From NCBI GenBank assembly GCA_001795385.1, contig MGOU01000022.1, forward strand, positions 33,566 to 97,565: 64,000 bases of DNA. Reading direction: 5' to 3'. The translations under genes and the position numbers were made by a program. How positions within the stretch are numbered: position 1 is the stretch's first letter; each line of letters starts with the position of its first letter. This stretch comes from Clostridiales bacterium GWD2_32_19 (GTDB lineage: Bacteria > Bacillota > Clostridia > Lachnospirales > UBA12420). Shown piece by piece: positions 1 to 64,000 of the stretch. The notes under the pieces are model-generated. The model saw only the letters and a list, made by a program, of their open reading frames with translations. It did no database searches and was not told the origin of the DNA.

Positions 1-1
1 T

Positions 2-400
2 GAGTCAATTAATAGAATACAAGGTATTACTAGGGTTCCTAAAGCACCTGCTTACATTAATGGAGTAATAAATGTACGCGGGGACATAATACCAGTAATG
101 AGTTTAAGAAAAAAGCTTAACTTTGAAGATGATGCTTTTACAAATAACAGTAGGATAATCATTATAAAGAAGCAAGATGCAAGTATTGCTATTATTGTTG
201 ATAAGGTAAAAGAAGTAGTTGGATTAGATGGAAAGAATATAGAAACTGTTCAAGAATTAAATACGAAAATAGGTATAGATTTTATAAAAGGCGTAGGCAA
301 AATTGATAATAGAATTGTCACTATAATAAACATAAATAAGTTAATCGAAAATATAGAAGAAGAGCTTATTGGTGATTTGAGGTTAAATGATGCAAGATAA
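2..400 (+). CDS. cheW: CheW chemotaxis coupling protein, 5' end outside window
   Basis: Frame is open from base 2. Contains ...VPKAPAYINGVINVRGDIIPV... and IAIIVDKVKEVV, typical of the CheW domain. Followed directly by cheC-cheD. Confidence 0.85.
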   Translation, partial: ESINRIQGITRVPKAPAYINGVINVRGDIIPVMSLRKKLNFEDDAFTNNSRIIIIKKQDASIAIIVDKVKEVVGLDGKNIETVQELNTKIGIDFIKGVGKIDNRIVTIININKLIENIEEELIGDLRLNDAR

Positions 401-998
401 ATTGGATGAGTTACATATGGATGTTCTAAAAGAATTGGGTAATATTGGTGCAGGAAATGCTACAACTGCACTGTCTCAAATGCTTAATAGGTCTATAATG
501 ATGAGAGTACCCGAGGTTAAGGTAGTAGAGCTTAAAGATGTATCAGCTATACTTGGCGGTGAAGAAAATATGGTTGCAGGTATTCTAGTTAAGATATCTG
601 GAGACATTAATGGTATTATGATGTATGTTTTAGAATATGAGTCTGTTCGTATTATGCTTAATATTTTGTTGAATAAGAACATAACAAGCGAAGATGAGCT
701 ATGTGAGATGGACTTATCTGCATTAAAAGAAATAGGTAATATACTAACAGGTTCATATCTTACGGCTTTGTCTAAGCTAACAAATCTAACGATGATACAA
801 TCAATACCAAAGTTAGCTTTTGATATGGCAGGAGCGATACTAAGCGTACCTGCGATACTCTTTGGTAAAACAGGGGACAGTGTATTATTTATTAAGACAG
901 ACTTTAATGAAGGGGATTGTGATGTAGTGGGGTATTATATATTGATTCCAGAATTGCAATCGTTTGATAAAATTATGAAGTCGCTAGGGGTAGTCTAA
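387..998 (+). CDS. cheC: CheC chemotaxis phosphatase (CheC/FliY family)
   Basis: Duplicated motif DVLKELGNIGAGNATTALSQML and LKEIGNILTGSYLTALS. Overlaps the cheW stop and lies upstream of cheD. Confidence 0.85.
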   Translation: MMQDKLDELHMDVLKELGNIGAGNATTALSQMLNRSIMMRVPEVKVVELKDVSAILGGEENMVAGILVKISGDINGIMMYVLEYESVRIMLNILLNKNITSEDELCEMDLSALKEIGNILTGSYLTALSKLTNLTMIQSIPKLAFDMAGAILSVPAILFGKTGDSVLFIKTDFNEGDCDVVGYYILIPELQSFDKIMKSLGVV

Positions 999-999
999 T

Positions 1000-1500
1000 A
1001 TGATTAATAGTGAGGATATAGAAGTAGTAAAGGTGGGGATGGCGGATTTTAACATTGTGAAGAATCCTGGTATGATAACCACTCTAGGTTTAGGATCCTG
1101 TGTAGCAGTTGTATTATATGATACTAAATTAAAAATAGCAGGTATGGCACATGTTATGTTACCAAGTAGTAAAGCTATCAAAAACAATAATAATAGAGCG
1201 AAATTTGCGGATACGGCTATAAGTGATTTACTAAGTATGATGGAAAATGAAGGAATGAGAAGGCAAAACTTAATTGCAAAGATTGCTGGTGGTTCTCAAA
1301 TGTTTGATTTTGATAGTGCTGATGATGTATTTAGTGTAGGTAGGAAGAATATTCAAGCATGTAAAGAAATTTTAGCTGAAATTAGAATTTCAATAATTGC
1401 CGAAGATACTGGAGAAAACTATGGAAGAACCGTTGAATTTTATACGGCTGACGGATCTTTTAAAATAAAAAGTGTAGGAAAACCAGAGAAGATAATATAA
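1000..1500 (+). CDS. cheD: CheD chemoreceptor glutamine deamidase
   Basis: GLGSCVAVVLYD catalytic Cys region and GMAHVMLP, 166 aa. Matches cheC-cheD synteny. Confidence 0.9.
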   Translation: MINSEDIEVVKVGMADFNIVKNPGMITTLGLGSCVAVVLYDTKLKIAGMAHVMLPSSKAIKNNNNRAKFADTAISDLLSMMENEGMRRQNLIAKIAGGSQMFDFDSADDVFSVGRKNIQACKEILAEIRISIIAEDTGENYGRTVEFYTADGSFKIKSVGKPEKII

Positions 1501-1537
1501 AGTTCGGATATCTTGTTCTTGAGTGAGATGAAAAATA

Positions 1538-1701
1538 TTAATCTCTTTGGGTTTAATTCCCCGTCGGCTTGCCGCGTTCTTGTCATTGCGAGGAGGTTCT
1601 TTCGACGAAGCAATCTCGTTTTTGAAAGATGAGATTGCTTCGCAAAAAACGCTCGCAATGACAACATGATACCCCGTCGGCTTGCCGCGGGGAGATTCAT
1701 T
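1538..1701 (+). repeat. GC-rich nested-hairpin dispersed repeat, copy A
   Basis: Near-identical to 35324-35486 and diverged from 13456-13616. Outer stem gtcattgcgag/ctcgcaatgac, inner stem gaagcaatctc/gagattgcttc, 3' hairpin ccccg..cgggg. Confidence 0.9.
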
Positions 1702-1737
1702 AAAATTTTTTGTTATTTGATTTAGGGGGGTGATATA

Positions 1738-2514
1738 TTGGGTGCTATTATTAAAAACAGCGAAGAACTTGAAAAAGCTTGGAAAGAATATGTAAAATAT
1801 AATACGCAGGAACTCAAAGACAAAATAATAATAGGTTATTCCCCTTTAGTTAAGTATATTGCAGGAAGAGTAAATATATATTTATGCAATAATGTTGAGT
1901 TTGAAGAGTTAGTTAGTTTTGGTGTTTTTGGATTAATTGATGCAGTTAATAAATTTCAATTAACCAAAAATGTAAAGTTTGAAACCTATGCGTCTCTTAG
2001 AATAAGAGGTGCGATATTAGATAGTGTTAGAAAAATGGATTGGATACCAAGGTCACTTAGGCATAAACAGAAAAAAGTTGATTTAGTAATGTCTGAACTA
2101 GAAACAGAGTTAGGTAGAGAACCGACTGATGAAGAATTAGCACAAAAACTTGGGATTAATTTAGATGAACTACAAGAAGTAATCACAGAAACAAATATTT
2201 CAGCAATGGTATCTCTAGATGAATATACCGAACAAAATTATGAGTCTAATATAAATGAGTTTACAACCAATAAATCAGAACAACCAGAATATGAAATAGA
2301 AAAAAAAGAAACAAAAGAGATGTTGAAATCAGCTGTTAACTCCCTTTCAGAAAGAGAACAAAAAATTATATTTTTATATTACTTCGAAGAATTGACACTA
2401 AAAGAAATCAGCAAGATATTAGAAATTTCAGAATCAAGAATATCACAAATACACTCGAGAGCTATAGTAAGGTTAAGAGGTAAGTTAGGGGATAGTAATT
2501 ACCTATTAGCTTAA
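1738..2514 (+). CDS. sigD: Flagellar sigma-28 factor (FliA/SigD/WhiG family), TTG start
   Basis: Region 2 (FGLIDAVNKF..., ASLRIRGAILD) and region 4 HTH (LTLKEISKILEISESRISQIHSRA). Position after cheD as in fla/che operons. Confidence 0.9.
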   Translation: MGAIIKNSEELEKAWKEYVKYNTQELKDKIIIGYSPLVKYIAGRVNIYLCNNVEFEELVSFGVFGLIDAVNKFQLTKNVKFETYASLRIRGAILDSVRKMDWIPRSLRHKQKKVDLVMSELETELGREPTDEELAQKLGINLDELQEVITETNISAMVSLDEYTEQNYESNINEFTTNKSEQPEYEIEKKETKEMLKSAVNSLSEREQKIIFLYYFEELTLKEISKILEISESRISQIHSRAIVRLRGKLGDSNYLLA

Positions 2515-2540
2515 TAGAAATACGGAAGGGGTATATTGGT

Positions 2541-3947
2541 ATGGATGAAAAAGATGATTCACAGCAGATTCAAAAGAATGAATCAATGACAGTGAAAATT
2601 ACACCTGATAAGATGGATGCATACATTATGTTTCACGCTCCAAAAAATGATGGTAGAAAATTGACTAAGGAAGAGATACAAGATTATATTCAACTAGAAG
2701 GTTTGAGGGAAAGTATTGATCAAGGTGCTTTAGAAAGTCTTTTTGAAAGTAGAAATTATGAGTTTCTATATAATATAGCACAGGGAAAACAAACTATCAA
2801 AGGTGAAGATGGAAAAGTTATATATAATTTTCAGACGGAAAAGAAAATAAAACCCAAAGAAAGAGAAGACGGAACGGTTGATTTCTATAACTTGAATCTT
2901 ATTGAGAATGTTCATGATGGTGATGTACTAGCGGTTATTATACCTCCTACTGATGGGGAGGACGGTTATAATGTTTTAGGTCAGCCATTATTTGCTTCTA
3001 AAGGTAAACCAGTGAATGCTAAAAGAGGAAGAAATGTATCAGTAAGTGACGATGGGTTAAAGCTTTTTGCTACGAAAGATGGACAAGTAGGATTGATAGA
3101 TGGAAAGATTGTTATAAACGAAGTATTTGAAGTGGCTTCTGATGTTAATACAAGTACAGGAAATATAAATTTTGTTGGAAGTGTTATAATAAGAGGAAAT
3201 GTACTTAGTGATTTCAAAGTCTTTGCGGCTGGAAACATAGATATATATGGAGTAGTAGAAGGTGCAATACTTGAATCAAAGGGAAGTATGAATTTGCATA
3301 GTGGTGTACTTGGAAACGGAAAAGCTGAGATAAAAGTAGGTGGAGACCTTGTAGCAAAATATATAGAAAACTGTAATGTTATAGTTAGCGGAAATATAGT
3401 TAGCGAAGCAATCCTACACTCGAATGTCAGATGTAGTAAAAACATAGAAATTGGAGGAAAGACAGGTCTAATCGTAGGTGGAGTTGTCACTGCAGGAAAG
3501 CTTATAAAGGCTAAAGTGGTTGGTTCAAACTTCGGGACATGTACAGAATTAAAAGTTGGAATAGATCCTAATCTAATTGAAATGTATAAGAAAAATAAAG
3601 AAGAAATAGAAAGAATAAAGGATGAGAAAGTGAAGTCTGGGCAATTGCAAGAGTTGTTAGAAGCTAAAAATAAAAAGAGCTTACTTGATGATGAGAAGAA
3701 AGGATTACTAGAAAAAATAGTTCATACTAATAATTCTATAACTAGACGTATTGAGGAGTTGAACGAAGAACAAGAATTACTTATGCAGAAAATTCAAGAA
3801 ATTGAAAACGGTGAGATAAAAATTGAACAAAAAATATGTCCAAATGTAGAAATTTATATATCTAATGCATATATGAGAACAAAAGAAGATTTATCGAGAT
3901 GTACCTTGAGAAAAGAAGGAGCAGACGTTAAAATATCTGCTTACTAA
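2541..3947 (+). CDS. FapA-family (DUF342) protein
   Basis: Beta-helix-like G-x-I/V repeats (NINFVGSVIIRGNV...GNIDIYGVVEGA...) followed by a C-terminal coiled coil. Flagellar operon context. Confidence 0.7.
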   Translation: MDEKDDSQQIQKNESMTVKITPDKMDAYIMFHAPKNDGRKLTKEEIQDYIQLEGLRESIDQGALESLFESRNYEFLYNIAQGKQTIKGEDGKVIYNFQTEKKIKPKEREDGTVDFYNLNLIENVHDGDVLAVIIPPTDGEDGYNVLGQPLFASKGKPVNAKRGRNVSVSDDGLKLFATKDGQVGLIDGKIVINEVFEVASDVNTSTGNINFVGSVIIRGNVLSDFKVFAAGNIDIYGVVEGAILESKGSMNLHSGVLGNGKAEIKVGGDLVAKYIENCNVIVSGNIVSEAILHSNVRCSKNIEIGGKTGLIVGGVVTAGKLIKAKVVGSNFGTCTELKVGIDPNLIEMYKKNKEEIERIKDEKVKSGQLQELLEAKNKKSLLDDEKKGLLEKIVHTNNSITRRIEELNEEQELLMQKIQEIENGEIKIEQKICPNVEIYISNAYMRTKEDLSRCTLRKEGADVKISAY

Positions 3948-3960
3948 TGGAGATGATTAT

Positions 3961-4305
3961 ATGGCTATTAGACCAATAGATATGCAAACTATAGCTGCTA
4001 CAAATAGTGAGTACAGCAAGGTGCAACAAAATACTAATGCACACGGGCAAAATGTACAACACAATATAGCGGAGAGTATGAGAAAAGTTGATCAAGTTCG
4101 TCAAACTAAAGTACAGAAAACAGAAAATATTGAACATAAAAAACTAAATGTTGAAGACAAAGATAAAGATGAAAATAGAAAAAAACATAAAAAATATAAG
4201 CAGTACACAAAAAATAAAAAATTAGAAAGTATAGAAGAAGATGATGATGACGAACAAAAAGATGACGATAATAAAAATCATAAACATATAGACCTGAAGA
4301 TTTAG
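3961..4305 (+). CDS. Hypothetical highly charged small protein
   Basis: RBS ggagatg upstream. 114 aa with a K-rich then D/E-rich tail. No recognised domain. Confidence 0.5.
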   Translation: MAIRPIDMQTIAATNSEYSKVQQNTNAHGQNVQHNIAESMRKVDQVRQTKVQKTENIEHKKLNVEDKDKDENRKKHKKYKQYTKNKKLESIEEDDDDEQKDDDNKNHKHIDLKI

Positions 4306-4319
4306 ACGGGGGTGTTTTA

Positions 4320-4904
4320 ATGCTTTCTTTAATAATAAGCATAGTGTTATTTTTTATGGGATTAATAGTATTTATATTTGGTTATATAAGCAAATATGAA
4401 TTAGTTAAAGATGGATATATTGAAGAGTCGAATTTATCAAAGGTAACTAAAGAAAAGGAAGAATTAAGTTTAAAGGTTGACGAAGCTGACAAGGTTTTGC
4501 AAGAGTTAAACAAGTTCTCCACATATGTTTCTAAAGAACTTGATACTAAGCATAAAGAACTCTTGTTTTTGTATCAAATGATAGATGAAAAGCAAGAATC
4601 TTTAGCTAAGAAGGAAAAAGAGGTAGTAAAAAAGACTAAAAAAGTAACCTTAGATGAAAAAAACGAAGAAAGAAGTATAAAAGAAAATAAACAGAAGACG
4701 GAAGCTAACGAAAAAGAGGAACACCAATTTACGACTATAAATGATGAATTAAAGGTAAAGAATATATTAAAGGGTAATCAAACGATACAAGAAAAAATTC
4801 AAGCATTACACAATGCAGGTAAATCAATCGATGAGATAGCAAGCACATTAAGAAAAGGAAAGAATGAAATTAGATTAATGATTGGTATGGGAAAAAAGGA
4901 GTGA
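4320..4904 (+). CDS. Hypothetical membrane-anchored coiled-coil protein with HTH-like C-terminus
   Basis: N-terminal TM helix (LIISIVLFFMGLIVFIFGYI), charged coiled coil, C-terminal IDEIASTLRKGKNEIRLMIG. RBS gggggtg upstream. Confidence 0.55.
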   Translation: MLSLIISIVLFFMGLIVFIFGYISKYELVKDGYIEESNLSKVTKEKEELSLKVDEADKVLQELNKFSTYVSKELDTKHKELLFLYQMIDEKQESLAKKEKEVVKKTKKVTLDEKNEERSIKENKQKTEANEKEEHQFTTINDELKVKNILKGNQTIQEKIQALHNAGKSIDEIASTLRKGKNEIRLMIGMGKKE

Positions 4905-4910
4905 TTAAAT

Positions 4911-5369
4911 TTGAAAACAGTGAAAATAGGATTTATTATGGGATTTGGAATTGGACTAATGACAGTATCAGCAATAATGTTTGCTGTAGCTATGTCAGAT
5001 TTGAATAAAACTGAAAATACTAAAATTAAAGAAAATCAAAAGAGTACAAGTGTGATAAAAGAAGATAATACGGAAGTACCCAAAGAGATAAAGAAAGAAA
5101 CAGAAGGAGAAACAAAAGTTGAACAAGAAGATACATCTGACACAGCTAAGTTAGAAGAATCAGAGAAAGAAATTATAAGTATTATAATACCAAAGGGCAG
5201 TGATTCGTTTGCTGTAGCTAGGATATTATACGACAATAAGCTTATAGAAAATGAAAATAATTTTCAAGTATATTTAGAAAAACAAAATAAAGGTACACTG
5301 TTACAATATGGAACATTTAATATAAAACAAGGCAGTAGTTATGATGATATTATTAAAAAAATAACTTGA
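4911..5369 (+). CDS. Membrane-anchored protein with MltG/YceG N-terminal-like domain, TTG start
   Basis: TM helix, acidic linker, then IIIPKGSDSFAVARILYDNKLI...GTFNIKQGSSYDDIIKKI, which resembles the LysM-like N-domain of MltG. Confidence 0.5.
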   Translation: MKTVKIGFIMGFGIGLMTVSAIMFAVAMSDLNKTENTKIKENQKSTSVIKEDNTEVPKEIKKETEGETKVEQEDTSDTAKLEESEKEIISIIIPKGSDSFAVARILYDNKLIENENNFQVYLEKQNKGTLLQYGTFNIKQGSSYDDIIKKIT

Positions 5370-5415
5370 TAAAAATGATATTTGTATAAAATATTATTTT
5401 TATCAAGTTATTTTT
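5357..5415 (+). terminator. Long AT-rich hairpin ending the fla/che operon
   Basis: 20-bp perfect arms (5357-5376 / 5396-5415), then a G-U pair and 6 more bp around the 5-nt loop gtata. Includes the stop codon of 4911-5369. Confidence 0.6.
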
Positions 5416-5428
5416 AATTAAAAACTAC

Positions 5429-5457
5429 TTGCAAATATAAGAAAAATTGGGTAGAAT
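5429..5457 (+). promoter_or_regulatory. Sigma-A-like promoter upstream of pyrH
   Basis: TTGCAA (5429-5434), 17 nt, TAGAAT (5452-5457). Confidence 0.55.
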
Positions 5458-5570
5458 ATATAAGTATGTAATTATATGAAATAAAATATAAATGTATATT
5501 AACAGATAGTGTCAAAAGTTTTATGAAAAAATGAAATTTTACACACATATTAACAGCAGGAGGAAAAATT

Positions 5571-6272
5571 ATGTATAAGAGAGTACTTATAAAATTAAGT
5601 GGTGAGGCTTTGGCAGGAGATAAAAGGTTCGGTTTTGATGATAAGCCAGCGTCAGTAGTAGCAGAAGAAATTAAGGAAATAGTAAGTAGGGGAATAGAAG
5701 TAGCATTGGTTGTTGGGGCAGGTAATATATGGCGTGGTAGGGATAGTAAAAATATGGACATGACAAAATCACATCATATAGGGATACTTTCTACAGTAAT
5801 TAATGCTATTTATATGGGAGAACTATTACGTATTAATGGTATAAACGCCATAATACAAACCCCATTTGTAGTAGGGTCTATGACAGAACAGTTTGTAAAA
5901 GAAAAGGCGATAGATTACATGAAAAAGGGCAAGGTTGTTATTTTTGCAGGCGGTACTGGACATCCATTCTTTTCAACAGATACTGGAGCAGCACTAAGAG
6001 CTATAGAAATAGAGGCTGATATATTACTACTTGCGAAAAGTATAGATGCAGTTTATGATTCAGACCCTAAAGTCAATCCCGATGCTAAGAAATACGACGA
6101 AATAACATTTAAAGAGATAATAACAAAAGGATTGAATGTAATAGATATGACTGCTGCAAGCTTATGTCTAGAAAATGGAATGAATACTATATTATTTGCC
6201 TTAAGTGAAGACCGTAGTATAGTGAAAATTTTAGACGGATATAAATTAGGTACAATAATTAAAACAGAATAA
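5571..6272 (+). CDS. pyrH: UMP kinase
   Basis: KLSGEAL..., GAGNIWRG, GGTGHPFFSTDTGAALRA motifs. RBS aggagg upstream. Confidence 0.95.
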   Translation: MYKRVLIKLSGEALAGDKRFGFDDKPASVVAEEIKEIVSRGIEVALVVGAGNIWRGRDSKNMDMTKSHHIGILSTVINAIYMGELLRINGINAIIQTPFVVGSMTEQFVKEKAIDYMKKGKVVIFAGGTGHPFFSTDTGAALRAIEIEADILLLAKSIDAVYDSDPKVNPDAKKYDEITFKEIITKGLNVIDMTAASLCLENGMNTILFALSEDRSIVKILDGYKLGTIIKTE

Positions 6273-6454
6273 AAGTAAAATTTTGATTAAAACACTTGAA
6301 AAAAACACTAAAAAGTGATAAAGTTATAGTGTGATAATATTGGCTGGTATATTCTTACTGAATGTAGTAATGAATTGTTCGTAAAAATAATCACCATAAC
6401 TAAACCATCACCTAGGAAGTATGTACTACATTTGAAAATATGGGAGGAGATATC

Positions 6455-7012
6455 ATGAACGATAATTTACAGCAATTAGACAACAAGATGAAGGGTGTAA
6501 TAGAGGGACTTGAAAGAGAATTTACTACAGTTAGAGCAGGAAGGGCAAATCCACATATATTAGATAGAATAACTATTGATTATTATGGAACACCTACATT
6601 ATTAAATCAGGTTGCAAATATATCAGTACCAGAAGCAAAGCTTATAGAAATAAAGCCATGGGAAAGCAATTTGTTAAAAGAGATAGAAAAGTCGATATCT
6701 GCATCTCAGGATATAGATTTAAATCCAACAAATGATGGAAAGGTTATAAGACTTAGATTTCCTGATCTTACAGAAGCAAGAAGAAAAGATTTAGTAAAGG
6801 ATGTAAAAAAACGTGCAGAAAACTCTAAAATTATTATAAGAAATGTCAGAAGAGATGAATTAGAACTTTTCAAAAAACAACAAAAAGATAATAAGATAAC
6901 AGAAGATGATATTAAAGTAATAGAAAAGGAAGTTCAAGATTTAACTGATAAATACAATAGAAAAATTGAAGAAATGACAGATATAAAAGAAAAAGAGATA
7001 ATGACAGTTTAA
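6455..7012 (+). CDS. frr: Ribosome recycling factor
   Basis: RAGRANPHILDRI, typical 185-aa length from the ATG at 6455, which is preceded by gggaggag. The track ORF starts 15 nt earlier. Confidence 0.92.
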   Translation: MNDNLQQLDNKMKGVIEGLEREFTTVRAGRANPHILDRITIDYYGTPTLLNQVANISVPEAKLIEIKPWESNLLKEIEKSISASQDIDLNPTNDGKVIRLRFPDLTEARRKDLVKDVKKRAENSKIIIRNVRRDELELFKKQQKDNKITEDDIKVIEKEVQDLTDKYNRKIEEMTDIKEKEIMTV

Positions 7013-7045
7013 ACATTTTACAGTTTAAAAAAGAGAGGTAAAATT

Positions 7046-7747
7046 ATGAATATTGATATGAGTAATTTGCCAGAGCATATAGGAATTATAATGGACGGCA
7101 ATAGAAGATGGGCTAAAAAAAATGGGTTTTCTAAAATAAAAGGACACAGAGAAGGGGCAAATACCTTAAAAATACTAGTTGAGAACGCTAGTAAGTTAGG
7201 AATAAAGTATTTAACTGTTTATGCTTTTTCAACTGAAAATTGGAAGAGAGAAGAAAATGAGGTAAATGAAATAATGAACCTCCTTCGAGAATTTCTAATT
7301 GAATGTGAGAGAAAGTATACAAAAGAAGATTATGTAGTGGGATTTATTGGAGACTCATCAGCATTAACTCAAGATATTCAAGATAGGATGAGAAGAGTTA
7401 GCGAAAAGACAAAAGATAAGAAAGGTCTTCATTTATACATAGCCATCAATTATGGTGGAAGAGATGAAATTATTAGAGCTGTGAGAAAGATGGTTGAGAG
7501 TGGTACAAAGGAACTAGAGATTACAGAAAAAAGACTTTCTGAATATCTAGATACAAGTGGAGTACCTGATCCAGAACTTATCATAAGGACAAGCGGTGAA
7601 ATGAGGATTAGTAATTTTTTGACATGGCAATCAGTATATAGTGAATTTTATTTTTCTGATAAGTATTGGCCAGACTTTTCGATAGATGATTTTAAATTAG
7701 CAATATTGGATTTTCAAAATAGAAACAGAAGGTTTGGGGGCATATGA
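7046..7747 (+). CDS. uppS: Undecaprenyl diphosphate synthase
   Basis: IIMDGNRRWA, YAFSTENWKR, IRTSGEMRISNFLTWQ motifs. Confidence 0.95.
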   Translation: MNIDMSNLPEHIGIIMDGNRRWAKKNGFSKIKGHREGANTLKILVENASKLGIKYLTVYAFSTENWKREENEVNEIMNLLREFLIECERKYTKEDYVVGFIGDSSALTQDIQDRMRRVSEKTKDKKGLHLYIAINYGGRDEIIRAVRKMVESGTKELEITEKRLSEYLDTSGVPDPELIIRTSGEMRISNFLTWQSVYSEFYFSDKYWPDFSIDDFKLAILDFQNRNRRFGGI

Positions 7748-8558
7748 TATGTTAATGCGGATACTTAGTAGCGCTGTAGGATTAGCTATATTGTGTGTAA
7801 TACTTGTTACAGATAGACAGATGCTTTATTTTGCAACTGCTGTTGTAGGGGTATTGGGACTTAAAGAGTTTTATGATGCAATGAAGCAAAAAAGTAATCC
7901 ACTAAGCAAAACGGGATTACTCTTTGGTGCTATATATATACTGTTAATTGGAATAACTAATTTGTATAATACATACTCTGTTATTTTAATACTTATTATG
8001 TTTTTAACGGTATTTACGGTTATAATTATAAGTTATAAGGAACATAATATAATGGATGCAGCAATAACAATTACTGGTTTTTTTTATGTTTGTGTATTAC
8101 TTTCGTATGTGCCGTTGGTAAGAAACTTAGAAGCAGGACACTTATACATATGGCTTATATTTTTAGTAGGTTGGGCAAGTGATACAGGAGCTTATCTAAT
8201 AGGATTCACTTTAGGAAAAACAAAGTTGTGCCCAGATATAAGCCCTAAGAAAACAGTGGCAGGAGCGGTCGGCGGAATATTATTTAGTATAATTTTTGTT
8301 CAAGTTTATATGATTATATTAATAAAATATTATCATATGAATATAGATGGATATATAGGAATTGCTCTTTTAATTGGTACAATAGGAAGTATTATTTCAC
8401 AAATAGGAGATTTATTAGCTTCATCTATAAAAAGATATGTAGGAATAAAAGATTTTGGAGAAATGATACCAGGACATGGGGGAATACTAGATAGATTTGA
8501 TAGTATATTATTTGTAGCACCATTTGTGTATTATGTAATAACGATGATGATGCTGTAA
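7734..8558 (+). CDS. cdsA: Phosphatidate cytidylyltransferase
   Basis: Polytopic membrane protein with signature SSIKRYVGIKDFGEMIPGHGGILDRFDS. The start could be 7749. Confidence 0.9.
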   Translation: MGAYDMLMRILSSAVGLAILCVILVTDRQMLYFATAVVGVLGLKEFYDAMKQKSNPLSKTGLLFGAIYILLIGITNLYNTYSVILILIMFLTVFTVIIISYKEHNIMDAAITITGFFYVCVLLSYVPLVRNLEAGHLYIWLIFLVGWASDTGAYLIGFTLGKTKLCPDISPKKTVAGAVGGILFSIIFVQVYMIILIKYYHMNIDGYIGIALLIGTIGSIISQIGDLLASSIKRYVGIKDFGEMIPGHGGILDRFDSILFVAPFVYYVITMMML

Positions 8559-8590
8559 TTAGTAATTAACTAAAAAAAGGGGAGAGATAG

Positions 8591-9868
8591 ATGATTTCAA
8601 TTATAGTTGCGATAATAGTTTTTTCGATTCTTATACTTGTTCATGAATTTGGGCATTTTATAGTTGCAAGAATGAATGGAGTTTTTGTTGAAGAATTTGC
8701 AATAGGTATGGGACCAAAACTGATTTCAAAAAAAATGGGGGAAACGATATATTCTATAAGAATATTACCTCTTGGTGGTTTTTGTAAAATGACGGGTGAA
8801 GAAGAAAATTCAGACGATCCTCGAGCTTTCTGTAAAAAAAGTGTAGGGCAAAGAATGGCTATAGTCGTTGCTGGTGCGCTTATGAACTTTATATATGCAA
8901 TAGTTGCTATAATCATAGCTGTTAGTCTTATGAATAATGTTACATTACCAATAGTTGATACAATATCACCTAATTCACCAGCGGAGATTGCTGGGTTAAT
9001 GAAGGGTGACAAGATATTATATATCAATGATACAAAAGTAGGGATAATGGAAGATATACTTTTTGAAACAGCACTTTTGAATACACCAGAAAAGAAAGTA
9101 AATCTTATAATAGAGAGAAATGGTGAGAAAAAAAATATAACAACATCGTTAAATGCTGGTATAATAATAAGTGCTATTCCACAAGAGTTAGAGGGTAAGA
9201 TAAACCTAAAAGTAGGGGATTTCGTAGTTAATATAGCAGGGAAAGATGTATACTATATTAAAGACATAGAAAAAGAACTTATGAATAAAAACAAAGTAAA
9301 TGTGCAAGTACTTAGAAATGATAAAATAGAAACGCTTATAGATGAAAATACAAAAACATTAGTAATAAATCAAACGAGAATAAAAAGAGTAATGGGTTTT
9401 TCACCATTAGAGCAGAAACTAGATTTTATGGAATCATTTGATTATAGTGTTAAAAAGTTTGGATATTTTATAAGAACTACATGGGTTAGCTTAAGTAAAC
9501 TTGTAACAGGGCAAGTAAGTTTCAAACTTGTTTCTGGACCTATTGGCATAGTAAAATATTTAGGTGATACTTACGATAAAAGTGTAAATGCGAGTGAGGT
9601 TTTTATGGATCAGGTTGTTAATGTATCTGTTAACTTGCTCATGTTTTCAGCTTTACTTAGTGCCAACCTAGGTGTTATAAACCTAATGCCTTTCCCAGCA
9701 CTTGATGGTGGAAGATTGGTATTTATGTTTGTTGAACTCATAAGAGGAAAGCCAGTTGATGTAGAAAAAGAAAATTGGGTGCATGTACTAGGTTTGGCAC
9801 TACTTATGATACTTATGGTTTTCGTATTTTATAATGATATAATGAAATTAGTTAATGGAATAGTTTAA
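8591..9868 (+). CDS. rseP: RIP site-2 metalloprotease RseP/RasP (M50)
   Basis: HEFGHF zinc motif in TM1, PDZ region (SPAEIAGLMKGDKI), NLMPFPALDGG motif. Confidence 0.9.
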   Translation: MISIIVAIIVFSILILVHEFGHFIVARMNGVFVEEFAIGMGPKLISKKMGETIYSIRILPLGGFCKMTGEEENSDDPRAFCKKSVGQRMAIVVAGALMNFIYAIVAIIIAVSLMNNVTLPIVDTISPNSPAEIAGLMKGDKILYINDTKVGIMEDILFETALLNTPEKKVNLIIERNGEKKNITTSLNAGIIISAIPQELEGKINLKVGDFVVNIAGKDVYYIKDIEKELMNKNKVNVQVLRNDKIETLIDENTKTLVINQTRIKRVMGFSPLEQKLDFMESFDYSVKKFGYFIRTTWVSLSKLVTGQVSFKLVSGPIGIVKYLGDTYDKSVNASEVFMDQVVNVSVNLLMFSALLSANLGVINLMPFPALDGGRLVFMFVELIRGKPVDVEKENWVHVLGLALLMILMVFVFYNDIMKLVNGIV

Positions 9869-10030
9869 CTCACCCCCTGTCCCCTCTCTCTTGAAAGAGG
9901 AGAAGTGTTACAAATATTGTAATAGCACAAATTGAGAATTTAGAAAATTCAAGTATGGGGAAACCAATATGAAACATATTACTTAAGTTTGGCTTTACCC
10001 TCTTTGTAAGAGAGGTGCAAGGGTGAGTAG
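9869..10030 (+). other. Structured spacer with GC-rich termini
   Basis: ctcaccc-c-ctgtccc at the 5' end and gggtgag-ta-gggacag at the 3' end. Two cctct..agagg mini-hairpins. Starts right after the rseP stop. Confidence 0.4.
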
Positions 10031-10058
10031 GGACAGCATTAATATGCTGTCCTTTGTT
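10031..10058 (+). terminator. Rho-independent terminator-like hairpin upstream of mtaB
   Basis: ggacagcat-taat-atgctgtcc, a perfect 9-bp stem, followed by tttgtt. Confidence 0.6.
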
Positions 10059-10077
10059 ACAATAGGAGGTAAATGAC

Positions 10078-11373
10078 ATGAAAGTAGCGGGATATAATCT
10101 AGGCTGTAAAGTTAATAAATACGAGCTTGATTCAGTACTTGAAGAGTTTAAGAAAAATGATTATGAAATAGTGGACTTTGGAGATATTGCAGATGTGTAC
10201 ATAGTGAACACCTGTGCTGTTACCCAGCTTGCAGAAAGAAAGTCAAGACAAATGATAAATAGAGCTAAAAGTAAGAATTACGGTGCAATATTTGTTGCGG
10301 CAGGTTGTTACACACAAAAGGAAGGCGAAAGTATAACAGATGTGGATATCGTAATTGGTACAAATAATAAAGATAAGATATATAAAATGGTAGAAGAGTA
10401 TATAAAAAACAGAGAAAAAATATTGCTTGTGGAAAGCATAAGCACTGAAAAGATATATGATGATATGAAATTATCTAGTACCCAAGATGCTACTCGGGCA
10501 TATGTAAAAATACAAGATGGTTGTAAAAATTATTGTACTTATTGTATAATACCTTATTTAAGAGGAGCAGTTCGTAGTAGAAAATTAGTGGAAGTGTTAG
10601 AAGAAGTGGAAATGCTAGCAAAAAAAGGATATAAAGAAATAGTACTTGCAGGTATAGAAGTAGCGTCATTCGGAGAAGACTTAGGGGACATAAAATTAAT
10701 CCAAGTTTTAGAAGAAACAAGCAAAGTGCGGGGTGTAGAACGAATAAGATTAAGCTCTATGTATCCTACAGTAGTAGATGAGGAATTTGTAAGTAGTATA
10801 AAAAATCTAAATAACATATGCAATCATTTTCACCTATCGCTTCAAAGTGGTTGTAACGCTACATTAAAAAGAATGAATAGGAGATATACGACTGAACAGT
10901 ATAGACAAGGGATAAAACTCCTCAAAAAAAATATACTTGATGTGGCTATTACAACAGATATTATAGTAGGATTTCCTGGAGAGACAGAAGAAGAGTTCGA
11001 GGCAACATATAACTTTGTAAAAGAGATGAAATTTAGCAAGATACATGTATTTAAGTATTCAAAAAGAAAAGGCACAAAAGCTGAAATTTTAGAGAATCAG
11101 ATTGACGAAAACATAAAAAATAATCGCAGTTCCAAGATGATAAAACTTGGAGAATCATTAGAACAAGAGTTTTTAAAAAACTACATAGGAAGAGAGTTAG
11201 ATGTGTTATTCGAAGGAAAAATAAAAAGTAAAGATAACCGATACCCAGGACATAGCATGAATTATTTGAAGGTAGTAGTAGAGTCAGCAGAGAATATAAA
11301 AAATGAAATAAAGACAGTAAAAATTGAGAAAGTTGAAAAGGACTATTTAGTAGGAAGTTTATATGAGAGGTGA
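10078..11373 (+). CDS. mtaB: Radical-SAM methylthiotransferase, MtaB-like
   Basis: N-terminal MTTase domain (GCKVNKYE), radical SAM cluster GCKNYCTYCIIP, C-terminal TRAM-like region. Confidence 0.75.
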   Translation: MKVAGYNLGCKVNKYELDSVLEEFKKNDYEIVDFGDIADVYIVNTCAVTQLAERKSRQMINRAKSKNYGAIFVAAGCYTQKEGESITDVDIVIGTNNKDKIYKMVEEYIKNREKILLVESISTEKIYDDMKLSSTQDATRAYVKIQDGCKNYCTYCIIPYLRGAVRSRKLVEVLEEVEMLAKKGYKEIVLAGIEVASFGEDLGDIKLIQVLEETSKVRGVERIRLSSMYPTVVDEEFVSSIKNLNNICNHFHLSLQSGCNATLKRMNRRYTTEQYRQGIKLLKKNILDVAITTDIIVGFPGETEEEFEATYNFVKEMKFSKIHVFKYSKRKGTKAEILENQIDENIKNNRSSKMIKLGESLEQEFLKNYIGRELDVLFEGKIKSKDNRYPGHSMNYLKVVVESAENIKNEIKTVKIEKVEKDYLVGSLYER

Positions 11374-11811
11374 ATGAATATGAAAAGAGTAATGGGACTA
11401 GATTTTGGTGATAAGACAATAGGAATTGCAGTTAGTGATTTGCTTCTTTTTACTGCGCAAGGAGTTGAAATAATAAGAAGAGATAACCCAATAGATCTGA
11501 GCAAAAGCATGGAAAGACTGAAAGAACTTATAAAAATTTATGATGTGGACAAAATAGTATTAGGATTTCCTAAAAATATGAATGCAACAATAGGAGAAAG
11601 AGGAGAGAAAAGTATAAGGTTTAAGGAAAAGCTAGAAAAGGACTTTAATTTAGAGGTTATTCTTATAGACGAAAGACTGACAACAATGCAATCTGAAAAG
11701 ATGCTTATACAGGCAGATGTAAGTAGACAAAAGAGAAAAAAGGTAATAGATAAAATGGCAGCAATGTTGATATTACAAGCATATTTGGATGGAACAACAA
11801 AGTACAAATAA
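11374..11811 (+). CDS. ruvX: Holliday-junction-resolvase-like nuclease YqgF/RuvX
   Basis: [21 protein letters not shown] motifs, about 140 aa. The start is 11374 or 11380. Confidence 0.9.
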
Positions 11812-11875
11812 CAAAGTACAAAGAACAAATAACAGAATTTTCATTTTGTACTCTGTACTTTGAACTTTGTACTTT
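11799..11875. terminator. Imperfect 31-nt-arm palindrome between convergent genes
   Basis: Arms 11799-11829 and 11845-11875 match at 26 of 31 positions. They are built from aaagtacaaa / tttgtacttt units. Confidence 0.5.
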
Positions 11876-11879
11876 ATCC

Positions 11880-12203
11880 TTACCAGTCTGGCCTTACTTT
11901 CACATTATAACTATAGTTATTTCCATAGTTATTATCCCAATTACCATTTACATCGTAAAAAGTAAAATTTAAACATTGTTTGTCTTTGACAGGTATTATA
12001 GCTTCGAAATCATTATTTGAGTTTCTGTACATTTGTAAGTTGGATACATCAGACCAATTAGTAGTATTATCAGTATACCCTAGATGTACATATATATTAT
12101 TATCATTAGTATTTGCTAAACTTCCGTTGTAATTAATTTTTAATTTATCACCAACTACGGGTGTATTTGGTGATAGTAATACGATATCTTGTTTTTTATT
12201 CAT
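11880..12203 (-). CDS. Stand-alone carbohydrate-binding-module-like protein (CBM25/CBM53-like)
   Basis: 107 aa, no signal peptide. Pattern YVHLGY..W.....M......F.A.IP......L.F.F.D.NGNWDNNYGNNY is typical of starch/glycogen-binding modules. RBS aggaggtcgagg on the - strand. Confidence 0.5.
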   Translation of the reverse strand: MNKKQDIVLLSPNTPVVGDKLKINYNGSLANTNDNNIYVHLGYTDNTTNWSDVSNLQMYRNSNNDFEAIIPVKDKQCLNFTFYDVNGNWDNNYGNNYSYNVKVRPDW

Positions 12204-12284
12204 TTTCCTCGACCTCCTAATAAATATTATGGACGATGTAGCTTTAATTTATGCAAAAAAAGAGAAAAAGTGTGGTGAAAGCGT

Positions 12285-13445
12285 ATGCGACAAATACTGC
12301 ATATAGATATAAATTCATTTTTTGCATCTTGTGAGCAGGCTGTAGATGAAACAATTAGAGGAAAGCCTATTGCTGTGGTGAGCAGTTTAGAGGGGAGAAA
12401 TTGTATATTGCTGGCTGTTAGTTACGAGGCAAAAGCTTATGGGATAAAAAGAACAATGAGCTTGAAACATGCTCAAAGTTTATGCCAAGATTTAGTACTT
12501 AGAGTAGCTAATCATACTATGTATCAAGATTTTTCAGATAAATTTATCAAGGTATTATGTGAGTATGCTCCTATAGTTGAAAATACATCCATAGATGAAG
12601 CGTATTTGGATATGACAGGAACGGAACGTTTGTATGGAGATATAAAAGAATTTGCAAAAAAGATACAAAACATGATATATGATAAACTTTTACTTCCATC
12701 ATCTATAGGTATAGCCGATAATAAATGCTTAGCAAAGATGGCATCTGACTATAAAAAACCGTTGGGAATAACTGAATTTTATTCAGCAAATATAAAAAAA
12801 CAAGTATGGCCACTTTCAGTAGATACACTATGGGGAGTTGGAAGCAAAACATTAGGTAATTTGCAGAAACTTGGTATTTATACAATAGGAGATTTGGCTA
12901 TATTTGATAAGGCACAGCTTAAAATATATATAGGAGAAAGTTCCTCAGAAATGCTACACAAATATGCTAATGGTATTGATAATTCAAAAGTAATTTCATA
13001 TGATAAAAATAATGCAAAAAGTATAGGAAAGGAAATTACTTTTGAGGAAGATATTACATCAAGAGATATAATTAAGAAAGAACTGCTTCTTATGTCAGAA
13101 AAAGTAGCAACAAGATTAAGAAAGGTAGGAAAGAAAGCAAAAACTGTTACACTCAAAATAAAATACAACAACTTCACAGTAATTACGAGGAGTCATACCT
13201 TAGAGCATGGGTTTAATACAACAAATAGTATATATAAAACAGCAGTAGATTTATATATAAAACAATGTATAAATTCAATGCCCATAAGGCTTGTAGGCGT
13301 ACAGGTATCTAATATAGAAAAGAACGATAAAGAGCAAATGAGTCTATTTACTAATATAGATGATGATAAAGATGAGAGGTTTGAAAAAAGTATAGATATT
13401 ATTCGACAAAAATACGGTTATAACATAATAAAAAGGAATATATAA
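12285..13445 (+). CDS. dinB: DNA polymerase IV (Y-family)
   Basis: ILHIDINSFFASCE, SIDEAYLDMTG, little-finger region. Confidence 0.92.
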   Translation: MRQILHIDINSFFASCEQAVDETIRGKPIAVVSSLEGRNCILLAVSYEAKAYGIKRTMSLKHAQSLCQDLVLRVANHTMYQDFSDKFIKVLCEYAPIVENTSIDEAYLDMTGTERLYGDIKEFAKKIQNMIYDKLLLPSSIGIADNKCLAKMASDYKKPLGITEFYSANIKKQVWPLSVDTLWGVGSKTLGNLQKLGIYTIGDLAIFDKAQLKIYIGESSSEMLHKYANGIDNSKVISYDKNNAKSIGKEITFEEDITSRDIIKKELLLMSEKVATRLRKVGKKAKTVTLKIKYNNFTVITRSHTLEHGFNTTNSIYKTAVDLYIKQCINSMPIRLVGVQVSNIEKNDKEQMSLFTNIDDDKDERFEKSIDIIRQKYGYNIIKRNI

Positions 13446-13455
13446 TTTTTTAATT

Positions 13456-13616
13456 TTAATCTTTAGGGTCGATTCCCCGCAGCTCTGCTGCATGCGTCCT
13501 GTCATTGCGAGGTACGAAGCAATCTTGTACTTAAGGTAAAGGAGAGATTGCTTCGCAAAAAGATGCTCGCAATGACAAATAGATACCCCGCAGCTTTGCT
13601 GCGGGGAGAATTCATT
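13456..13616 (+). repeat. GC-rich nested-hairpin dispersed repeat, diverged copy B
   Basis: Same architecture as copy A, with conserved stems and different loops. 3' hairpin ccccgcagc-ttt-gctgcgggg has a perfect 9-bp stem. Confidence 0.85.
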
Positions 13617-13698
13617 TATTGTAGGGAAGAAGTTATTATTTTCACAAGCATAAACTTATTACATTCTTAAATAGCTACTGAATAAAAGTCAGCAGCTA

Positions 13699-14700
13699 TT
13701 ATCTTTTTCTTTTCTTTATTTGTCTAATATCGCGACCATAAAATTCTAGAGGCTTGTAATTCCCAAGTAGCCTTGAAAATATTCTGTCTGAGTATGCTTT
13801 TTGAAGGTTTTCAATTGTAAGATTAGTAGAGATAACAGTTGATTTTCTATTTAGAAATCTGGTGTTTATACAATTGAATAATTCAGCACTTGATAATGTT
13901 GTATGCCACTCTGTACCTAGATCATCTATGATAAGTAAGTCAACATTAAAAACAGAGTCAATGTAGCTTGTTCTTTCTTCAGCGTCTTCTTTGTTTTTGC
14001 TGAATCTGTCATCTTCAAAGAGTTTGAATAACTCAAAAGCTGGTAGGTATAGGACACTAATACCTTTATCTAACAAATCTTTTGCTATACAATTGCAAAG
14101 ATATGTTTTTCCAGTGCCAGGGGTACCATAAAACAATAAATTAATAAATTGCTTATCAAAGTCATGCGAAAAATCATGTGAAATTTGATAAATTCTTTTT
14201 ATGTTTTCTTGTGGATTTAGTTTTTGATTAGGATATCGCTCATCAGAATAGTAGCTAAAATCAAAGTTATCAAAATTCTCTTGATCAAGAATTTCTTTTA
14301 TATTTGAGCTAGTATATGCAGCTTGAACGAGTTCTTGCTCAAAACAAGTACATGGTTTATTGTCAATAAATCCTGTGTCAGAGCATTTTTTGCATGCATG
14401 TTTTATGGTTAAATAATCTTTATGGTATCCATGTTCTTTTAGTAATTGTTTTTTCTCGCTTTCAAGTGTATGTGTTTCCTTTTGAATTTCAAGTAAAAGT
14501 TTAGCAGAAGAAGCCGGATTTTCAATGATTGCCCTAGAAATTCTTAAACCCATATTAAATAAAAAAGCATCTATCTCCTTGATTCTAGACAAAGCAGAAT
14601 GGACTTCTAGTTTTCTGTTTTCTAAGTCAGTAATGGCATCTTGTCTTTTTCTAGCATATTTGGTAAGTATCTGTTTATAAATGTTCTGTGGAATACTCAT
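13699..14700 (-). CDS. dnaI: Helicase loader DnaI/DnaC-family AAA+ ATPase
   Basis: Walker A GTPGTGKTYL, Walker B LLIIDDLGTE, N-terminal Cys cluster CKKCSDTGF..CTC. Directly downstream of the DnaD-domain gene. Confidence 0.8.
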   Translation of the reverse strand: MSIPQNIYKQILTKYARKRQDAITDLENRKLEVHSALSRIKEIDAFLFNMGLRISRAIIENPASSAKLLLEIQKETHTLESEKKQLLKEHGYHKDYLTIKHACKKCSDTGFIDNKPCTCFEQELVQAAYTSSNIKEILDQENFDNFDFSYYSDERYPNQKLNPQENIKRIYQISHDFSHDFDKQFINLLFYGTPGTGKTYLCNCIAKDLLDKGISVLYLPAFELFKLFEDDRFSKNKEDAEERTSYIDSVFNVDLLIIDDLGTEWHTTLSSAELFNCINTRFLNRKSTVISTNLTIENLQKAYSDRIFSRLLGNYKPLEFYGRDIRQIKKRKR

Positions 14701-14701
14701 A

Positions 14702-15571
14702 TTAATCCACCTTTCTATTTTTTTCTAAGATTCTTTTATAATCATCTTCAATAAATTCTTGTTCTTGACGTTTGATTTCTTCAAAATCCCAGTTTTGCTG
14801 ATCGAAATTCATAAACTTATTGTTTGATTTTGTTTGTACTGCTTTGGTTTCTTTCGTTTGATTATTTGTCTGATTGTCTGAGAACCTGGCTATGCCATTT
14901 AAATATTTTTCTGTCTCTTCTAAAGTATGTATGTTTTTTTCACATAACGAAACTGCAATTTTTTCTGCATATGAAAGCATGGAGTTTATGTTTGTAATAC
15001 CTTTATTATGAGTATATGTAACTAAATATTTATATATATCGAGTGAAAGTACGAGACTATCAAACATATTTATGATTTGACTAAGATTTTTAGGTGAAAA
15101 GCTGGATGCATATTTTGATTCTACAAATCCAATAAATTCTTTTATGTCTGCATTGTACTTTAATATATGGCCTACCTCTTCAGGAGCATATGTATGTTCT
15201 TTAATAGTAATTTTTTTATCACTAGCGTTATTTGTTAAATCATCTTTAATAAGTTTACCCTGTGGTATACAAGGATCATTTAAATTTACAAAGTTTAAGC
15301 AATATGTATTTGTCTTACTATCTGCATCGAGGCTCATAAGACCTACAGACTCCCAGTATTTAATAGCATTAATAACATCAGATTCAAGTAAAGAAAGGTT
15401 ACTCGACACACTCTTTATAGATGTTTGAGTATTTGTATAAAAAAATCTATACAAATAGACATATATCTTTACATATGTCGCATTCGCTTTTGGTAGATAT
15501 TTTTCAATGAATATATTTGATATAGGAGTTGAATTATTTATTTGTTTAGTTTTAAAAGTGATTGCACCCAT
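14702..15571 (-). CDS. DnaD-domain replication initiation protein (B. subtilis DnaB/DnaD type)
   Basis: N-terminal winged-helix-like IFIEKYLPKANATYVKIYVYLYRF and a DnaD-like repeat. The start is taken at the MGAITFK Met, which is preceded by ggagg. Confidence 0.7.
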   Translation of the reverse strand: MGAITFKTKQINNSTPISNIFIEKYLPKANATYVKIYVYLYRFFYTNTQTSIKSVSSNLSLLESDVINAIKYWESVGLMSLDADSKTNTYCLNFVNLNDPCIPQGKLIKDDLTNNASDKKITIKEHTYAPEEVGHILKYNADIKEFIGFVESKYASSFSPKNLSQIINMFDSLVLSLDIYKYLVTYTHNKGITNINSMLSYAEKIAVSLCEKNIHTLEETEKYLNGIARFSDNQTNNQTKETKAVQTKSNNKFMNFDQQNWDFEEIKRQEQEFIEDDYKRILEKNRKVD

Positions 15572-15721
15572 GAAAAAAACCTCCAAAAAACTCAGTTAAA
15601 AGTGTACATTTGAAAACGCACAGTTATTTAGAATAATTATAACATAAATTTTAAAAAAAGGATAGAAAAAAAATAAAAAAGATGTTAAAATAGATGATAG
15701 AATTAAACAGGAGGTTTTTAC

Positions 15722-17110
15722 ATGATAAAAAAAGTTATGTCAACCATACAGGAATATGACATGATAAATAAGGGAGAAAAATTAGTAGTAGGAGTATCTG
15801 GTGGAGCAGATTCTATGAGTTTGTTACATGTATTATCTGCTTTGAAGAACAAATATAATATTGAGGTTATTGTAGTACATGTAAATCACGGCATAAGAGG
15901 ACAAGAGGCAGATAGAGACGAAAAGTTTGTGAAAGTATATTGTGAAAATAATAATATAGTAAATTATATTTTTAAATGCAATGTCAAAGAATGTGCAAGA
16001 AATGAACATATAACAGAAGAGGAAGCAGGTAGAAAATTAAGATATGAAAAATTTGCTGAAGTACTAAGCGTAGAAAATGCTGATAAAATAGCTGTTGCAC
16101 ATAACAAAAATGATTCTGTGGAGACAGTGTTTATAAATTTAATAAGAGGTACCGGGTTAAAAGGATTGGTTGGAATAAATGCAAAGCATAATAATATAAT
16201 AAGGCCACTTATTTGCTGTAGTAGGGATGAAATTGAGAGTTATTGTGAGAAAAATAAGTTGGAATACATAATTGATAGTACTAATATTAAAAATATATAT
16301 ACTAGAAATAAAGTGAGAAATCAGTTAATACCATATGTAAAAGAAAATATAAATGAAAATGTTGTAGATAATATTTTTAGAATGACTAACATATTAGATG
16401 GTGAAGAAGAATATATGGAGAAAGAAGCGTATAAAATCTATAAAAATATTGTTAAAAATTCAAGAAAAGATTGTATAGAGATGGATATAGAGATTCTTAA
16501 AAAATGTGAAAACGCAATTATAAGAAGGGTCATACGGAAAGCATTATATGAGTTATTAGGTGGAAACCTTAAAGACATCCATATAGGTCATGTTCATGAC
16601 ATAATTAATATAATGAGTAAACAATCCGGCAAACAATTAAATCTACCTAATAATATTATTGCTGAGAAAAATTTCAATATATTAAAATTATTTATTGCTA
16701 ATTTTGATGAAATCTTTGGATATGAATATAAAATAAATAAGATTCCATGTAACATAAATGTGGAGGGAGCTATTTTAAATTTAGAATTAATAGAAAGTAA
16801 TGAAAATATAATAAATACTGATAACATAAAATATTTTGATTATGACAAAATTAATATTGATCTTTTGAGTATTAGAAATAGGCGAGAAGGAGATTATATT
16901 TATATTAGACAAGAAAGTGAAAGACAAAAGCTAAAGAAATTTTTCACAAACAGTAAAATACCTATTGAAGCAAGAAATAAATTACCTATTTTAGTTCAAA
17001 ATAATAACACAATTTGGATTGTAGGATATAAGACTAGCCCGTTTTTTGCAGTAAACGAGAATACTAAAAAAGTATTGAAGGTTGAGCACACAATTGGCAA
17101 GGAAGAATGA
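15722..17110 (+). CDS. tilS: tRNA(Ile)-lysidine synthetase
   Basis: PP-loop VGVSGGADSMSL, C-terminal TilS substrate domain (GDYIY...KLKKFF). Confidence 0.9.
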   Translation: MIKKVMSTIQEYDMINKGEKLVVGVSGGADSMSLLHVLSALKNKYNIEVIVVHVNHGIRGQEADRDEKFVKVYCENNNIVNYIFKCNVKECARNEHITEEEAGRKLRYEKFAEVLSVENADKIAVAHNKNDSVETVFINLIRGTGLKGLVGINAKHNNIIRPLICCSRDEIESYCEKNKLEYIIDSTNIKNIYTRNKVRNQLIPYVKENINENVVDNIFRMTNILDGEEEYMEKEAYKIYKNIVKNSRKDCIEMDIEILKKCENAIIRRVIRKALYELLGGNLKDIHIGHVHDIINIMSKQSGKQLNLPNNIIAEKNFNILKLFIANFDEIFGYEYKINKIPCNINVEGAILNLELIESNENIINTDNIKYFDYDKINIDLLSIRNRREGDYIYIRQESERQKLKKFFTNSKIPIEARNKLPILVQNNNTIWIVGYKTSPFFAVNENTKKVLKVEHTIGKEE

Positions 17111-17185
17111 AGGGGTCTACCCTAAAAGATATAAAAAATTGAACATCGAAATTTTAAAACTGAAATAAAAAATTTGATTATAAGG

Positions 17186-17214
17186 TTGATTTTTGATTTT
17201 AAATATGGTATATT
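17186..17214 (+). promoter_or_regulatory. Extended -10 promoter upstream of ftsH
   Basis: TTGATT, 17 nt, TATATT, with TG at 17206-17207. Confidence 0.55.
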
Positions 17215-17314
17215 AGTGTAGTTAGTATTGGAAATAGAAAAAACTAATAAAATTGGTATAGATTAAAGACTATTAGGTTTTTAAATTATTAATTTAACTT
17301 CGGGGGGATAAAAT

Positions 17315-19258
17315 TTGGAAAAATATTTTAGAGGATTTGGATTATACATAATTATATTTGTTATAATATTACTAGTTGGATACATGTCACAATATGGTGA
17401 TGATATAAAAAGTAAGCCAGAAAATTACAGCGTACTTATTACAAGGCTTGATGAAGGTACGATAACAAAACTGTCAATAATGCCTTCAGAAAAGGCTGGA
17501 ATGGCTAGAGTAAAGGCAGATACTAAGAGTGAAGCAGGTAAGGAACCGGGTATAAGACTCGAAGTGGATATACCTAATTTACAAGTTTTCATGGATTATA
17601 TAACTAAAAACATTTTGCCAAAACAGCCAGATTTAATAATAAAAACTGAGCAACCAGAAAGTTCTGATGGTTTATTTCAAGTTCTATTTATAACAAGCAT
17701 ATTAATCGTTTTTATAGTAATAATATCGCTCTTCTTTGGACAAATGGGCGGAGGCGGCGGTGGCGGTGGAAATCGCGTCATGTCATTCGGAAAGAGTCGT
17801 GCAAAGTTAGTTGTAGGGGATAAAAACAAAATTAATTTTACGAATGTTGCAGGACTTGATGAAGAAAAGGAAGAAGTGAAAGAAGTAGTTGAGTTTTTAA
17901 AAGAACCTAAGAAGTTCATAGATATAGGAGCAAGAATACCAAAAGGAATTTTACTTGTGGGTCCTCCAGGTACTGGTAAAACTTTACTTGCAAAAGCAAT
18001 AGCAGGCGAAGCAGGAGTGCCATTCTTTAGTATATCTGGCTCTGACTTCGTAGAGATGTTTGTTGGAGTTGGTGCATCACGTGTAAGAGACTTATTTGAG
18101 CAAGCAAAGAAAAGTTCGCCAGGAATAATATTTATAGATGAAATAGATGCGGTAGGACGTAAAAGAGGGGCTGGACTCGGCGGAGGACATGATGAAAGAG
18201 AACAAACATTGAATCAGCTTTTGGTTGAAATGGATGGATTTGAGCCAAATCAGGGAGTTATCGTTATTGCAGCAACAAATAGAGCTGACATATTAGATCC
18301 AGCACTACTTAGACCTGGACGTTTTGATAGAAGAGTACATGTAGGTAGACCTGATGTAAAAGGCAGAGAAGACATATTAAAGGTTCACGCAAAAGGTAAA
18401 TTAATTGCTGAAGATGTGAAACTTGAGGTTATTGCAAAAACAACAGCAGGCTTTACGGGTGCAGATTTAGAAAATTTACTTAATGAAGCAGCCATAATAG
18501 CGGCAAAAGAAGATAAAAAGGAAATATATATGGAACATATAAACAGGGCAATAATAAAAGTTGGTATTGGAACTGAAAAGAAGAGTAGAGTAATATCCGA
18601 TAAGGAAAAGAAAAATACTGCATACCATGAGGCAGGGCACGCCATACTTCATCATGTATTGTCTGATATGGATCCCGTGCATAGTATTTCTATAATACCT
18701 ACTGGACCAGCAGGTGGTTATACAATGCCACTTCCACAAGAAGATAGGATGACATTATCTAAAAACTTTATGAAACATCAAATAATGACTTTACTCGGCG
18801 GTAGAATAGCAGAAAAAATGATATTCGATGATATAACAACTGGAGCAAGTAATGATATACAAAGAGCCACATTAATAGCTAAAAACATGGTTACTAAATA
18901 TGGAATGAGTGATAAATTAGGGCCTATACAATATGGAAGTGACAATGATGAAGTATTTATTGGAAGAGATTGGGGTTCTAAGAGTAATTATAGTGAAGAA
19001 ATAGCTAGAGAAATAGACGCAGAAGTAAAGGATATAATAAATGGAAGCTACGACGAAGCAGAAAAGTTATTAAAAGAAAATATAGAAATAATGCACAGCA
19101 CGGCAAACCTCTTACTTGAAAAGGAAAAAATCACGGGAGAAGAGTTTGAAGCATTGTTTAATAAAGAAGAAATTAAAGTAGAAATTAAAGAAGAAATTAA
19201 AGTAGAAATTAAAGAAGAAATTAAAGAAAAAGTTATAATAAATAAAAAAGATAAATAA
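17315..19258 (+). CDS. ftsH: ATP-dependent zinc metalloprotease FtsH, TTG start
   Basis: Walker [12 protein letters not shown] region, HEAGHA zinc site, two TM helices. The C-terminal EEIKVEIK repeats are unusual. Confidence 0.95.
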
Positions 19259-19264
19259 AACTTA

Positions 19265-19296
19265 AATCACCATTTTAAAAAATGGTGATTTTTTTC
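19265..19296 (+). terminator. Rho-independent terminator after ftsH
   Basis: aatcaccatt..aatggtgatt stem followed by a T-run. Confidence 0.8.
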
Positions 19297-19325
19297 TTGA
19301 CTTTTTATGACAATCATGATATCAT
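19297..19325 (+). promoter_or_regulatory. Sigma-A-like promoter of the Rrf2-nifS-iscU-mnmA operon
   Basis: TTGACT, 17 nt, TATCAT. The 10-bp palindrome atgatatcat overlaps the -10. Confidence 0.6.
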
Positions 19326-19371
19326 AAAAACAATTCCAACTTAAACGATAGGGATTGCGGAGGTGTGAATT

Positions 19372-19794
19372 ATGAAATTATCTACAAAGGGTCAATATGG
19401 GGTAAGAGCTATGATTGTTATAGCGGAAAATTCGAATAATGACAAATATGTTTCTATAAATGATATAGCCGCAAAAGAGAAAATATCTTCTGGATATTTG
19501 GAAAGAATAATATCAAAACTCAAAAAAGCAGGTTTCGTCAAAAGTGAGAGAGGAGCAAACGGTGGTTACATATTAGGGAAAAAACCAAAAGATATAAATA
19601 TGTTTGATATTATGAGCGTTCTTGAAGATAATATAGATGTAATTGAATGTGTAGATGTCCAAGTTTTTGAGAAATGTGATAATCATTGTAATTGCAAAGC
19701 CAGAAAACTTTGGCTAAAAGTAAACGAGGCAGTAGAAAATGTGTTAAAAAACACAACACTTGAGGATATTATAGCAGATAACAATAAAAAGTAA
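19372..19794 (+). CDS. Rrf2-family transcriptional regulator (IscR/CymR-like)
   Basis: MKLSTKGQYGVRAM N-terminus with wHTH, C-terminal Cys residues (CVD..C..C.C). Upstream of the cysteine desulfurase gene. Confidence 0.85.
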   Translation: MKLSTKGQYGVRAMIVIAENSNNDKYVSINDIAAKEKISSGYLERIISKLKKAGFVKSERGANGGYILGKKPKDINMFDIMSVLEDNIDVIECVDVQVFEKCDNHCNCKARKLWLKVNEAVENVLKNTTLEDIIADNNKK

Positions 19795-19813
19795 AAATAA
19801 GGAGAGGAAAATA

Positions 19814-20998
19814 GTGATATATTTAGATAATAGCGCAACTACGCCAGTAAAAAAAGAAGTGATTGATGAGATGATACCATATTTTACAGAGTTTTATGGA
19901 AATCCGTCAAGTCTTTATAAACTTTCTAGAGACACAAAAAGAAAATTAGAAGATGCCAGGGAAAGAGTAGCAACATTACTAGGAGCAGATAAAGACGAAA
20001 TATATTTTACAGCTAGCGGAACTGAGAGTGATAACTGGGCTATAAAACAAATGGCTAGAGTAAATAAAAAAAAGGGAAACCATATTATCACAACTAAGAT
20101 AGAACACCATGCAGTTTTGCATGCATGTGAGGAAATGGAGAAGGAAGGCTTTGAAGTTACTTACTTGGATGTAGACAGTGAAGGGAAGATAAGTCTTGAT
20201 GATCTTAAAGAATCTATAAAAGATACGACAGTACTCATAACAATTATGTATGCAAATAATGAAATAGGGGTAATTATGCCAATTGCAGAAATAGGTAAGA
20301 TTGCAAGGGAAAAAGGGATAGCCTTTCATACTGATGCTGTACAAGCTGTTGGGAAACTGACTATTGATGTTAAGAAAGAAAACATAGATATGTTAAGCCT
20401 TTCGGGACATAAGTTTAATGGTCCTAAAGGGATAGGTGCATTATATGTAAGGAAAGGTATAAGAATTAATTCATTTATGCATGGTGGTGGGCAAGAAAGA
20501 GGCAAACGTGCAGGTACCGAAAATGTACCAGGTATCATTGGTCTAACTAAAGCGTTTGAGGTTTCAACTGAAAATAGAGAAGAGAAAAATAAAAAGGTAG
20601 TAGAACTTCGAGATTACCTGATAGAAAGGGTGCTTGGAGAAATACAATATAGTAGATTAAATGGACATAGAACGGACAGGCTACCTAATAATGCAAATTT
20701 TTGTTTTAGATTTATAGAAGGAGAAAGCTTGTTACTTGCACTCGATAACTTCGGCATATGTGCATCTAGTGGGTCAGCATGTACCTCAGGATCACTTGAC
20801 CCATCACATGTGTTGCTTGCGATAGGACTTCCACATGAAATAGCCCATGGGTCACTAAGACTTAGTTTGTCTGATGAGACAACAAAAGAAGAGTTGGATT
20901 TTACGGTTGAAAAATTAAAAACAGTAGTGGAAAGATTAAGAGATATGTCACCGCTATGGGAAGACTTTTTAAAAAATGGAGGAGAAGACAATGTATAG
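19814..20998 (+). CDS. nifS: Cysteine desulfurase (NifS/IscS type), GTG start
   Basis: PLP lysine region SGHKFNGPKGIGALY, active-site loop SSGSACTSG. Confidence 0.92.
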   Translation: MIYLDNSATTPVKKEVIDEMIPYFTEFYGNPSSLYKLSRDTKRKLEDARERVATLLGADKDEIYFTASGTESDNWAIKQMARVNKKKGNHIITTKIEHHAVLHACEEMEKEGFEVTYLDVDSEGKISLDDLKESIKDTTVLITIMYANNEIGVIMPIAEIGKIAREKGIAFHTDAVQAVGKLTIDVKKENIDMLSLSGHKFNGPKGIGALYVRKGIRINSFMHGGGQERGKRAGTENVPGIIGLTKAFEVSTENREEKNKKVVELRDYLIERVLGEIQYSRLNGHRTDRLPNNANFCFRFIEGESLLLALDNFGICASSGSACTSGSLDPSHVLLAIGLPHEIAHGSLRLSLSDETTKEELDFTVEKLKTVVERLRDMSPLWEDFLKNGGEDNV

Positions 20999-21368
20999 CG
21001 ATAAAGTAATGGAACATTTTAATAGCCCAAGGAATATGGGAGAAATAGAAAATCCAGATGGTGTTGGCACAGTGGGTAATGCAAAATGTGGAGATATAAT
21101 GAGAATGTATTTAGAGGTAAAAGATGATATCATAATAGATGTAAAATTTAAGACTTTTGGGTGCGGAGCAGCGGTTGCTACAAGTAGCATGGCAACTGAA
21201 CTCATAAAAGGTAAAACTATAAACGAAGCGCTAGAGTTAACAAATAAGGCTGTTGTTGAGGCACTTGATGGACTTCCACCTGCGAAGATTCACTGTTCTG
21301 TACTTGCAGAAGAGGCGATAAAGGCTGCAATAGAAGACTATAAAAACAAAAGAAAGGACGCTGAGTGA
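20991..21368 (+). CDS. iscU: Fe-S cluster scaffold IscU/NifU N-terminal type
   Basis: GNAKCGD, FKTFGCGAA, KIHCS cysteine motifs. ATG at 20991 is preceded by ggaggag. Confidence 0.92.
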   Translation: MYSDKVMEHFNSPRNMGEIENPDGVGTVGNAKCGDIMRMYLEVKDDIIIDVKFKTFGCGAAVATSSMATELIKGKTINEALELTNKAVVEALDGLPPAKIHCSVLAEEAIKAAIEDYKNKRKDAE

Positions 21369-21369
21369 T

Positions 21370-22443
21370 TTGGCAAAAGTAGTAGTAGGAATGAGTGGAG
21401 GAGTAGATAGCTCAGTGACTGCGGCTTTGCTAAAAGAGCAAGGCTATGAAGTAATAGGAGTAACAATGAATGTGTGGCAAAAGGAAATGGAAGAAGGATG
21501 TCAAGTTAGGGAGAAAACTTGCTGTGCTCTTAGTGCAGTAAATGATGCCCAAAATGTAGCGTATAAGCTTGGGATAGAATATTATGTACTCAACTTCAGA
21601 GAAGTTTTTAAAAAGGAAGTTATTGATTATTTTATAGATGAATACATAAAAGGAAAAACTCCTAATCCGTGTATTGCGTGTAATAAGTATGTGAAGTTTG
21701 GAGCACTGATGAACAAAGCTAAGGTTCTTGGTGCGGATTATGTAGCAACGGGGCATTATGCTAAAGTTGTGAATAATGAAAATACGGGCAGGTACGAGAT
21801 AAGAAAATCTGTAACTGATAAAAAAGATCAGACATATGCCTTATATAACTTGACACAAGAGCAACTATCACATGTACTGTTTCCACTTGGTGATTATGAA
21901 AAGGAAGAAGTACGGAAAATGGCTGAAAAGCTTGGGCTTGCAGTGGCAAACAAGCCAGATAGTCAGGAAATATGTTTCGTTGATAAGGATTATGCTGATT
22001 TTATAGAGCAAAATACAAATTACAAAGCGAAGATAGGTAATTTTGTAGATAAAAATGGTAAGACTCTTGGTAAACACAAGGGAATAATACATTATACTAT
22101 CGGGCAGAGAAAAGGGCTTGGGATATCTTTTTCGGTACCAAAGTATGTGGTGGATATAAATATAGAAAAAAATGAAGTGATATTAGGAGATAATGAAGAT
22201 TTATTTAGAAACACTTTACAAGCTCGTGATTTAAATTTTATGTCTATTGAAAAACTAGAGGGTGAAATGAAAGTAACCGCTAAAATACGATATTCACATG
22301 CACCATCAGATGCTACAATACTTATGATTGATGCTCAAACTCTAGAATGTAGATTTGCTGAGCCCCAAAGAGCTATAACAAAAGGACAAGCAGTTGTTTT
22401 CTATGATGGGGATGTAATGGTTGGTGGGGGAGTAATAATTTAG
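21370..22443 (+). CDS. mnmA: tRNA 2-thiouridine(34) synthase, TTG start
   Basis: PP-loop GMSGGVDSS, PNPCIACN, DQTY motifs. Confidence 0.93.
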   Translation: MAKVVVGMSGGVDSSVTAALLKEQGYEVIGVTMNVWQKEMEEGCQVREKTCCALSAVNDAQNVAYKLGIEYYVLNFREVFKKEVIDYFIDEYIKGKTPNPCIACNKYVKFGALMNKAKVLGADYVATGHYAKVVNNENTGRYEIRKSVTDKKDQTYALYNLTQEQLSHVLFPLGDYEKEEVRKMAEKLGLAVANKPDSQEICFVDKDYADFIEQNTNYKAKIGNFVDKNGKTLGKHKGIIHYTIGQRKGLGISFSVPKYVVDINIEKNEVILGDNEDLFRNTLQARDLNFMSIEKLEGEMKVTAKIRYSHAPSDATILMIDAQTLECRFAEPQRAITKGQAVVFYDGDVMVGGGVII

Positions 22444-22484
22444 TGGAAGTTGATAGAAAGCTTAACCACAAATGTGAGGTGCAT

Positions 22485-24074
22485 ATGCTAAGAATTTCAA
22501 ATATAAATGTGAATATTGAAGAGGATAGAGATTTAATTGATATAGTAACTGAAAAACTTAAAATTTTGAAGGTTGATATAATTGAATTTAAAATAAAAAA
22601 GGAATCAATTGATGCTAGAAAGAAAGATAGCATCTTTTTGGTATATACTGTTGATGTTAATTTAAAAAATGAAGATCAGGTATTAAAAAATAAGAAACTA
22701 AATGCAGAAAAAATAGAAGAAAAAAGCTATAAAATTCCTGAAAAGGGCAATGTTTTATTAGAAAAAAGACCAATAATAGTGGGGTCTGGGCCTTGTGGAC
22801 TTTTTTGCGGGTTGATTCTGGCTGAAGCAGGGTATCGACCTATAATTTTAGAAAGAGGAAAAGATGTAGATTCTAGAATAAAAGATGTGAAAAACTTTTG
22901 GGATAATAGAATTTTTAATAAAGACTCGAATGTACAGTTTGGTGAAGGTGGTGCGGGCACATTTTCTGATGGAAAACTGACCACCCTCGTAAAAGATGCG
23001 GAATGTCGTATGCAAAAAGTGCTAGAAGAGTTTGTAGAAGCTGGTGCAAAGGAAGAAATCTCATATAAAAACAAACCACATATTGGTACTGATATGCTTG
23101 TTAATATTGTTAAGAATATACGTGAAAAGATTATAAAATTGGGTGGAGAAGTGAGGTTCGAAAGCAAACTTACGGACATTATAGTAGAGAATGATAAGGT
23201 GAAAGCGATAAGGATAAATGATGCTGAGACTCTAGAAACAGAGATGATTGTTCTAGCAATAGGGCATAGTGCAAGAGACACATTTGAGCTTATTTACAAT
23301 AAAGGTATAAAAATAGAACAAAAGCCTTTTTCTATAGGTGTGAGAATAGAACATGAGCAAAGTATGATAGATAAAGTACAATACGGAAATTTTGCGGGAC
23401 ACCCGAGGCTAGGAGCTGCAGACTATAAGCTAGCGTATCATGCTAAAAATGGAAGGAGCGCTTATACCTTTTGTATGTGCCCGGGTGGGGAAGTTGTTGC
23501 TGCAGCCTCTGAAGAAGGAATGGTTGTAACTAATGGCATGAGTAAAAATTTAAGGAATAAGGACAATGCAAATAGTGCGTTACTTGTAAATGTGACTATA
23601 GAGGATTTTGGTTCGGAACATCCTCTTGCAGGCGTAGAGTTTCAAAGAAAGTGGGAACGCAAAGCATTTGAACTAGTGGGCTCAAATTACAATGCACCAA
23701 CACAGTTAGTAGGGGATTTTCTAGAAAGTACAAAATCAGAAAGTATAGGATATGTAAAACCATCATATACTCCTAATGTTAAATTTGCTGATTTGAGAGA
23801 GTGTTTACCACAGTATGTAACTGAAACAATGAAAGAAGCATTGCTTGATTTTGATAAGAAAATAAAAGGCTTCGCATCTAAAGATGCACTGATGACAGGT
23901 GTAGAAACTAGAAGCTCATCACCAGTTAGAATAGTCAGAGGAGAAAATTGGGAGAGTATAAACATAGCAGGCATATATCCCGCAGGAGAAGGTGCAGGAT
24001 ATGCAGGTGGCATAATGTCAGCAGCTATAGATGGTATAAAAGTGGCAGAGATTATAATAAAGAAGTATATATAA
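22485..24074 (+). CDS. FAD-dependent oxidoreductase (COG2509-like)
   Basis: Dinucleotide fold IIVGSGPCGLFCGL. The start is set at the ATG preceded by gaggtg. Confidence 0.7.
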   Translation: MLRISNINVNIEEDRDLIDIVTEKLKILKVDIIEFKIKKESIDARKKDSIFLVYTVDVNLKNEDQVLKNKKLNAEKIEEKSYKIPEKGNVLLEKRPIIVGSGPCGLFCGLILAEAGYRPIILERGKDVDSRIKDVKNFWDNRIFNKDSNVQFGEGGAGTFSDGKLTTLVKDAECRMQKVLEEFVEAGAKEEISYKNKPHIGTDMLVNIVKNIREKIIKLGGEVRFESKLTDIIVENDKVKAIRINDAETLETEMIVLAIGHSARDTFELIYNKGIKIEQKPFSIGVRIEHEQSMIDKVQYGNFAGHPRLGAADYKLAYHAKNGRSAYTFCMCPGGEVVAAASEEGMVVTNGMSKNLRNKDNANSALLVNVTIEDFGSEHPLAGVEFQRKWERKAFELVGSNYNAPTQLVGDFLESTKSESIGYVKPSYTPNVKFADLRECLPQYVTETMKEALLDFDKKIKGFASKDALMTGVETRSSSPVRIVRGENWESINIAGIYPAGEGAGYAGGIMSAAIDGIKVAEIIIKKYI

Positions 24075-24101
24075 TGGCTAGTCCAGAGCATTTGTGTGCA
24101 T

Positions 24102-24160
24102 AAAAACACCTCATTAGAATATATTTTAATAAGTATATATAAATAATGTGAGGTGTTTTT
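24102..24160 (+). promoter_or_regulatory. 12-bp inverted repeat whose 3' arm is the RBS of the next gene
   Basis: aaaaacacctca (24102-24113) pairs with tgaggtgttttt (24149-24160). The 35-nt spacer contains TTAGAA, 18 nt, TATAAA. Confidence 0.5.
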
Positions 24161-24161
24161 A

Positions 24162-25316
24162 TTGAGAAGAATTATAATTTTAGTCGTATTATTAGTATTT
24201 ATTGCTTCTAGTAGTAATATTACTGTATTTGCAGAGAGTATGGAGATAAAAGCAAAGGCATATGTTTTAATGGAGGCAAGTACAGGAAAAGTAATAATGG
24301 AGAATAACTCAGATGAAAAGTTGAAGCCAGCAAGTATAACAAAAGTAATGACGCTTTTGCTTATATATGAGGCGATTGAGGAAGGGAAGATAAAATTAAC
24401 TGATACGGTTATAGTAAGTGAACATGCTGCAGGTATGGGAGGATCACAAGTCTTTCTAGAGGCTAACGAAAAACAAACAGTAGCAGATATGTTAAAGTGT
24501 ATAGTAGTAGCTTCAGCAAATGATGCATCTGTCGCTATGGGAGAAACTATAGCAGGAAGTGAAGAAGCTTTTGTAGGGCTTATGAATAAACGAGCAGAAG
24601 AGTTAGGGATGACGAATACACATTTTGTGAATGCTTGTGGACTTGATGCAGATGACCATTATTCATCGGCAAAAGATGTAGCAATAATGTCAAGGGAATT
24701 GGTAAACAATTATCCAGAAATACATAATTTAACTAAGATATGGCAAGATTCAATAATACACAAAACAAGAAAAGGAGAGAGTGAGTTTGTATTAACGAAT
24801 ACAAATAAACTAGTTAAATCGTATGAATATGCAAATGGGTTAAAAACAGGATCTACAAGTAAAGCGTTATACTGTTTATCCGGTACAGCAGAGAAAGATG
24901 GGATAAAATTTATAGCTGTAGTAATGGCTGCACCTGATTATAAACAAAGATTTAGAGAAGCAATTAAATTATTTGAATATGGGTTTGCAAATTTTAAAGT
25001 CTTAAAGGGTAAAGTAAAAAATGAAAATGTCGGAAGCATAAAAGTCATAAGTGGCAAAGAAGAATTAGGAAATGCTTTAATTAAAGATGATATCAAGTTT
25101 ATTGTAGCTAAAAATGACAAGTCTGAACTTATAACGGAAATTAAGTTAAATGAAAGTATAAAGGCACCTGCGAAAGCTATGGATAAGATAGGAGAGATTA
25201 TTTATAAAATAAAAGATAATGAGGTGGGAAAATCCGATTTAATATTAGAAAAAGATATAGAAAAAGCTAATTTTAAGGATAATATTACTAAAATATTACG
25301 AAAGTTCTACAAATAG
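24162..25316 (+). CDS. D-alanyl-D-alanine carboxypeptidase (S11, PBP5/DacB-like)
   Basis: Signal peptide, SITKVMT (SxxK), KTGSTS (KTG). TTG start at 24162, or GTG at 24153. Confidence 0.88.
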   Translation: MRRIIILVVLLVFIASSSNITVFAESMEIKAKAYVLMEASTGKVIMENNSDEKLKPASITKVMTLLLIYEAIEEGKIKLTDTVIVSEHAAGMGGSQVFLEANEKQTVADMLKCIVVASANDASVAMGETIAGSEEAFVGLMNKRAEELGMTNTHFVNACGLDADDHYSSAKDVAIMSRELVNNYPEIHNLTKIWQDSIIHKTRKGESEFVLTNTNKLVKSYEYANGLKTGSTSKALYCLSGTAEKDGIKFIAVVMAAPDYKQRFREAIKLFEYGFANFKVLKGKVKNENVGSIKVISGKEELGNALIKDDIKFIVAKNDKSELITEIKLNESIKAPAKAMDKIGEIIYKIKDNEVGKSDLILEKDIEKANFKDNITKILRKFYK

Positions 25317-25317
25317 G

Positions 25318-25346
25318 TTGACAAAATATAGAATATATGGTATTAT
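25318..25346 (+). promoter_or_regulatory. Near-consensus extended -10 promoter
   Basis: TTGACA, 17 nt, TATTAT, with TG two bases upstream of the -10. Confidence 0.65.
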
Positions 25347-25374
25347 GTGGTAAAATACACTTAGGAGTGATGTT

Positions 25375-25659
25375 ATGAAGTATTGTTTAAGACATCCATC
25401 AAAATCTAAAGATTTTAAATTTAGACCTGATGAGAGTGATGTAACAAACATAGCAAATTTCTTTAGTTTAAGTGGAGAATTACCACAAGTTATAATTGAT
25501 AAAATTATTAATGCCTATAATCCTAATGAAAATGATTTCAAAGAAATTGAAATTTCACTTTTTGAGTTTTGTAAGCATGGAACTATGAATAAAAAAGTAT
25601 TATCTGAAATAGATAATGCAATTAATGCAATTCTTAAGGGAAATAAGAATGTATATTAG
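25375..25659 (+). CDS. Hypothetical 94-aa protein
   Basis: RBS aggagtg, own strong promoter and terminator. No recognisable domain. Confidence 0.55.
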   Translation: MKYCLRHPSKSKDFKFRPDESDVTNIANFFSLSGELPQVIIDKIINAYNPNENDFKEIEISLFEFCKHGTMNKKVLSEIDNAINAILKGNKNVY

Positions 25660-25700
25660 AGTAAAAAAACGAATTATGATAAAGTTTGGGTGGTTTGTTA

Positions 25701-25738
25701 GCCAGAAAACTAGTGTTCTAGGGTTCTGGTTTTTTATT
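25701..25738 (+). terminator. Rho-independent terminator
   Basis: ccagaa..ctag..ctag..ttctgg interrupted stem followed by tttttt. Confidence 0.65.
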
Positions 25739-25847
25739 TACTAGTAAAGTCCTCCGATTCTGTCATCCTGAGCGAAGTGAAATGTAGTCGAAGGATCTTA
25801 AGTTTCATACTTATATAGTTACCCATTATAACAATAGAATATTAAAA

Positions 25848-25866
25848 TGGTAATATATGAATACCA
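25848..25866. repeat. 19-nt direct repeat / palindromic box, copy 1
   Basis: tggtaatatatgaatacca is identical to 28862-28880. TGGTA-N9-TACCA dyad. The upstream flanks are also similar (cattata..atatta). Confidence 0.85.
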
Positions 25867-25885
25867 AAGATTAAATATTCCCAAT

Positions 25886-25905
25886 AACATAACATAACAT
25901 AACAT
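25886..25905 (+). repeat. Pentanucleotide tandem repeat (aacat)x4
   Basis: Four perfect tandem units read directly from the sequence. Confidence 0.9.
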
Positions 25906-25949
25906 AATAAAATAAAATACTATTATATTTTATTTTATTATGTTATAAT
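25901..25949. promoter_or_regulatory. 19-bp perfect palindrome fused to an extended -10 box
   Basis: aacataataaaataaaata (25901-25919), 6 nt, tattttattttattatgtt (25926-25944). TGTTATAAT at 25941-25949. Confidence 0.6.
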
Positions 25950-26009
25950 TCAGAAAGTACATAAAAAATGGAAATATGTAAAATATTATATAACTTAGGA
26001 GGAAAATAA

Positions 26010-27335
26010 ATGAAAAAGTACTTGAAGATTTCTAGTTTGCTGGGTGTACTCGGGGTATATTTATGGGTAAGGTGTTTCAAGGTACCTTTAAATAATGAGG
26101 TGTTAAATATATCTTACTTTACATATGAGTTTAAGATATGGATTATGGGTTTGCTTATAATTTTATCGTTATTTGCGATAGTACTACTATTAATATCTGC
26201 AGGAAATTTCAAAATAGGTATATTGAAAATAGTTATAGGGATTATTTTGTCCATAGTATTGAATATTAATTTGTTAATAGCGTTAGGGTTCTATGCTATA
26301 AACATGCCTATAGAAGGGAAAGTAGAAGAATACAAGTATAATCTTGAGAAAGTAACGGAAGAAGAGAAAAGTAATTATCTCAATTTATGTGCTAGTAAAA
26401 ATAGTATGTATAAAAGGATAGAAATACTACTAAATAAGAACATAGGTATTCCAGAAAATCTAGTAATGCTCCCACAAGTTAGTGAATATGAGCTAGTAGG
26501 TGATATAGTGAGTTCGTGTAAGGAAAAAATCAAAAAAATAGATGAAGAAGGAATTAACATAGAAAATTATGATAAAGCAATAGAACTATATATATATTAT
26601 AATAATATCGCTAGTAGAATGTTAAAGGTAAAAAATGTTGATAGATTATGGCTTGGTTATATAAAAAGTATTCCGAACAAAACAATGGAAAGTCTAATAA
26701 AAAATCATGAGTCTATACAAAAAGAAGATTTTGATAAGCTGATAAAGATCTGTGAAAGTAATATAAATGTATATAATGATTGTATAAATAATGTTAATAA
26801 TGTAACTAGTCTTATAGCATATAACCCTAAAAATTATGAATATTTAAATGAGATGTGCAATTGGCCTTTATATGATAATAATAAAACTTTAAAAGTAGTG
26901 CATATGATAATAAATAATAGTATTAATAATAATTTGGCAGAGAATTCTAAAATGTACAAACAAATAGAAAAGCAACCGTTTACTAATATGGCTGGTTTTA
27001 CAAATAAAGTGGGTTGGTTTTACGAAAATACGACAGGATTACTAAAGGAATATAAAAGTGATAATGGGTATTATGCACTATCTTTCGGTAGCTTTAGTAT
27101 GACATTTCTTTTAGTTGAACCTGAAAAAAGCAGTAGATTAGCTATTTTGAAATACATTCAAACTGGTAATAAAAGCTTACTTGATGGAAATGTAGCAGTA
27201 CATGAAGATGACGATAAAGTGGTTTTCGAACTTTCGAATGAAAAAGATTATACAACAAAAGAAAACCGTAAAATTGTATTTAATAAAATAAAGCATAACA
27301 TAGAAACTCCAATACTAGGAGGTACACAAAGATGA
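26010..27335 (+). CDS. Hypothetical membrane-anchored protein (N-terminal TM helices plus about 330-aa soluble domain)
   Basis: RBS aggagg. Three or four hydrophobic helices in the first 100 aa. No recognised domain. Confidence 0.6.
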   Translation: MKKYLKISSLLGVLGVYLWVRCFKVPLNNEVLNISYFTYEFKIWIMGLLIILSLFAIVLLLISAGNFKIGILKIVIGIILSIVLNINLLIALGFYAINMPIEGKVEEYKYNLEKVTEEEKSNYLNLCASKNSMYKRIEILLNKNIGIPENLVMLPQVSEYELVGDIVSSCKEKIKKIDEEGINIENYDKAIELYIYYNNIASRMLKVKNVDRLWLGYIKSIPNKTMESLIKNHESIQKEDFDKLIKICESNINVYNDCINNVNNVTSLIAYNPKNYEYLNEMCNWPLYDNNKTLKVVHMIINNSINNNLAENSKMYKQIEKQPFTNMAGFTNKVGWFYENTTGLLKEYKSDNGYYALSFGSFSMTFLLVEPEKSSRLAILKYIQTGNKSLLDGNVAVHEDDDKVVFELSNEKDYTTKENRKIVFNKIKHNIETPILGGTQR

Positions 27336-28666
27336 AAAAAATAAGTAATATATTAAAAAATATTAATACCAAATACGCAAGTAGTTTTATATTATACTAT
27401 ATATTGACAGCGTTTCTTCTTATGGTAATAGGAAGTGCCTTACATGGAATAATCTTTGAATTCAGAATAAATGGAATTGAAAATGATGGTATATTATTAA
27501 ATGTCATAAATGTTACAGGTATATTACTTGCATTTGCATTAGCCTTGAGAATTACCGATAAAACATTCTTTGAAAACGAAGAAACTACAGAAAAAGAGAA
27601 AGAGAACTTACATGATTTTAGGCTCAAACTTATAGTAACTATATTTATAGGTGTAGGGTTACAACAATTTATTGAACTTAATTGGTTAATTGCTAAAGAT
27701 CAAAAAATAGATAGTATACTAGGTAAAAGTGTAGCCCAGTATAATGAATTATACATATTCAGTACATTTTTTATTAAGCAAGTAGTAATTGGTATTGGGT
27801 ACTTTGTAATATATAAATTCATAAAAATTGGAGTGCGAAAAGGAAAAGTAAGAAAAATATTGATTTTACCAGTAATTAATTTTTTAATTCTTGCTGCATT
27901 AAATTTAATTGATAGTCAATATCCAATATACTTAGGGTACTTTAGTGAAGTAAGAACTTATTACATTTTTCTAATAATAGCAGTTGGCATTATATACTCT
28001 GTCACAACAATTAAAGATAATTATGAAATAACTGATATGAAAAATAGATACAAAGAGTTTTTGAATAGCTATACAAAAGGAATATTAATGATGCTTGTAC
28101 CTCTTGTTGCAATGGGTATTATAATGTTACCATTTTATAAGAACGAGGATATATTATCTTGGTTAGTTATTACATTTGTTTATGAGGCAATTATTTACTC
28201 AGCATATGCTTTGCTTTTGAAAATATATAAGTCAATGTTATCAAGATTAATAGGGGTATTCGCATACGGGATAGTACTTACGGTTATATTTACTATAATA
28301 TTTGGAACTCCAGAGCAGTCGCCAATGATTCAATTGTCTAATATAGGAGATACAGAACTTTCGTGGTGTATAGTATATTATATTATTATAATTTTTAATA
28401 GTATAATAGCAAGTATACTGTATGCAAAGAGTAAATGGATAGATAAAAATAAAATAGCACGAATGGCTATATGGATATTAAAAATAATAAATATACTAGC
28501 ACTAGCTACTATGGGCACTATTGCATTAGCGTATGGTTTTAATTATAATAATGTAGTTATGATGATTATTACAGGAATTGTCTTAGTCATAGTTATAGGA
28601 TTACTGGTAGAAATGACAGATAGAAAGACAATTAAAATATTTAATAAAAGTATAAACAATATATAA
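27332..28666 (+). CDS. Hypothetical polytopic membrane protein
   Basis: ATGA start/stop overlap with the upstream gene. At least 10 hydrophobic segments. No recognised family. Confidence 0.6.
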   Translation: MKKISNILKNINTKYASSFILYYILTAFLLMVIGSALHGIIFEFRINGIENDGILLNVINVTGILLAFALALRITDKTFFENEETTEKEKENLHDFRLKLIVTIFIGVGLQQFIELNWLIAKDQKIDSILGKSVAQYNELYIFSTFFIKQVVIGIGYFVIYKFIKIGVRKGKVRKILILPVINFLILAALNLIDSQYPIYLGYFSEVRTYYIFLIIAVGIIYSVTTIKDNYEITDMKNRYKEFLNSYTKGILMMLVPLVAMGIIMLPFYKNEDILSWLVITFVYEAIIYSAYALLLKIYKSMLSRLIGVFAYGIVLTVIFTIIFGTPEQSPMIQLSNIGDTELSWCIVYYIIIIFNSIIASILYAKSKWIDKNKIARMAIWILKIINILALATMGTIALAYGFNYNNVVMMIITGIVLVIVIGLLVEMTDRKTIKIFNKSINNI

Positions 28667-28671
28667 CACCA

Positions 28672-28708
28672 AAAGCTAGGGTTTGTTTGAAATGTACCCT
28701 AGCTTTTT
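28672..28708 (+). terminator. Rho-independent terminator
   Basis: aaagctagggt / accctagcttt 11-bp stem followed by a T-run. Confidence 0.8.
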
Positions 28709-28861
28709 ATGGTAGTGCAAGCGAGCTGAACTTATGCCCGTTTCTTATTACCAGTTGTTTCAACTAACTTATTGATAACTTCATATTTGTCTGTTCATTA
28801 GTCCTTAACTAAACCTTTCTGTTAATAATCACCTCTTGAATATCATTATACTATATTAGTT

Positions 28862-28880
28862 TGGTAATATATGAATACCA
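28862..28880. repeat. 19-nt direct repeat / palindromic box, copy 2
   Basis: Identical to 25848-25866. Lies 86 nt upstream of the 28966 gene. Confidence 0.85.
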
Positions 28881-28965
28881 TCATAAAAGTAAGGCTAATG
28901 TCTTGCTTTTTTTGTTTTTTTGTTGTAAAATAGATTATACTGCTTGAATTGATGGAGGAATAATC

Positions 28966-30252
28966 ATGGAAAAGTTATTTGGTCAATTAAATCAAACGAC
29001 ACTATTAACTGTTATACATAGGTTAGTAACTGTTATATTTTATTTTGTAAATAGTTTTTTAGTGGTATATTTTTTGAAAGCAACAAATTGGAATATAAAA
29101 ATTATATCTATATATTATATTATATCTTATATAGCGATGTTTGTTTGTTTCTATACTTTAGGGTATTATATAACTAATAAAGGCGTATTAAAATTATATA
29201 GGATAGGTATAATATTTCAACTTGTTCAGCTTTTTATTGTACTTTATCTAAAGAAGGATATAGCAACATTTATGATTCCATTAGGAATTTTGGCAGGTAT
29301 TGTTGGAGGATGTTATTGGATACCAAGGCATTTATTAGTGTATAGCTTAAATAAATCATCGAAAGTAAGTAAATTTTTCTGTATAGATGTTGCAATTGAT
29401 AAAATACAAACTATACTAATACCTATAGTTATGGGTGGAATAATAGGACTTAGTAATAATCATTATTCACCACTTATTATGATACTCATAGGAATACTTA
29501 GTTTAGCATTATCGTTTTCTACATTAATAGATATTAAGGAAATAGATGTACATAATTTGAGGATATCTAAAATAAAAGAATTTTTGCAACAATCGAAGTT
29601 TGATAAGATAGGTAGAATGTATATATCAGAATTTTTTTCAGGGCTTACTAGTTCTGGAATACTAAGTATAGTTGTAGTTATATTAACTTTTCATATGTAT
29701 AAATCTGAATTAAACTTAGGAATATATAATTCATCGGTCGCTTTTATTACTGTAATAGTAATGATTGGTACTATAAAATATTTAAAAGATAGTAATTTTA
29801 AAGTAATATTAGAAATTATGGGTATTTTAACACTATTTGTTTGTATGATGCTCATATATATGACAAATGATGTAACTTTTCTTATATTTAATATTATTAC
29901 AGGAATATCATTTTCGGTTATTCAAATAGTGGGAGATTCAAATATAGTGAAACTTTTAAGACAAAAAGAAACAAAAAAATACATTTTGGAGAATATTATA
30001 CTCAGAGACTTAAGTCTTAATGTAGGAAGAGTAATAGGTTTTAGTATATTATTTTACGCTAGTGATATATTAAATAATATAAATTCAATGAGGATTGTAC
30101 TCGCTTTTATAACTATAGGAATAGTTATGAGAATTGTTTTTATGAATGGTGCATTAATGATTAAAGATGAGCATACAGAACATCATTTAATTAACTTTAA
30201 ATATGTTAATAGAGCTATGAATTTCTTGCTTTCTAAAAAAAAGTTATTTTAA
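28966..30252 (+). CDS. Polytopic membrane protein, MFS-transporter-like
   Basis: About 12 hydrophobic segments in a 6+6 layout with a central charged loop (KEIDVHNLRISKIKEFLQQSK). RBS ggagg. Confidence 0.5.
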   Translation: MEKLFGQLNQTTLLTVIHRLVTVIFYFVNSFLVVYFLKATNWNIKIISIYYIISYIAMFVCFYTLGYYITNKGVLKLYRIGIIFQLVQLFIVLYLKKDIATFMIPLGILAGIVGGCYWIPRHLLVYSLNKSSKVSKFFCIDVAIDKIQTILIPIVMGGIIGLSNNHYSPLIMILIGILSLALSFSTLIDIKEIDVHNLRISKIKEFLQQSKFDKIGRMYISEFFSGLTSSGILSIVVVILTFHMYKSELNLGIYNSSVAFITVIVMIGTIKYLKDSNFKVILEIMGILTLFVCMMLIYMTNDVTFLIFNIITGISFSVIQIVGDSNIVKLLRQKETKKYILENIILRDLSLNVGRVIGFSILFYASDILNNINSMRIVLAFITIGIVMRIVFMNGALMIKDEHTEHHLINFKYVNRAMNFLLSKKKLF

Positions 30253-30253
30253 A

Positions 30254-30286
30254 GGTCAAATTTGTAAAAACCAAATTGACTTTTTT
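30254..30286 (+). terminator. Rho-independent terminator
   Basis: gtcaaatttg / caaattgac stem followed by tttttt. Confidence 0.75.
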
Positions 30287-30432
30287 AGATTTTTCTTGTA
30301 AAATAGGAATATGAGTAATATATTACTGCGTAATGTAGTGAAATGGTGGTATAGTTGTAAAAAATATTTACTACAGCGAAGCAACTAGGCTTACGGCATA
30401 TCACATGCGAAGCGTTCTAGGGGGGATTTGAA

Positions 30433-31113
30433 TTGATAATACTAGATAATGTTACTAAGATATATGAAAACAGTGCAGTTGGAGTAAAAAATATAAATTT
30501 AAAAATAAAAGAAGGTGAGTTTGTATTTATAGTAGGTAATACAGGTTCAGGTAAATCTACTATACTTAGATTACTTCTAAAAGAAATAGAACCTTCAAAT
30601 GGAACAATTATTATAGGAGATAAAGATATTACTAAAATGTCAAAGGAAAGTATTCCTTATTTTAGACGAGAACTAGGAGTTGTATTTCAAGATTTTAAAT
30701 TATTTGAGAATAAGACTGTTTTTGAGAATGTTGCATTTGCAATGAAAGTGATAGAGGAATCTCCCAGAAATATAAGAAGAACAGTACCTAATGTTTTATC
30801 TACAATGGGACTTGAGAACAAGGCAAGATGTTATCCAAAACAATTGTCTGGTGGAGAAAAACAAAGAACAGCAATAGGAAGAGCAATTTTGAATAATCCG
30901 AGTATATTACTTGCGGACGAGCCAACAGGAAACTTAGATCCAAAAACATCTTGGGACATAATGAAAGTATTAGAAGAGATAAATAAAAATGGAACAACAG
31001 TTATAGTGGTTACGCACAATCAGGAAATAGTAAATAGTATGCAAAAAAGAGTAATTCAGCTTAAAGATGCAAAAATAATAAGAGATGTAGTTAAAGGTGG
31101 GTATGAAGAATGA
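30433..31113 (+). CDS. ftsE: Cell-division ABC ATPase FtsE, TTG start
   Basis: Walker [10 protein letters not shown], signature LSGGEKQR, Walker [12 protein letters not shown]. Followed by ftsX. Confidence 0.92.
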
Positions 31114-32018
31114 AAATACTATCATTTAGTCACTTTATTCATGAAGGTTTCGAAAGTATATTTAAAAATAAATCAATGGCCTTTGCATCCATTGCCACTA
31201 CTACTGTGTGTATATTTATGTTAGGAATTGCTTTTCTTACAATGGAGAATATAGAATATAATGTTGAAAATATAGAAACTGGAATTAATATAACAGCTTT
31301 TCTAGATGAAAATATGATAGAAGAGGAAATAGATCAATTAAAAGGAATAATTTTAAAAAGTCCTCAAATAGAGTCTATCGATTATGTATCAAAAGATGAA
31401 GCAATGAAGAGATTTATAGGAGATGAAAATTTGCCAAATGATCCAGAGTTGCTTAATGACTTAAAGGAGGACAACCCACTTAGGGCATCTTTTGAAATAA
31501 AACTTAGGAATAATAAAGATGAGCAAGTTGTAATAGAACTATTATCAAAAATAAAACAAATAGTAAAGATAAACACTCCTAAAGAAGCTATGCAACTACT
31601 AATAAACTTAAAGAATTTTATACAGGCAACTAGTGCAGTAATCATAATAATTCTTGTCGTAGTAGGTGTAATACTAATAGGTAATACGATACAATTAACC
31701 GTGCATATAAGGAAAAACGAGATAAGGATTATGAAATATATAGGTGCAACGGATTGGTTTGTAAGATGGCCGTTTGTTATTGAAGGATTATTTATTGGAT
31801 TTTTAGGAACATTAATACCCTTAATAACTTTGTTTTTCACATATAACTTTTTTGTAAACATATTTAAGCAGGCACTTTCAATAAATGAGGAAAGTTTGAT
31901 ATCTTTTATGCCAGTGCTTGAAATTTATCAAAGTCTAGTACCAGCAGCATTAATATTAGGGCTTGGAATGGGTATAGTAGGAAGCTTAATAATAATAAGA
32001 AAACATTTAAGAGTGTAA
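31110..32018 (+). CDS. ftsX: Cell-division permease-like protein FtsX
   Basis: TM1, extracellular domain, then three C-terminal TMs. ATGA overlap with ftsE. Confidence 0.9.
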   Translation: MKILSFSHFIHEGFESIFKNKSMAFASIATTTVCIFMLGIAFLTMENIEYNVENIETGINITAFLDENMIEEEIDQLKGIILKSPQIESIDYVSKDEAMKRFIGDENLPNDPELLNDLKEDNPLRASFEIKLRNNKDEQVVIELLSKIKQIVKINTPKEAMQLLINLKNFIQATSAVIIIILVVVGVILIGNTIQLTVHIRKNEIRIMKYIGATDWFVRWPFVIEGLFIGFLGTLIPLITLFFTYNFFVNIFKQALSINEESLISFMPVLEIYQSLVPAALILGLGMGIVGSLIIIRKHLRV

Positions 32019-32095
32019 AGTTTAATTAATAAATGGGTAGTGAGTTCCCCTCACTCTTTGCTTTAGTGAGAGTGAAAATAAAAGGAGATGAATGT

Positions 32096-33226
32096 ATGAA
32101 TAAAATAACAAAAGTTGCAAAAATAATAAGTTTTTCATTGATTATTATATTAACATTAAACACTGTTATATTTGCATCAAGTTATAATGCGAAAAAGAGT
32201 AGTGTTGATGCAAATATAAAGAATACTAAAACAAAATTAACACAAACAAAGAGTAAGAAAAATAATGTAATAGATCAGATAGAAAACCTAGAGCAAGATA
32301 TGGAGACAGTAAATAATCAATTAGATAATTTGGATGATTCGCTTAAAACTGAACAAGAAAAGTTGAGACAGGCTCAAGTAAGATTAAGTGAAGCAACAAA
32401 TGAAAAAGAGATGCAAAAAGAAAAATTAAAGAAACGTATACGATATATGTATGAAACACCTAAAACTAGATATATTGAATTGTTACTTAAGGCGAAAAGT
32501 TTTGATCAGTTTTATAATAGAACATATTATATAAATGAGATTGTAGATCATGATAGAACAATAGTTGACAAATTAGTAAAGAATGTGTTAAACATAGATG
32601 AGTCGAAAAAGGAAATAGAAAAATCAAAACTTGCTGTTCAATTATTAAAAACTGATCAATTAAATAAAAAGCATGCTATAGAAGAAACTAAAGAGAAAAA
32701 GGCAACAATTCTTATAACCCTTACTGAAGAAGAAAAAAAATATATGCAAGAATTAAACGAGTTAGAAGCGGAATCTAATAAAATAGAAAGAGCACTTAGA
32801 GAACAATTGAAAGGAAGTACTAAAAAATATATTGGTGGTAAATTTACATGGCCAGTACCAAATAATTATCGAATTAGTTCATCGTTTGGATACAGAATAC
32901 ATCCTATATCTAAAGTTAAAAAGTTGCATACAGGTATAGACATACCAGCTGCAACAGGTGTTAAAATTGCTGCGGCGGCAGATGGAACAGTTCTTTCAGC
33001 ATCGTACATAACAGGGTACGGATATACTGTAATGATAAACCACGGTAGTGGCTTAACAACTTTATACGGTCATAATTCAGAGCTTACAGTTAAAAAAGGC
33101 GATGAAGTAAAAAAGGGAGACCGGATAGCAAAAGCAGGTAGCACTGGATACTCAACAGGGCCTCATAGTCACTTTGAAGTTAGGATGAACGGTACACCAG
33201 TGAACCCGATGACATACTTTAATTAG
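32096..33226 (+). CDS. Coiled-coil M23 peptidoglycan metalloendopeptidase (EnvC-like)
   Basis: Signal/TM region, long coiled coil, M23 motifs HTGIDI and GSTGYSTGPHSHFEV. Start at the ATG preceded by ggagatg. Confidence 0.88.
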   Translation: MNKITKVAKIISFSLIIILTLNTVIFASSYNAKKSSVDANIKNTKTKLTQTKSKKNNVIDQIENLEQDMETVNNQLDNLDDSLKTEQEKLRQAQVRLSEATNEKEMQKEKLKKRIRYMYETPKTRYIELLLKAKSFDQFYNRTYYINEIVDHDRTIVDKLVKNVLNIDESKKEIEKSKLAVQLLKTDQLNKKHAIEETKEKKATILITLTEEEKKYMQELNELEAESNKIERALREQLKGSTKKYIGGKFTWPVPNNYRISSSFGYRIHPISKVKKLHTGIDIPAATGVKIAAAADGTVLSASYITGYGYTVMINHGSGLTTLYGHNSELTVKKGDEVKKGDRIAKAGSTGYSTGPHSHFEVRMNGTPVNPMTYFN

Positions 33227-33313
33227 TATAATACGCATATAATTTTAAAATTGTAAATAAACTATATATAAATAATTGTGTATTGTAAAATGTTCACTGT
33301 AAAAACGGAGGTT

Positions 33314-34567
33314 ATGATGATAGAAAATTCTAGCGACGAAGCAAATAAAGGCGAAGAAATTAAGCAAAACATGATTGAACCTAAAAAAATCAAAAAAGAA
33401 GCATATTATAATTATTTTATAGGTTTCTTGTCAGCTATATTGGTGATGATTACATTTAACAATATTAATAAAATAATAATTAGTTATGATGCAGACGAGG
33501 TACAATCTGGCAAGGTACAAAATAAATTAAACCTCATTGATAAATACTTGAAAGAATATTATGTAGATAATGTAAATAATGAAAAAGTAGAAGAAGGTAT
33601 TTATAAGGGTATGTTATATGGGGTTGGAGATCCTTATACTAGTTATTTCACAAAAAATGAAATTGACAAATTTACTGAACAAATGTCAGGACAATATGCA
33701 GGGATAGGAGTTGTGGTAGAGACAGACCCTGAGACTAGATTGTTGACAATTACAACAGTGTTTGAGGGAGCACCAGGAGCAAAAGCTGGACTACTAATTG
33801 GTGATAAAATAATAAAAGTAAATGAAGAAGACATAACTTTAATGCCAGTAGAATCAGTAATCCAGAGAATAAAAGGAAAAGCAGGAACAAAGCTTATGTT
33901 AAGTGTACTTAGAGAAACTGAAAGTCTTGACATTGAGCTTGTTCGAAAATTAGTTGAAATACCTACTGTAAAGTATAGGGTTTTAAAAGACAATATGGGG
34001 TATATACAAATAGTATCTTTTGATCAAATCACGATATCTCAGTTTGATGAAGCATTAAAGAGTCTAAAGGAAAAGAATATAAAGTCATTAATAATTGATG
34101 TAAGAAATAATCCAGGTGGCGCACTTGAAACGGTTATTAGTATAGCAGATACAATTTTACCGAAAGGTCTAATAATGTACACAGAAGAAAAAAGTGGGCA
34201 AGGACGTACATATGAATCTGATGAGAGAAGTTTAAATATGCCTCTGGCTGTTTTGGTAAATGAAAATAGTGCAAGCGCATCAGAAGTACTTGCAGGTGCC
34301 ATAAAAGCTCACAAAGTCGGTATTTTAGTAGGAACAAAAACCTTTGGTAAGGGAGTAGTTCAAAAGATATTTCCTCTTTCGGATGGGAGTGCTTTAAAAA
34401 TAACAATATCAAAATATTTCACACCAGATAAGGTTTGCATACAAGGAATAGGTATAGAACCAAATTATACAGTAGAACTACCAAAAGAGATAAAAAATAA
34501 AATATCATTAACTGATAAAGAAGATGTGCAATTACAAAAAGCCATTGAATTGTTGAAGACTAAGTAA
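33314..34567 (+). CDS. ctpA: Carboxy-terminal processing protease (S41) with PDZ domain
   Basis: PDZ (GAPGAKAGLLIGDKI), RNNPGG, SASASEV, TFGKG motifs. Start after ggagg. Confidence 0.9.
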   Translation: MMIENSSDEANKGEEIKQNMIEPKKIKKEAYYNYFIGFLSAILVMITFNNINKIIISYDADEVQSGKVQNKLNLIDKYLKEYYVDNVNNEKVEEGIYKGMLYGVGDPYTSYFTKNEIDKFTEQMSGQYAGIGVVVETDPETRLLTITTVFEGAPGAKAGLLIGDKIIKVNEEDITLMPVESVIQRIKGKAGTKLMLSVLRETESLDIELVRKLVEIPTVKYRVLKDNMGYIQIVSFDQITISQFDEALKSLKEKNIKSLIIDVRNNPGGALETVISIADTILPKGLIMYTEEKSGQGRTYESDERSLNMPLAVLVNENSASASEVLAGAIKAHKVGILVGTKTFGKGVVQKIFPLSDGSALKITISKYFTPDKVCIQGIGIEPNYTVELPKEIKNKISLTDKEDVQLQKAIELLKTK

Positions 34568-34595
34568 CAAATATAGTAATTATTTAACCCCAAGG

Positions 34596-35321
34596 GTGTA
34601 TGGAATGGAAGAACATATAAGTAATATTATATTACAATATAATAAACCATTATTTTTAATAGCATATATAACACTAGTAACTTTTATGTACATGTCTGTG
34701 TACATAAAAACTACTAGTGTTTTTAATTACATAAAAGATATAACAGTTTGCCTAATTGTAGGAATATTTATAAGCATTCTAGGGGTAATGCTTAACTTGT
34801 ATATAATTCCATCAAGAGAATTGCTATTTTTAATTCCTATTATATTATTTTTATCATGCATAAATAAAAGATATGTTTGCTTAGCGTATTCAGGAGCAAT
34901 ATTATGTGTAATGAGCTTTTTGTTTTCGGGTATGCAAATAGATGTTAAAGGTATTATAGGATCAGTAGGAATATTTCATCTGATTGAAGCAATTATGATA
35001 TTACTAAAGACCGACTTAAAACAGTGTAAAAAAGAAGTATGTTGTAAAAATGGAAAGTTGATATCGGTAAATTTTATTGAAAGGTACTGGATGGTTCCAT
35101 TTGCTTTGAATTATTTTGGAGCAATTGTATTACCAATTGGATTTGCATTTGAGTATAAAAACAAAAAGAAAATATATTTTTGTGGAATAGAACTCTTAGT
35201 ATATGCGCTTACTCTTATATTTATATATGAAACGACATTGAAGTTAGACTATATGATATATGTAGGAATATTAGTAATGCCACTAATGCACGAGCTATTT
35301 GTTATTAAAAATAGGTTATAA
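34596..35321 (+). CDS. Hypothetical polytopic membrane protein
   Basis: Six to seven hydrophobic segments, no recognised family. The start is uncertain (GTG 34596 or ATG 34605). Confidence 0.5.
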   Translation: MYGMEEHISNIILQYNKPLFLIAYITLVTFMYMSVYIKTTSVFNYIKDITVCLIVGIFISILGVMLNLYIIPSRELLFLIPIILFLSCINKRYVCLAYSGAILCVMSFLFSGMQIDVKGIIGSVGIFHLIEAIMILLKTDLKQCKKEVCCKNGKLISVNFIERYWMVPFALNYFGAIVLPIGFAFEYKNKKKIYFCGIELLVYALTLIFIYETTLKLDYMIYVGILVMPLMHELFVIKNRL

Positions 35322-35323
35322 AT

Positions 35324-35486
35324 TTAATCTCTTTGGGTTTAATTTCCCGTCGGCTTGCCGCGTTCTTGTCATTGCGAGGAGGTTCTTTCGACGAAGCAAT
35401 CTCGTTTTTGAAAGATGAGATTGCTTCGCAAAAAACGCTCGCAATGACAACATGATACCCGTCGGCTTGCCGCGGGGAGATTCATT
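35324..35486 (+). repeat. GC-rich nested-hairpin dispersed repeat, copy C
   Basis: Differs from copy A by one substitution and one 1-nt deletion. Begins 3 nt after the stop codon. Confidence 0.9.
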
Positions 35487-35529
35487 GGTTATTGTTGTTA
35501 TGAAAGTAATGAAAATTTCTAAAAATGCA

Positions 35530-35558
35530 TTGACAAAGGGTGTATAGTTTGGTAGAAT
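35530..35558 (+). promoter_or_regulatory. Near-consensus extended -10 promoter of the Ca2+-ATPase gene
   Basis: TTGACA, 17 nt, TAGAAT, with upstream TG. Confidence 0.7.
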
Positions 35559-35608
35559 TCTAGTACTATAAGCGTTTTAAAAGGACAAAGAAAGAGGAGA
35601 ATTGTAAC

Positions 35609-38266
35609 ATGGTTAATAATATTGGACTAAATGAAGAACAAGTTGTTGAGTCAAGGAATAAATACGGTAGTAACAGCCTAAGTGAAGTGAAATCCGAAGG
35701 CTTTTGGGACAAGTTAAAGAATAATTTTGGCGATCCAATGATAAGGATTCTGTGTGTAGCACTTGCTATAAATGTAATTTTTGCATTTATGGGACAAGCT
35801 CATTGGTACGAATCTGTAGGAATTGCTATAGCAGTGATATTGGCTACATTTGTATCTACATTTTCAGAATATAGAAATGAAAATGCATTTCAAAAGCTTC
35901 AAGAAGAAGCATCAAGGATTAAATGTAAAGTATTCAGAAGTGGTGAAGTTTTAGAACTTCCTATTGATGATTTAGTAGTTGGTGATGCTGTTATACTTCA
36001 ATCGGGTGACAAAATACCTGCAGATGGAGTATTGACTACTGGAGTGATAAAGGTTGACCAATCTGTACTTAATGGAGAAAGTAAAGAAGCTAATAAAAAA
36101 GTAATGTCTGAAGATTATGTTGAACAAAGCATAGGACTGGATTTTCTTAATGAATATAAAGTTTTTAGGGGAACGGTGGTTTGTTACGGAAATGCAGTAA
36201 TGAGTATAACAAATGTAGGAGATAAAACTGTATATGGAGAGATAGCAAAAGAGCTACAGACAGAAGATGACCGTGATTCGCCATTAAAAGTTAAATTAAG
36301 CAACCTTGCTAATGGTATTAGTAAGTTTGGTTACATAGGAGGTATTTTAATTGCACTTGCATACCTATTCCAAAAAATAGTTATTAGCAATGGATTTGAT
36401 ATTGGTAGAATCGTGGAGTACTCTTCAAATTATATGGTAATATTAAATAATGTTGTTGAGGCTGTAATACTTGCTGTTATAATAATAGTTATGGCTGTAC
36501 CTGAAGGACTGCCACTAATGATTGCGATTGTTTCTGCAATTAATATGGGAAAAATGCTCAAAGATAATGTTCTTGTTCGTAAAATTTCTGGAATTGAAAC
36601 TGCGGGTAGTATAAATATCCTTTTTAGTGATAAGACAGGAACAATTACAAAAGGACAACTTGAAGCTATTGTTTTTGTAGATGGTGAAGGTAAAGAATAT
36701 AAAAACCATTCAGAGGTAGTTGGTGAGCTAGGTAAGCTATTGTCTCTTGGTATACAGTATAATACGGATGCCATGATTACAGGTACACATCCAAATATCA
36801 AAGTAATTGGTGGTAATGCGACTGAGCGTGCTATCATAGGCTTTGTAGCTGGAAAGGGTGGAGAAGTAACAGCAGAAACTAGTAATAAGATACCGTTTAA
36901 CAGTGAAAATAAATACTCAGCTGTCCAAGTGCATGGTGATTATGAATGTACATTAATTAAAGGTGCACCTGAACTTATTATATCAAAATGTTCAAACTAT
37001 TTTGATAATAATGGTAATAAGAAACCTATTACTGATTTCAAAACTATAGAAGGAAAAATAGATAAACTTGCGGAACGTGCAATTAGAGTATTGGCGCTTG
37101 CAGTTAGTGATTGTGAACTTGGAGAATGTAGTTTGCCAGAAGGAGAATGGACATTACTGGGAGTAATCGGTATACGTGATGAAGTTAGACCTGAATCTAT
37201 TTCAGCAATTACTGAGGTACAAAATGCCGGTATTCAGGTGGTTATGATAACTGGTGACAGAAAAGATACAGCAATTGCAATAGCAAAAGAAGCAGGATTA
37301 CTGAAAGATAGTACAGATATTGTTATTACATCAGATGAATTACAACAAATTTCAGATGAAAAACTAAAGAAGATGTTACCTAATATTAGAGTTGTAGCAA
37401 GAGCTTTACCTAGTGACAAGAGTCGATTTGTAAAAATTGCTCAGGAACTAAATCTTGTAGTTGGTATGACAGGAGATGGAGTCAACGACTCTCCTGCACT
37501 CAAAAAGGCTGATGTAGGATTTGCAATGGGTGGTGGAACTGAGGTAGCAAAGGAAGCAAGTGATATAGTTATTATGGATGATAACTTTAGTTCGATTGAG
37601 AAAGCTATACTTTATGGACGTACAATTTTTAATAGTATACGAAAATTTATAATTTTTCAATTAACAATTAATGTTACAGCCGTTATGGTTTCATTTATAT
37701 CGCCACTTTTAGGGCTAGGAAGTCCACTTTCTATCACACAAATTTTATGGATCAACTTAGTAATGGACACACTAGCTGCATTAGCATTTGGTGGAGAGAT
37801 AGCACTTAAGAGATTTATGAATGAAAAACCAAAACGTAGGGATGAAAATATTGTAAGTCCATATATGTGGAGCTCGATATTTGTAGGAAGTACCTGGATT
37901 TTTATAATTAGTATGTTTTTATTATTATCACCTTATGCAGCAACACTATTCCGCTCAAGTGATACAAGTGCTTACTTATTAACTGGATATTTCACTTTCT
38001 TCGTATTTGCAGCAGTGTTCAATGCATTTAATGCAAGAACAGAAAAGATAAATTTATTAGAAAATATTACACAAAATAAAGGTTTTTTAAAGATTATTTT
38101 ATTGATATCAGGAGTTCAATTAATAATGACATATTTTGGAGGCGTAATTTTAAGATGTTATGGACTTTCATTAAACGAATTGTTATTAGTTATAATACTT
38201 GCAATGTCAATTATACCTGTTGATATAATAAGAAAGTTAATTAAAACATCAAAAGAATCAAACTAA
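35609..38266 (+). CDS. P-type Ca2+-transporting ATPase (P2 type)
   Basis: DKTGTIT phosphorylation site, TGDGVNDSPALKKADVGFAMG hinge, VPEGLP in TM4, 10-TM layout. Confidence 0.9.
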   Translation: MVNNIGLNEEQVVESRNKYGSNSLSEVKSEGFWDKLKNNFGDPMIRILCVALAINVIFAFMGQAHWYESVGIAIAVILATFVSTFSEYRNENAFQKLQEEASRIKCKVFRSGEVLELPIDDLVVGDAVILQSGDKIPADGVLTTGVIKVDQSVLNGESKEANKKVMSEDYVEQSIGLDFLNEYKVFRGTVVCYGNAVMSITNVGDKTVYGEIAKELQTEDDRDSPLKVKLSNLANGISKFGYIGGILIALAYLFQKIVISNGFDIGRIVEYSSNYMVILNNVVEAVILAVIIIVMAVPEGLPLMIAIVSAINMGKMLKDNVLVRKISGIETAGSINILFSDKTGTITKGQLEAIVFVDGEGKEYKNHSEVVGELGKLLSLGIQYNTDAMITGTHPNIKVIGGNATERAIIGFVAGKGGEVTAETSNKIPFNSENKYSAVQVHGDYECTLIKGAPELIISKCSNYFDNNGNKKPITDFKTIEGKIDKLAERAIRVLALAVSDCELGECSLPEGEWTLLGVIGIRDEVRPESISAITEVQNAGIQVVMITGDRKDTAIAIAKEAGLLKDSTDIVITSDELQQISDEKLKKMLPNIRVVARALPSDKSRFVKIAQELNLVVGMTGDGVNDSPALKKADVGFAMGGGTEVAKEASDIVIMDDNFSSIEKAILYGRTIFNSIRKFIIFQLTINVTAVMVSFISPLLGLGSPLSITQILWINLVMDTLAALAFGGEIALKRFMNEKPKRRDENIVSPYMWSSIFVGSTWIFIISMFLLLSPYAATLFRSSDTSAYLLTGYFTFFVFAAVFNAFNARTEKINLLENITQNKGFLKIILLISGVQLIMTYFGGVILRCYGLSLNELLLVIILAMSIIPVDIIRKLIKTSKESN

Positions 38267-38331
38267 CTATAAAACTGTAAAATATATTACAGTTCTATAT
38301 AAAAAATCTAAATATAAAAGGAGTGTTAACA

Positions 38332-38913
38332 ATGGCAATAAGCTTACAAAAAGGACAAAAAGTAGATTTGACAAAGTCAAATCCTGGACTTACTAAGATA
38401 GTAGTAGGATTAGGTTGGGATACAAATAAATATGATGGTGGAAGTGCATTTGATTTAGATGCAGCAGCATTTTTAGTTACAGAAACAAGTAAGGTTGGTA
38501 GCGATGGAGATTTCGTATTCTACGGTAATGTAAAGCATACTAGCGAGTCTGTTATTCACTTAGGAGATAATTTAACAGGTGCTGGTGATGGTGATGATGA
38601 ACAAGTTAAAGTTGATTTATCAAAGGTACCTGCTAATATTCAAAAATTATGTTTTACTGTTACTATTAATGAAGGAGAAACACGCAAACAAAACTTCGGA
38701 ATGGTTTCTAATGCATTTATAAGACTTGTTGATGAAGTTAGTAACACTGAATTAATGAGATATGATCTTGGAGAAGAATTTTCTATAGAAACAGCGGTTG
38801 TTGTAGCTGAATTATATAGGAATGGTACTGAATGGAAATTTAATGCTATAGGTAGTGGATTCCAAGGTGGACTTAAAGCTTTATGTGCAAACTATGGAAT
38901 AGATGTAGCTTAA
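38332..38913 (+). CDS. terD: TerD-family stress protein
   Basis: [13 protein letters not shown], Ca2+ motif [16 protein letters not shown]-terminal WKFNAIGSG. Confidence 0.92.
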
Positions 38914-39085
38914 TATAATTATTTAAAATAAAGGCTTTGCTGTGCGACTGTCAAGAAGCAATTGGCAAAGCTTTTACGCTTTACGAAGATAAGAGACCTG
39001 AAAGGTTTTAAAATGAGTTAGAAAAGCTTGAAATTCCATTATTAGATAATAACTGGAAAGCAATAAAAAACAAGGAGGAATAGAT

Positions 39086-39703
39086 ATGTCAATTAGTTTA
39101 CAAAAGGGACAAAAGGTTGATTTAACAAAGGGTAATTCAAGTTTGAAAAGAGTAATGGTAGGTTTAGGCTGGGATGAAGTACCTCAAACTATGGAAAAGA
39201 AGGGATTACTAGGGAGTCTTATGGGCGGAGGAGCAAAAGGTCAAGCAATTGATTGTGATGCATCTGCAATTTTGTGTAATGCTAGTGGAAAGATGAATGA
39301 AAAAGGAGATGTTATTTATTTCAGCAACTTGGCGCATAAAACTGGATGTGTAAAGCATATGGGAGATAATTTAACAGGTGCTGGTGATGGTGATGATGAG
39401 CAAGTATTTGTTAATTTGGCTGATGTACCATCAAATTATGAAAAAGTAGTATTTGTAGTAAATATTTATCAGGCAGTACAACGTAAACAACATTTTGGTA
39501 TGATACAAAATGCTTTTATAAGAATTATTGATGCTGATAATAATGCAGAATTATGCAAATTTAATTTATCAGAAAACTATGATAATATGACATCAATGAT
39601 ATTTGGTGAAATATATCGTTACCAAAATGAATGGAAGTTTAATGCAATGGGACAGGCTACTACAGATGCAGGTCTTTCTGAATTAGTGCAAAAATACAGT
39701 TAA
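39086..39703 (+). CDS. terD: TerD-family stress protein, second paralog
   Basis: [36 protein letters not shown]. Carries an extra Gly-rich insert after the first strands. Confidence 0.92.
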   Translation: MSISLQKGQKVDLTKGNSSLKRVMVGLGWDEVPQTMEKKGLLGSLMGGGAKGQAIDCDASAILCNASGKMNEKGDVIYFSNLAHKTGCVKHMGDNLTGAGDGDDEQVFVNLADVPSNYEKVVFVVNIYQAVQRKQHFGMIQNAFIRIIDADNNAELCKFNLSENYDNMTSMIFGEIYRYQNEWKFNAMGQATTDAGLSELVQKYS

Positions 39704-39804
39704 AACTCTTGATTAAGACAAACAAGTTTTCTGAACCTGTAGTGAATAACACTAAAGATTGGCAAACTTAAAACATATGACAACTTTGGCTGAGAGGGAT
39801 AAAT

Positions 39805-40719
39805 ATGAAAAGATTGAAAAATGCATTGGCGATAAAATGGATTAATTGTTTAAAGAAATATAAAATTAAATACGCGGGTTTAATTTTATTATCAATTTTT
39901 GAAATAGCCATATCTGTAGCACAACCTATATTATTGGGTAAACTTATATATTCATTAACCACCAAACAGTACAACGAAATAATAAGCTTTACTTTATTGT
40001 TATTTACTTTCAAAGCTCTTGAAATATTTGTAAGCGCAATTAAATTTTATTTGTTGCATTACTTGAGAAATATGATAAATGAAATTATTAGGACAGATAT
40101 AGTTGTTAATATGTTAAGAAAGGGAGTTAAGTTACCGATTACTTCAATAAATGAAAGATTAAAAGAAATAGTTGAGATTACAAGAAAAGGTGATGAGATA
40201 ATAGAAGTTGCAATAAAATCTCTGAAACTAATTGTAATAACTGTTATTGTGACAGTAACTACTAATTGGATGATTGGTGGAATTATGCTGTTGTATATGT
40301 TTGTATATTACCTTGGTATTACGGTAATGTCTAATCCTATACAAAAAGATGTAGCTTCTATGAAAACATCGGGAGATCAATATTTTAATAGGATTCATAG
40401 TTTATATGATAACCCAGATTCAGAGGAATTGGGAAAACTTAGGGTTGTTACAAGATTTTTTAGAAAGAGCAGGATAGTTTATAACATAAATTACGATAAA
40501 ATGCTTGTTGTTTCTGGAATAATAGAGACTTTATTTCAATTATTAATATATGGGTCATTAGCAATGATGTATTTTAATAATAAAATATCCATAGACATTG
40601 TTATATCTTGTATAACTTATTTTACAATAATTACAGTAGTGTACAAGGAAATAAGTATGTTCAATATAGGTATGAAGCAACTTAATATATCTTTTGAGAG
40701 AATTAATGAATTAATGTGA
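39805..40719 (+). CDS. ABC-exporter-type transmembrane domain protein without an ATPase domain
   Basis: N-terminus LKKYKIKYAGLILLSIFEIAISVAQPILLGKLI and a 6-TM layout typical of the type I exporter TMD. Ends at ISFERINELM, the usual TMD-NBD junction. No NBD gene is adjacent. Confidence 0.55.
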   Translation: MKRLKNALAIKWINCLKKYKIKYAGLILLSIFEIAISVAQPILLGKLIYSLTTKQYNEIISFTLLLFTFKALEIFVSAIKFYLLHYLRNMINEIIRTDIVVNMLRKGVKLPITSINERLKEIVEITRKGDEIIEVAIKSLKLIVITVIVTVTTNWMIGGIMLLYMFVYYLGITVMSNPIQKDVASMKTSGDQYFNRIHSLYDNPDSEELGKLRVVTRFFRKSRIVYNINYDKMLVVSGIIETLFQLLIYGSLAMMYFNNKISIDIVISCITYFTIITVVYKEISMFNIGMKQLNISFERINELM

Positions 40720-40818
40720 TAGACCAAAGAGATAATCAATAGAGAAAGTGTTAAAGAGCTGTGATAGGCTCTTTTTCTTGAACTAAATAAAAAATATTAT
40801 TATAGGGGAGTGATTTAA

Positions 40819-41574
40819 ATGTTTAATCCAGATTTTTCGAATGCTATAAAGGTTATTGATAGATCAGAAGGCAAAAGTGGTACAGTTTTCGAAGTTATAG
40901 AATATACAAAGCCAAGGGCAGGAGAACAGCTAAGGCAGGTTAGGATATATATAAAAGAGGGTTCGATAATTATGCAATCTGGGGCTCTGCAATTTATGAA
41001 AGGTCAGATAACGATGGATGCAACAGTGAGCGTTGCTACAGCTTTAAAAGGTTTTTTTACTAGTAAGGGAAGTGGTGAGTCTTTGGTTACTCCCAAGTAT
41101 ACAGGAAAAAATGGAGAAATATATCTTGAGCCTACAAATAATTATTACTATGTCTTAGAACTACAAAACGATGAAATAATTCTTGACGATGGATTGTTTT
41201 ATTGTTGCGAAGACAGTATTGCATTATCAGTGCACACAAATACAAATGTTTTGGCGGGGTTATTTTCTGGAGATGGTTTTAGACAACCAAAAATCACTGG
41301 AACCGGAGTTGCGGTGTTAGAAAGTAATGTTCCTTTTGAGGAGATATTAATATATCAATTAAATAATGAAACATTAAAAGTTGACGGAAATTTTGCAATG
41401 GTTGTAAGGGGAAATATTCAAACAAAAATTGAAAAATCATCAAAGTCAATAATAGGTAGTGCCAGAAGCGGAGAGGGTATTTTACAGACATATACAGGAA
41501 CGGGAGAAGTATGGCTCGCACCAGCGAAGAATTATAAACCACTTGATACTTTACTGCTAACGAGGAGCATTTAA
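40819..41574 (+). CDS. AIM24-family (DUF124) protein
   Basis: About 250 aa, beta-rich. Segments IYIKEGSIIMQSGALQFMKGQITMD and GEGILQTYTGTGEVWLAP resemble the TIGR00266/AIM24 family. Confidence 0.6.
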   Translation: MFNPDFSNAIKVIDRSEGKSGTVFEVIEYTKPRAGEQLRQVRIYIKEGSIIMQSGALQFMKGQITMDATVSVATALKGFFTSKGSGESLVTPKYTGKNGEIYLEPTNNYYYVLELQNDEIILDDGLFYCCEDSIALSVHTNTNVLAGLFSGDGFRQPKITGTGVAVLESNVPFEEILIYQLNNETLKVDGNFAMVVRGNIQTKIEKSSKSIIGSARSGEGILQTYTGTGEVWLAPAKNYKPLDTLLLTRSI

Positions 41575-41582
41575 ATGTATAT

Positions 41583-41644
41583 ATGTCAATCAAATTTCAT
41601 AAGTTCAAATTTTGATTGACATGAAAAAACAAAAATGGTACAAT
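41583..41644 (+). promoter_or_regulatory. 12-bp inverted repeat overlapping a near-consensus promoter
   Basis: atgtcaatcaaa (41583-41594) pairs with tttgattgacat (41611-41622). TTGACA 41616-41621, 17 nt, TACAAT 41639-41644, with TG. Confidence 0.65.
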
Positions 41645-41667
41645 AATTTATACGAGGTGTGATTAAA

Positions 41668-42132
41668 ATGTTTGGAATGTTTAAAAGAAAGAGTGAAAAC
41701 GAAAGCAATGAAAAAACAGACACACAGCAAGATACAAAATTACAAACAAGAATAGTTATGGAAAATGCTAAAGCTTCTTTAAAAGAAATAGAAAATAAAC
41801 TATATCAAATTAAAGATAAATATTTATTTTCGAATCTACTTTTGTTTTTATCATATTATAATTTTATAATTGAATTTTACAATAAAAACATGGAAAGTAT
41901 AATTTCAGTAAGAGAGCTGTTATTATTAAAATATATAGATATGATAAAAGATATACTAGCTAATTTTGATGAAATAACGGCTACAGTAGTTCAAAAAAAT
42001 GAACTTCTGAAAGCATTGAAAACTGTAAATGAAAAGTTGAATTCGGCAATTAAGAACATAAAAGAACAAGCAGAAATCGATTTAAGTGTTGACTTAAAGA
42101 CACTGCAAGATTTGATAAAATTAGACTTTTAA
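41668..42132 (+). CDS. Hypothetical coiled-coil protein in the position of xpaC
   Basis: 155 aa from the ATG after gaggtg. Sits immediately upstream of the TelA-like gene, as xpaC does with yaaN in B. subtilis. No confident sequence match seen by eye. Confidence 0.5.
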   Translation: MFGMFKRKSENESNEKTDTQQDTKLQTRIVMENAKASLKEIENKLYQIKDKYLFSNLLLFLSYYNFIIEFYNKNMESIISVRELLLLKYIDMIKDILANFDEITATVVQKNELLKALKTVNEKLNSAIKNIKEQAEIDLSVDLKTLQDLIKLDF

Positions 42133-42157
42133 AAACATCACAAAGGAGTTGTTTGCT

Positions 42158-43345
42158 ATGGGATTTGAGAACTTATTAGAAAATATCGAGGGGGATGAAA
42201 AAAAATCTCTAATAAAAGAAGAAACTAATTCTCTTGAGGTAGTGGAGGTAGTTAAAGAAGCAGAACCTGCTGTACCAGTTGGAACCAAACGAGAGGTGGA
42301 CTTATCTAAGTTTAGTGAGGAAGACAGAGAAAATATAAACAAAATGAAGGATAATATGAGTTTGACTAGTTCTAATGATGTTGCAAGTATAGGTACTGAA
42401 GCTCAAAGTAACATTGCAAAATTTGCAGACGGTCTTTTAGAAGGTGTTAAAACAAAGGACACTGGTGTTGTTGGTGATAATCTTACCACACTACTTACTA
42501 CTATAAAAGGTGTTAATCTAGAAGGATTAAATGGAAATAAATCATTTATATCAAAAATTCCATTTTTAAGATCAATTAGTAATAGTGTAGTAGGTGCGAA
42601 GATAAAACTTGAGAATGTCACTGAGACTGTAGATAATATTGTAGTTGCACTAGACACAGCAAGAAAAGAGTTAATAAGAGATATAAATGTATTAGATGTC
42701 TTATATGATAAAAACCTTGAATACTTACATAACCTTGAGTTGTGTATAGCTGCTGGAGAGCTAAAGTATAACGAACTTTCTGAGACAGTGTTAGTTGAAC
42801 TGAAAAGCAAAGCTAATCAAACTCAAGATATGGTAGATATTCAAAAGTATAATGATTTTGCACAAATGTTGTCAGAAGTAGAAAAAAGAATATATGATTT
42901 AAAATTAAGTAGGGAGATTGCTAGACAGACAATGCCCCAAATACGCATTATCCAAGGTAATGATAAGATATTATCAAATAAGATTCAGACGAGTGTACTT
43001 ACAACCATTCCAATCTGGAAAAATCAAATAGCGTTAACAATATCTTTAAATAAACAAAAAACAGCTTTGGAATTACAAAAGAAAGTTTCGGACACAACTG
43101 AAGATTTATTAAAACAAAATGCTAATATTTTAAAAATGAACTCTATTGAAATTGCAAAAGAAAGTGAAAGAGGAGTTATAAGCATCGAGACATTAAAGGA
43201 AACACACACTAGATTAATTGAAACGATAGAAGAATCTATGAAGATTTATTCAGAAGGTCGCCAAAAACGTCAGATGGCAGAAAAGGAACTTACTCAGATG
43301 GAAGCAACTCAAAAACAAAAACTCCTAGAGCTTAGAGGTAAATAA
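42158..43345 (+). CDS. telA: TelA-family toxic anion resistance protein (YaaN/YceH-like)
   Basis: About 395 aa, all helical. Shows the typical TelA layout, with N-terminal acidic lead-in, LLEGVKTKDTG and a central LELCIAAGELKY segment. Confidence 0.8.
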   Translation: MGFENLLENIEGDEKKSLIKEETNSLEVVEVVKEAEPAVPVGTKREVDLSKFSEEDRENINKMKDNMSLTSSNDVASIGTEAQSNIAKFADGLLEGVKTKDTGVVGDNLTTLLTTIKGVNLEGLNGNKSFISKIPFLRSISNSVVGAKIKLENVTETVDNIVVALDTARKELIRDINVLDVLYDKNLEYLHNLELCIAAGELKYNELSETVLVELKSKANQTQDMVDIQKYNDFAQMLSEVEKRIYDLKLSREIARQTMPQIRIIQGNDKILSNKIQTSVLTTIPIWKNQIALTISLNKQKTALELQKKVSDTTEDLLKQNANILKMNSIEIAKESERGVISIETLKETHTRLIETIEESMKIYSEGRQKRQMAEKELTQMEATQKQKLLELRGK

Positions 43346-43373
43346 GTAGAACGAGATTAATGAAGGTGATATA

Positions 43374-44186
43374 ATGGATAAAAAAGAATGTCTAAATTTG
43401 ATAAATCAACATTTTGAATTACAAAGTTGTATAGCATCATTAAAAAACCCAGATTTAAAATTGAAGAGTCATACCTTCTTTTATAATAATCTTTTTAAAG
43501 CGGTAAAAGAAATAAAGATAATAAGAGTTAAATCTAAAAATCCAAAAGATGATATTAAATTTGATATATATTATGTATCTGATGAATTCGAAGGATTATA
43601 TCATGGATATTTCAGGATAAAGGATGAATCAGATTCGGCAAGTAGGATATTTAAAACTGTAAGTAAGATGTGTACAGATTTGATCGAATATATGTATTAT
43701 GTGTACCAAAACAGTGAATTGCTCAAAATATATTTGATATCTTTAGATATTCAAAATGCAATAGAGCAATGTAATACAAAAGATGTTGATGGAGTATTTG
43801 AAAAAATCAAAAAAAATATATATTCAGAAATTGCAGAATGTGATCAAACTGAACTAGAATGTTCCATTTTAGATAGGTGGTTTAATAGAAAATATATATA
43901 TAACTTTATAATGTTTAACTCGAAATGTTCGGAAATAGTGAAGATGTTTCTACTAAATTTGCTTTCACCTAAGTATTCGAACAATATTTGTATGATTAAC
44001 CAAAATAGTATTATAAAAAATTACATTTATGTAAGTTCAAGTTCGATATATTTTAACGGTAATCATGAACTGAATGTATTTAGTATACTAGATAGTGCTG
44101 TTTCTTTAGAATTTATATTGTTTGTAAAATTTGATTTTAATTTTGAAGGTGGAGTTAATATTGGGAAAACAGTTGATAAAAGGTGA
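43374..44186 (+). CDS. Hypothetical 270-aa protein
   Basis: RBS gaaggtg. No recognised domain. The 3' end overlaps the next gene. Confidence 0.55.
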   Translation: MDKKECLNLINQHFELQSCIASLKNPDLKLKSHTFFYNNLFKAVKEIKIIRVKSKNPKDDIKFDIYYVSDEFEGLYHGYFRIKDESDSASRIFKTVSKMCTDLIEYMYYVYQNSELLKIYLISLDIQNAIEQCNTKDVDGVFEKIKKNIYSEIAECDQTELECSILDRWFNRKYIYNFIMFNSKCSEIVKMFLLNLLSPKYSNNICMINQNSIIKNYIYVSSSSIYFNGNHELNVFSILDSAVSLEFILFVKFDFNFEGGVNIGKTVDKR

Positions 44187-44712
44187 AAAGATAGATATAA
44201 GTAAAATAAATAGTTCTTCTAATAAATTTGAATTAGTTATAACATACAAAAACAATAATGAAAATTCATATGATATCGACACTTTTGTATGTGTATGTGA
44301 AAATAATAATCGAATAAATAAAAAGGAGATTATTTTTTATAACAATGTTGAAAATACTGATAAAAGTATATGCTTTGTGGACTGTTTTACTGATAATACA
44401 GAGAATAAAAAAACATTTCAAATAAATTTAAACAGTGCAAACATTTCAAAACTAATTATTGGGTACTCAATTTATAAAAGTAATCTATGTAAACAAAGTT
44501 CTGCTGATATTACGCTTAAACTAATTAACAGAACACTACAAACAGAAGTGTTCACAATGAGTATGCAAAGTGACATTATAAATAATAATGCAGGTGTTGT
44601 AGGGGAAGTTTACAAATATAAAGATGTTTGGAAGTTTAATGCTATTGAATATAATTCTCCAAATGATTTGATGAGTACAATTAAGACTTTATTTAATGTG
44701 ATTTTATATTGA
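44161..44712 (+). CDS. Degenerate TerD-like protein lacking the Ca2+-binding motif, TTG start
   Basis: LIKGEKIDISK start, YDIDTFVCV, IIFYNN, final VGEVYKYKDVWKFNAIEYN. The GDNLTGxGDGDDE loop is replaced by DCFTDNTENKKT. RBS ggtggag. Confidence 0.65.
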   Translation: MGKQLIKGEKIDISKINSSSNKFELVITYKNNNENSYDIDTFVCVCENNNRINKKEIIFYNNVENTDKSICFVDCFTDNTENKKTFQINLNSANISKLIIGYSIYKSNLCKQSSADITLKLINRTLQTEVFTMSMQSDIINNNAGVVGEVYKYKDVWKFNAIEYNSPNDLMSTIKTLFNVILY

Positions 44713-44725
44713 TAGTTTTATAAAT

Positions 44726-44750
44726 GGGGTCAAGTTGACCCTGTTTTGTT
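44726..44750 (+). terminator. Weak terminator-like hairpin
   Basis: gggtc-aagtt-gaccc followed by tgttttgtt. Confidence 0.45.
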
Positions 44751-44951
44751 ACTATTTTGACAGCAGGTAGGAGATGTTTGTGTAAAGAATAGGTCAGTGT
44801 GTTAACTAAAATAAGTAATTTGTAGAAAATATGTAAAAATAACTATTAGTAAATGTTGTTTTTGGACAAAATGAGAAAAAACTTTTGGTTGATTTTTTAT
44901 GACACTTTAACTATAATAAGATAGTGTCAAAAATTTAATATAGAAATAAAA

Positions 44952-45040
44952 GAGAGATTGCTTCGTACACCCTCCTAGAGGACCCCTATATCTAGGTTTG
45001 CACAATACACTAACCAAGTCTTAGGATGTCGCAATGACAA
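44952..45040 (+). repeat. Disrupted fragment of the nested-hairpin repeat
   Basis: gagagattgcttcg and gtcgcaatgacaa (the right-hand arms of the family) are separated by 62 unrelated nt. Confidence 0.6.
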
Positions 45041-45049
45041 AGAGGGGGA

Positions 45050-45123
45050 AGATAATATTGATAAAATATATTAAATAAAAAGGGATAGTGTAGTATTTAG
45101 TACTATGAATATTTTACACTACC
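45050..45123 (+). promoter_or_regulatory. Conserved 74-nt leader element, copy 1
   Basis: 70 of 74 nt identical to 47997-48070. Internal dyad ggg(a)tagtgta..N..tacactaccc. Ends 23 nt before the start codon. Confidence 0.8.
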
Positions 45124-45146
45124 CTAATAGAAGTGGAGGGATATAA

Positions 45147-45998
45147 TTGGATAAGATAGCAGTAATAGCAGATATACATGGGAATCTGACAGCGCTAGAG
45201 GCTGTAATAGAGGATATAGAGTCAAGGGGAATAGATAGAATATTTTGCCTAGGAGATATGATAGGAATAGGACCTAGTGCGCATGAAGTTTTAAATATTA
45301 TTAAAGACAAATGTGAGGTTGTTATATTTGGAAATTTAGAAAAGTGGCTTGCAGAGGTAGATCTGGGTAAAGAAGACCGTGAACAAGAGAGACAAAGGAT
45401 AATATGGAATAGGTCATTGCTTTCAGAAGAAGAAAATAAGTACATCAAATCTTTGCCTATGATACACGATATGTACATAAGCGGTAGACTAGTTAGGTTT
45501 ATGCATTCATCTCCAGATAATGTTTTTAATAAAACTTATTATATTGATGATGAAACTGATAAGATAAGACTCTTCTTGCCAACTGACAATACATCAATTA
45601 ACAAAATCGCAGATGTTGTTGTATATGCAGATATACATGAGCAATTACTTCAAAATTTTTATCACAGAACACTTGTAAACATAGGAAGTGTTGGAAATGC
45701 AATAGAACTTGTGCTGGATGAAAAATATAATGGAGATAGTAAGGAAACAACAAATGCGATGTACTGTATAATAGAGGGAAGTATTGGAAAAAAAGAGAAT
45801 AAGACAAGTATAGGTTTCCAATTAGTTAGAGTACCATATAATATAGAAAAGGAATTGGAAATATCTTCAAAAAAGAATATGCTTGAATTTGAAGAATATA
45901 AAGAAGAAATAACAAAGGGATTGTATAGAAATCTTAATTATCTAAAAATAAAATATAAGCAGGTAAGGCAGATGCAAGGGAAACGGTATATGCAATAA
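45147..45998 (+). CDS. Metallophosphoesterase (calcineurin-like), TTG start
   Basis: IAVIADIHGN, FCLGDMIGIGP, later GN..and H motifs. Confidence 0.8.
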   Translation: MDKIAVIADIHGNLTALEAVIEDIESRGIDRIFCLGDMIGIGPSAHEVLNIIKDKCEVVIFGNLEKWLAEVDLGKEDREQERQRIIWNRSLLSEEENKYIKSLPMIHDMYISGRLVRFMHSSPDNVFNKTYYIDDETDKIRLFLPTDNTSINKIADVVVYADIHEQLLQNFYHRTLVNIGSVGNAIELVLDEKYNGDSKETTNAMYCIIEGSIGKKENKTSIGFQLVRVPYNIEKELEISSKKNMLEFEEYKEEITKGLYRNLNYLKIKYKQVRQMQGKRYMQ

Positions 45999-46015
45999 AA
46001 ATGAGGTGAATCACA

Positions 46016-47998
46016 ATGCTAGAATTTAAAGTAGTATCAGAATATAAGCCAACTGGTGATCAGCCTCAGGCAATAGAGAAGTTAGCTCAAGGGATAGTTG
46101 AAGGGAAAAAACATCAGGTTTTGCTTGGTGTTACTGGATCTGGGAAGACTTTTACTATGGCTAATGTTATAGAGAAGGTTCAGAGACCAACCCTTATAAT
46201 AGCACATAATAAGACGCTTGCGGCACAGTTGTATAGTGAGTTTAAGGAATTTTTCCCTGAGAATTCTGTTGAGTATTTCGTTAGTTATTATGATTATTAT
46301 CAGCCTGAAGCGTATATGCCACATACGGATACATTTATAGAAAAGGATGCACAGATAAATGATGAGATAGACAAACTTAGACACTCTGCAACAGCGGCAT
46401 TATTTGAGAAGAAGGATGTCATAATTGTAGCAAGTGTTTCATGTATATATGGGTTAGGAGATCCAGAGGATTATTCTAGCTTATCATTATCAATTAGAGT
46501 AGGTATGAAAAAAGATAGGGATGAGATACTGAGAAAACTTGTGGATATACAATATACGAGGAATGATATTAATTTTAAGCGTGGTACATTTAGGGTTAGG
46601 GGTGATGTTGTAGAGATTTTACCCGTATCAGCTGAAAAGAATGCAATAAGAGTTGAGTTTTTTGGAGATGAGATAGAAAAAATATCAGAGATAGAGGTCC
46701 TGACTGGTAAGTTTATTGGTTCAAGAGAGCATGCTCTTATATTTCCTTCTTCACATTATGTTGTAGGCGATGAAAAGATGGAAGCAGCTATAGGAAATAT
46801 AGAAATAGAACTGCAAGAAAGATTGAAAGAACTGAGAGAAAATAATAAATTATTAGAGGCTCAAAGAATCGAGCAAAGAGTGAATTTTGATATAGAAATG
46901 ATGAGGGAACTAGGATACTGTTCAGGTATAGAAAACTACTCAAGACATATGTCGGGACGTGAAGCAGGAAGCACGCCGTATACCCTACTAGATTATTTTC
47001 CAGATGATTATTTGATAATGGTAGATGAGTCGCATATGACTATCCCTCAAGTAAGAGGTATGTATGCAGGCGATAGGGCAAGAAAAGAAAATTTGGTAGG
47101 CTATGGTTTTAGACTTCCTTCAGCTATGGATAATAGACCGCTTAATTTTACAGAATTTGAAAAGAAAATAAATCAGATAATATATGTATCAGCCACACCC
47201 TCAGCGTATGAACACGAAAAGTCAGAGCAAACGGTTGAACAGCTAGTAAGGCCTACAGGGCTTATTGATCCGGTAGTAGAAATAAGACCTATCACTGGAC
47301 AGATAGATGACTTAATAGGCGAGATAAGAAAACGTGTAGAAAAAGGTGAAAAAATCTTTGTAACTACACTTACAAAGAAAATGTCAGAAGATCTTACAGA
47401 TTATATGAAACAAGTAGATATTAGAGTTCAGTACTTGCACTCTGAAATTAAGACTTTAGAGCGTGTTAAAATCATTAGGGATTTACGTACTGATGTGTTT
47501 GATGTTCTTGTTGGGATAAACCTCCTACGTGAAGGTCTTGATGTTCCAGAGGTATCACTAGTTGCGATACTTGATGCAGACAAAGAAGGTTTTCTACGTT
47601 CAGACACTGCATTGATACAAAATATAGGACGAGCCGCGAGAAACATAAATGGTAAGGTTATCATGTATGCTGATAGAATAACGAACTCCATGCAGAGCGC
47701 TATAGAAGAAACGGATAGAAGACGCGAGGTACAAAAAGAGTATAATATTACAAATAATATAACACCTACCACTATCGTAAAAAGGGTAAGAGATATCATT
47801 CAAGCAGCTAAGGTAGCTGAGGATGAGTCTGTTGAAAGTTTAATGAGTGAAGTGAGTAGGATGGATGATGACGAAATAAGGTTGCTTATAGATAGACTTG
47901 AAGAAGACATGAAAGTGGCAGCGGAAATGCTAGAGTTTGAGAAGGCTGCAAAGCTGAGGGATGAGGTTGTAAAACTGAAGAAGCGAGTGAAAATGTAG
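46016..47998 (+). CDS. uvrB: Excinuclease ABC subunit B
   Basis: GVTGSGKTF Walker A, beta-hairpin region [14 protein letters not shown] box, C-terminal UVR domain ([11 protein letters not shown]). Confidence 0.97.
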
Positions 47999-48070
47999 AT
48001 AATACTGATAAAATATATTGAATATAAAGGGATAGTGTAGTATTTAGTACTATAAATATTTTACACTACC
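47997..48070 (+). promoter_or_regulatory. Conserved 74-nt leader element, copy 2
   Basis: Overlaps the uvrB stop codon. Ends 23 nt before the ATG at 48094. Confidence 0.8.
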
Positions 48071-48093
48071 AATATGAGATAGGGAGGCAATTT

Positions 48094-48705
48094 ATGTACA
48101 CGAAAGATACACATTCATATGACAGAATCATAGGCAAATCAGAAAATAGTGTTATAAGTTTTTACTTTCAATTAAATCAATTGAAAAATCTATATAGACA
48201 AGGATGGATAAAGCTTAAAGGTGAGGAGTTTAGAATAAAATGTGAATCTGTTGCAGATCATTCATTTAGTTTAGCTATGTTATGTGATACTATAATAAAA
48301 AAGTATGATTTGGATATTGATGCCATGCATTGCTTGAAAATGTGTATGGTGCATGAGCTTGGTGAAATATATGCTGGAGACTTTACTCCTATGGATGGTG
48401 TTAGTGATGAAGATAAACATAGAATGGAGCATGAAGGAGTAAAGAAAGTATTAGAATACTGTGAATGGGAAGATGAGTATTATAGACTGTGGGAAGAGTA
48501 TGAAATGAATCAAACGAATGAAGCCATATTTGTAAAAGAAGTAGACAACCTGGAATTCATAATGCAAGCAGTAAGTTATGGTTATAATATAAGTGTGTTT
48601 ACACGGAGTTTGGGGAATATAAAAAACTCTATATTGCTAGATATATTCGAGGAGTTAAAAAAATTGACTATAAACGGAGATACAGATAATAGTATGAAGT
48701 GCTAG
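48094..48705 (+). CDS. HD-domain phosphohydrolase (YfbR-like 5'-nucleotidase family)
   Basis: ESVADHSFSLAML and VHELGEIYAGDFTP metal-binding motifs. Confidence 0.75.
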   Translation: MYTKDTHSYDRIIGKSENSVISFYFQLNQLKNLYRQGWIKLKGEEFRIKCESVADHSFSLAMLCDTIIKKYDLDIDAMHCLKMCMVHELGEIYAGDFTPMDGVSDEDKHRMEHEGVKKVLEYCEWEDEYYRLWEEYEMNQTNEAIFVKEVDNLEFIMQAVSYGYNISVFTRSLGNIKNSILLDIFEELKKLTINGDTDNSMKC

Positions 48706-48742
48706 TAAAGAATCAATACTTAAGGATTCATATTTCTATATA

Positions 48743-48771
48743 TTGACAATTGGATGTATGTAGTGTATAAT
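48743..48771 (+). promoter_or_regulatory. Perfect consensus sigma-A promoter
   Basis: TTGACA (48743-48748), exactly 17 nt, TATAAT (48766-48771). Confidence 0.75.
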
Positions 48772-48800
48772 CTAGTTACAAGCAAGTGTGTTAGAATAAA

Positions 48801-48833
48801 AGGGGACGGTGGTTACCGTTCCTTTTACTATTT
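48801..48833 (+). terminator. Terminator/attenuator hairpin about 30 nt downstream of the promoter
   Basis: gggacggt-ggtt-accgttcc 8-bp stem followed by ttttactattt. Confidence 0.6.
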
Positions 48834-48871
48834 ACTTCGAACGCAATTCTTTCAAAATGTGAGGGATGGAT

Positions 48872-49117
48872 ATGAACTATGTCTACATAATTGAGTGCAT
48901 TGATGGTACTCTCTATACTGGATGGACGAATGATATAGAAAAGCGAATATTAGATCATAATAGCGGAATGGGTGCTAAGTATACTAGAGGAAGGCTACCG
49001 GTAAAGTTAATGTATCATGAGGAATATGAAACAAAGCAAGAAGCTATGAAACGTGAATGTGTTATAAAGAGGTTGACTAAAAAGCAAAAATATGGTTTAA
49101 TAGAGGGAATAAAATGA
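48872..49117 (+). CDS. GIY-YIG nuclease family protein (UPF0213-like)
   Basis: YVYIIECIDGTLYTGWTNDIEKRILDHNSG.GAKYTRGRLPVKL...EAMKRECVIKRL. Confidence 0.9.
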   Translation: MNYVYIIECIDGTLYTGWTNDIEKRILDHNSGMGAKYTRGRLPVKLMYHEEYETKQEAMKRECVIKRLTKKQKYGLIEGIK

Positions 49118-49165
49118 TGACAGATAAGTAAAAAATTATAAAAATGAAATAATGGAGGCATAATT

Positions 49166-50782
49166 ATGATAACAGTTACAAAGCTTGGGCTTAGATTTGG
49201 AGAGAAGAAATTATTTGAAGATGTAAACTTGAAGTTTGCAGATGGAAATTGCTATGGAATTATAGGTGCGAATGGTGCTGGAAAAACAACATTTATGAAG
49301 ATATTATCTGGAGAAATAGAACCTAATGAGGGTACTGTTTCTATAAAAAAGGATAAACGTATGGCGGTGCTAAAGCAAGATCACTTTGTATATGATGAGT
49401 TTTCAGTTATAGATACTGTAATTATGGGGCATAAAAAGTTATATGATATAATGAAAGAAAAAGATGAGGTTTATTCGAAAGCTGAATTTACAGATGCAGA
49501 TGGTATACGTGCAGCAGAACTAGAAGGGGAATTCGCAGAACTTGATGGTTGGAATGCAGAAACCAATGCTGAAAAGCTTTTAAATGGTTTGGAACTAGGA
49601 GAAGATGTATTTACAAAGAAAATGAAAGAATTAAAGGGTGGAGAGAAAGTTAAGGTTTTACTAGCACAGGCACTTTTTGGTAGTCCAGATGTACTATTGC
49701 TTGATGAGCCTACAAATCACTTGGACTTTAGAGCTGTAAACTGGTTGGAAAACTTTTTGTTAGATTATCCTAACACGGTCATTGTAATATCACATGATAG
49801 GCATTTCTTAAACAAAATATGTACTCATATGGTAGATATAGATTTCCAAAAAGCAACTTTATATGTTGGTAACTATGACTTTTGGTATGAATCAAGTCAG
49901 TTTGCACTTAAAATGCTAAAGGATGTAAATAAAAAGAAAGAAGAGAAAATACTAGAACTTCAAAAATTTATTGAGAGATTTAGTGCTAATGCTTCAAAGT
50001 CTAAGCAGGCCACTTCAAGAAAGAAATTACTGGATAAAATTACACTTGATGACATAAAACCTTCGTCTAGAAAATATCCATTTGTGGGATTTGAACCTGA
50101 AAGAGAAGCAGGTAAAGATATACTCGTAGTTGAGGGAATTAGTAAGACAATAGATGGAGAAAAAGTACTCGATAATATTTCTTTCACATTGAATAAAGGT
50201 GATAAAATAGTTGTTTTAGGAAAAAATGAAATGGCACAAACTACATTATTTAAGATACTTATGGGTGAAATGGAACAAGACTCGGGTACATATAAATGGG
50301 GAGTTACTACATCAAAAGATTATTTTCCAAAAGACAATGCAAAATATTTCGATGGTGTAAACTTGAGCATGGTTGACTGGTTAAGAGATTTTTCCAACGA
50401 TAAAACTGATATGTTCATAAGAAGCTTTCTAGGAAAAATGTTATTTTCAGGGGATGAGGCATTAAAAAAAGTGAGTGTACTCTCGGGTGGAGAAAAGGTT
50501 AGATGTATGTTCTCAAAACTTATGTTATCTAAGGCAAATGTACTTTTATTTGATGAACCTACCAATCATCTAGATTTGGAGTCAATACAAGCGGTAAATG
50601 ATGGGTTAGTGGCATTTAAAGGTACTATGATGTTTACTTCACATGACCATCAGTTTATAACAACAATAGCAAATAGGGTGATAGAAATTACACCAAAAGG
50701 TGTATTTGATAAACAGGTGCCATTTGATGAATTTATGGAAAATGAAGATTATCAAAATAAAATAAAAGGAATGTACGCATGA
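49166..50782 (+). CDS. ABC-F family ATPase (no membrane domain)
   Basis: Two NBDs joined by a charged linker. Walker A1 GANGAGKTT. Signatures LKGGEKVK and LSGGEKVR. Walker B LLLDEPTNHLD and LLFDEPTNHLD. Walker A2 is atypical (GKNEMAQTT). Confidence 0.9.
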   Translation: MITVTKLGLRFGEKKLFEDVNLKFADGNCYGIIGANGAGKTTFMKILSGEIEPNEGTVSIKKDKRMAVLKQDHFVYDEFSVIDTVIMGHKKLYDIMKEKDEVYSKAEFTDADGIRAAELEGEFAELDGWNAETNAEKLLNGLELGEDVFTKKMKELKGGEKVKVLLAQALFGSPDVLLLDEPTNHLDFRAVNWLENFLLDYPNTVIVISHDRHFLNKICTHMVDIDFQKATLYVGNYDFWYESSQFALKMLKDVNKKKEEKILELQKFIERFSANASKSKQATSRKKLLDKITLDDIKPSSRKYPFVGFEPEREAGKDILVVEGISKTIDGEKVLDNISFTLNKGDKIVVLGKNEMAQTTLFKILMGEMEQDSGTYKWGVTTSKDYFPKDNAKYFDGVNLSMVDWLRDFSNDKTDMFIRSFLGKMLFSGDEALKKVSVLSGGEKVRCMFSKLMLSKANVLLFDEPTNHLDLESIQAVNDGLVAFKGTMMFTSHDHQFITTIANRVIEITPKGVFDKQVPFDEFMENEDYQNKIKGMYA

Positions 50783-50946
50783 TATATGAGATTGAGTGTA
50801 TTAAAAGCATTATTTTTGTTTAATATATTTTAGAAATTTAGAAAAAAAATTTAAAATTTTGTATAAAATCATTCCCTTTTGTAAATGTTAATGATAGCGG
50901 TAGCAAATTGCTATGCTACATAAATTTTATGATAGGAGTGATTTTT

Positions 50947-51330
50947 ATGGCAGAACAACAACAACAAAAAACTAAGTTTAACAACAGAAGTAGCAATGCA
51001 GACTTAGGAAGTATATTTTTGCGAGTTATAATAACAGCTATAGTATTGATGGCAACAGCGTTTTTAACGCCAGGGTTTACTATAGAAGGGGTATGGGCTT
51101 TGCTAGTTGCTGCTGTAGCAATAATAGCTATTGACTATTTAGTTGAACAGTTTACGGGAATTGATGCTTCCCCTATGGGAAAGGGCATTATTGGATTTGT
51201 TATAGCAGCTGCAATACTATACTTTGTTCAATTTATAGTACCAGGCTATAATGTATCAGCAATAGGCGCAATAGTAGGAGCATTGATAATTGGTATTATA
51301 AACGCTATAATACCGGGAAGAGTTATGTAA
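50947..51330 (+). CDS. Small 4-TM membrane protein, DUF360/YvlD (holin superfamily IV)-like
   Basis: IFLRVIITAIVLMATAFLTPGFTIEG... pattern. Start after aggagtg. Confidence 0.55.
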   Translation: MAEQQQQKTKFNNRSSNADLGSIFLRVIITAIVLMATAFLTPGFTIEGVWALLVAAVAIIAIDYLVEQFTGIDASPMGKGIIGFVIAAAILYFVQFIVPGYNVSAIGAIVGALIIGIINAIIPGRVM

Positions 51331-51367
51331 CAAATACAAAAATACAAAAGTACAATACAAGATTGAA

Positions 51368-51397
51368 GGAACTCTATGTTAAGAGTTTCTTTTTTTA
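51368..51397 (+). terminator. Rho-independent terminator
   Basis: ggaactct / agagtttc stem followed by an 8-T run. Confidence 0.75.
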
Positions 51398-51550
51398 TGT
51401 AAGTCATCCACTATTTAGGAGGTAAAGGAATGAACTGATATTTTATGTTACAATCATGTTTCAAAATATAATATTTTGTTTGAAAAAAGCACATATTATG
51501 ATATAATTAATCCAGGTCTGAAAAATAATTATAGGCGGGGGTTGATAATT

Positions 51551-53701
51551 GTGAAAAATGTAATTAGGGGAGTATATGTTGCATTAATCTTACTAATTAT
51601 TATGTATTCAAATAGCGTATATACATATGCAATGAGTTTGGAATATGATGGTGAGAAGCATGAGTATACAGCAAAGCCTATTAAGCTTATGGTAAATGGT
51701 AAACAAGTGGATACAGAGATGCCACCTATTATATTAAATGATAGAACTCTAGTACCAGCTAGAGATGTTTTTGAAAAGCTTGGAGCAAAAGTGAAGTGGG
51801 ATGAAAAGTATAAGCAAGTATACATAATATATGGAAGTAAAACAATAATACTAACGATTAATAATAAAACAGCATATATAAATCAAATAACCAGTGAACT
51901 AGATGTTCCTGCAAAGCTTATTAATGGTAAAACTATGATACCTGTTGCATTTGTTGCAAAAGGATTAGGGTTTAAGGTGAATTGGGTTGAGAAGACAAGA
52001 ATTGTAGAGGTAAATGAAACAGCAACAAGTGGAAGTATAAAAACAGATACTACTAGTGAAGAAATATTAAAAGCACACGATATAGCAAAAACAACTCTAG
52101 AATGGAAAAATGATAAAGATATTGAGACATATAAGAATTTTAGTATAAGCAAAAGGGACTACAGTGATGTAAATATAGACGATGTAAGTCTTATAAAAGT
52201 AGATAATGAAAATATTGACTTAGTTATAACAGCTAGTGACAGAGTAAGTAATATAACACATAGCCGTATTGACAATAAGTTAATCATAGATATTGATAAT
52301 TCTATCATGGAATTTAATGCTAACAAATATACTATTATAGATAACCTCTTTATAAAAGGTATAACAACTACTCAAGTTAGTAAAGAACCTAATAAATCTA
52401 AAATTGTATTTGAGCTAAAAGATAATTATAATTATGAGGTGTCTTTGAGTGGAAATCGAAAGAATATTGTCGTTAGATTTTTAAAAAATCAGATATACGC
52501 TATGCAGTTATCAGAAAAAAGTGAAACAGCAACTTTATATATTAAAGGTTCACTCAAAACAAATGTAACAGCTTTTAGACTTACAGATCCAGACAGAATA
52601 GTGTTTGATGTTCCTTATAGTTATTCAAAACTTGATAGTAAACAGGCAAGTGTAACAAGTAAATATATAAAGTCTATTAGGACCAGTCAATTTGAAGAAA
52701 GTACTACTAGATTTGTTATAGATACCATAGGACAACCGAAGTATGATATTGAGTTTAGGGACAATATTGTTAAAATAAAAATAACGGAAGCAGAGTACAA
52801 AAATATAACATATGATAATGAAGATGAAAAAAATACGAAAATTATTTTAATTAAACCAAAGGATAAGATAATTGATATATCACAAATAAAAGTAGTTGAT
52901 AATTATTTGCAGAAAAACTTACAAATAACATTTCCAGGAGATTTTACGAGTGAGTTTGGAAATGGTGAAATAAATATAAATGATGAAAGAATAAGTAAAG
53001 TAAATGTTTCAAAAAGAGGGAGCAACACAGCTATTGATATATACTCGAATACAATATTTGCATGTAATATTAATGAAGATGAAAAATATATTTATGTAGA
53101 ACTATTGAAACCTAAACAAAAATATAGTAAAATAGTACTTATAGATGCAGGTCATGGTGGAAGTGACCCAGGGGCAACGGTATCTGGGATATTTGAGAAA
53201 AATATAAATCTAGTAATTACAACAAAAATAGAAGAATTAATTGAAGCCGATGGAAATATAAAAGTTTATGTTACTCGAGATAAAGATAATTATCCTACTC
53301 TACAAGATAGAGCTAAAATAGCTGAAGATGTGCAAGCAGATGTTTTTGTAAGTGTACATAATAATGCTACTCTAAGTGAAAAAGCTATTGGAACTGAGAC
53401 ACTCTATTTTCCATTAAGTACTAAAAATGCTTCGGGACTAGATGCAAAGATACTTGCTGAAATAGTACAAAGCACAGTTGCAAATGAACTTGGTTCTAAA
53501 GATAGAGGTGTTATAGCAAGAAGTGATTTATATGTATTAAAGAACACAACAATGCCAGCAATTATTGTGGAAATCGGATATATGACAAATCCAACTGAAT
53601 TAGCGAATTTAAAGAATATCTCATATACAGATAATGCAGCAAATGGTATTTTTAAAGCAATTAAAAAAATATTCAAACAATATGAACCAAAACGAAACTA
53701 A
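51551..53701 (+). CDS. N-acetylmuramoyl-L-alanine amidase (Amidase_3) with copper-amine-oxidase-like and AMIN-like domains, GTG start
   Basis: C-terminal IDAGHGGSDPGA, VSVHNNA, E..YMTN motifs. N-terminal RTLVPARDVFEKLGAKVKWD stalk-type repeats. Confidence 0.85.
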   Translation: MKNVIRGVYVALILLIIMYSNSVYTYAMSLEYDGEKHEYTAKPIKLMVNGKQVDTEMPPIILNDRTLVPARDVFEKLGAKVKWDEKYKQVYIIYGSKTIILTINNKTAYINQITSELDVPAKLINGKTMIPVAFVAKGLGFKVNWVEKTRIVEVNETATSGSIKTDTTSEEILKAHDIAKTTLEWKNDKDIETYKNFSISKRDYSDVNIDDVSLIKVDNENIDLVITASDRVSNITHSRIDNKLIIDIDNSIMEFNANKYTIIDNLFIKGITTTQVSKEPNKSKIVFELKDNYNYEVSLSGNRKNIVVRFLKNQIYAMQLSEKSETATLYIKGSLKTNVTAFRLTDPDRIVFDVPYSYSKLDSKQASVTSKYIKSIRTSQFEESTTRFVIDTIGQPKYDIEFRDNIVKIKITEAEYKNITYDNEDEKNTKIILIKPKDKIIDISQIKVVDNYLQKNLQITFPGDFTSEFGNGEININDERISKVNVSKRGSNTAIDIYSNTIFACNINEDEKYIYVELLKPKQKYSKIVLIDAGHGGSDPGATVSGIFEKNINLVITTKIEELIEADGNIKVYVTRDKDNYPTLQDRAKIAEDVQADVFVSVHNNATLSEKAIGTETLYFPLSTKNASGLDAKILAEIVQSTVANELGSKDRGVIARSDLYVLKNTTMPAIIVEIGYMTNPTELANLKNISYTDNAANGIFKAIKKIFKQYEPKRN

Positions 53702-53745
53702 ACTATTATTTTAACTTTGTACTTTGATTTAAGGAGGGTACTTTA

Positions 53746-54654
53746 ATGGAAACTATTCAAGATTTTTTAATACAGTTTAAGGGATTAGCTATGGAAATGC
53801 CAAGGATAACCTTCCGTGATGTAATCGACATAGTAGTAGTGGCATTTTTGATATACAAACTTATGATTTGGATAAAAACTACTAGAGCATGGACCTTATT
53901 TAAGGGAATATTACTGATATTTATACTTGCTGCGATTGCTTACTTTTTACAACTCAATACAGTGATGTGGATATTTATGAATACTATATCAGTTGGAATA
54001 ATAGCAATTGTAATTGTTTTTCAGCCTGAACTACGAAGGGCACTAGAAAAATTAGGAACGAGCTATTCAGTTACAAATATGTTTTCAGCAGATGACACTG
54101 ATAAAAAGTACACAGCACTTTCACTTGAAGTTGTAGATGAAATAGTTGATGCTGCAAAACAGATGTCACAAAAGAAGACAGGTGCATTAATTGTTTTAGA
54201 AGAAAAAGTGAAGCTAGAGGAATATGAAGAAACAGGAATATCTGTAGATTCAAAAGTAAAAAGTGAAATGCTTATGAATATTTTTGAAAAAAATACACCT
54301 TTACATGACGGAGCAGTAATAATTAAGAATAATAGAATATCGTCTGCTACATGTTATTTGCCTCTTTCTTCTGATTGTAACATAAGTAAAAAATTAGGTA
54401 CGAGACACAGAGCAGCACTTGGTATAACTGAAGTATCCGATTGCGTTGTAGTTATAATATCTGAAGAAACAGGAGCTATATCTCTAGTAAAAAATGGCGA
54501 GATGATTTATGATATACAAAGGGAAAGTTTAAGAAATCAATTAATAACTGAATTGAAAAATGTTCCATTTAACCCATTTAAGAATTTTGGAATGTGGAAG
54601 GGGAAGCAAGAACACAAACAAAGTTGTGATATGGAAGGGGACGATAAATCATGA
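53746..54654 (+). CDS. cdaA: Diadenylate cyclase CdaA (DacA)
   Basis: Three N-terminal TMs, DAC domain GALIVLE, TPLHDGAVII, GTRHRAALGITE, SEETGAIS. Confidence 0.93.
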   Translation: METIQDFLIQFKGLAMEMPRITFRDVIDIVVVAFLIYKLMIWIKTTRAWTLFKGILLIFILAAIAYFLQLNTVMWIFMNTISVGIIAIVIVFQPELRRALEKLGTSYSVTNMFSADDTDKKYTALSLEVVDEIVDAAKQMSQKKTGALIVLEEKVKLEEYEETGISVDSKVKSEMLMNIFEKNTPLHDGAVIIKNNRISSATCYLPLSSDCNISKKLGTRHRAALGITEVSDCVVVIISEETGAISLVKNGEMIYDIQRESLRNQLITELKNVPFNPFKNFGMWKGKQEHKQSCDMEGDDKS

Positions 54655-55616
54655 GGAAAATAGCGGGTATAAATCTTTTATGGAAGATATTTTCTGTAAT
54701 TCTTGCCATTGTTTTATGGTTTATAGTTATAAACATACAAAATCCTATAGAGACTCTAACTGTAAAAAACATCCCTATAAAACTTACAAACATGGAGAAG
54801 GTTGATAAAAATAATTTGCTTGTTACTAATAAAGGTACAGATATGGTAAAAGTGAAATTTCGTGGAAATAGGCTTGCACTAGAAAGACTCAGAAAAAATA
54901 TTTCTAGAATTAGTGCGAGTGTTGATATGCAAAATTATACAAAAGTGGGTGCTCAAAATCCTAATTCTATGCAAATTCAAATAGAATTACCAATCGAATT
55001 TAAGGAATACATCAAAGTTGAGCAAAAGGATCCACAATATGTTCAAGTAATACTTGAAGAAAACAAGGAAATTAGTAAGGTTATAGAACTTGAATTTAAA
55101 AATAATGTTAAGGATGGATATGAAGTCTTAAAAGATAAGATAAAGATGAAGCCTAGTGAAGTTATTGTAGATGGAGCATCTTCTGATATAAATTCAATAG
55201 ATAAAGTAAAAGCTGAAGTGAATATGGGCGGATTACATAAAACACTGAAAACAAATGTACTTATAAAATTTTATGATATAAATAAAAATGAAATTATGGG
55301 ATTACGAGCAAATGCTAATGTAACTAATGTGGAAATACCAATAGTAAAAAATAAAACTATTACGTTTAAAACAGAGTTGTTAAACGAATTAAGAAAGCCA
55401 CTTATACTTGAAAGTATTATTTTATCACCGTCCGAGGTATTAGTTACAGGAGAAGAAGATGTTATTGATAAACTAGATTCTATTTGGAGTATACCTTTAG
55501 ATTTGTCAAATATAACACAAAGCCAAATAATTGAACAAGAGATTGTTTTTCCAGAAGGCGTGATGAATTCACAAAAAATCGGTTTTATTACGATAAATGT
55601 TAATGTAAAAAAGTAA
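54651..55616 (+). CDS. cdaR: CdaR/YbbR-domain regulator of CdaA
   Basis: N-terminal TM, repeated YbbR-like beta domains. ATGA overlap with cdaA. Confidence 0.8.
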   Translation: MRKIAGINLLWKIFSVILAIVLWFIVINIQNPIETLTVKNIPIKLTNMEKVDKNNLLVTNKGTDMVKVKFRGNRLALERLRKNISRISASVDMQNYTKVGAQNPNSMQIQIELPIEFKEYIKVEQKDPQYVQVILEENKEISKVIELEFKNNVKDGYEVLKDKIKMKPSEVIVDGASSDINSIDKVKAEVNMGGLHKTLKTNVLIKFYDINKNEIMGLRANANVTNVEIPIVKNKTITFKTELLNELRKPLILESIILSPSEVLVTGEEDVIDKLDSIWSIPLDLSNITQSQIIEQEIVFPEGVMNSQKIGFITINVNVKK

Positions 55617-55666
55617 AATAGGAAGACGAATACATTATCATAGTGAACTGAAAAAGGGGTGTAAAT

Positions 55667-57496
55667 ATGTGTGGTATTATAGGGTATATAGGTAATAGAC
55701 AATCTGATAATATATTATTAGAAGGGCTAAAAAAGCTAGAGTATAGGGGTTATGATTCTGCAGGTGTTGCAGTACATAATTCTAATAATATCAAAATAAT
55801 GAAAACAAATGGGAGAATAAAAAATCTTGAAGAAAGACTTTTGGAAAAAAGACCTGAGGGGACACTTGGTATTGGTCATACCAGATGGGCTACGCATGGA
55901 AAACCATCAGAGATTAATTCACACCCACACTCGAATAAAAGTGGTACAATAGTAGCAGTACATAATGGAATCATAGAAAACTATATTGAGTTAAAAGAAA
56001 GGTTGAAAGATCTTGGATATGAGTTTGTTTCTGAAACAGATACAGAGGTCATTGTACATTTGCTCGATTATTATTATAAAGGTGATATAGTTGATGCACT
56101 TATAAGTACTTTAAAGGAGTTGAAAGGTTCATATGCACTTGCTATAATATGTAAGGATGAGCCAGGGAAACTCATAGGTGTTAGAAAAGATAGTCCACTT
56201 ATAGCTGGAATCGGTGTTGGAGAAAACTTTTTGGCTTCGGATATACCTGCCATCTTAGAATATACAAGAGATATATACCTTTTAAATGATAATGAAATAG
56301 TTATTATTACCAGTGATGCTATTGAAGTTATAGATATTAATAAAAATAAGATAGATAAAGAAGTATACAAAGTAACATGGGATATAGTTTCAGCAGAGAA
56401 AGATGGGTATGAACACTTCATGTCAAAAGAGATAGCGGAGCAACCAAAGGTTGTGAAAGATAATTTATCTTTAAGGTTAAAGGTTGATGCCAAAACTATT
56501 AATTTAGATGGTATAAACTTAGATAAAGAGGCATTAGACAAAATTAATAAGATATATATGGTTGCCTGTGGAACCGCTTATCATGCCTCACTTGTGGGCA
56601 AGTATTTAATTGAGCGACTTGCTAGAATACCTGTCGTTGCTGATGTAGCATCAGAGTTTAGATATAGAGATCCTATTATAGATAAGAACACACTTGTTAT
56701 AGTAATATCGCAATCAGGAGAAACTGCTGACACACTTGCAGCACTTAGACTTGCAAAAGAAAAAGGAGCAAGAACAATAGGTATAGTAAATGTAGTTGGA
56801 AGTACCATTGCAAGAGAATGTGATGATATATTATATACCCTTGCTGGACCTGAGATAGCAGTAGCATCAACAAAAGCATACTCAGCACAGCTTATAGCTA
56901 TGTATTTGATTTCATGCTATATTGCAACACAAAAGGGTTATATTTCGGAAGAAGAATTTATTATGTTTAGGAACTCACTTCTTGCAATAAGTGATAATAT
57001 AAAACAAATTTTAAAAGGTGAAGATAAAATAAAAGAAATAGCAAATAAATATAAGACATGTGACAATGTGTTTTATATAGGAAGAGGACTTGACTATTTA
57101 GTGGCAAGAGAAGGATCTTTGAAATTAAAGGAAGTTGCATATATACATAGCGAGGCTTATGAAGCAGGAGAATTAAAACATGGTCCAATAGCATTAATAC
57201 ATGATAATACTTTGGTTGTAGGTATTGCAACGGACGAACACTTATTTGAAAAGACAATGAGCAACCTAAAAGAAGTGAAGGCAAGAGGAGCAAAAATATT
57301 AGCAATCACATTAGAAGGAAAAGAAGAAATAATGGATGTAGCAGATGATGTTATTTATATACCAAATACAGAGTGGATATTTACTTCAATACTTGCAAAT
57401 ATACCACAGCAATTAATAGCGTATCATATGTCGATACTGCTTGGACATGATGTAGATAAACCACGTAACTTAGCAAAATCAGTTACAGTGGAGTAA
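55667..57496 (+). CDS. glmS: Glutamine-fructose-6-phosphate aminotransferase
   Basis: MCGIIGYIG N-terminal nucleophile, two SIS domains, C-terminal KSVTVE. Confidence 0.97.
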   Translation: MCGIIGYIGNRQSDNILLEGLKKLEYRGYDSAGVAVHNSNNIKIMKTNGRIKNLEERLLEKRPEGTLGIGHTRWATHGKPSEINSHPHSNKSGTIVAVHNGIIENYIELKERLKDLGYEFVSETDTEVIVHLLDYYYKGDIVDALISTLKELKGSYALAIICKDEPGKLIGVRKDSPLIAGIGVGENFLASDIPAILEYTRDIYLLNDNEIVIITSDAIEVIDINKNKIDKEVYKVTWDIVSAEKDGYEHFMSKEIAEQPKVVKDNLSLRLKVDAKTINLDGINLDKEALDKINKIYMVACGTAYHASLVGKYLIERLARIPVVADVASEFRYRDPIIDKNTLVIVISQSGETADTLAALRLAKEKGARTIGIVNVVGSTIARECDDILYTLAGPEIAVASTKAYSAQLIAMYLISCYIATQKGYISEEEFIMFRNSLLAISDNIKQILKGEDKIKEIANKYKTCDNVFYIGRGLDYLVAREGSLKLKEVAYIHSEAYEAGELKHGPIALIHDNTLVVGIATDEHLFEKTMSNLKEVKARGAKILAITLEGKEEIMDVADDVIYIPNTEWIFTSILANIPQQLIAYHMSILLGHDVDKPRNLAKSVTVE

Positions 57497-57554
57497 TATA
57501 AAATCACAGTTCATAATGTAATTGTGAATTCAATTTAAAACGGAGGATATAAAT

Positions 57555-59066
57555 ATGAAAAGAATTTTAAGTTTGTTTTTAGCAATGGTAATGATGGTAA
57601 CATTATTTACAGGTTGTACAAAAGAAGAGTTAGGACTATGGAATTTAACTAAAGAAGTTAGTGAAATTAGTGTTCTTGAAGGCGATGAAAATATTGATAT
57701 TGATGCAGAACAATTATTTGATTTAATTGATAAACAAGGTGAAAAACTAGGAATGGAGTTAACAACTGAAGAAAAAGAAGTATTAAATAAAATAAGAGTG
57801 TTTTTGAAAGAAAATAGTATACAACTTCTTGTGAAGTATGATAAAGATAATATAGAAGGTACAATAGAAATAAATGTTGTTACAAAGAAAACGAGTGAAA
57901 AGAAAGCATTTACAACAGTTATATTAAAGGGTGAAAAGGTATATATAAATATAGAACAAATTGTAAGCTACTTATCAGATAGTGGATTATATAAAGCAGA
58001 TGAACTTCTAAATATTAAAGGTAAGAGTATGAAATATATGATGATAGATTTAAATGATTTAGATAATTCAAAACTGGGTGGTCTTAAATATAATATAGGT
58101 ACTGACCAAAAATTAACGGATAAATATATTGCGTTTGCAGATGAACTAATACAAGTTGTATTTAAAGATTTAACAACTAATCAAGTAGAAAAAATAGGAA
58201 CAGATAGTTATAGTATGAGTGTGAATGGTGAGGAAATGATGGATGTAGCATTTGATTCAATTATTTACTTGATAAATAATTATGATGATTTTGCAGATGC
58301 TTTTGTAGATCTTTTAAATACACTTACAGATGAAGAACTTAAAAGTCTAAATATTGGGGACTCGAGAGAAGAAATTATAGGAAGCTTTAATGAATCTAGA
58401 CAAAGTTTGAAAGAAAACAAAGATACTGCAATATCACAAATGGAAATGTCAAAACAGATGATGAAAAGCGAACAGATTAAACCTATTCTTGAGAGCATAT
58501 TAATGAAATATTCATTAGCAAAACAAAATAGCACAACATATACAGATGAGTTTAGTTTTAAAATGAATCTTACACCAACGATTAATACGATATTACAGCA
58601 GACAGGAAATACAGAAATGATAAAAGATGATTGCAATATTAGTATTGTAGCTACATCTAATATTAAAAAATCATCTAGCCTAAACATAATAGTTCCTACA
58701 GAAGGAGTAGTTAATGCGAAAGATATAAAGAAATATGCAAAACAGAAACTAAGAGTTAATATAGATCATGGTGGATATAATCAAACTATATCTGAAGTTC
58801 CTACTTTAGGGTATGAAAACCTAGATATAAAGGTAATTAATGATTTCTCTTATTTACCAGCTAGAAAAGTAGTAGAAATACTTGGGGATGAGATTAATTG
58901 GGACGATGCATCAAAGAAAGCTTATGTAGCAGTTGACGGACAAAATGTGTATTTAGAAGGCGTTATAGTAAATGATAGAACTTATATAAAGGTGAGAGAG
59001 TTAGAAAAGATAGGGTATAAAGTAAATTGGAATGAAACTTCAAGAGAAGTGGAAATAGAGAAATAG
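57555..59066 (+). CDS. Lipoprotein with C-terminal copper-amine-oxidase-like (stalk) domain
   Basis: Lipobox LFTGC. C-terminal LPARKVVEILGDEINWDDASKKAYV. Confidence 0.6.
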   Translation: MKRILSLFLAMVMMVTLFTGCTKEELGLWNLTKEVSEISVLEGDENIDIDAEQLFDLIDKQGEKLGMELTTEEKEVLNKIRVFLKENSIQLLVKYDKDNIEGTIEINVVTKKTSEKKAFTTVILKGEKVYINIEQIVSYLSDSGLYKADELLNIKGKSMKYMMIDLNDLDNSKLGGLKYNIGTDQKLTDKYIAFADELIQVVFKDLTTNQVEKIGTDSYSMSVNGEEMMDVAFDSIIYLINNYDDFADAFVDLLNTLTDEELKSLNIGDSREEIIGSFNESRQSLKENKDTAISQMEMSKQMMKSEQIKPILESILMKYSLAKQNSTTYTDEFSFKMNLTPTINTILQQTGNTEMIKDDCNISIVATSNIKKSSSLNIIVPTEGVVNAKDIKKYAKQKLRVNIDHGGYNQTISEVPTLGYENLDIKVINDFSYLPARKVVEILGDEINWDDASKKAYVAVDGQNVYLEGVIVNDRTYIKVRELEKIGYKVNWNETSREVEIEK

Positions 59067-59083
59067 AGAAATAGAGAAATAGA
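59052..59083 (+). repeat. Octanucleotide tandem repeat (gaaataga)x4
   Basis: Four perfect units spanning the stop codon at 59064-59066. Confidence 0.9.
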
Positions 59084-59133
59084 AAACCAGAAAAACTTCA
59101 AGCAAATAAAATGCTTGAAGTTTTTCTGGTTTT
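59084..59133 (+). terminator. Strong rho-independent terminator
   Basis: 20-bp perfect stem aaaccagaaaaacttcaagc / gcttgaagtttttctggttt. Confidence 0.85.
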
Positions 59134-59189
59134 AGTGTAGAATGGGGGGATAATAATTGTTAATAGTATAAAGGGAGTGGGAATAAATT

Positions 59190-60101
59190 ATGTTTGATAT
59201 ATGTTTGATTGGTACAGGTGGAATGATGCCACTACCGAATAGGTGGTTGTCATCTATGTTGGTTAGATTTAAAGGTAAGATGCTGCTTATAGATTGTGGT
59301 GAAGGGACTCAGATAAGCCTAAAGTCATTAGGGTGGGGATTTAAAAATATAGATACGATATGTTTTACACACTATCATGCGGATCATATAAGTGGTTTGC
59401 CTGGGATGCTACTCACACTCGGAAACTCTGAGAGGACGGAACCTTTGACGTTAGTGGGTCCTACAGGACTCGAGAGGGTAGTAAGTGCATTAAGAACTAT
59501 AGCTAGTGAGCTACCTTTTGATATAATATATAAAGAAATAAATACTGATGAAGTATGCGAGTTGAGACTAGACGAGTATATCTTAAAAACTTGCGGGGCA
59601 AAGCATGGGGTTCCATGTTTAGCATATAGCATTGAAACAGAAAGATTGGGTAAATTTGATATAGAGAAAGCACTCAAACTTGATTTGCCTAAGAATTATT
59701 GGAATATGCTTCAAAACGAACAAGAAGTATCATATGAAGATAAACTTTACACTCCTAGTATGGTTATGGGCGAATGTCGAAAAGGATTTAAAATAAGCTA
59801 CTGTACAGATAGCAGGCCTACAGATAATATAGTTGATTTGGCAAGAAATTCTGATTTATTTGTATGCGAGGGAATGTATGCAGAAAAAGACAAGGAAAAT
59901 AAGGCGATAGATCGAAAACATATGATGTTTTATGAAGCAGCCAAGATGGCAAAAGAGGCCGATGTTAAAGAATTATGGCTAACACATTATAGTCCTTCAC
60001 TTACTAATCCTAAAGATTATTTATATATAGCCAAAGAAATATTTGTAAATACCAAGGCTGGATATGATAGAATTATAAAAAGTATTGTGTATGAAGAGTA
60101 G
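59190..60101 (+). CDS. rnz: Ribonuclease Z
   Basis: Metallo-beta-lactamase motif HYHADHISG, typical length and N-terminus LGTGGMMP. Confidence 0.9.
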   Translation: MFDICLIGTGGMMPLPNRWLSSMLVRFKGKMLLIDCGEGTQISLKSLGWGFKNIDTICFTHYHADHISGLPGMLLTLGNSERTEPLTLVGPTGLERVVSALRTIASELPFDIIYKEINTDEVCELRLDEYILKTCGAKHGVPCLAYSIETERLGKFDIEKALKLDLPKNYWNMLQNEQEVSYEDKLYTPSMVMGECRKGFKISYCTDSRPTDNIVDLARNSDLFVCEGMYAEKDKENKAIDRKHMMFYEAAKMAKEADVKELWLTHYSPSLTNPKDYLYIAKEIFVNTKAGYDRIIKSIVYEE

Positions 60102-60111
60102 AAGGTATACT

Positions 60112-60154
60112 CAGAATAAAGTGTGCCACATATAAGGCACGACACTTTATTCTG
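60112..60154. terminator. Bidirectional terminator between convergent genes
   Basis: 13-bp perfect stem cagaataaagtgt / acactttattctg. The stop of the - strand gene lies in the right arm. Confidence 0.7.
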
Positions 60155-60764
60155 GCTTTTTATCTAACACTTCTATAAATGAAACGGATACTTCGTATGC
60201 AGTTTTTTCTGAGTATGAGGTTTCTGTCTTTTTTTGATAGCTCCTACTTTGTATTCTTCCTTTTATAGTTAAGTTGGTACCAGTGACTAAATCTTTACAT
60301 AATTCAGCATTTTTTCCCCAGACAATACAAGGAATGTAGTCAGATTTTCTGTTAGGTCTATTAACAGCAAGAAGTACATCACAAACGGTTCTATTAAGGG
60401 GAGTTTTTCTGAATATAGGTGGTTTACATAGGTAACCATTCAAAAAAACCTCATTTGAATCTGGAGTATCCTTTGAGTCACAAAAATCAATTTTTTTTGC
60501 AAATACGTTTAATGAAAGGTGTGTTGTATCTTCAGAATGAAAATTAAATGATCTATAATCACCATAAATACTAACCTTGTCTTCGGAGTTAATAGTAGCT
60601 GGATCGAACTTTTTTGATGTAATTATAATGGGTACTATGTCACTTGTTTGACTTAATCTATTAACAGATAAATTGAAGATATAATAATTATCTTCATATG
60701 ATGAATGACTAAATACAGGTGCTGATATCACTTGACCGATAAGTTTAACAATATTGTTATGCAT
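60147..60764 (-). CDS. Tandem OB-fold SSB-like protein without acidic tail
   Basis: Two SSB-like halves. The second is NEVFLNGYLCKPPIFRKTP..VCDVLLAVNR...IPCIVWGKNAE...GTNLTIKGRIQSRSY. It ends ...FIEVLDKKPE with no D/E-rich C-terminal tip. Confidence 0.65.
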   Translation of the reverse strand: MHNNIVKLIGQVISAPVFSHSSYEDNYYIFNLSVNRLSQTSDIVPIIITSKKFDPATINSEDKVSIYGDYRSFNFHSEDTTHLSLNVFAKKIDFCDSKDTPDSNEVFLNGYLCKPPIFRKTPLNRTVCDVLLAVNRPNRKSDYIPCIVWGKNAELCKDLVTGTNLTIKGRIQSRSYQKKTETSYSEKTAYEVSVSFIEVLDKKPE

Positions 60765-61407
60765 GTATTTTTTCCTCCTTAAGAAGTAATTCGACTTGCG
60801 TTATCAAATCATTTAGTTTTACATCTAGCAGTAGACAGCAAAGAAGAGATGCTAATATATTATATATTTTGCTTTCCACAGAAATATTCGTTTTTATTAA
60901 AAATTCTTGTGCTTCGAGCGTCTTGCCAGACAAGGTAGAAATACTCTTATTGATGCAAAGCATTATTTTGTTGCATGTGTAGTTTTCTTCTATACTAGAA
61001 GGGAAAAAGTCTGCATTATAGCTTAAGCCATATGAATATTTGATAGAACGTTGTTCCTTAATAAAATCCGTTTTAACGCAATTATCATAATTGTATATTA
61101 AATGATTAGCAACAATAAATTGTGTATTTAAAAATTTTTTAGTATCAGCTAAAAGCAAAAAGTCAAAACTTATTTTTTCTAGCTCTTTATGAAATACTTC
61201 ACTAGACTTTAGTTTTAAAATAACTAAATCTACTGATTCGGATTTTAAATGTGAAAAATATGCATCCAAGGTATTGCAATTTGTATCTTTCAATATTTTT
61301 TTGAAAGATACTACGATTTTAACTTTAAAAAAACTTTTTAAAATGTTATATAGCGTGACAAGAGTGTCGGAGCCCTCACCGTCTTCGATTAACCCAATTA
61401 TTTTCAT
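60757..61407 (-). CDS. Mur-ligase central-domain-like protein with degenerate P-loop
   Basis: IIGLIEDGEGSDTLVTLYNIL aligns with the IGxTGTNGKTTT position. VDLVILKLKSS and FDFLLLADTKK align with the E-SS and TN..DHLD positions. 8-nt overlap with the downstream SSB-like gene. Confidence 0.45.
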   Translation of the reverse strand: MKIIGLIEDGEGSDTLVTLYNILKSFFKVKIVVSFKKILKDTNCNTLDAYFSHLKSESVDLVILKLKSSEVFHKELEKISFDFLLLADTKKFLNTQFIVANHLIYNYDNCVKTDFIKEQRSIKYSYGLSYNADFFPSSIEENYTCNKIMLCINKSISTLSGKTLEAQEFLIKTNISVESKIYNILASLLCCLLLDVKLNDLITQVELLLKEEKIHA

Positions 61408-61519
61408 TAAATCCCCTTCTTTACAAAATCATTTTAATTTAGTATACTATCAATAAAGAATAATTATGCAAGAATGAGATTAGAATATCAGATATACCAC
61501 TTACAAAGGAGTGAAGAAC

Positions 61520-62371
61520 ATGATTGATGTAGCAGTAATAGGATGTGGACCAGCTGGAATATCAGCTGGAATAAACGCGAAGATTAGAAATAAAAATGTA
61601 AAGGTATTTGGGAATAATATTAATACAAGTTACTTATTTAAAGCTGAAAGAGTTGATAATTATTTAGGTTTCCACAAGGTGACTGGTGAAAAAATGTTGG
61701 ACAAATTCATGAAACATGCAAAAAAGGTCAAACTTGAAATAGAGGAAGGAAAGGTTTTAGAGATATATGACATGAACGGACATTACACCATTAATTTTAA
61801 TAATGAATTTGTTGATACAAAAACAATAATCATCACAACAGGACTTACTAAAAGTAAAGTATTTAAAGGTGAAGAAAACTATCTAGGTAGAGGTGTTAGC
61901 TACTGTGCTACATGCGATGGAAATCTTTATAAGGGAAAGACTGTACTAGTTATAGGAGAAAGTAATGATTCGGATGAAGAAGCACATTTTCTAAGTGAAC
62001 TAGCAAAGAAAGTATATTATATAAACAATAAAGAACATAACTTGAAGGAAGATAATATTGAATATATAGATGCTAAAGTTGAAGAGATATGTGGTGAGGA
62101 TATTGTAAAGAGCCTGAAGCATAGTGGCGGAGAAATAACTCTAGATGGTGTATTTATACTTAGACAAACAACTCCTGTATCAAAACTAATTTCGGGGTTA
62201 GAAGTTGAGAGTAATGTGATAAAGGTAACCAAAAATATGGAAACAAACATGCCCGGTATTTTCGCTGCAGGTGACTGCACAGGAAAACCATTCCAAGTGG
62301 CTAAGGCAGTTGGAGAAGGACTAGTGGCAGCGCTGAGTGCTGCGAGTTACATCGATAAGATGGAGAAGTAA
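61520..62371 (+). CDS. Thioredoxin-reductase-like flavoprotein lacking the NADPH-binding signature
   Basis: FAD motif VIGCGPAG, redox CATC, GIFAAGDC. The second Rossmann motif is VIGESNDSDEE rather than GGGxSA, and there is no HRR motif. Confidence 0.75.
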   Translation: MIDVAVIGCGPAGISAGINAKIRNKNVKVFGNNINTSYLFKAERVDNYLGFHKVTGEKMLDKFMKHAKKVKLEIEEGKVLEIYDMNGHYTINFNNEFVDTKTIIITTGLTKSKVFKGEENYLGRGVSYCATCDGNLYKGKTVLVIGESNDSDEEAHFLSELAKKVYYINNKEHNLKEDNIEYIDAKVEEICGEDIVKSLKHSGGEITLDGVFILRQTTPVSKLISGLEVESNVIKVTKNMETNMPGIFAAGDCTGKPFQVAKAVGEGLVAALSAASYIDKMEK

Positions 62372-62467
62372 ATATATTAAAACATTAACACATAAGTTTC
62401 TTTGCTGGTTTAAATAAGTAATAAAAAAAATATATAATCTTGATATTAATTTATATAGTTAATATGT

Positions 62468-62498
62468 GAAAGCATGCTAATATAGATGCTTTCTTTTT
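62468..62498 (+). terminator. Rho-independent terminator
   Basis: gaaagcat / atgctttc stem followed by a T-run. Confidence 0.7.
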
Positions 62499-62508
62499 AT
62501 TTTATGTG

Positions 62509-62537
62509 TTGCAGTAAAGAAAACAATATGTTATAAT
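62509..62537 (+). promoter_or_regulatory. Extended -10 promoter
   Basis: TTGCAG, 17 nt, TATAAT, preceded by TGT. Confidence 0.6.
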
Positions 62538-62577
62538 TTGCATGAAAAGAAACAACGAATGGAAGGATGTAAAACAT

Positions 62578-64000
62578 ATGCTACCAAATGGATTTAAGAT
62601 GATAGAAGAAGAATATCTGGAAGATTATGAAGTAATGGGATACCATTTTGAGCATGTAAAATCAGGTGCTAAATTTGTGTATATAAAAAATGATGATGTT
62701 GAGAGCTATTGTGCGATAACATTTAAGACTTTGCCAAAAAACAATAAGGGGTTAACACATATACTTGAGCATTGTGTTCTTGGAGGATCCAAAAAATATC
62801 CGGAAAAAAATGTAGTTAATGAATTAAAGAAGTCGTCACTATACACTTGCTTGAGGGCATCAACTTATCTAGATAAGACAAAATATTCTTTTTCTAGTAT
62901 GAATAAAAAAGACTTTCATAATATATTAGATGTATATATGGACGCGCTACTTAACCCCAATATATATATAAATGAAAATATATTTAAGCAAGAAGGATGG
63001 AGATATGATTTAGATAATGATGGTAAGATCTTTTATAATGGTATAGTTTATAATGAGGTGAAAGATATTGCCATAAATCCACCTGATTTAATGGGTCAAA
63101 AAATACGAGAAATTTGTTTGTGTGACACTAACTATAAATATTCATTAGGTGGAAAATTGGAAAATATGGTGAAGTCTACCAATGAGGATATGTTGAAAAT
63201 TCATAAAGATTACTACCATCCATCTAATATGTATATATTTTTATCTGGGAAAGAGGACATTCTAGGAGAGTTAGACTTTATTGATGAACAATATTTGAAA
63301 TATTATACAAAAAAGACAATAAATAATGGGAAAATTCTGCAAGGAGATATAAATATAAACGGAATTCAGGAATTTTACTATCCAACTAATGATGATATTA
63401 AAAATAAAAATTATTATAGTTTAAGTTATATGATAAAAGAAAGTACTTGTAGAACAAATCATGATTTGAATTTGTTGAATGCTTTTTTATATAACTATGG
63501 TGGTTCTCCAATTTTGGAAGCATTGAGGAAAAAAGATTTATTTTACAACTCACGAATAGATACAAAATCATATAATCAATTTATTAATACATTTATGTTG
63601 AATAATATAGATGAAGAAAGGGGTGAATCTTTTTTTGATTTAATTCAAAATACTTTAATTGATACAAGTAAAAATGGTATTGCAAAGAAAATGACAGATG
63701 TCTTTTTGGCAAGAGTTGAGTTTAACAGAAAAAATAATAAAAATAGTATCATGGGGTCCCATTATTACGATGAAATAATACATAATTGGTTATATGGCAA
63801 ATCACCATTTGAAAGCATAAAGTTAGAGGAAAACATACATAATGATATAAAGAATGAACTCGATAATGGATTTATAGAAAACGGAATAAATAAGTATTTT
63901 CTAAATAATGAAAACAATGTTAAAATAATATATAAACCTAAAAAAACTGAGATAAATAAACTATTTCAAATAAAGACAAGATTTTCATGTGAAAGAGTAG
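62578..64000 (+). CDS. M16C insulinase/PreP-like zinc peptidase, 3' end outside window
   Basis: Not in the ORF track because it runs off the window. Open frame from the ATG at 62578 to the end. HILEH zinc motif in GLTHILEHCVLGGSKKYPEKN. Confidence 0.85.
   Translation, partial: MLPNGFKMIEEEYLEDYEVMGYHFEHVKSGAKFVYIKNDDVESYCAITFKTLPKNNKGLTHILEHCVLGGSKKYPEKNVVNELKKSSLYTCLRASTYLDKTKYSFSSMNKKDFHNILDVYMDALLNPNIYINENIFKQEGWRYDLDNDGKIFYNGIVYNEVKDIAINPPDLMGQKIREICLCDTNYKYSLGGKLENMVKSTNEDMLKIHKDYYHPSNMYIFLSGKEDILGELDFIDEQYLKYYTKKTINNGKILQGDININGIQEFYYPTNDDIKNKNYYSLSYMIKESTCRTNHDLNLLNAFLYNYGGSPILEALRKKDLFYNSRIDTKSYNQFINTFMLNNIDEERGESFFDLIQNTLIDTSKNGIAKKMTDVFLARVEFNRKNNKNSIMGSHYYDEIIHNWLYGKSPFESIKLEENIHNDIKNELDNGFIENGINKYFLNNENNVKIIYKPKKTEINKLFQIKTRFSCERV

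Follow-up and report, generated by a model that had tools for sequence, protein, structure and literature searches.

Organization of the locus

The region of Clostridiales bacterium GWD2_32_19 described here encodes, in order along the + strand, a Ca2+-ATPase, two TerD paralogues, a membrane protein, an AIM24 protein, an XpaC-like protein, TelA, an orphan protein, a third TerD paralogue (TerD3) and, downstream of TerD3, a metallophosphoesterase (45147–45998, + strand). Gene calls and Pfam matches confirm the gene content and order given in an earlier note on this DNA. The Ca2+-ATPase, the first two TerD proteins, AIM24, TelA and TerD3 are all backed by Pfam, while the ABC-type membrane protein, which has no ATPase domain, and the XpaC-like protein score below the Pfam thresholds. 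Within the window, that is, the whole 64 kb stretch of DNA analysed, the called genes (covering approximately 63 of the 64 kb) include no Pfam match to TerC, TerB or the Ter biosynthetic families, in agreement with the absence of TerC and TerB noted previously. The flanking genes are core housekeeping genes (ftsH, iscS, ftsEX, ctpB, uvrB, cdaA and glmS) and the GC content is even throughout. Every gene of the locus is under purifying selection (dN/dS 0.08–0.24), the atypical ones to an extent comparable to TelA and the Ca2+ pump, and these values exclude the decay of the odd genes into remnants, a possibility that the earlier note had set against its own proposal.

The Ca2+-translocating P-type ATPase (35609–38266, + strand; 885 aa) is PMCA/LMCA1-like, matches all of the P-type ATPase Pfam domains and adjoins the TerD pair, not the four-gene operon described below. 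Both TerD paralogue 1 (38332–38913, + strand; PF02342, 279 bits) and TerD paralogue 2 (39086–39703, + strand; PF02342, 247 bits) align with an intact Ca2+-binding motif, and the first matches Klebsiella TerD (PDB entries 2KXT and 2KXV) with 218 bits and the Ca2+ motif aligned. Among the 20 loci with usable flanks that carry the four-gene operon, this Ca2+-site TerD pair adjoins the operon in nine, and a Ca2+ transporter (P-type ATPase or Na_Ca_ex) is found beside TerD genes in six, as well as in locus L035.

The two genes that follow encode proteins of a different kind. The first is a 304-aa membrane protein (39805–40719, + strand) resembling the membrane domain of ABC exporters, with a PF00664 (ABC_membrane) match of 25.8 bits (E = 1e-5) that falls below the Pfam cut-off of 28 bits. 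Its six hydrophobic segments follow a 2+2+2 pattern and its C-terminus lies where an ATPase domain would start; the protein itself contains no such domain, no partner ATPase gene is found nearby and no sequence match exists in the PDB. The family comprises three proteins among 5.8 billion clusters, which represent two distinct loci, those of the present genome and of its closest relative (L001), where the gene is placed after the third TerD gene (dN/dS of 0.11 between the copies). Adjacency to the operon is limited to two of the 20 loci, and membership of this ATPase-less protein in a recurring system is not supported. A hairpin followed by a T run (AAAGAGC-N8-GCTCTTT; 40753–40779, + strand), read directly from the sequence, lies 3' of this gene. 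The terminator-like hairpin announced at this position does exist, but it is weak and was not called by the terminator scan.

The second protein is a soluble AIM24/DUF124 protein of 251 aa (40819–41574, + strand; PF01987, 135 bits), which matches PDB entries 1YOX and 1PG6. AIM24 genes are adjacent in four of the 20 loci, and lie beside TerD genes in L001, L035, L103 and L104, the L001 copy being a different paralogue with 30% identity. No Ter gene lies within 10 kb of 21 of the 22 closest AIM24 orthologues, and Marinisporobacter and Anaeromicrobium encode the orthologue on a separate contig. A frequent AIM24–TerD neighbourhood was reported by Anantharaman, Iyer and Aravind (2012), as cited in the available text of PMC5822837; to the extent of that citation, AIM24 is not the new member that it had been taken for.

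The four-gene operon

The remaining four genes are preceded by a sigma-70-type promoter (41616–41644, + strand; TTGACA-17-(TG)TACAAT), which with 11 of 12 matching positions and a TG-extended -10 element is the top match of the promoter scan between positions 38200 and 46100, and which is nearly base-for-base identical in L001. Its -35 box is overlapped by a perfect, operator-like inverted repeat with arms of 11–12 bp, ATGTCAATCAAA-N16-TTTGATTGACAT (41583–41622, no strand assigned), found only once within the window. The strong, operator-bearing promoter described ahead of the XpaC-like gene was therefore recovered, and the transcription break that it implied at this point is real. In L001 only the right arm of the repeat is conserved, and the palindrome is not conserved among the relatives compared. 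At the other end, an intrinsic terminator-like hairpin with an 11-pair stem and a T-rich tail (44722–44756, + strand; terminator scan) closes the operon, beginning 10 nt past the TerD3 stop codon. This terminator directly 3' of the third TerD gene, for which the scan itself gave 44722–44746, does not figure in the earlier note.

The first gene of the operon encodes an XpaC-like helical protein of 154 aa (41668–42132, + strand). Its PF10112 match of 20 bits is below the cut-off of 29.8 bits, but is co-linear with profile positions 40–185, and the same weak match is displayed by four of 11 orthologues. Comparison with true XpaC by hhalign gave a probability of 46% (E = 2e-4, 142 columns), and while true XpaC has two hydrophobic segments, corresponding to its N-terminal transmembrane helices, the protein described here has none. 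As judged by sequence, its assignment to XpaC is weak. It is followed by TelA (42158–43345, + strand; 395 aa), which matches PF05816 over its full length with 333 bits. At more distant TelA loci the upstream gene encodes a true XpaC in nine of the ten tested; TelA loci normally have the xpaC–telA pairing, and the small coiled-coil protein noted previously in the xpaC position occupies a usual place.

The third gene encodes the orphan, a soluble protein of 270 aa (43374–44186, + strand) of no recognized family or fold. Searches against Pfam, NCBIfam and PADLOC returned no matches, and it is unnamed in the family libraries and literature searched (Anantharaman, Iyer and Aravind, 2012, itself lay outside this search). 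The family is very rare: a word search gave seven hits, four further full-length clusters were found among 1.84 billion representatives, and there was no homologue in 2.9 million viral contigs. The AlphaFold2 model of the orphan is confident (pLDDT 88.4, pTM 0.86), and comparison with the PDB and BFVD using Foldseek gave no match at E ≤ 0.001 (TM-score of at most 0.21). Polar residues that are invariant or nearly so comprise K24, D27, S32, H33, D59, T101, D102, K173, N182, K184 and K190, and dN/dS is 0.15–0.20.

TerD3 (44161–44712, + strand; PF02342, 80 bits) belongs to a subfamily devoid of the Ca2+ motif, which is replaced or deleted in all eight aligned proteins of this type; its dN/dS is 0.16–0.24 at a dS of approximately 1. 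The start of its gene overlaps the end of the orphan gene by 26 nt, and in seven loci the two genes overlap or are at most 3 nt apart. TerD paralogues lacking the metal site are a known feature of Ter clusters, and the degenerate TerD is not the non-canonical member that it had been taken for.

Conservation and modularity

All 20 loci with usable flanks show the identical order XpaC-like, TelA, orphan and TerD3, with which short contigs agree; as proposed, the genes for TelA and the XpaC-like protein are strongly co-conserved with those for the orphan and TerD3. Of the TelA loci retrieved, all 13 whose TelA is at least 61% identical to that of the window carry the operon, and none of the 39 at 48% identity or less do; its TelA defines a subclade. 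Cultured organisms with the operon include Marinisporobacter balticus DSM 102940 and Anaerophilus nitritogenes MJB2.

The other parts are arranged in differing orders among relatives. Nine of the 20 loci contain the operon by itself, and neither a TerD pair nor a Ca2+ transporter nor a biosynthetic gene lies within 8–10 kb of it; in ten it is next to Ter biosynthetic genes, counted as ATPgrasp_Ter, PRTase_2/TRSP, StiP/PELOTA_1, C-C lyase and HAD. The complete biosynthetic set is present in L004, L013, L035, L103 and L104, the XpaC-like gene comes after HAD in several loci (L013, L044, L102–L104 and L107), and no TerB was found in any Pfam-annotated locus carrying the operon. A stretch of 13 kb in L001, the closest relative, contains the gene families of the present locus, in another order and with biosynthetic genes kept. 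The eight genes from the first TerD to TerD3 are not one conserved system, and the expectation that they recur as a set was not borne out by the neighbourhood survey. Instead, three parts reshuffle between genomes, and the only new element is the four-gene operon with the orphan family, a rare and strictly conserved unit.

Comparison with known systems

The xpaC–telA (xpaC–yaaN) pairs of Bacillota, as in B. subtilis, Listeria (lmo1966–1967) and E. faecium, resemble the operon in having a small helical protein directly 5' of a full-length TelA and, by analogy, in the envelope-stress-response role that would be expected. They belong to the sigma-W regulon in B. subtilis (PMC3498285), and are linked in E. 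faecium to phospholipid microdomains and the binding of daptomycin (PMC6811118) and in Listeria to the induction of bacteriocins and sensitivity to nisin (PMC12791056). Here, however, the upstream protein has approximately 150 aa, no transmembrane helices and a weak XpaC match, the promoter looks sigma-70-type and not ECF-type, and the orphan and the Ca2+-site-less TerD, which classical pairs lack, are always present.

Ter clusters with a biosynthetic module and AIM24 ('group I' in the available text of PMC5822837) share TerD paralogues with and without metal sites and the adjacency of AIM24 and TerD, as well as the full biosynthetic set found in the five relatives named above, but the window has no biosynthetic genes, TerC or TerB across approximately 63 of its 64 kb. 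In B. subtilis, yceCDEFGH, which belongs to an envelope-stress regulon (PMC3498285), likewise has TerD paralogues and TelA in one chromosomal neighbourhood; its yceF (TerC) has no counterpart in the window, the gene order is different and the XpaC-like protein and the orphan are present here, in a comparison that leaves out YceG. With enterobacterial terZABCDEF the locus shares TerD-family paralogues, TerD1 keeping the Ca2+ motif of its Klebsiella homologue, but neither TerC, TerB nor a plasmid or island context, and it has TelA and the XpaC-like protein instead. Lastly, the 304-aa protein is like ABC exporter half-transporters (PF00664 plus PF00005) in its helix pattern, its long cytoplasmic loops and the position of its C-terminus, where the ATPase domain is normally joined, and its PF00664 and NCBIfam alignments, although weak, are co-linear; it differs in lacking the ATPase domain, a partner ATPase gene and a PDB sequence match, and in its sub-cut-off score.

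Interpretation

The same strand, tight spacing and purifying selection shared by all of the genes, the recurrence of the same families in L001 and the absence of TerC and TerB would suit a single, undescribed envelope or ion-stress system in which new members replace these two proteins. This is quite improbable and is largely refuted by the neighbourhood survey: L001 differs in gene order, in its AIM24 paralogue and in retaining biosynthetic genes, the operon occurs by itself in nine loci, the ABC-like protein is confined to two genomes, nearly all of the closest AIM24 orthologues lie away from Ter genes or even on another contig, and the AIM24–TerD link is already in print, as far as its citation goes. 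Chance juxtaposition followed by decay, the odd genes being, for example, a spurious open reading frame, a decaying TerD and the truncated remnant of an ABC transporter, would account for the degenerate TerD3 motif, the missing ATPase and the confinement of orphan homologues to a narrow clade. It has next to no probability and is refuted by the dN/dS ratios given above (0.11 for the ABC-like protein), the protein lengths kept across genomes, the confident orphan model and the strict gene order across 20 loci.

An anti-phage or abortive-infection function, comparable to the resistance to phages and colicins that enterobacterial ter operons provide, is suggested by the association of Ter operons with phage inhibition in the available text of PMC8123226 and by the TerD genes and Ca2+-ATPases of huge gut phages (PMC12880540). 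It is highly improbable here, since PADLOC models match none of the nine proteins, the orphan is absent from viral contigs, the GC content is uniform and the flanks are those of neither a defence island nor a prophage; the phage relation raised as possible in the earlier note finds no support in these results. Less improbable, although still unlikely, is a sensing or regulatory role of the operon in the Ter nucleoside-like-metabolite pathway, with the orphan as a small-molecule receptor in the proposed role of TerB that signals via its partner TerD to TelA. The biosynthetic genes next to the operon in half of the loci, in several of them with HAD ahead of the XpaC-like gene, and the lack of TerB in the Pfam-annotated loci agree with this, and the conserved polar residues of the orphan would suit a binding site. 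The argument is one of adjacency, however, and the window and nine other loci have no biosynthetic gene nearby, with none across almost the whole window.

In our view, the region probably represents a pared-down form, specific to its lineage, of the Ter/TelA system by which Bacillota are known to respond to membrane and ion stress. Of its three separable parts, the operon is the sole conserved unit and the new element. We infer the physiological role and all of the physical interactions involved. Since the four operon proteins are all predicted to be soluble, a membrane role requires a partner or peripheral binding, and since the operon stands alone in nine of the 20 loci, its coupling to the TerD pair, the Ca2+ transporter and the biosynthetic genes may be optional or wrong.

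In this reduced Ter/TelA arrangement, the Ca2+-exporting P-type ATPase and the two Ca2+-motif TerD proteins would form the first part, probably serving cytoplasmic Ca2+ buffering or sensing, and AIM24 and the six-helix ABC-exporter-like protein would be two accessories making up the second. The third part would be the self-contained operon, in which the XpaC-like protein and TelA may act like xpaC–telA of Bacillus, Listeria and Enterococcus in the envelope-stress response and membrane lipid organization. Through translational coupling, the orphan and TerD3 may form a stoichiometric adaptor pair that links TelA to those TerD proteins that bind Ca2+; in relatives, this pair may connect TelA also to the Ter nucleoside-like-metabolite pathway, the biosynthetic set of which may have been lost or relocated in the present genome.

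Gene content and genomic setting

The window derives from an uncultured member of the Clostridia; the same sequence is also found in assembly GCA_003518385.1 (locus tags DEP72_) and recurs in JGI, ENA and Logan metagenome assemblies. Its GC content is low and even (26%–37%), and the region is flanked throughout by core housekeeping genes, namely ftsH, iscS/nifU, mnmA, a PBP5-type carboxypeptidase, ftsEX, an M23 peptidase and a CtpB-like protease upstream, and uvrB, an HD hydrolase, an ABC-F protein, cdaA/ybbR and glmS downstream, and nothing in the window indicates a prophage, plasmid or defence island. A pair of tandem, overlapping ORFs (26010–27335 and 27332–28666; 441 and 444 amino acids), for which no meaningful Pfam match was obtained, is located between the genes for the PBP5-type carboxypeptidase and an MFS transporter.

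The gene order proposed in the earlier note, entirely on the forward strand, was confirmed by Pfam searches. A Ca2+ P-type ATPase (the pump; 35609–38266) displaying all P-type ATPase domains is followed by TerD1 (38332–38913; PF02342, 279 bits), TerD2 (39086–39703; PF02342, 247 bits), an ABC-like membrane protein of 304 amino acids (39805–40719), an AIM24 protein (40819–41574; PF01987, 135 bits), an XpaC-like protein of 154 amino acids (41668–42132), TelA (42158–43345), whose match spans the full PF05816 domain (profile positions 2–331 of 332, 333 bits), a 270-amino-acid protein matching no family (the orphan; 43374–44186), the divergent paralog TerD3 (44161–44712; PF02342, 80 bits) and a metallophosphoesterase (45147–45998; PF12850 and PF00149). 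The three PF02342 proteins recall the several TerD paralogs of the classical ter operon (terZABCDEF), but the TerC and TerB of that operon are missing, as had been stated from the sequence: no called gene across the 64-kb window matched TerC (PF03741), and TerB (PF05099) was found neither in the window nor in the orphan family. A protein of 238 amino acids with approximately seven hydrophobic segments is encoded directly upstream of the pump (34605–35321). The possibility that it is a cryptic TerC was rejected, since it shows no sequence similarity to TerC and has no Pfam match at E <= 1; NCBIfam likewise gave no match, and the protein is missing from this position in L001, the most closely related locus.

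The six hydrophobic segments of the ABC-like protein follow the 2+2+2 arrangement seen in the membrane domains of ABC exporters, but the protein lacks their ATPase domain, ending at residue 304 with the helix that normally leads into it. Its match to the type-IV exporter membrane domain (PF00664) remains below threshold (25.8 bits, cut-off 28), and no solved structure in the PDB matches it by sequence. A nucleotide-binding domain (PF00005) is neither fused to it nor encoded alongside, the next gene being AIM24 in the window and a gene on the opposite strand in L001. The protein has three database entries only, from the lineages of the window and of L001.

Transcription signals

The best sigma-70-type promoter match within 38200–46100 is located at 41616–41644 (TTGACA, 17 nt, TG-extended TACAAT; 11/12 matches), directly preceding the XpaC-like gene, where the earlier note had placed a strong operator-bearing promoter; a perfect inverted repeat that is unique in the window, ATGTCAATCAAA-N16-TTTGATTGACAT, overlaps its −35 box. 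The terminator scan called a terminator-like hairpin directly after TerD3 (44722–44746), so that, delimited by this promoter and this terminator, 41668–44712 looks like a self-contained four-gene operon encoding the XpaC-like protein, TelA, the orphan and TerD3. A further hairpin noted earlier after the membrane-protein gene does exist (40753–40779), but it is weak and was not called by the terminator scan. No riboswitch or other Rfam family was matched within 34000–46500.

In L001 the promoter of the operon is kept almost base for base, with one arm only of the window palindrome conserved. No operator common to the orthologous operons was found upstream of them, although uncertainty over start codons limited this comparison. 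In the related locus L005 (3220–3260), the XpaC-like gene is directly preceded by a perfect palindrome of 20 bp, TGTTATCATATATGATAACA, unrelated in sequence to the window palindrome. Repressor control of the operon, with differing operators, may be common. In a further relative carrying a stand-alone operon (L012, GCA_001282725.1), a divergent gene for a Fur-family regulator lies immediately upstream (7795–8229), a hint that control in this genome responds to metals or peroxide.

The operon terminator is separated from the metallophosphoesterase gene by a 430-nt non-coding gap (44713–45146) containing a promoter-like site (44889–44917) and a locally GC-rich stretch around 44960–45050. The 5′ region of the metallophosphoesterase gene had no Rfam match, and its predicted fold was no better than those of shuffled sequences (z = −1.5). 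The metallophosphoesterase, located behind both terminator and gap and adjoining the operon in no other species, was rejected as a member of the system.

Proteins encoded by the operon

All four proteins of the operon are predicted to be soluble. The XpaC-like protein is shorter than true XpaC, of which it lacks the two N-terminal transmembrane helices: no segment above the hydropathy threshold was detected in any of four XpaC-like proteins, whereas all four true XpaC proteins scanned are hydrophobic within residues 9–47. The operon shares a full-length TelA with ordinary xpaC-telA pairs and differs from them in this missing membrane portion. The XpaC profile (PF10112) aligned co-linearly but below threshold with 4/11 XpaC-like orthologs (20 bits for the window protein, against a cut-off of 29.8), and a profile–profile comparison by hhalign (probability 46%, E 2e-4, 142 columns) revealed a common C-terminal motif; homology to XpaC is, on these alignments, probable but not proven.

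TerD1 and TerD2 retain the Ca2+-binding motif GDN(R/L)TGxGDGDDE, as found in Klebsiella TerD (2KXT), which is replaced or deleted in all eight aligned members of the TerD3 subfamily (window TerD3 and seven orthologs). The overlap between the start of the TerD3 gene and the end of the orphan gene measures 26 nt in the window and in two related loci (L004 and L005), 16 nt in L003 and 10 nt in L013; in L012 and L010 the two genes are at most 3 nt apart. This pattern suggests translational coupling and a fixed stoichiometry.

The orphan had no match in Pfam, NCBIfam or PADLOC, and Pfam scans of 11 members of its family returned scattered single-member matches only. A resemblance over approximately 40 residues to designed TIM-barrel repeats, returned by a profile search of PDB sequences, was dismissed as noise, as no single stretch was significant. 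A confident AlphaFold2 model computed from 11 sequences reached a pLDDT of 88.4 and a pTM of 0.86, superseding a discarded model from seven sequences (pLDDT 53). Neither 350,542 PDB chains nor the BFVD library of viral structures yielded a Foldseek match to it at E <= 0.001 (best TM-score 0.21). As modelled, and as compared with PDB chains and BFVD viral models, the orphan is provisionally considered to adopt a new fold.

Conservation and neighbourhood of the operon

The orphan family is very rare. Seven members were obtained by word-indexed searching of 5.8 billion protein clusters, and exhaustive profile searching of 1.84 billion representatives with HMMER contributed a further four full-length clusters as well as two short fragments; scans located 11 loci in 185,579 species genomes and 12 in JGI metagenomes, and no homolog in 2.9 million viral contigs. 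The neighbourhood survey called for in the earlier note showed the orphan and the degenerate TerD to be co-conserved with telA, the order small helical protein, TelA, orphan, TerD being found in 20/20 distinct loci with usable flanks, with which the short contigs agree. A converse survey was seeded on TelA and its loci were grouped by identity to the window TelA: the orphan and the divergent TerD accompany TelA in 13/13 loci at identities of at least 61%, and in none of the 39 loci at identities of 48% or lower, where the gene upstream of telA encodes true XpaC in nine of the ten cases tested (65–147 bits). This split, together with the true XpaC upstream in the distant loci, identifies the operon as an elaborated form of the usual xpaC-telA pair. 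It marks, and is confined to, one TelA subclade of the Clostridia, which includes Marinisporobacter, Anaerophilus, Anaeromicrobium, Alkaliphilus and several Clostridium-labelled MAGs.

Pairwise comparison with L001 and a second related locus, L002 (dS ~1), gave dN/dS values of 0.15–0.20 for the orphan, 0.16–0.24 for TerD3, 0.12–0.19 for the XpaC-like protein and 0.11 for the ABC-like protein. Since TelA (0.09–0.14), TerD1 (0.08) and the pump (0.11) fall in a similar range, the less familiar genes are functional.

The neighbours of the operon vary. Among the 20 loci, it adjoins pairs of TerD proteins with Ca2+ sites in nine, a Ca2+ transporter (P-type ATPase or Na_Ca_ex) in six, Ter biosynthetic genes (ATPgrasp_Ter, PRTase_2/TRSP, StiP/PELOTA_1, C-C lyase, HAD) in ten, AIM24 in four and the ABC-like membrane protein in two; in nine it stands alone, with none of these neighbours. 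L001 contains the gene families of the window in another order (XpaC-like, TelA, orphan, TerD3, ABC-like, C-C lyase on the opposite strand, pump, TerD, AIM24, TerD, ATP-grasp), its AIM24 being a different paralog, 30% identical to that of the window. In the fuller loci (L013, L103 and L104) the gene order is TerD/AIM24 genes, a C-C lyase, a fused PRTase_2/TRSP–StiP/PELOTA gene, HAD, XpaC-like, TelA, orphan and TerD. The biosynthetic genes of the Ter clusters of Anantharaman 2012 (ATP-grasp_Ter, PRTase_2/TRSP, PELOTA_1/StiP, C-C lyase and HAD) are absent from the entire 64-kb window, which looks like a derivative whose biosynthetic genes were lost or relocated. The window and the L001-type arrangement were both recovered from metagenome 3300025011 (L099, Ga0209000_1000914, from the window organism, and L007, Ga0209000_1000198, from a relative with the alternative order); a single community thus harbours both arrangements of the locus.

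The proximity of AIM24 to TerD is shared with the clusters of Anantharaman 2012. A frequent AIM24–TerD neighbourhood, and a class of ter clusters containing AIM24, are credited to Anantharaman, Iyer and Aravind (2012) in PMC5822837. One gene separates AIM24 from TerD2 in the window, and AIM24 also neighbours TerD in L001, L035, L103 and L104. Among species genomes, just one of the 22 closest orthologs of AIM24 has Ter genes nearby; it belongs to a Synergistales MAG in which TerD, biosynthetic and pump genes form a full cluster. The genomes of Marinisporobacter and Anaeromicrobium encode the AIM24 ortholog as well as the operon, on separate contigs. In L035 (Synergistales bacterium MS502-76, 2725–12576), AIM24, a double-TerD fusion, two TerD, ATPgrasp_Ter, PRTase_2/TRSP, StiP/PELOTA_1, HAD and a Ca2+-ATPase occur together in this order, and the pump and TerD are 67% and 72% identical to those of the window at the amino-acid level, unusually close for a different phylum, which suggests lateral transfer of the block.

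Discussion

Ter and TelA proteins are widespread and have been linked to tolerance of tellurite, phage, colicin, nisin and daptomycin, although we know of no established biochemical mode of action for them. Anantharaman, Iyer and Aravind reportedly distinguished, in 2012, metal-binding from non-binding TerD paralogs, and described a biosynthetic module and the participation of TelA in membrane-linked complexes. The region analysed here is very probably a composite of known Ter parts and one conserved four-gene operon.

The earlier note had seen in the block a single, distinct eight-gene system for envelope or ion stress, possibly phage-related. This interpretation is partly supported. The unity of the eight genes is contradicted by the neighbourhood survey, in which the operon is the only invariant unit, the other parts varying between loci and being altogether missing from nearly half of them; the apparent atypical system consists mostly of known Ter parts, reshuffled. 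A role in phage defence, or a phage connection more generally, is disfavoured by the lack of any PADLOC match at E <= 0.01 among the nine proteins, by the absence of orphan homologs from the viral contigs scanned and by the housekeeping genes on both flanks. That the odd genes are decayed remnants or were brought together by chance is refuted by their purifying selection and conserved synteny. The orphan could also be a TerB-like receptor for a Ter metabolite, a reading that is compatible with the adjacency of the operon to Ter biosynthetic genes in half of the loci, without being required by the data. What is new here is a rare and strictly conserved addition to the xpaC-telA pair, consisting of the orphan and a TerD devoid of its metal site.

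Related genes provide a frame for what the parts of this composite might do. The sigma-W regulon of Bacillus subtilis includes xpaC-yaaN and yceCDEFGH (PMC3498285). An xpaC deletion in Enterococcus faecium causes an eightfold drop in the daptomycin MIC and a redistribution of phospholipid microdomains, but has these effects only if telA is intact (PMC6811118). The Listeria pair lmo1966–lmo1967 is induced by bacteriocin, and the telA homolog lmo1967 affects nisin and tellurite sensitivity (PMC12791056). TerD genes accompanied by a Ca2+-ATPase are also found in huge gut phages (PMC12880540), echoing the TerD/Ca2+-pump pairing of the window. The pump and the two TerD proteins with Ca2+ sites might handle or sense cytoplasmic Ca2+, for instance after membrane damage; the XpaC-like/TelA pair would have a role in membrane maintenance, as in xpaC-telA pairs; the orphan and its coupled TerD3 could form an adaptor pair linking TelA with the network of TerD proteins and with the Ter metabolite pathway wherever that is present; and the ABC-like protein may serve as a membrane anchor for the soluble proteins in the two genomes that encode it. 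Taken as a whole, this sketch is tentative and somewhat doubtful. A bolder proposal, which we regard as unlikely, is that the orphan, as a new fold paired 1:1 with a TerD lacking its Ca2+ site, constitutes an unrecognized Ter coupling device that replaces TerB, receives the nucleoside-like product of the biosynthetic module or another stress ligand, and controls membrane maintenance of the TelA/XpaC type.

The repeated occurrence of Ca2+ exporters beside pairs of Ca2+-binding TerD proteins adds weight to the idea that cytoplasmic Ca2+ is a concern of these clusters, and the orphan adds to the Ter repertoire a family without a recognizable fold. As a compact, soluble-only unit found in at least two cultured strains, the operon offers a simple test of whether TelA forms complexes with proteins of the TerD fold. 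Should the orphan indeed act as a coupling device, this small, all-soluble four-protein unit in cultured Clostridia would provide a tractable entry to Ter/TelA function.

Follow-up and report, generated by a model that had tools for sequence, protein, structure and literature searches.

A TerD paralog without the Ca2+-binding loop, joined to the gene of a 270-aa protein of a rare undescribed family, in a conserved TelA gene block of Clostridia

We found that the window, i.e., the whole 64,000-nucleotide stretch of DNA from Clostridiales bacterium GWD2_32_19 analyzed here, carries a conserved block of four genes, the last two of which encode a 270-aa protein that belongs to no described family and a paralog of TerD in which the Ca2+-binding loop is replaced (TerDv). 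We favor, with modest confidence, the reading that this pair would form a co-produced complex and act, in this lineage, as the branch of the Ter system that involves TelA, encoded by a four-gene operon spanning positions 41616-44746.

Introduction

Ter, TelA, and TerD genes have a wide distribution and a part in resistance to tellurite, phages, colicins, and antibiotics that act on the envelope; to our knowledge, their molecular mechanism has remained obscure after decades of work. The Ter stress-response system was reportedly defined by comparative genomics by Anantharaman, Iyer and Aravind in 2012 in Mol Biosyst.

Results

A four-gene block with a constant order

The features of the block are collected in Table 1. 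The genes of the small 157-aa protein, TelA, the 270-aa protein, and TerDv are contiguous and in identical order in all 11 of the species genomes found to carry them, and all the metagenome contigs with enough flank show the same contiguous order. The genes around the block vary between loci: in the nearest relative (L012, 75% identity), it stands on the opposite side of the Ca-ATPase and TerD genes. The site ahead of the first gene, a match to the promoter consensus only, had the top score of the consensus scan (11/12), in a region where such sites are overall no more numerous than in shuffled sequence, while the hairpin after the fourth gene is the sole terminator-like site of the + strand within 38200-45200. 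These two signals, before gene 1 and after gene 4, fit the reading of the block as an operon.

Table 1. Features of the block, with positions in the window
Feature	Position	Strand	Remarks
Promoter-like site	41616..41644	+	TTGACA, 17 nt, TACAAT with extended TG; precedes gene 1
Gene 1, 157-aa soluble helical protein in XpaC position	41659..42132	+	PF10112 match below threshold
Gene 2, TelA	42149..43345	+	Pfam PF05816
Gene 3, 270-aa protein of a rare undescribed family ("orphan")	43374..44186	+	
Shine-Dalgarno GGTGGAG of TerDv	44148..44154	+	inside the last codons of the 270-aa gene; encodes the "GG" of FEGG
Gene 4, 183-aa TerD-fold paralog without Ca2+-binding loop (TerDv), TTG start	44161..44712	+	
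D38-I39-D40, retained DxD half of the former Ca1 site	44272..44280	+	corresponds to Klebsiella TerD D40-L41-D42
DCFTDNTENKKT, shortened replacement of the GDNxTGxGDGDDE Ca2+ loop	44380..44415	+	
Intrinsic-terminator-like hairpin with T-run	44722..44746	+	10 nt past the TerDv stop codon

The 270-aa and TerDv genes overlap at a conserved junction

An earlier note on this DNA had described a 26-nt overlap of the last two genes and a ggtggag motif, within the upstream ORF, ahead of the TTG start of the second one. Both hold in the sequence: the overlap runs from 44161 to the TGA stop of the 270-aa gene (44184-44186) on the + strand, and the TTG codon at 44161-44163, preceded by GGTGGAG at a distance of 6 nt, opens the TerDv frame. 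Another TTG, at 44131, listed as the start of the ORF, was rejected, since position 1 of the Pfam TerD profile aligns to residue 1 of the protein starting at 44161 and since in-frame stops in orthologs L017 and L015 leave only the start equivalent to 44161. The same junction was found again in 13 other genomes or contigs, and the arrangement is therefore not due to chance. Among the 14 junctions, an overlap of 16-26 nt is present in 11, and in the other 3 the genes are 1-2 nt apart; the TerDv start codon is TTG in 9, GTG in 3, and ATG in 2, and GGNGGAG or a close variant precedes it by 5-9 nt in all of them. A Shine-Dalgarno sequence and start codon of the downstream gene lying inside or abutting the upstream ORF, as expected of a coupled pair, were thus present in 14/14 cases, and the 2 genes always co-occur and tightly adjoin, so that the co-conservation that the note had proposed as a check was indeed observed. 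Judging from the sequence, translation of the 270-aa protein and TerDv is probably coupled. No conserved RNA structure was detected over the junction (z-score -0.03, 0 consensus pairs), nor was a hairpin masking the Shine-Dalgarno sequence; as no such structure enforces coupling, TerDv may also start independently from its own strong Shine-Dalgarno sequence.

The junction also bears on whether the two ORFs could be joined by programmed frameshifting into one fusion, or be functionless decaying remnants. The frames do overlap, and that of TerDv is +1 relative to the 270-aa frame in 13 of the 14 loci. However, every locus has a conserved Shine-Dalgarno sequence and start codon at the N-terminus of TerD, L022 departs from the others in relative frame, the 270-aa ORF stops before the TerDv start in L017, L020, and L022, no slippery site is conserved in the junction alignment, and in 16/16 TerDv-bearing loci aligned, both ORFs have their full length and a low dN/dS. 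Both possibilities are thus highly improbable.

The 270-aa protein belongs to no described family

The ORF at 43374-44186 encodes a protein with no match in Pfam, among them the families built for Ter-associated proteins, nor in NCBIfam, PHROGs, PADLOC, or PDB sequences. The note, which recognized no family and called the protein an orphan, was right that no described family includes it; the label is not literally correct, as about 25 homologs exist (33-75% identity), all in Clostridia. Considering these homologs and a dN/dS of 0.07-0.20, the 270-aa gene is a real gene, and purifying selection acts on it as well as on the TerDv gene. An exhaustive phmmer scan of 1.84 billion representatives gave 6 matches and a search with the family profile 10, with no remote relative in either; a scan of 399 genomes belonging to the same class detected the gene in the window's own genome alone, and no copy of the family was found on viral contigs.

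The AlphaFold model (pLDDT 88, pTM 0.85) is alpha/beta with a seven-helix core, around which the last 65 residues are predicted to form a beta-beta-beta-alpha-beta-alpha arrangement. Foldseek found no match of this model in PDB (best E 1.4) or BFVD (best E 0.33). Several candidate relatives were discarded: RalF and the CYTH/VTC4 tunnel enzymes stayed at the level of noise (Foldseek probability <=0.09, TM <=0.21), the ExExK signature being also missing from the 270-aa protein; the AI-designed TIM barrels 7smj and 7mcc, matched by sequence profile in PDB, were an artefact of four weak repeats of one 40-residue stretch being summed; and YceG (PF14266, YceG_bac), the usual neighbor of TelA in related Clostridia, reached an hhalign probability of 0.2%. 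Within the family, K24, D27, S32, Y108, Y120, K173, N182, K184, and K190 are invariant polar residues, and the motif FNSKCSExVKMF is found among the invariant polar positions.

The note had also suggested that, in this protein, a second and further degenerated TerD fold is fused to a novel N-domain, on the basis of a short C-terminal likeness (FDFNFEGG compared with WKFNAxGxG). Results contradict this idea, which we regard as extremely improbable. Comparison of the 270-aa family profile with TerD by hhalign gave a probability of 0.2%, no TerD appears among the Foldseek matches, and the model, with its helical core, is not an 11-strand all-beta sandwich; Pfam TerD was found in 0/11 members even at E<=5. 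Moreover, "FEGG" corresponds to GAA GGN GGA G, i.e., the Shine-Dalgarno sequence of the TerD gene read as codons, and the residues that follow are N-terminal codons of TerD in another frame, a tail that is absent in orthologs with an earlier stop.

TerDv keeps the TerD fold and has lost most Ca2+ ligands

TerDv matches Pfam TerD (PF02342) over profile positions 1-180 of 187 with 81.6 bits (cut-off 25.3, E 6e-23), compared with 247-279 bits for the canonical TerD paralogs. All the TerD landmarks named in the note, LIKGEKIDISK, DIDTFV, FYNN, and VYKYKDVWKFNAIEYN, are present. The AlphaFold model (pLDDT 89, pTM 0.86) has 12 strands and one C-terminal helix and retrieved TerD structures with Foldseek probability 1.0 and TM 0.61-0.77, namely 9a6r_B (E 3e-11, TM 0.77), which we take to be Bacillus subtilis SCP2/YceC, the Klebsiella pneumoniae TerD 2kxt (E 4e-8), and the Streptomyces coelicolor TerD 3ibz (E 5e-8). 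By profile and model, TerDv has a genuine TerD fold. In the phylogeny, the TerDv proteins form one long-branched clade (support 100/100), whose terminal branches exceed those of canonical TerD by a factor of 3-10 in length.

As the note had observed, the acidic Ca2+ loop is replaced by DCFTDNTENKKT, and both canonical paralogs upstream, at 38323 and 39086, keep the 13-residue loop. In Klebsiella TerD, the ligands are residues 40, 41, 42, 78, 79, and 89 for Ca1 and 29, 82, 84, and 88 for Ca2 (PMC8779313, citing Pan et al. 2011). In TerDv, 7 of these 10 positions are lost, the equivalents of D40, L41, and D42 alone being kept, and in the model, a loop of only 4 residues connects strands 70-76 and 81-89. 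The loss of the loop is common to 16/16 TerDv orthologs: G82 is deleted in all of them and G84 in 13, D78 and N79 are not conserved, D88 is variable, and the Ca1 ligand Glu89 is changed to Lys in 15 (here K84, 44410-44412). The first Asp of the DxD is retained in 14 and the second in all 16. On the contrary, all ten ligand positions are kept in 9/9 canonical paralogs of the same loci. TerDv is thus probably Ca2+-independent, as far as the ligand positions tell; in some orthologs, the short loop still has several acidic residues (EEDDDEE in L016), so that weak cation binding is possible.

A loss of this kind is also seen in the N-terminally extended TerD proteins of other Clostridia (L024 and L034), which are TerD-fold paralogs beside canonical copies with the acidic loop replaced (SIGEDHNSSLKRAYD in L024). 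Unlike TerDv, they have an N-terminal extension of about 110 aa and no 270-aa partner, and they fall in a separate clade, which indicates an independent loss of the loop. TerA of the terZABCDEF operon is presumably another TerD paralog without the Ca2+ loop.

TelA and a small protein in the XpaC position

TelA is matched by PF05816 with E 2e-99 (333 bits, cut-off 30). It is the sole TelA gene in 4 of the 5 other genomes bearing the module, and a second one is present in the window's own genome on another contig. Directly 5' of TelA, in every locus with enough flank, stands the gene of the 157-aa protein (41-73% identity), which matches Pfam PF10112 (Halogen_Hydrol/XpaC) below threshold (E 7e-4, 20 bits vs a cut-off of 29.8); the L017 ortholog has a similarly weak match (19.4 bits) and 2 other orthologs have none. 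No transmembrane or hydrophobic segment was found in the 157-aa protein. BLASTP detected no similarity between it and the 244-aa protein, bearing transmembrane segments, that occupies the XpaC position at the second TelA locus of the genome and itself has no Pfam match.

The arrangement is reminiscent of the xpaC-telA pair of Firmicutes (B. subtilis xpaC-yaaN, Listeria, Enterococcus faecium), where a small protein is likewise followed by TelA on one strand, although gene 1 lacks the transmembrane helices of XpaC. The yceG-yceH(telA)/yceCDE(terD) arrangement likewise has TelA followed by TerD on one strand; the block differs from it by the absence of YceG, by the extra gene between TelA and TerD, and by a TerD that is the variant without the Ca2+ loop. 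In the genomes G064 and G230 of related Clostridia, YceG_bac and TelA are followed by three canonical TerD genes (same order in G064), and this would be the ancestral arrangement. In Enterococcus faecium, the xpaC-telA pair responds to or is linked with cell-envelope antibiotic stress (PMC6811118).

Ter-system genes around the block and in the host genomes

Canonical TerD genes are present in 6/6 module genomes examined and in 9/398 genomes of a sample of the same class, counts that cover related, non-independent genomes and do not amount to a statistical test. They are located on other contigs in 5 relatives and about 5 kb upstream of the block in the window's own genome. With the Ter system, the block shares as associates canonical TerD genes, a P-type Ca2+ ATPase, and AIM24 and, in some of its relatives, genes for ATPgrasp_Ter, PRTase_2/TRSP, C-C_Bond_Lyase, StiP/PELOTA, and HAD proteins; it departs from that system in the window's genome (97.6% complete), which has no match to TerC (PF03741) and no ATPgrasp_Ter or C-C_Bond_Lyase gene.

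These enzyme-type genes would fit a reading in which the 270-aa protein is an enzyme or small-molecule binder acting on the predicted Ter-linked nucleoside-like metabolite, with TerDv as its regulatory or targeting subunit. An ATPgrasp_Ter gene directly follows the block in L005 and L006, C-C_Bond_Lyase is found in L005 and L007, and L005 further carries PRTase_2/TRSP, StiP/PELOTA, and a HAD gene; the 270-aa family is rich in invariant polar positions, and its Lys excess would suit an anionic ligand. We consider this reading unlikely, however, given the lack of the ATP-grasp and lyase genes in the window's nearly complete genome, the fact that most other loci have none of the genes named above within 10 kb, and a 270-aa model that matches no enzyme or nucleotide-binding fold.

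Another possibility is that the pair is a sensor or effector add-on by which the TelA/TerD machinery becomes a system of anti-phage defense or abortive infection; plasmid ter operons confer phage inhibition and colicin resistance. Toxin-antitoxin genes adjoin the block in certain loci, namely HicA/HicB and UPF0175 in L006 and an NTP_transf_2/NTase_sub_bind pair directly 5' of it in L002-L004, and both TerDv (27-68% identity across loci) and the 270-aa protein (39-75%) evolve faster than TelA (60-79%). On the contrary, no cluster protein has a match in PADLOC, viral contigs carry no copy, dN/dS is well under 1, and housekeeping genes flank the block in most loci. An anti-phage function therefore also seems improbable to us.

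Discussion

The reading that we favor, with the modest confidence expressed above, is that the four-gene operon would represent, in this Clostridial lineage, the envelope-stress unit that the Ter system has in xpaC-telA / telA-terD. In the ancestor, TelA may have been directly followed by a canonical TerD, until a new gene came between TelA and one TerD copy; this copy would then have evolved fast, with loss of the Ca2+-binding loop. Coupled translation of one mRNA would yield the 270-aa protein and TerDv, with the Shine-Dalgarno sequence within the last upstream codons and the weak TTG or GTG start of TerDv within the overlap or 1-2 nt past the stop, and the 2 proteins, produced in a fixed proportion, may act as a heteromeric complex. 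TerDv might then serve as a Ca2+-insensitive TerD-fold adaptor, in which the near-invariant Lys (K84) probably substitutes for the metal against the retained Asp38 and Asp40, connecting the 270-aa protein with both TelA and the canonical, Ca2+-binding TerD proteins found in each of the host genomes examined. We infer a role in envelope or ion stress. Homolog and profile searches revealed no 270-aa/TerD fusion protein that would support an interaction, and charge complementarity between the partners was discarded, as their pI values vary without pattern.

With respect to the TerD family (PF02342; 2kxt/2kxv, 3ibz, 9a6r_B), TerDv shares the beta-sandwich and a full-length Pfam match, as well as the N-terminal LxKGxK strand, the DxD, the FYN, and the C-terminal GEhYxxxxxWKF strand; it differs by the 4-residue turn in place of the 13-residue GDNxTGxGDGDDE loop and by being always coupled to the 270-aa gene. 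A bolder proposal, doubtful but conceivable, is that the new fold of the 270-aa protein is the obligate partner of a TerD domain that has a built-in Lys for its Ca2+ site and is a permanently "metal-loaded-like" adaptor, the heterodimer being an unrecognized output or sensor arm of TelA/TerD systems. If true, this would be the first defined protein-protein partnership of the TerD domain and a handle on how the Ter system acts.

The module is attractive as a simple soluble four-protein unit, whose gene architecture ties one TerD-fold protein to one partner and to TelA, and TerDv is a natural "Ca2+-site knockout," in which Lys occupies the place of a metal ligand and for which canonical paralogs of the same cell offer a comparison. 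The module is present in two cultured organisms, Marinisporobacter balticus DSM 102940 and Anaerophilus nitritogenes MJB2, so that pull-downs, structures, and knockouts are feasible. The reach of the module is limited, its 270-aa family being restricted to few Clostridial lineages and its function being putative. In conclusion, the module is real and represents a narrow variant of the Ter stress-response system, itself poorly understood.

A four-gene block at the end of the Ter cluster

The Ter cluster of the window (features listed below) ends with the genes for a 157-aa protein, TelA, a 270-aa protein (the orphan) and TerDv, a TerD paralog with a shortened Ca2+ loop. Given a promoter-like site before the first and a terminator-like hairpin after the last, these four genes look like a single transcription unit.

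Features of the Ter gene cluster, with positions in the window
Feature	Position	Strand	Evidence
P-type Ca2+ ATPase	35609-38266		homolog in locus L007, 80% identical, annotated with cation-ATPase Pfam domains
Canonical TerD	38323-38913		279 bits (Pfam)
Canonical TerD	39086-39703		247 bits (Pfam)
304-aa membrane protein	39805-40719		weak ABC_membrane match
AIM24	40819-41574		profile match
Promoter-like site, best in region	41616-41644		TTGACA, 17 nt, TACAAT, extended TG; 5' of 157-aa gene
157-aa helical protein	41659-42132		sub-threshold XpaC/Halogen_Hydrol match
TelA	42149-43345		333 bits
270-aa protein	43374-44186	+	no family match; TGA stop at 44184-44186
GGTGGAG	44148-44154		6 nt 5' of TerDv TTG
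TerDv, 183 aa, TTG start	44161-44712	+	81.6 bits (TerD profile)
26 nt common to 270-aa and TerDv genes	44161-44186
Terminator-like hairpin, sole one on this strand of scanned region	44722-44746	+	3' of TerDv

The order of the four genes was constant in every locus with enough flank, in a comparison of 11 species genomes plus several assemblies and contigs from metagenomes. The flanks varied, with housekeeping genes and toxin-antitoxin pairs among them as well as further Ter genes (ATPgrasp_Ter, C-C_Bond_Lyase, PRTase_2/TRSP, StiP/PELOTA, HAD). In the nearest relative (75% identity; loci L012/L007) the block sits on the upstream side of the Ca-ATPase and TerD genes; in the window it is on their downstream side. 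The constant order, the differing surroundings and the change of side therefore argue that the four genes move as a unit. The earlier note had described the last two as translationally coupled and asked whether the pair is conserved together; co-occurrence was found in every locus with flank, and the architecture of 14 junctions is consistent with coupling.

We also looked at the neighbours of the block. In its nearest relatives it is directly followed by the 304-aa membrane protein (L012:6097-7008; L007:6202-7113; 74% identity), which has no ATPase domain and may also be part of the Ter neighbourhood. Some genomes have toxin-antitoxin-type genes next to the block (upstream of it in L002-L004; also L006:1223-2365), for example an NTase_sub_bind/NTP_transf_2 pair, HicA/HicB and UPF0175, a hint of a defence island that is confined to part of the family. 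In relatives (L005:3170-10135 and L007:7164-8324), the block adjoins the predicted Ter "biosynthetic" genes as a full set (ATPgrasp_Ter, HAD, StiP/PELOTA_1, PRTase_2/TRSP, C-C_Bond_Lyase). No TerC, ATPgrasp_Ter or C-C_Bond_Lyase is present in the genome of the window, which measures 1.97 Mb and is 97.6% complete. Since both genes of the set that were looked for, ATPgrasp_Ter and C-C_Bond_Lyase, are absent there, the association of the block with this pathway is facultative.

The 270-aa protein is an undescribed family

A word-indexed search of 5.8 billion proteins returned 6 homologs of the 270-aa protein (50-75% identity), exhaustive phmmer against 1.84 billion cluster representatives 6 matches (lowest 33% identity), and a profile search 10 proteins. 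Scanning one genome per prokaryote species, we found the gene in 11 genomes, all Clostridia, with two cultured hosts (Marinisporobacter balticus DSM 102940 and Anaerophilus nitritogenes MJB2), the others being Alkaliphilus, Anaeromicrobium and MAGs. A metagenome scan gave 12 further contigs and a viral contig scan none, and among 399 sampled genomes of the window's class only the window's own carried the gene. The family aligns end to end with 22 invariant columns and no frame disruptions, and pairwise dN/dS values of 0.07-0.20 indicate that the protein is under purifying selection. The gene is real but rare, and the worry that the ORF might lack homologs is answered by those found and by their dN/dS. 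Frameshift fusion, or decay, of the two ORFs was excluded.

As the earlier note had stated, the protein belongs to no recognised family: Pfam, NCBIfam, PHROGs and PADLOC gave no match, and no weak Pfam match was consistent across 11 members, even at E<=5. Designed TIM barrels, the sole return of a PDB sequence-profile search, were dismissed as a summed-repeat artefact. The AlphaFold2 model from an 11-sequence alignment is confident (pLDDT 88.1, pTM 0.85; at least 85 in four of five models) and comprises an N-terminal alpha/beta part with a four-stranded sheet (residues 1-100), a seven-helix core (103-202) and, at the C-terminus, a beta-beta-beta-alpha-beta-alpha part. No significant Foldseek match came from the PDB (best E 1.4, TM 0.2) or BFVD (best E 0.33). 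The 270-aa protein is thus an undescribed family whose predicted structure is without match among solved or viral predicted structures, and we do not claim a new fold.

The junction of the orphan and TerDv genes

The 26-nt overlap, the TTG start and the GGTGGAG inside the upstream ORF were all confirmed. A mechanical ORF list starts the TerDv frame at 44131; the real start is 44161, because position 1 of the Pfam TerD profile aligns to residue 1 of that protein and because in-frame stops in the orthologs L017 and L015 leave only the equivalent start codon. Across 14 junctions, the genes overlap by 16-26 nt in 11 and are 1-2 nt apart in three; the TerDv start codon is TTG (9), GTG (3) or ATG (2), with a GGNGGAG-like Shine-Dalgarno 5-9 nt upstream. 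No conserved RNA structure was found over the junction (z-score -0.03, 0 consensus pairs), and coupling, if it occurs, would be by proximity and re-initiation, with no unmasking of the Shine-Dalgarno. At the orphan stop codon (window 44161-44186 and orthologous junctions), AAAGGTGAAAA is nearly invariant in nine genomes (alignment A5); as it specifies both the TerDv K-G-E-K strand and the orphan tail and stop codon, it is a short dual-coding stretch.

A faint echo of a TerD motif in the orphan C-terminus had been taken as a possible second, decayed TerD fold. This reading does not hold: when the family profile was compared with TerD by hhalign, the probability was 0.2%, the AlphaFold2 model is not an all-beta sandwich, and the codons for the conserved F-D-F-E-G-G at the C-terminal end read TTT GAT TTT GAA GGN GGA G, the part for "GG" being the Shine-Dalgarno of the TerDv gene. 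The tail VNIGKTVDKR is the invariant N-terminal strand of TerDv (MGKQLIKGEK) in another reading frame; its pLDDT is below 50, and it is missing where the stop codon precedes the TerDv start (L017, L020, L022 and orthologs P0009-P0011). The likeness to TerD is a by-product of overlapping coding.

TerDv keeps the fold and has very likely lost Ca2+ binding

All four TerD motifs quoted earlier for TerDv are present, and its AlphaFold model (pLDDT 89.3) is built of 12 strands with one helix at the C-terminus. Foldseek matched it, with probability 1.0 each, to Klebsiella TerD 2kxt (E 4e-8), Streptomyces TerD 3ibz (E 5e-8) and 9a6r_B (E 3e-11, TM 0.77), which we take to be B. subtilis SCP2/YceC. The predicted fold is a true TerD fold.

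The replacement of the acidic Ca2+ loop was also read correctly: DCFTDNTENKKT stands in place of the 13 residues that both canonical TerDs of the window keep. In Klebsiella TerD, Ca1 is bound by residues 40, 41, 42, 78, 79 and 89, and Ca2 by 29, 82, 84 and 88 (PMC8779313, citing Pan et al. 2011). We aligned the 2kxt sequence with 16 TerDv orthologs and with nine canonical TerDs taken from those loci. All ten positions are kept in the nine canonical proteins. Among the 16 orthologs, D42 is kept in all and D40 in 14, and L41 is still hydrophobic; D78 and N79 are unconserved, G82 is deleted in all and G84 in 13, D88 is variable (Lys in 7), E89 is Lys in 15, and W29 is no longer Trp, although 13 have an aromatic Tyr, Phe or His there. 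In the model, strands 70-76 and 81-89 are joined by a turn of 4 residues in place of the 13-residue loop. With these ligands lost and the loop cut, it is very likely that TerDv no longer binds Ca2+. We infer that the near-invariant Lys at the E89 position pairs with the retained Asp residues instead of metal.

TerDv orthologs form a single clade (support 100/100) with a long stem and terminal branches of 0.2-1.4, versus 0.08-0.3 for canonical TerDs. No member of the block evolves faster than TerDv: within one set of genomes its identity is 27-68%, that of TelA 60-79% and that of the 270-aa protein 39-75%. A TerDv profile run on 399 genomes of the class scored 229 bits on the window copy and at most 99 bits on the next best, so TerDv without the 270-aa gene was not found there.

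Other TerD forms were seen. In other Clostridia (L024, G390:C37; L034, G076:C86), paralogs of 289-298 aa carry an Asn-, Ser- and Thr-rich N-terminal extension of ~110 aa, with the Ca2+ loop replaced, e.g. by SIGEDHNSSLKRAYD; as their clade is separate from TerDv, the loss is independent. Marinisporobacter balticus and a Bacillota MAG have open frames of 458-461 aa that contain canonical TerD domains (264-268 bits; G401:C20:65692-66255, G404:C39:2527-3090) and may encode TerD fusion proteins.

Relation to the Ter system

Two related Clostridia, G230 and G064 (the latter of the same order), have three canonical TerD genes after YceG_bac and TelA, so TelA directly followed by TerD is the common form; the block differs in having a new gene, that of the 270-aa protein, between them. 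This protein was rejected as a YceG relative, being unrelated.

The three TerD genes of the window's genome are all in the window. Its second TelA (contig C24, L035:3307-7028, minus strand, 236 bits) follows, in this order, a 244-aa protein in the XpaC position, which has transmembrane helices at its N-terminus and no Pfam match, and a 562-aa solute-binding-protein/vWA fusion. Five other module-bearing genomes have one to five canonical TerDs each, on other contigs, and exactly one TerDv; the module TelA is the sole TelA in four of these, and of the 398 genomes sampled from the class only 9 have any TerD, counts that are descriptive only, the genomes being related. Considering that canonical TerDs co-occur and that the module TelA is often the sole one, the block seems to provide its hosts with the TelA branch of a TerD-based system.

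We lean towards a mechanism in which a single mRNA would give all four proteins, soluble, and coupled translation from a weak start codon would supply the 270-aa protein and TerDv in fixed proportion. The two would form a complex, in which TerDv, as a Ca2+-blind TerD-fold adaptor, would tether the 270-aa protein to TelA as well as to the Ca2+-responsive canonical TerDs, whose genes adjoin that of a Ca2+ pump in the window. The complex may add an output or input to the envelope and ion stress response. It is unlikely that the 270-aa protein is a metabolite-handling enzyme, and we hold it just as improbable that the pair is an anti-phage add-on. Of the earlier note's reading, the co-occurrence of the pair, the lost Ca2+ loop and, as far as gene architecture can suggest, the coupling stand, and the hidden TerD fold falls.

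In conclusion, the four-gene block is probably an accessory module to the Ter/TelA system, centred on the undescribed 270-aa family; it is rare, narrowly distributed in Clostridia, well defined and tractable.
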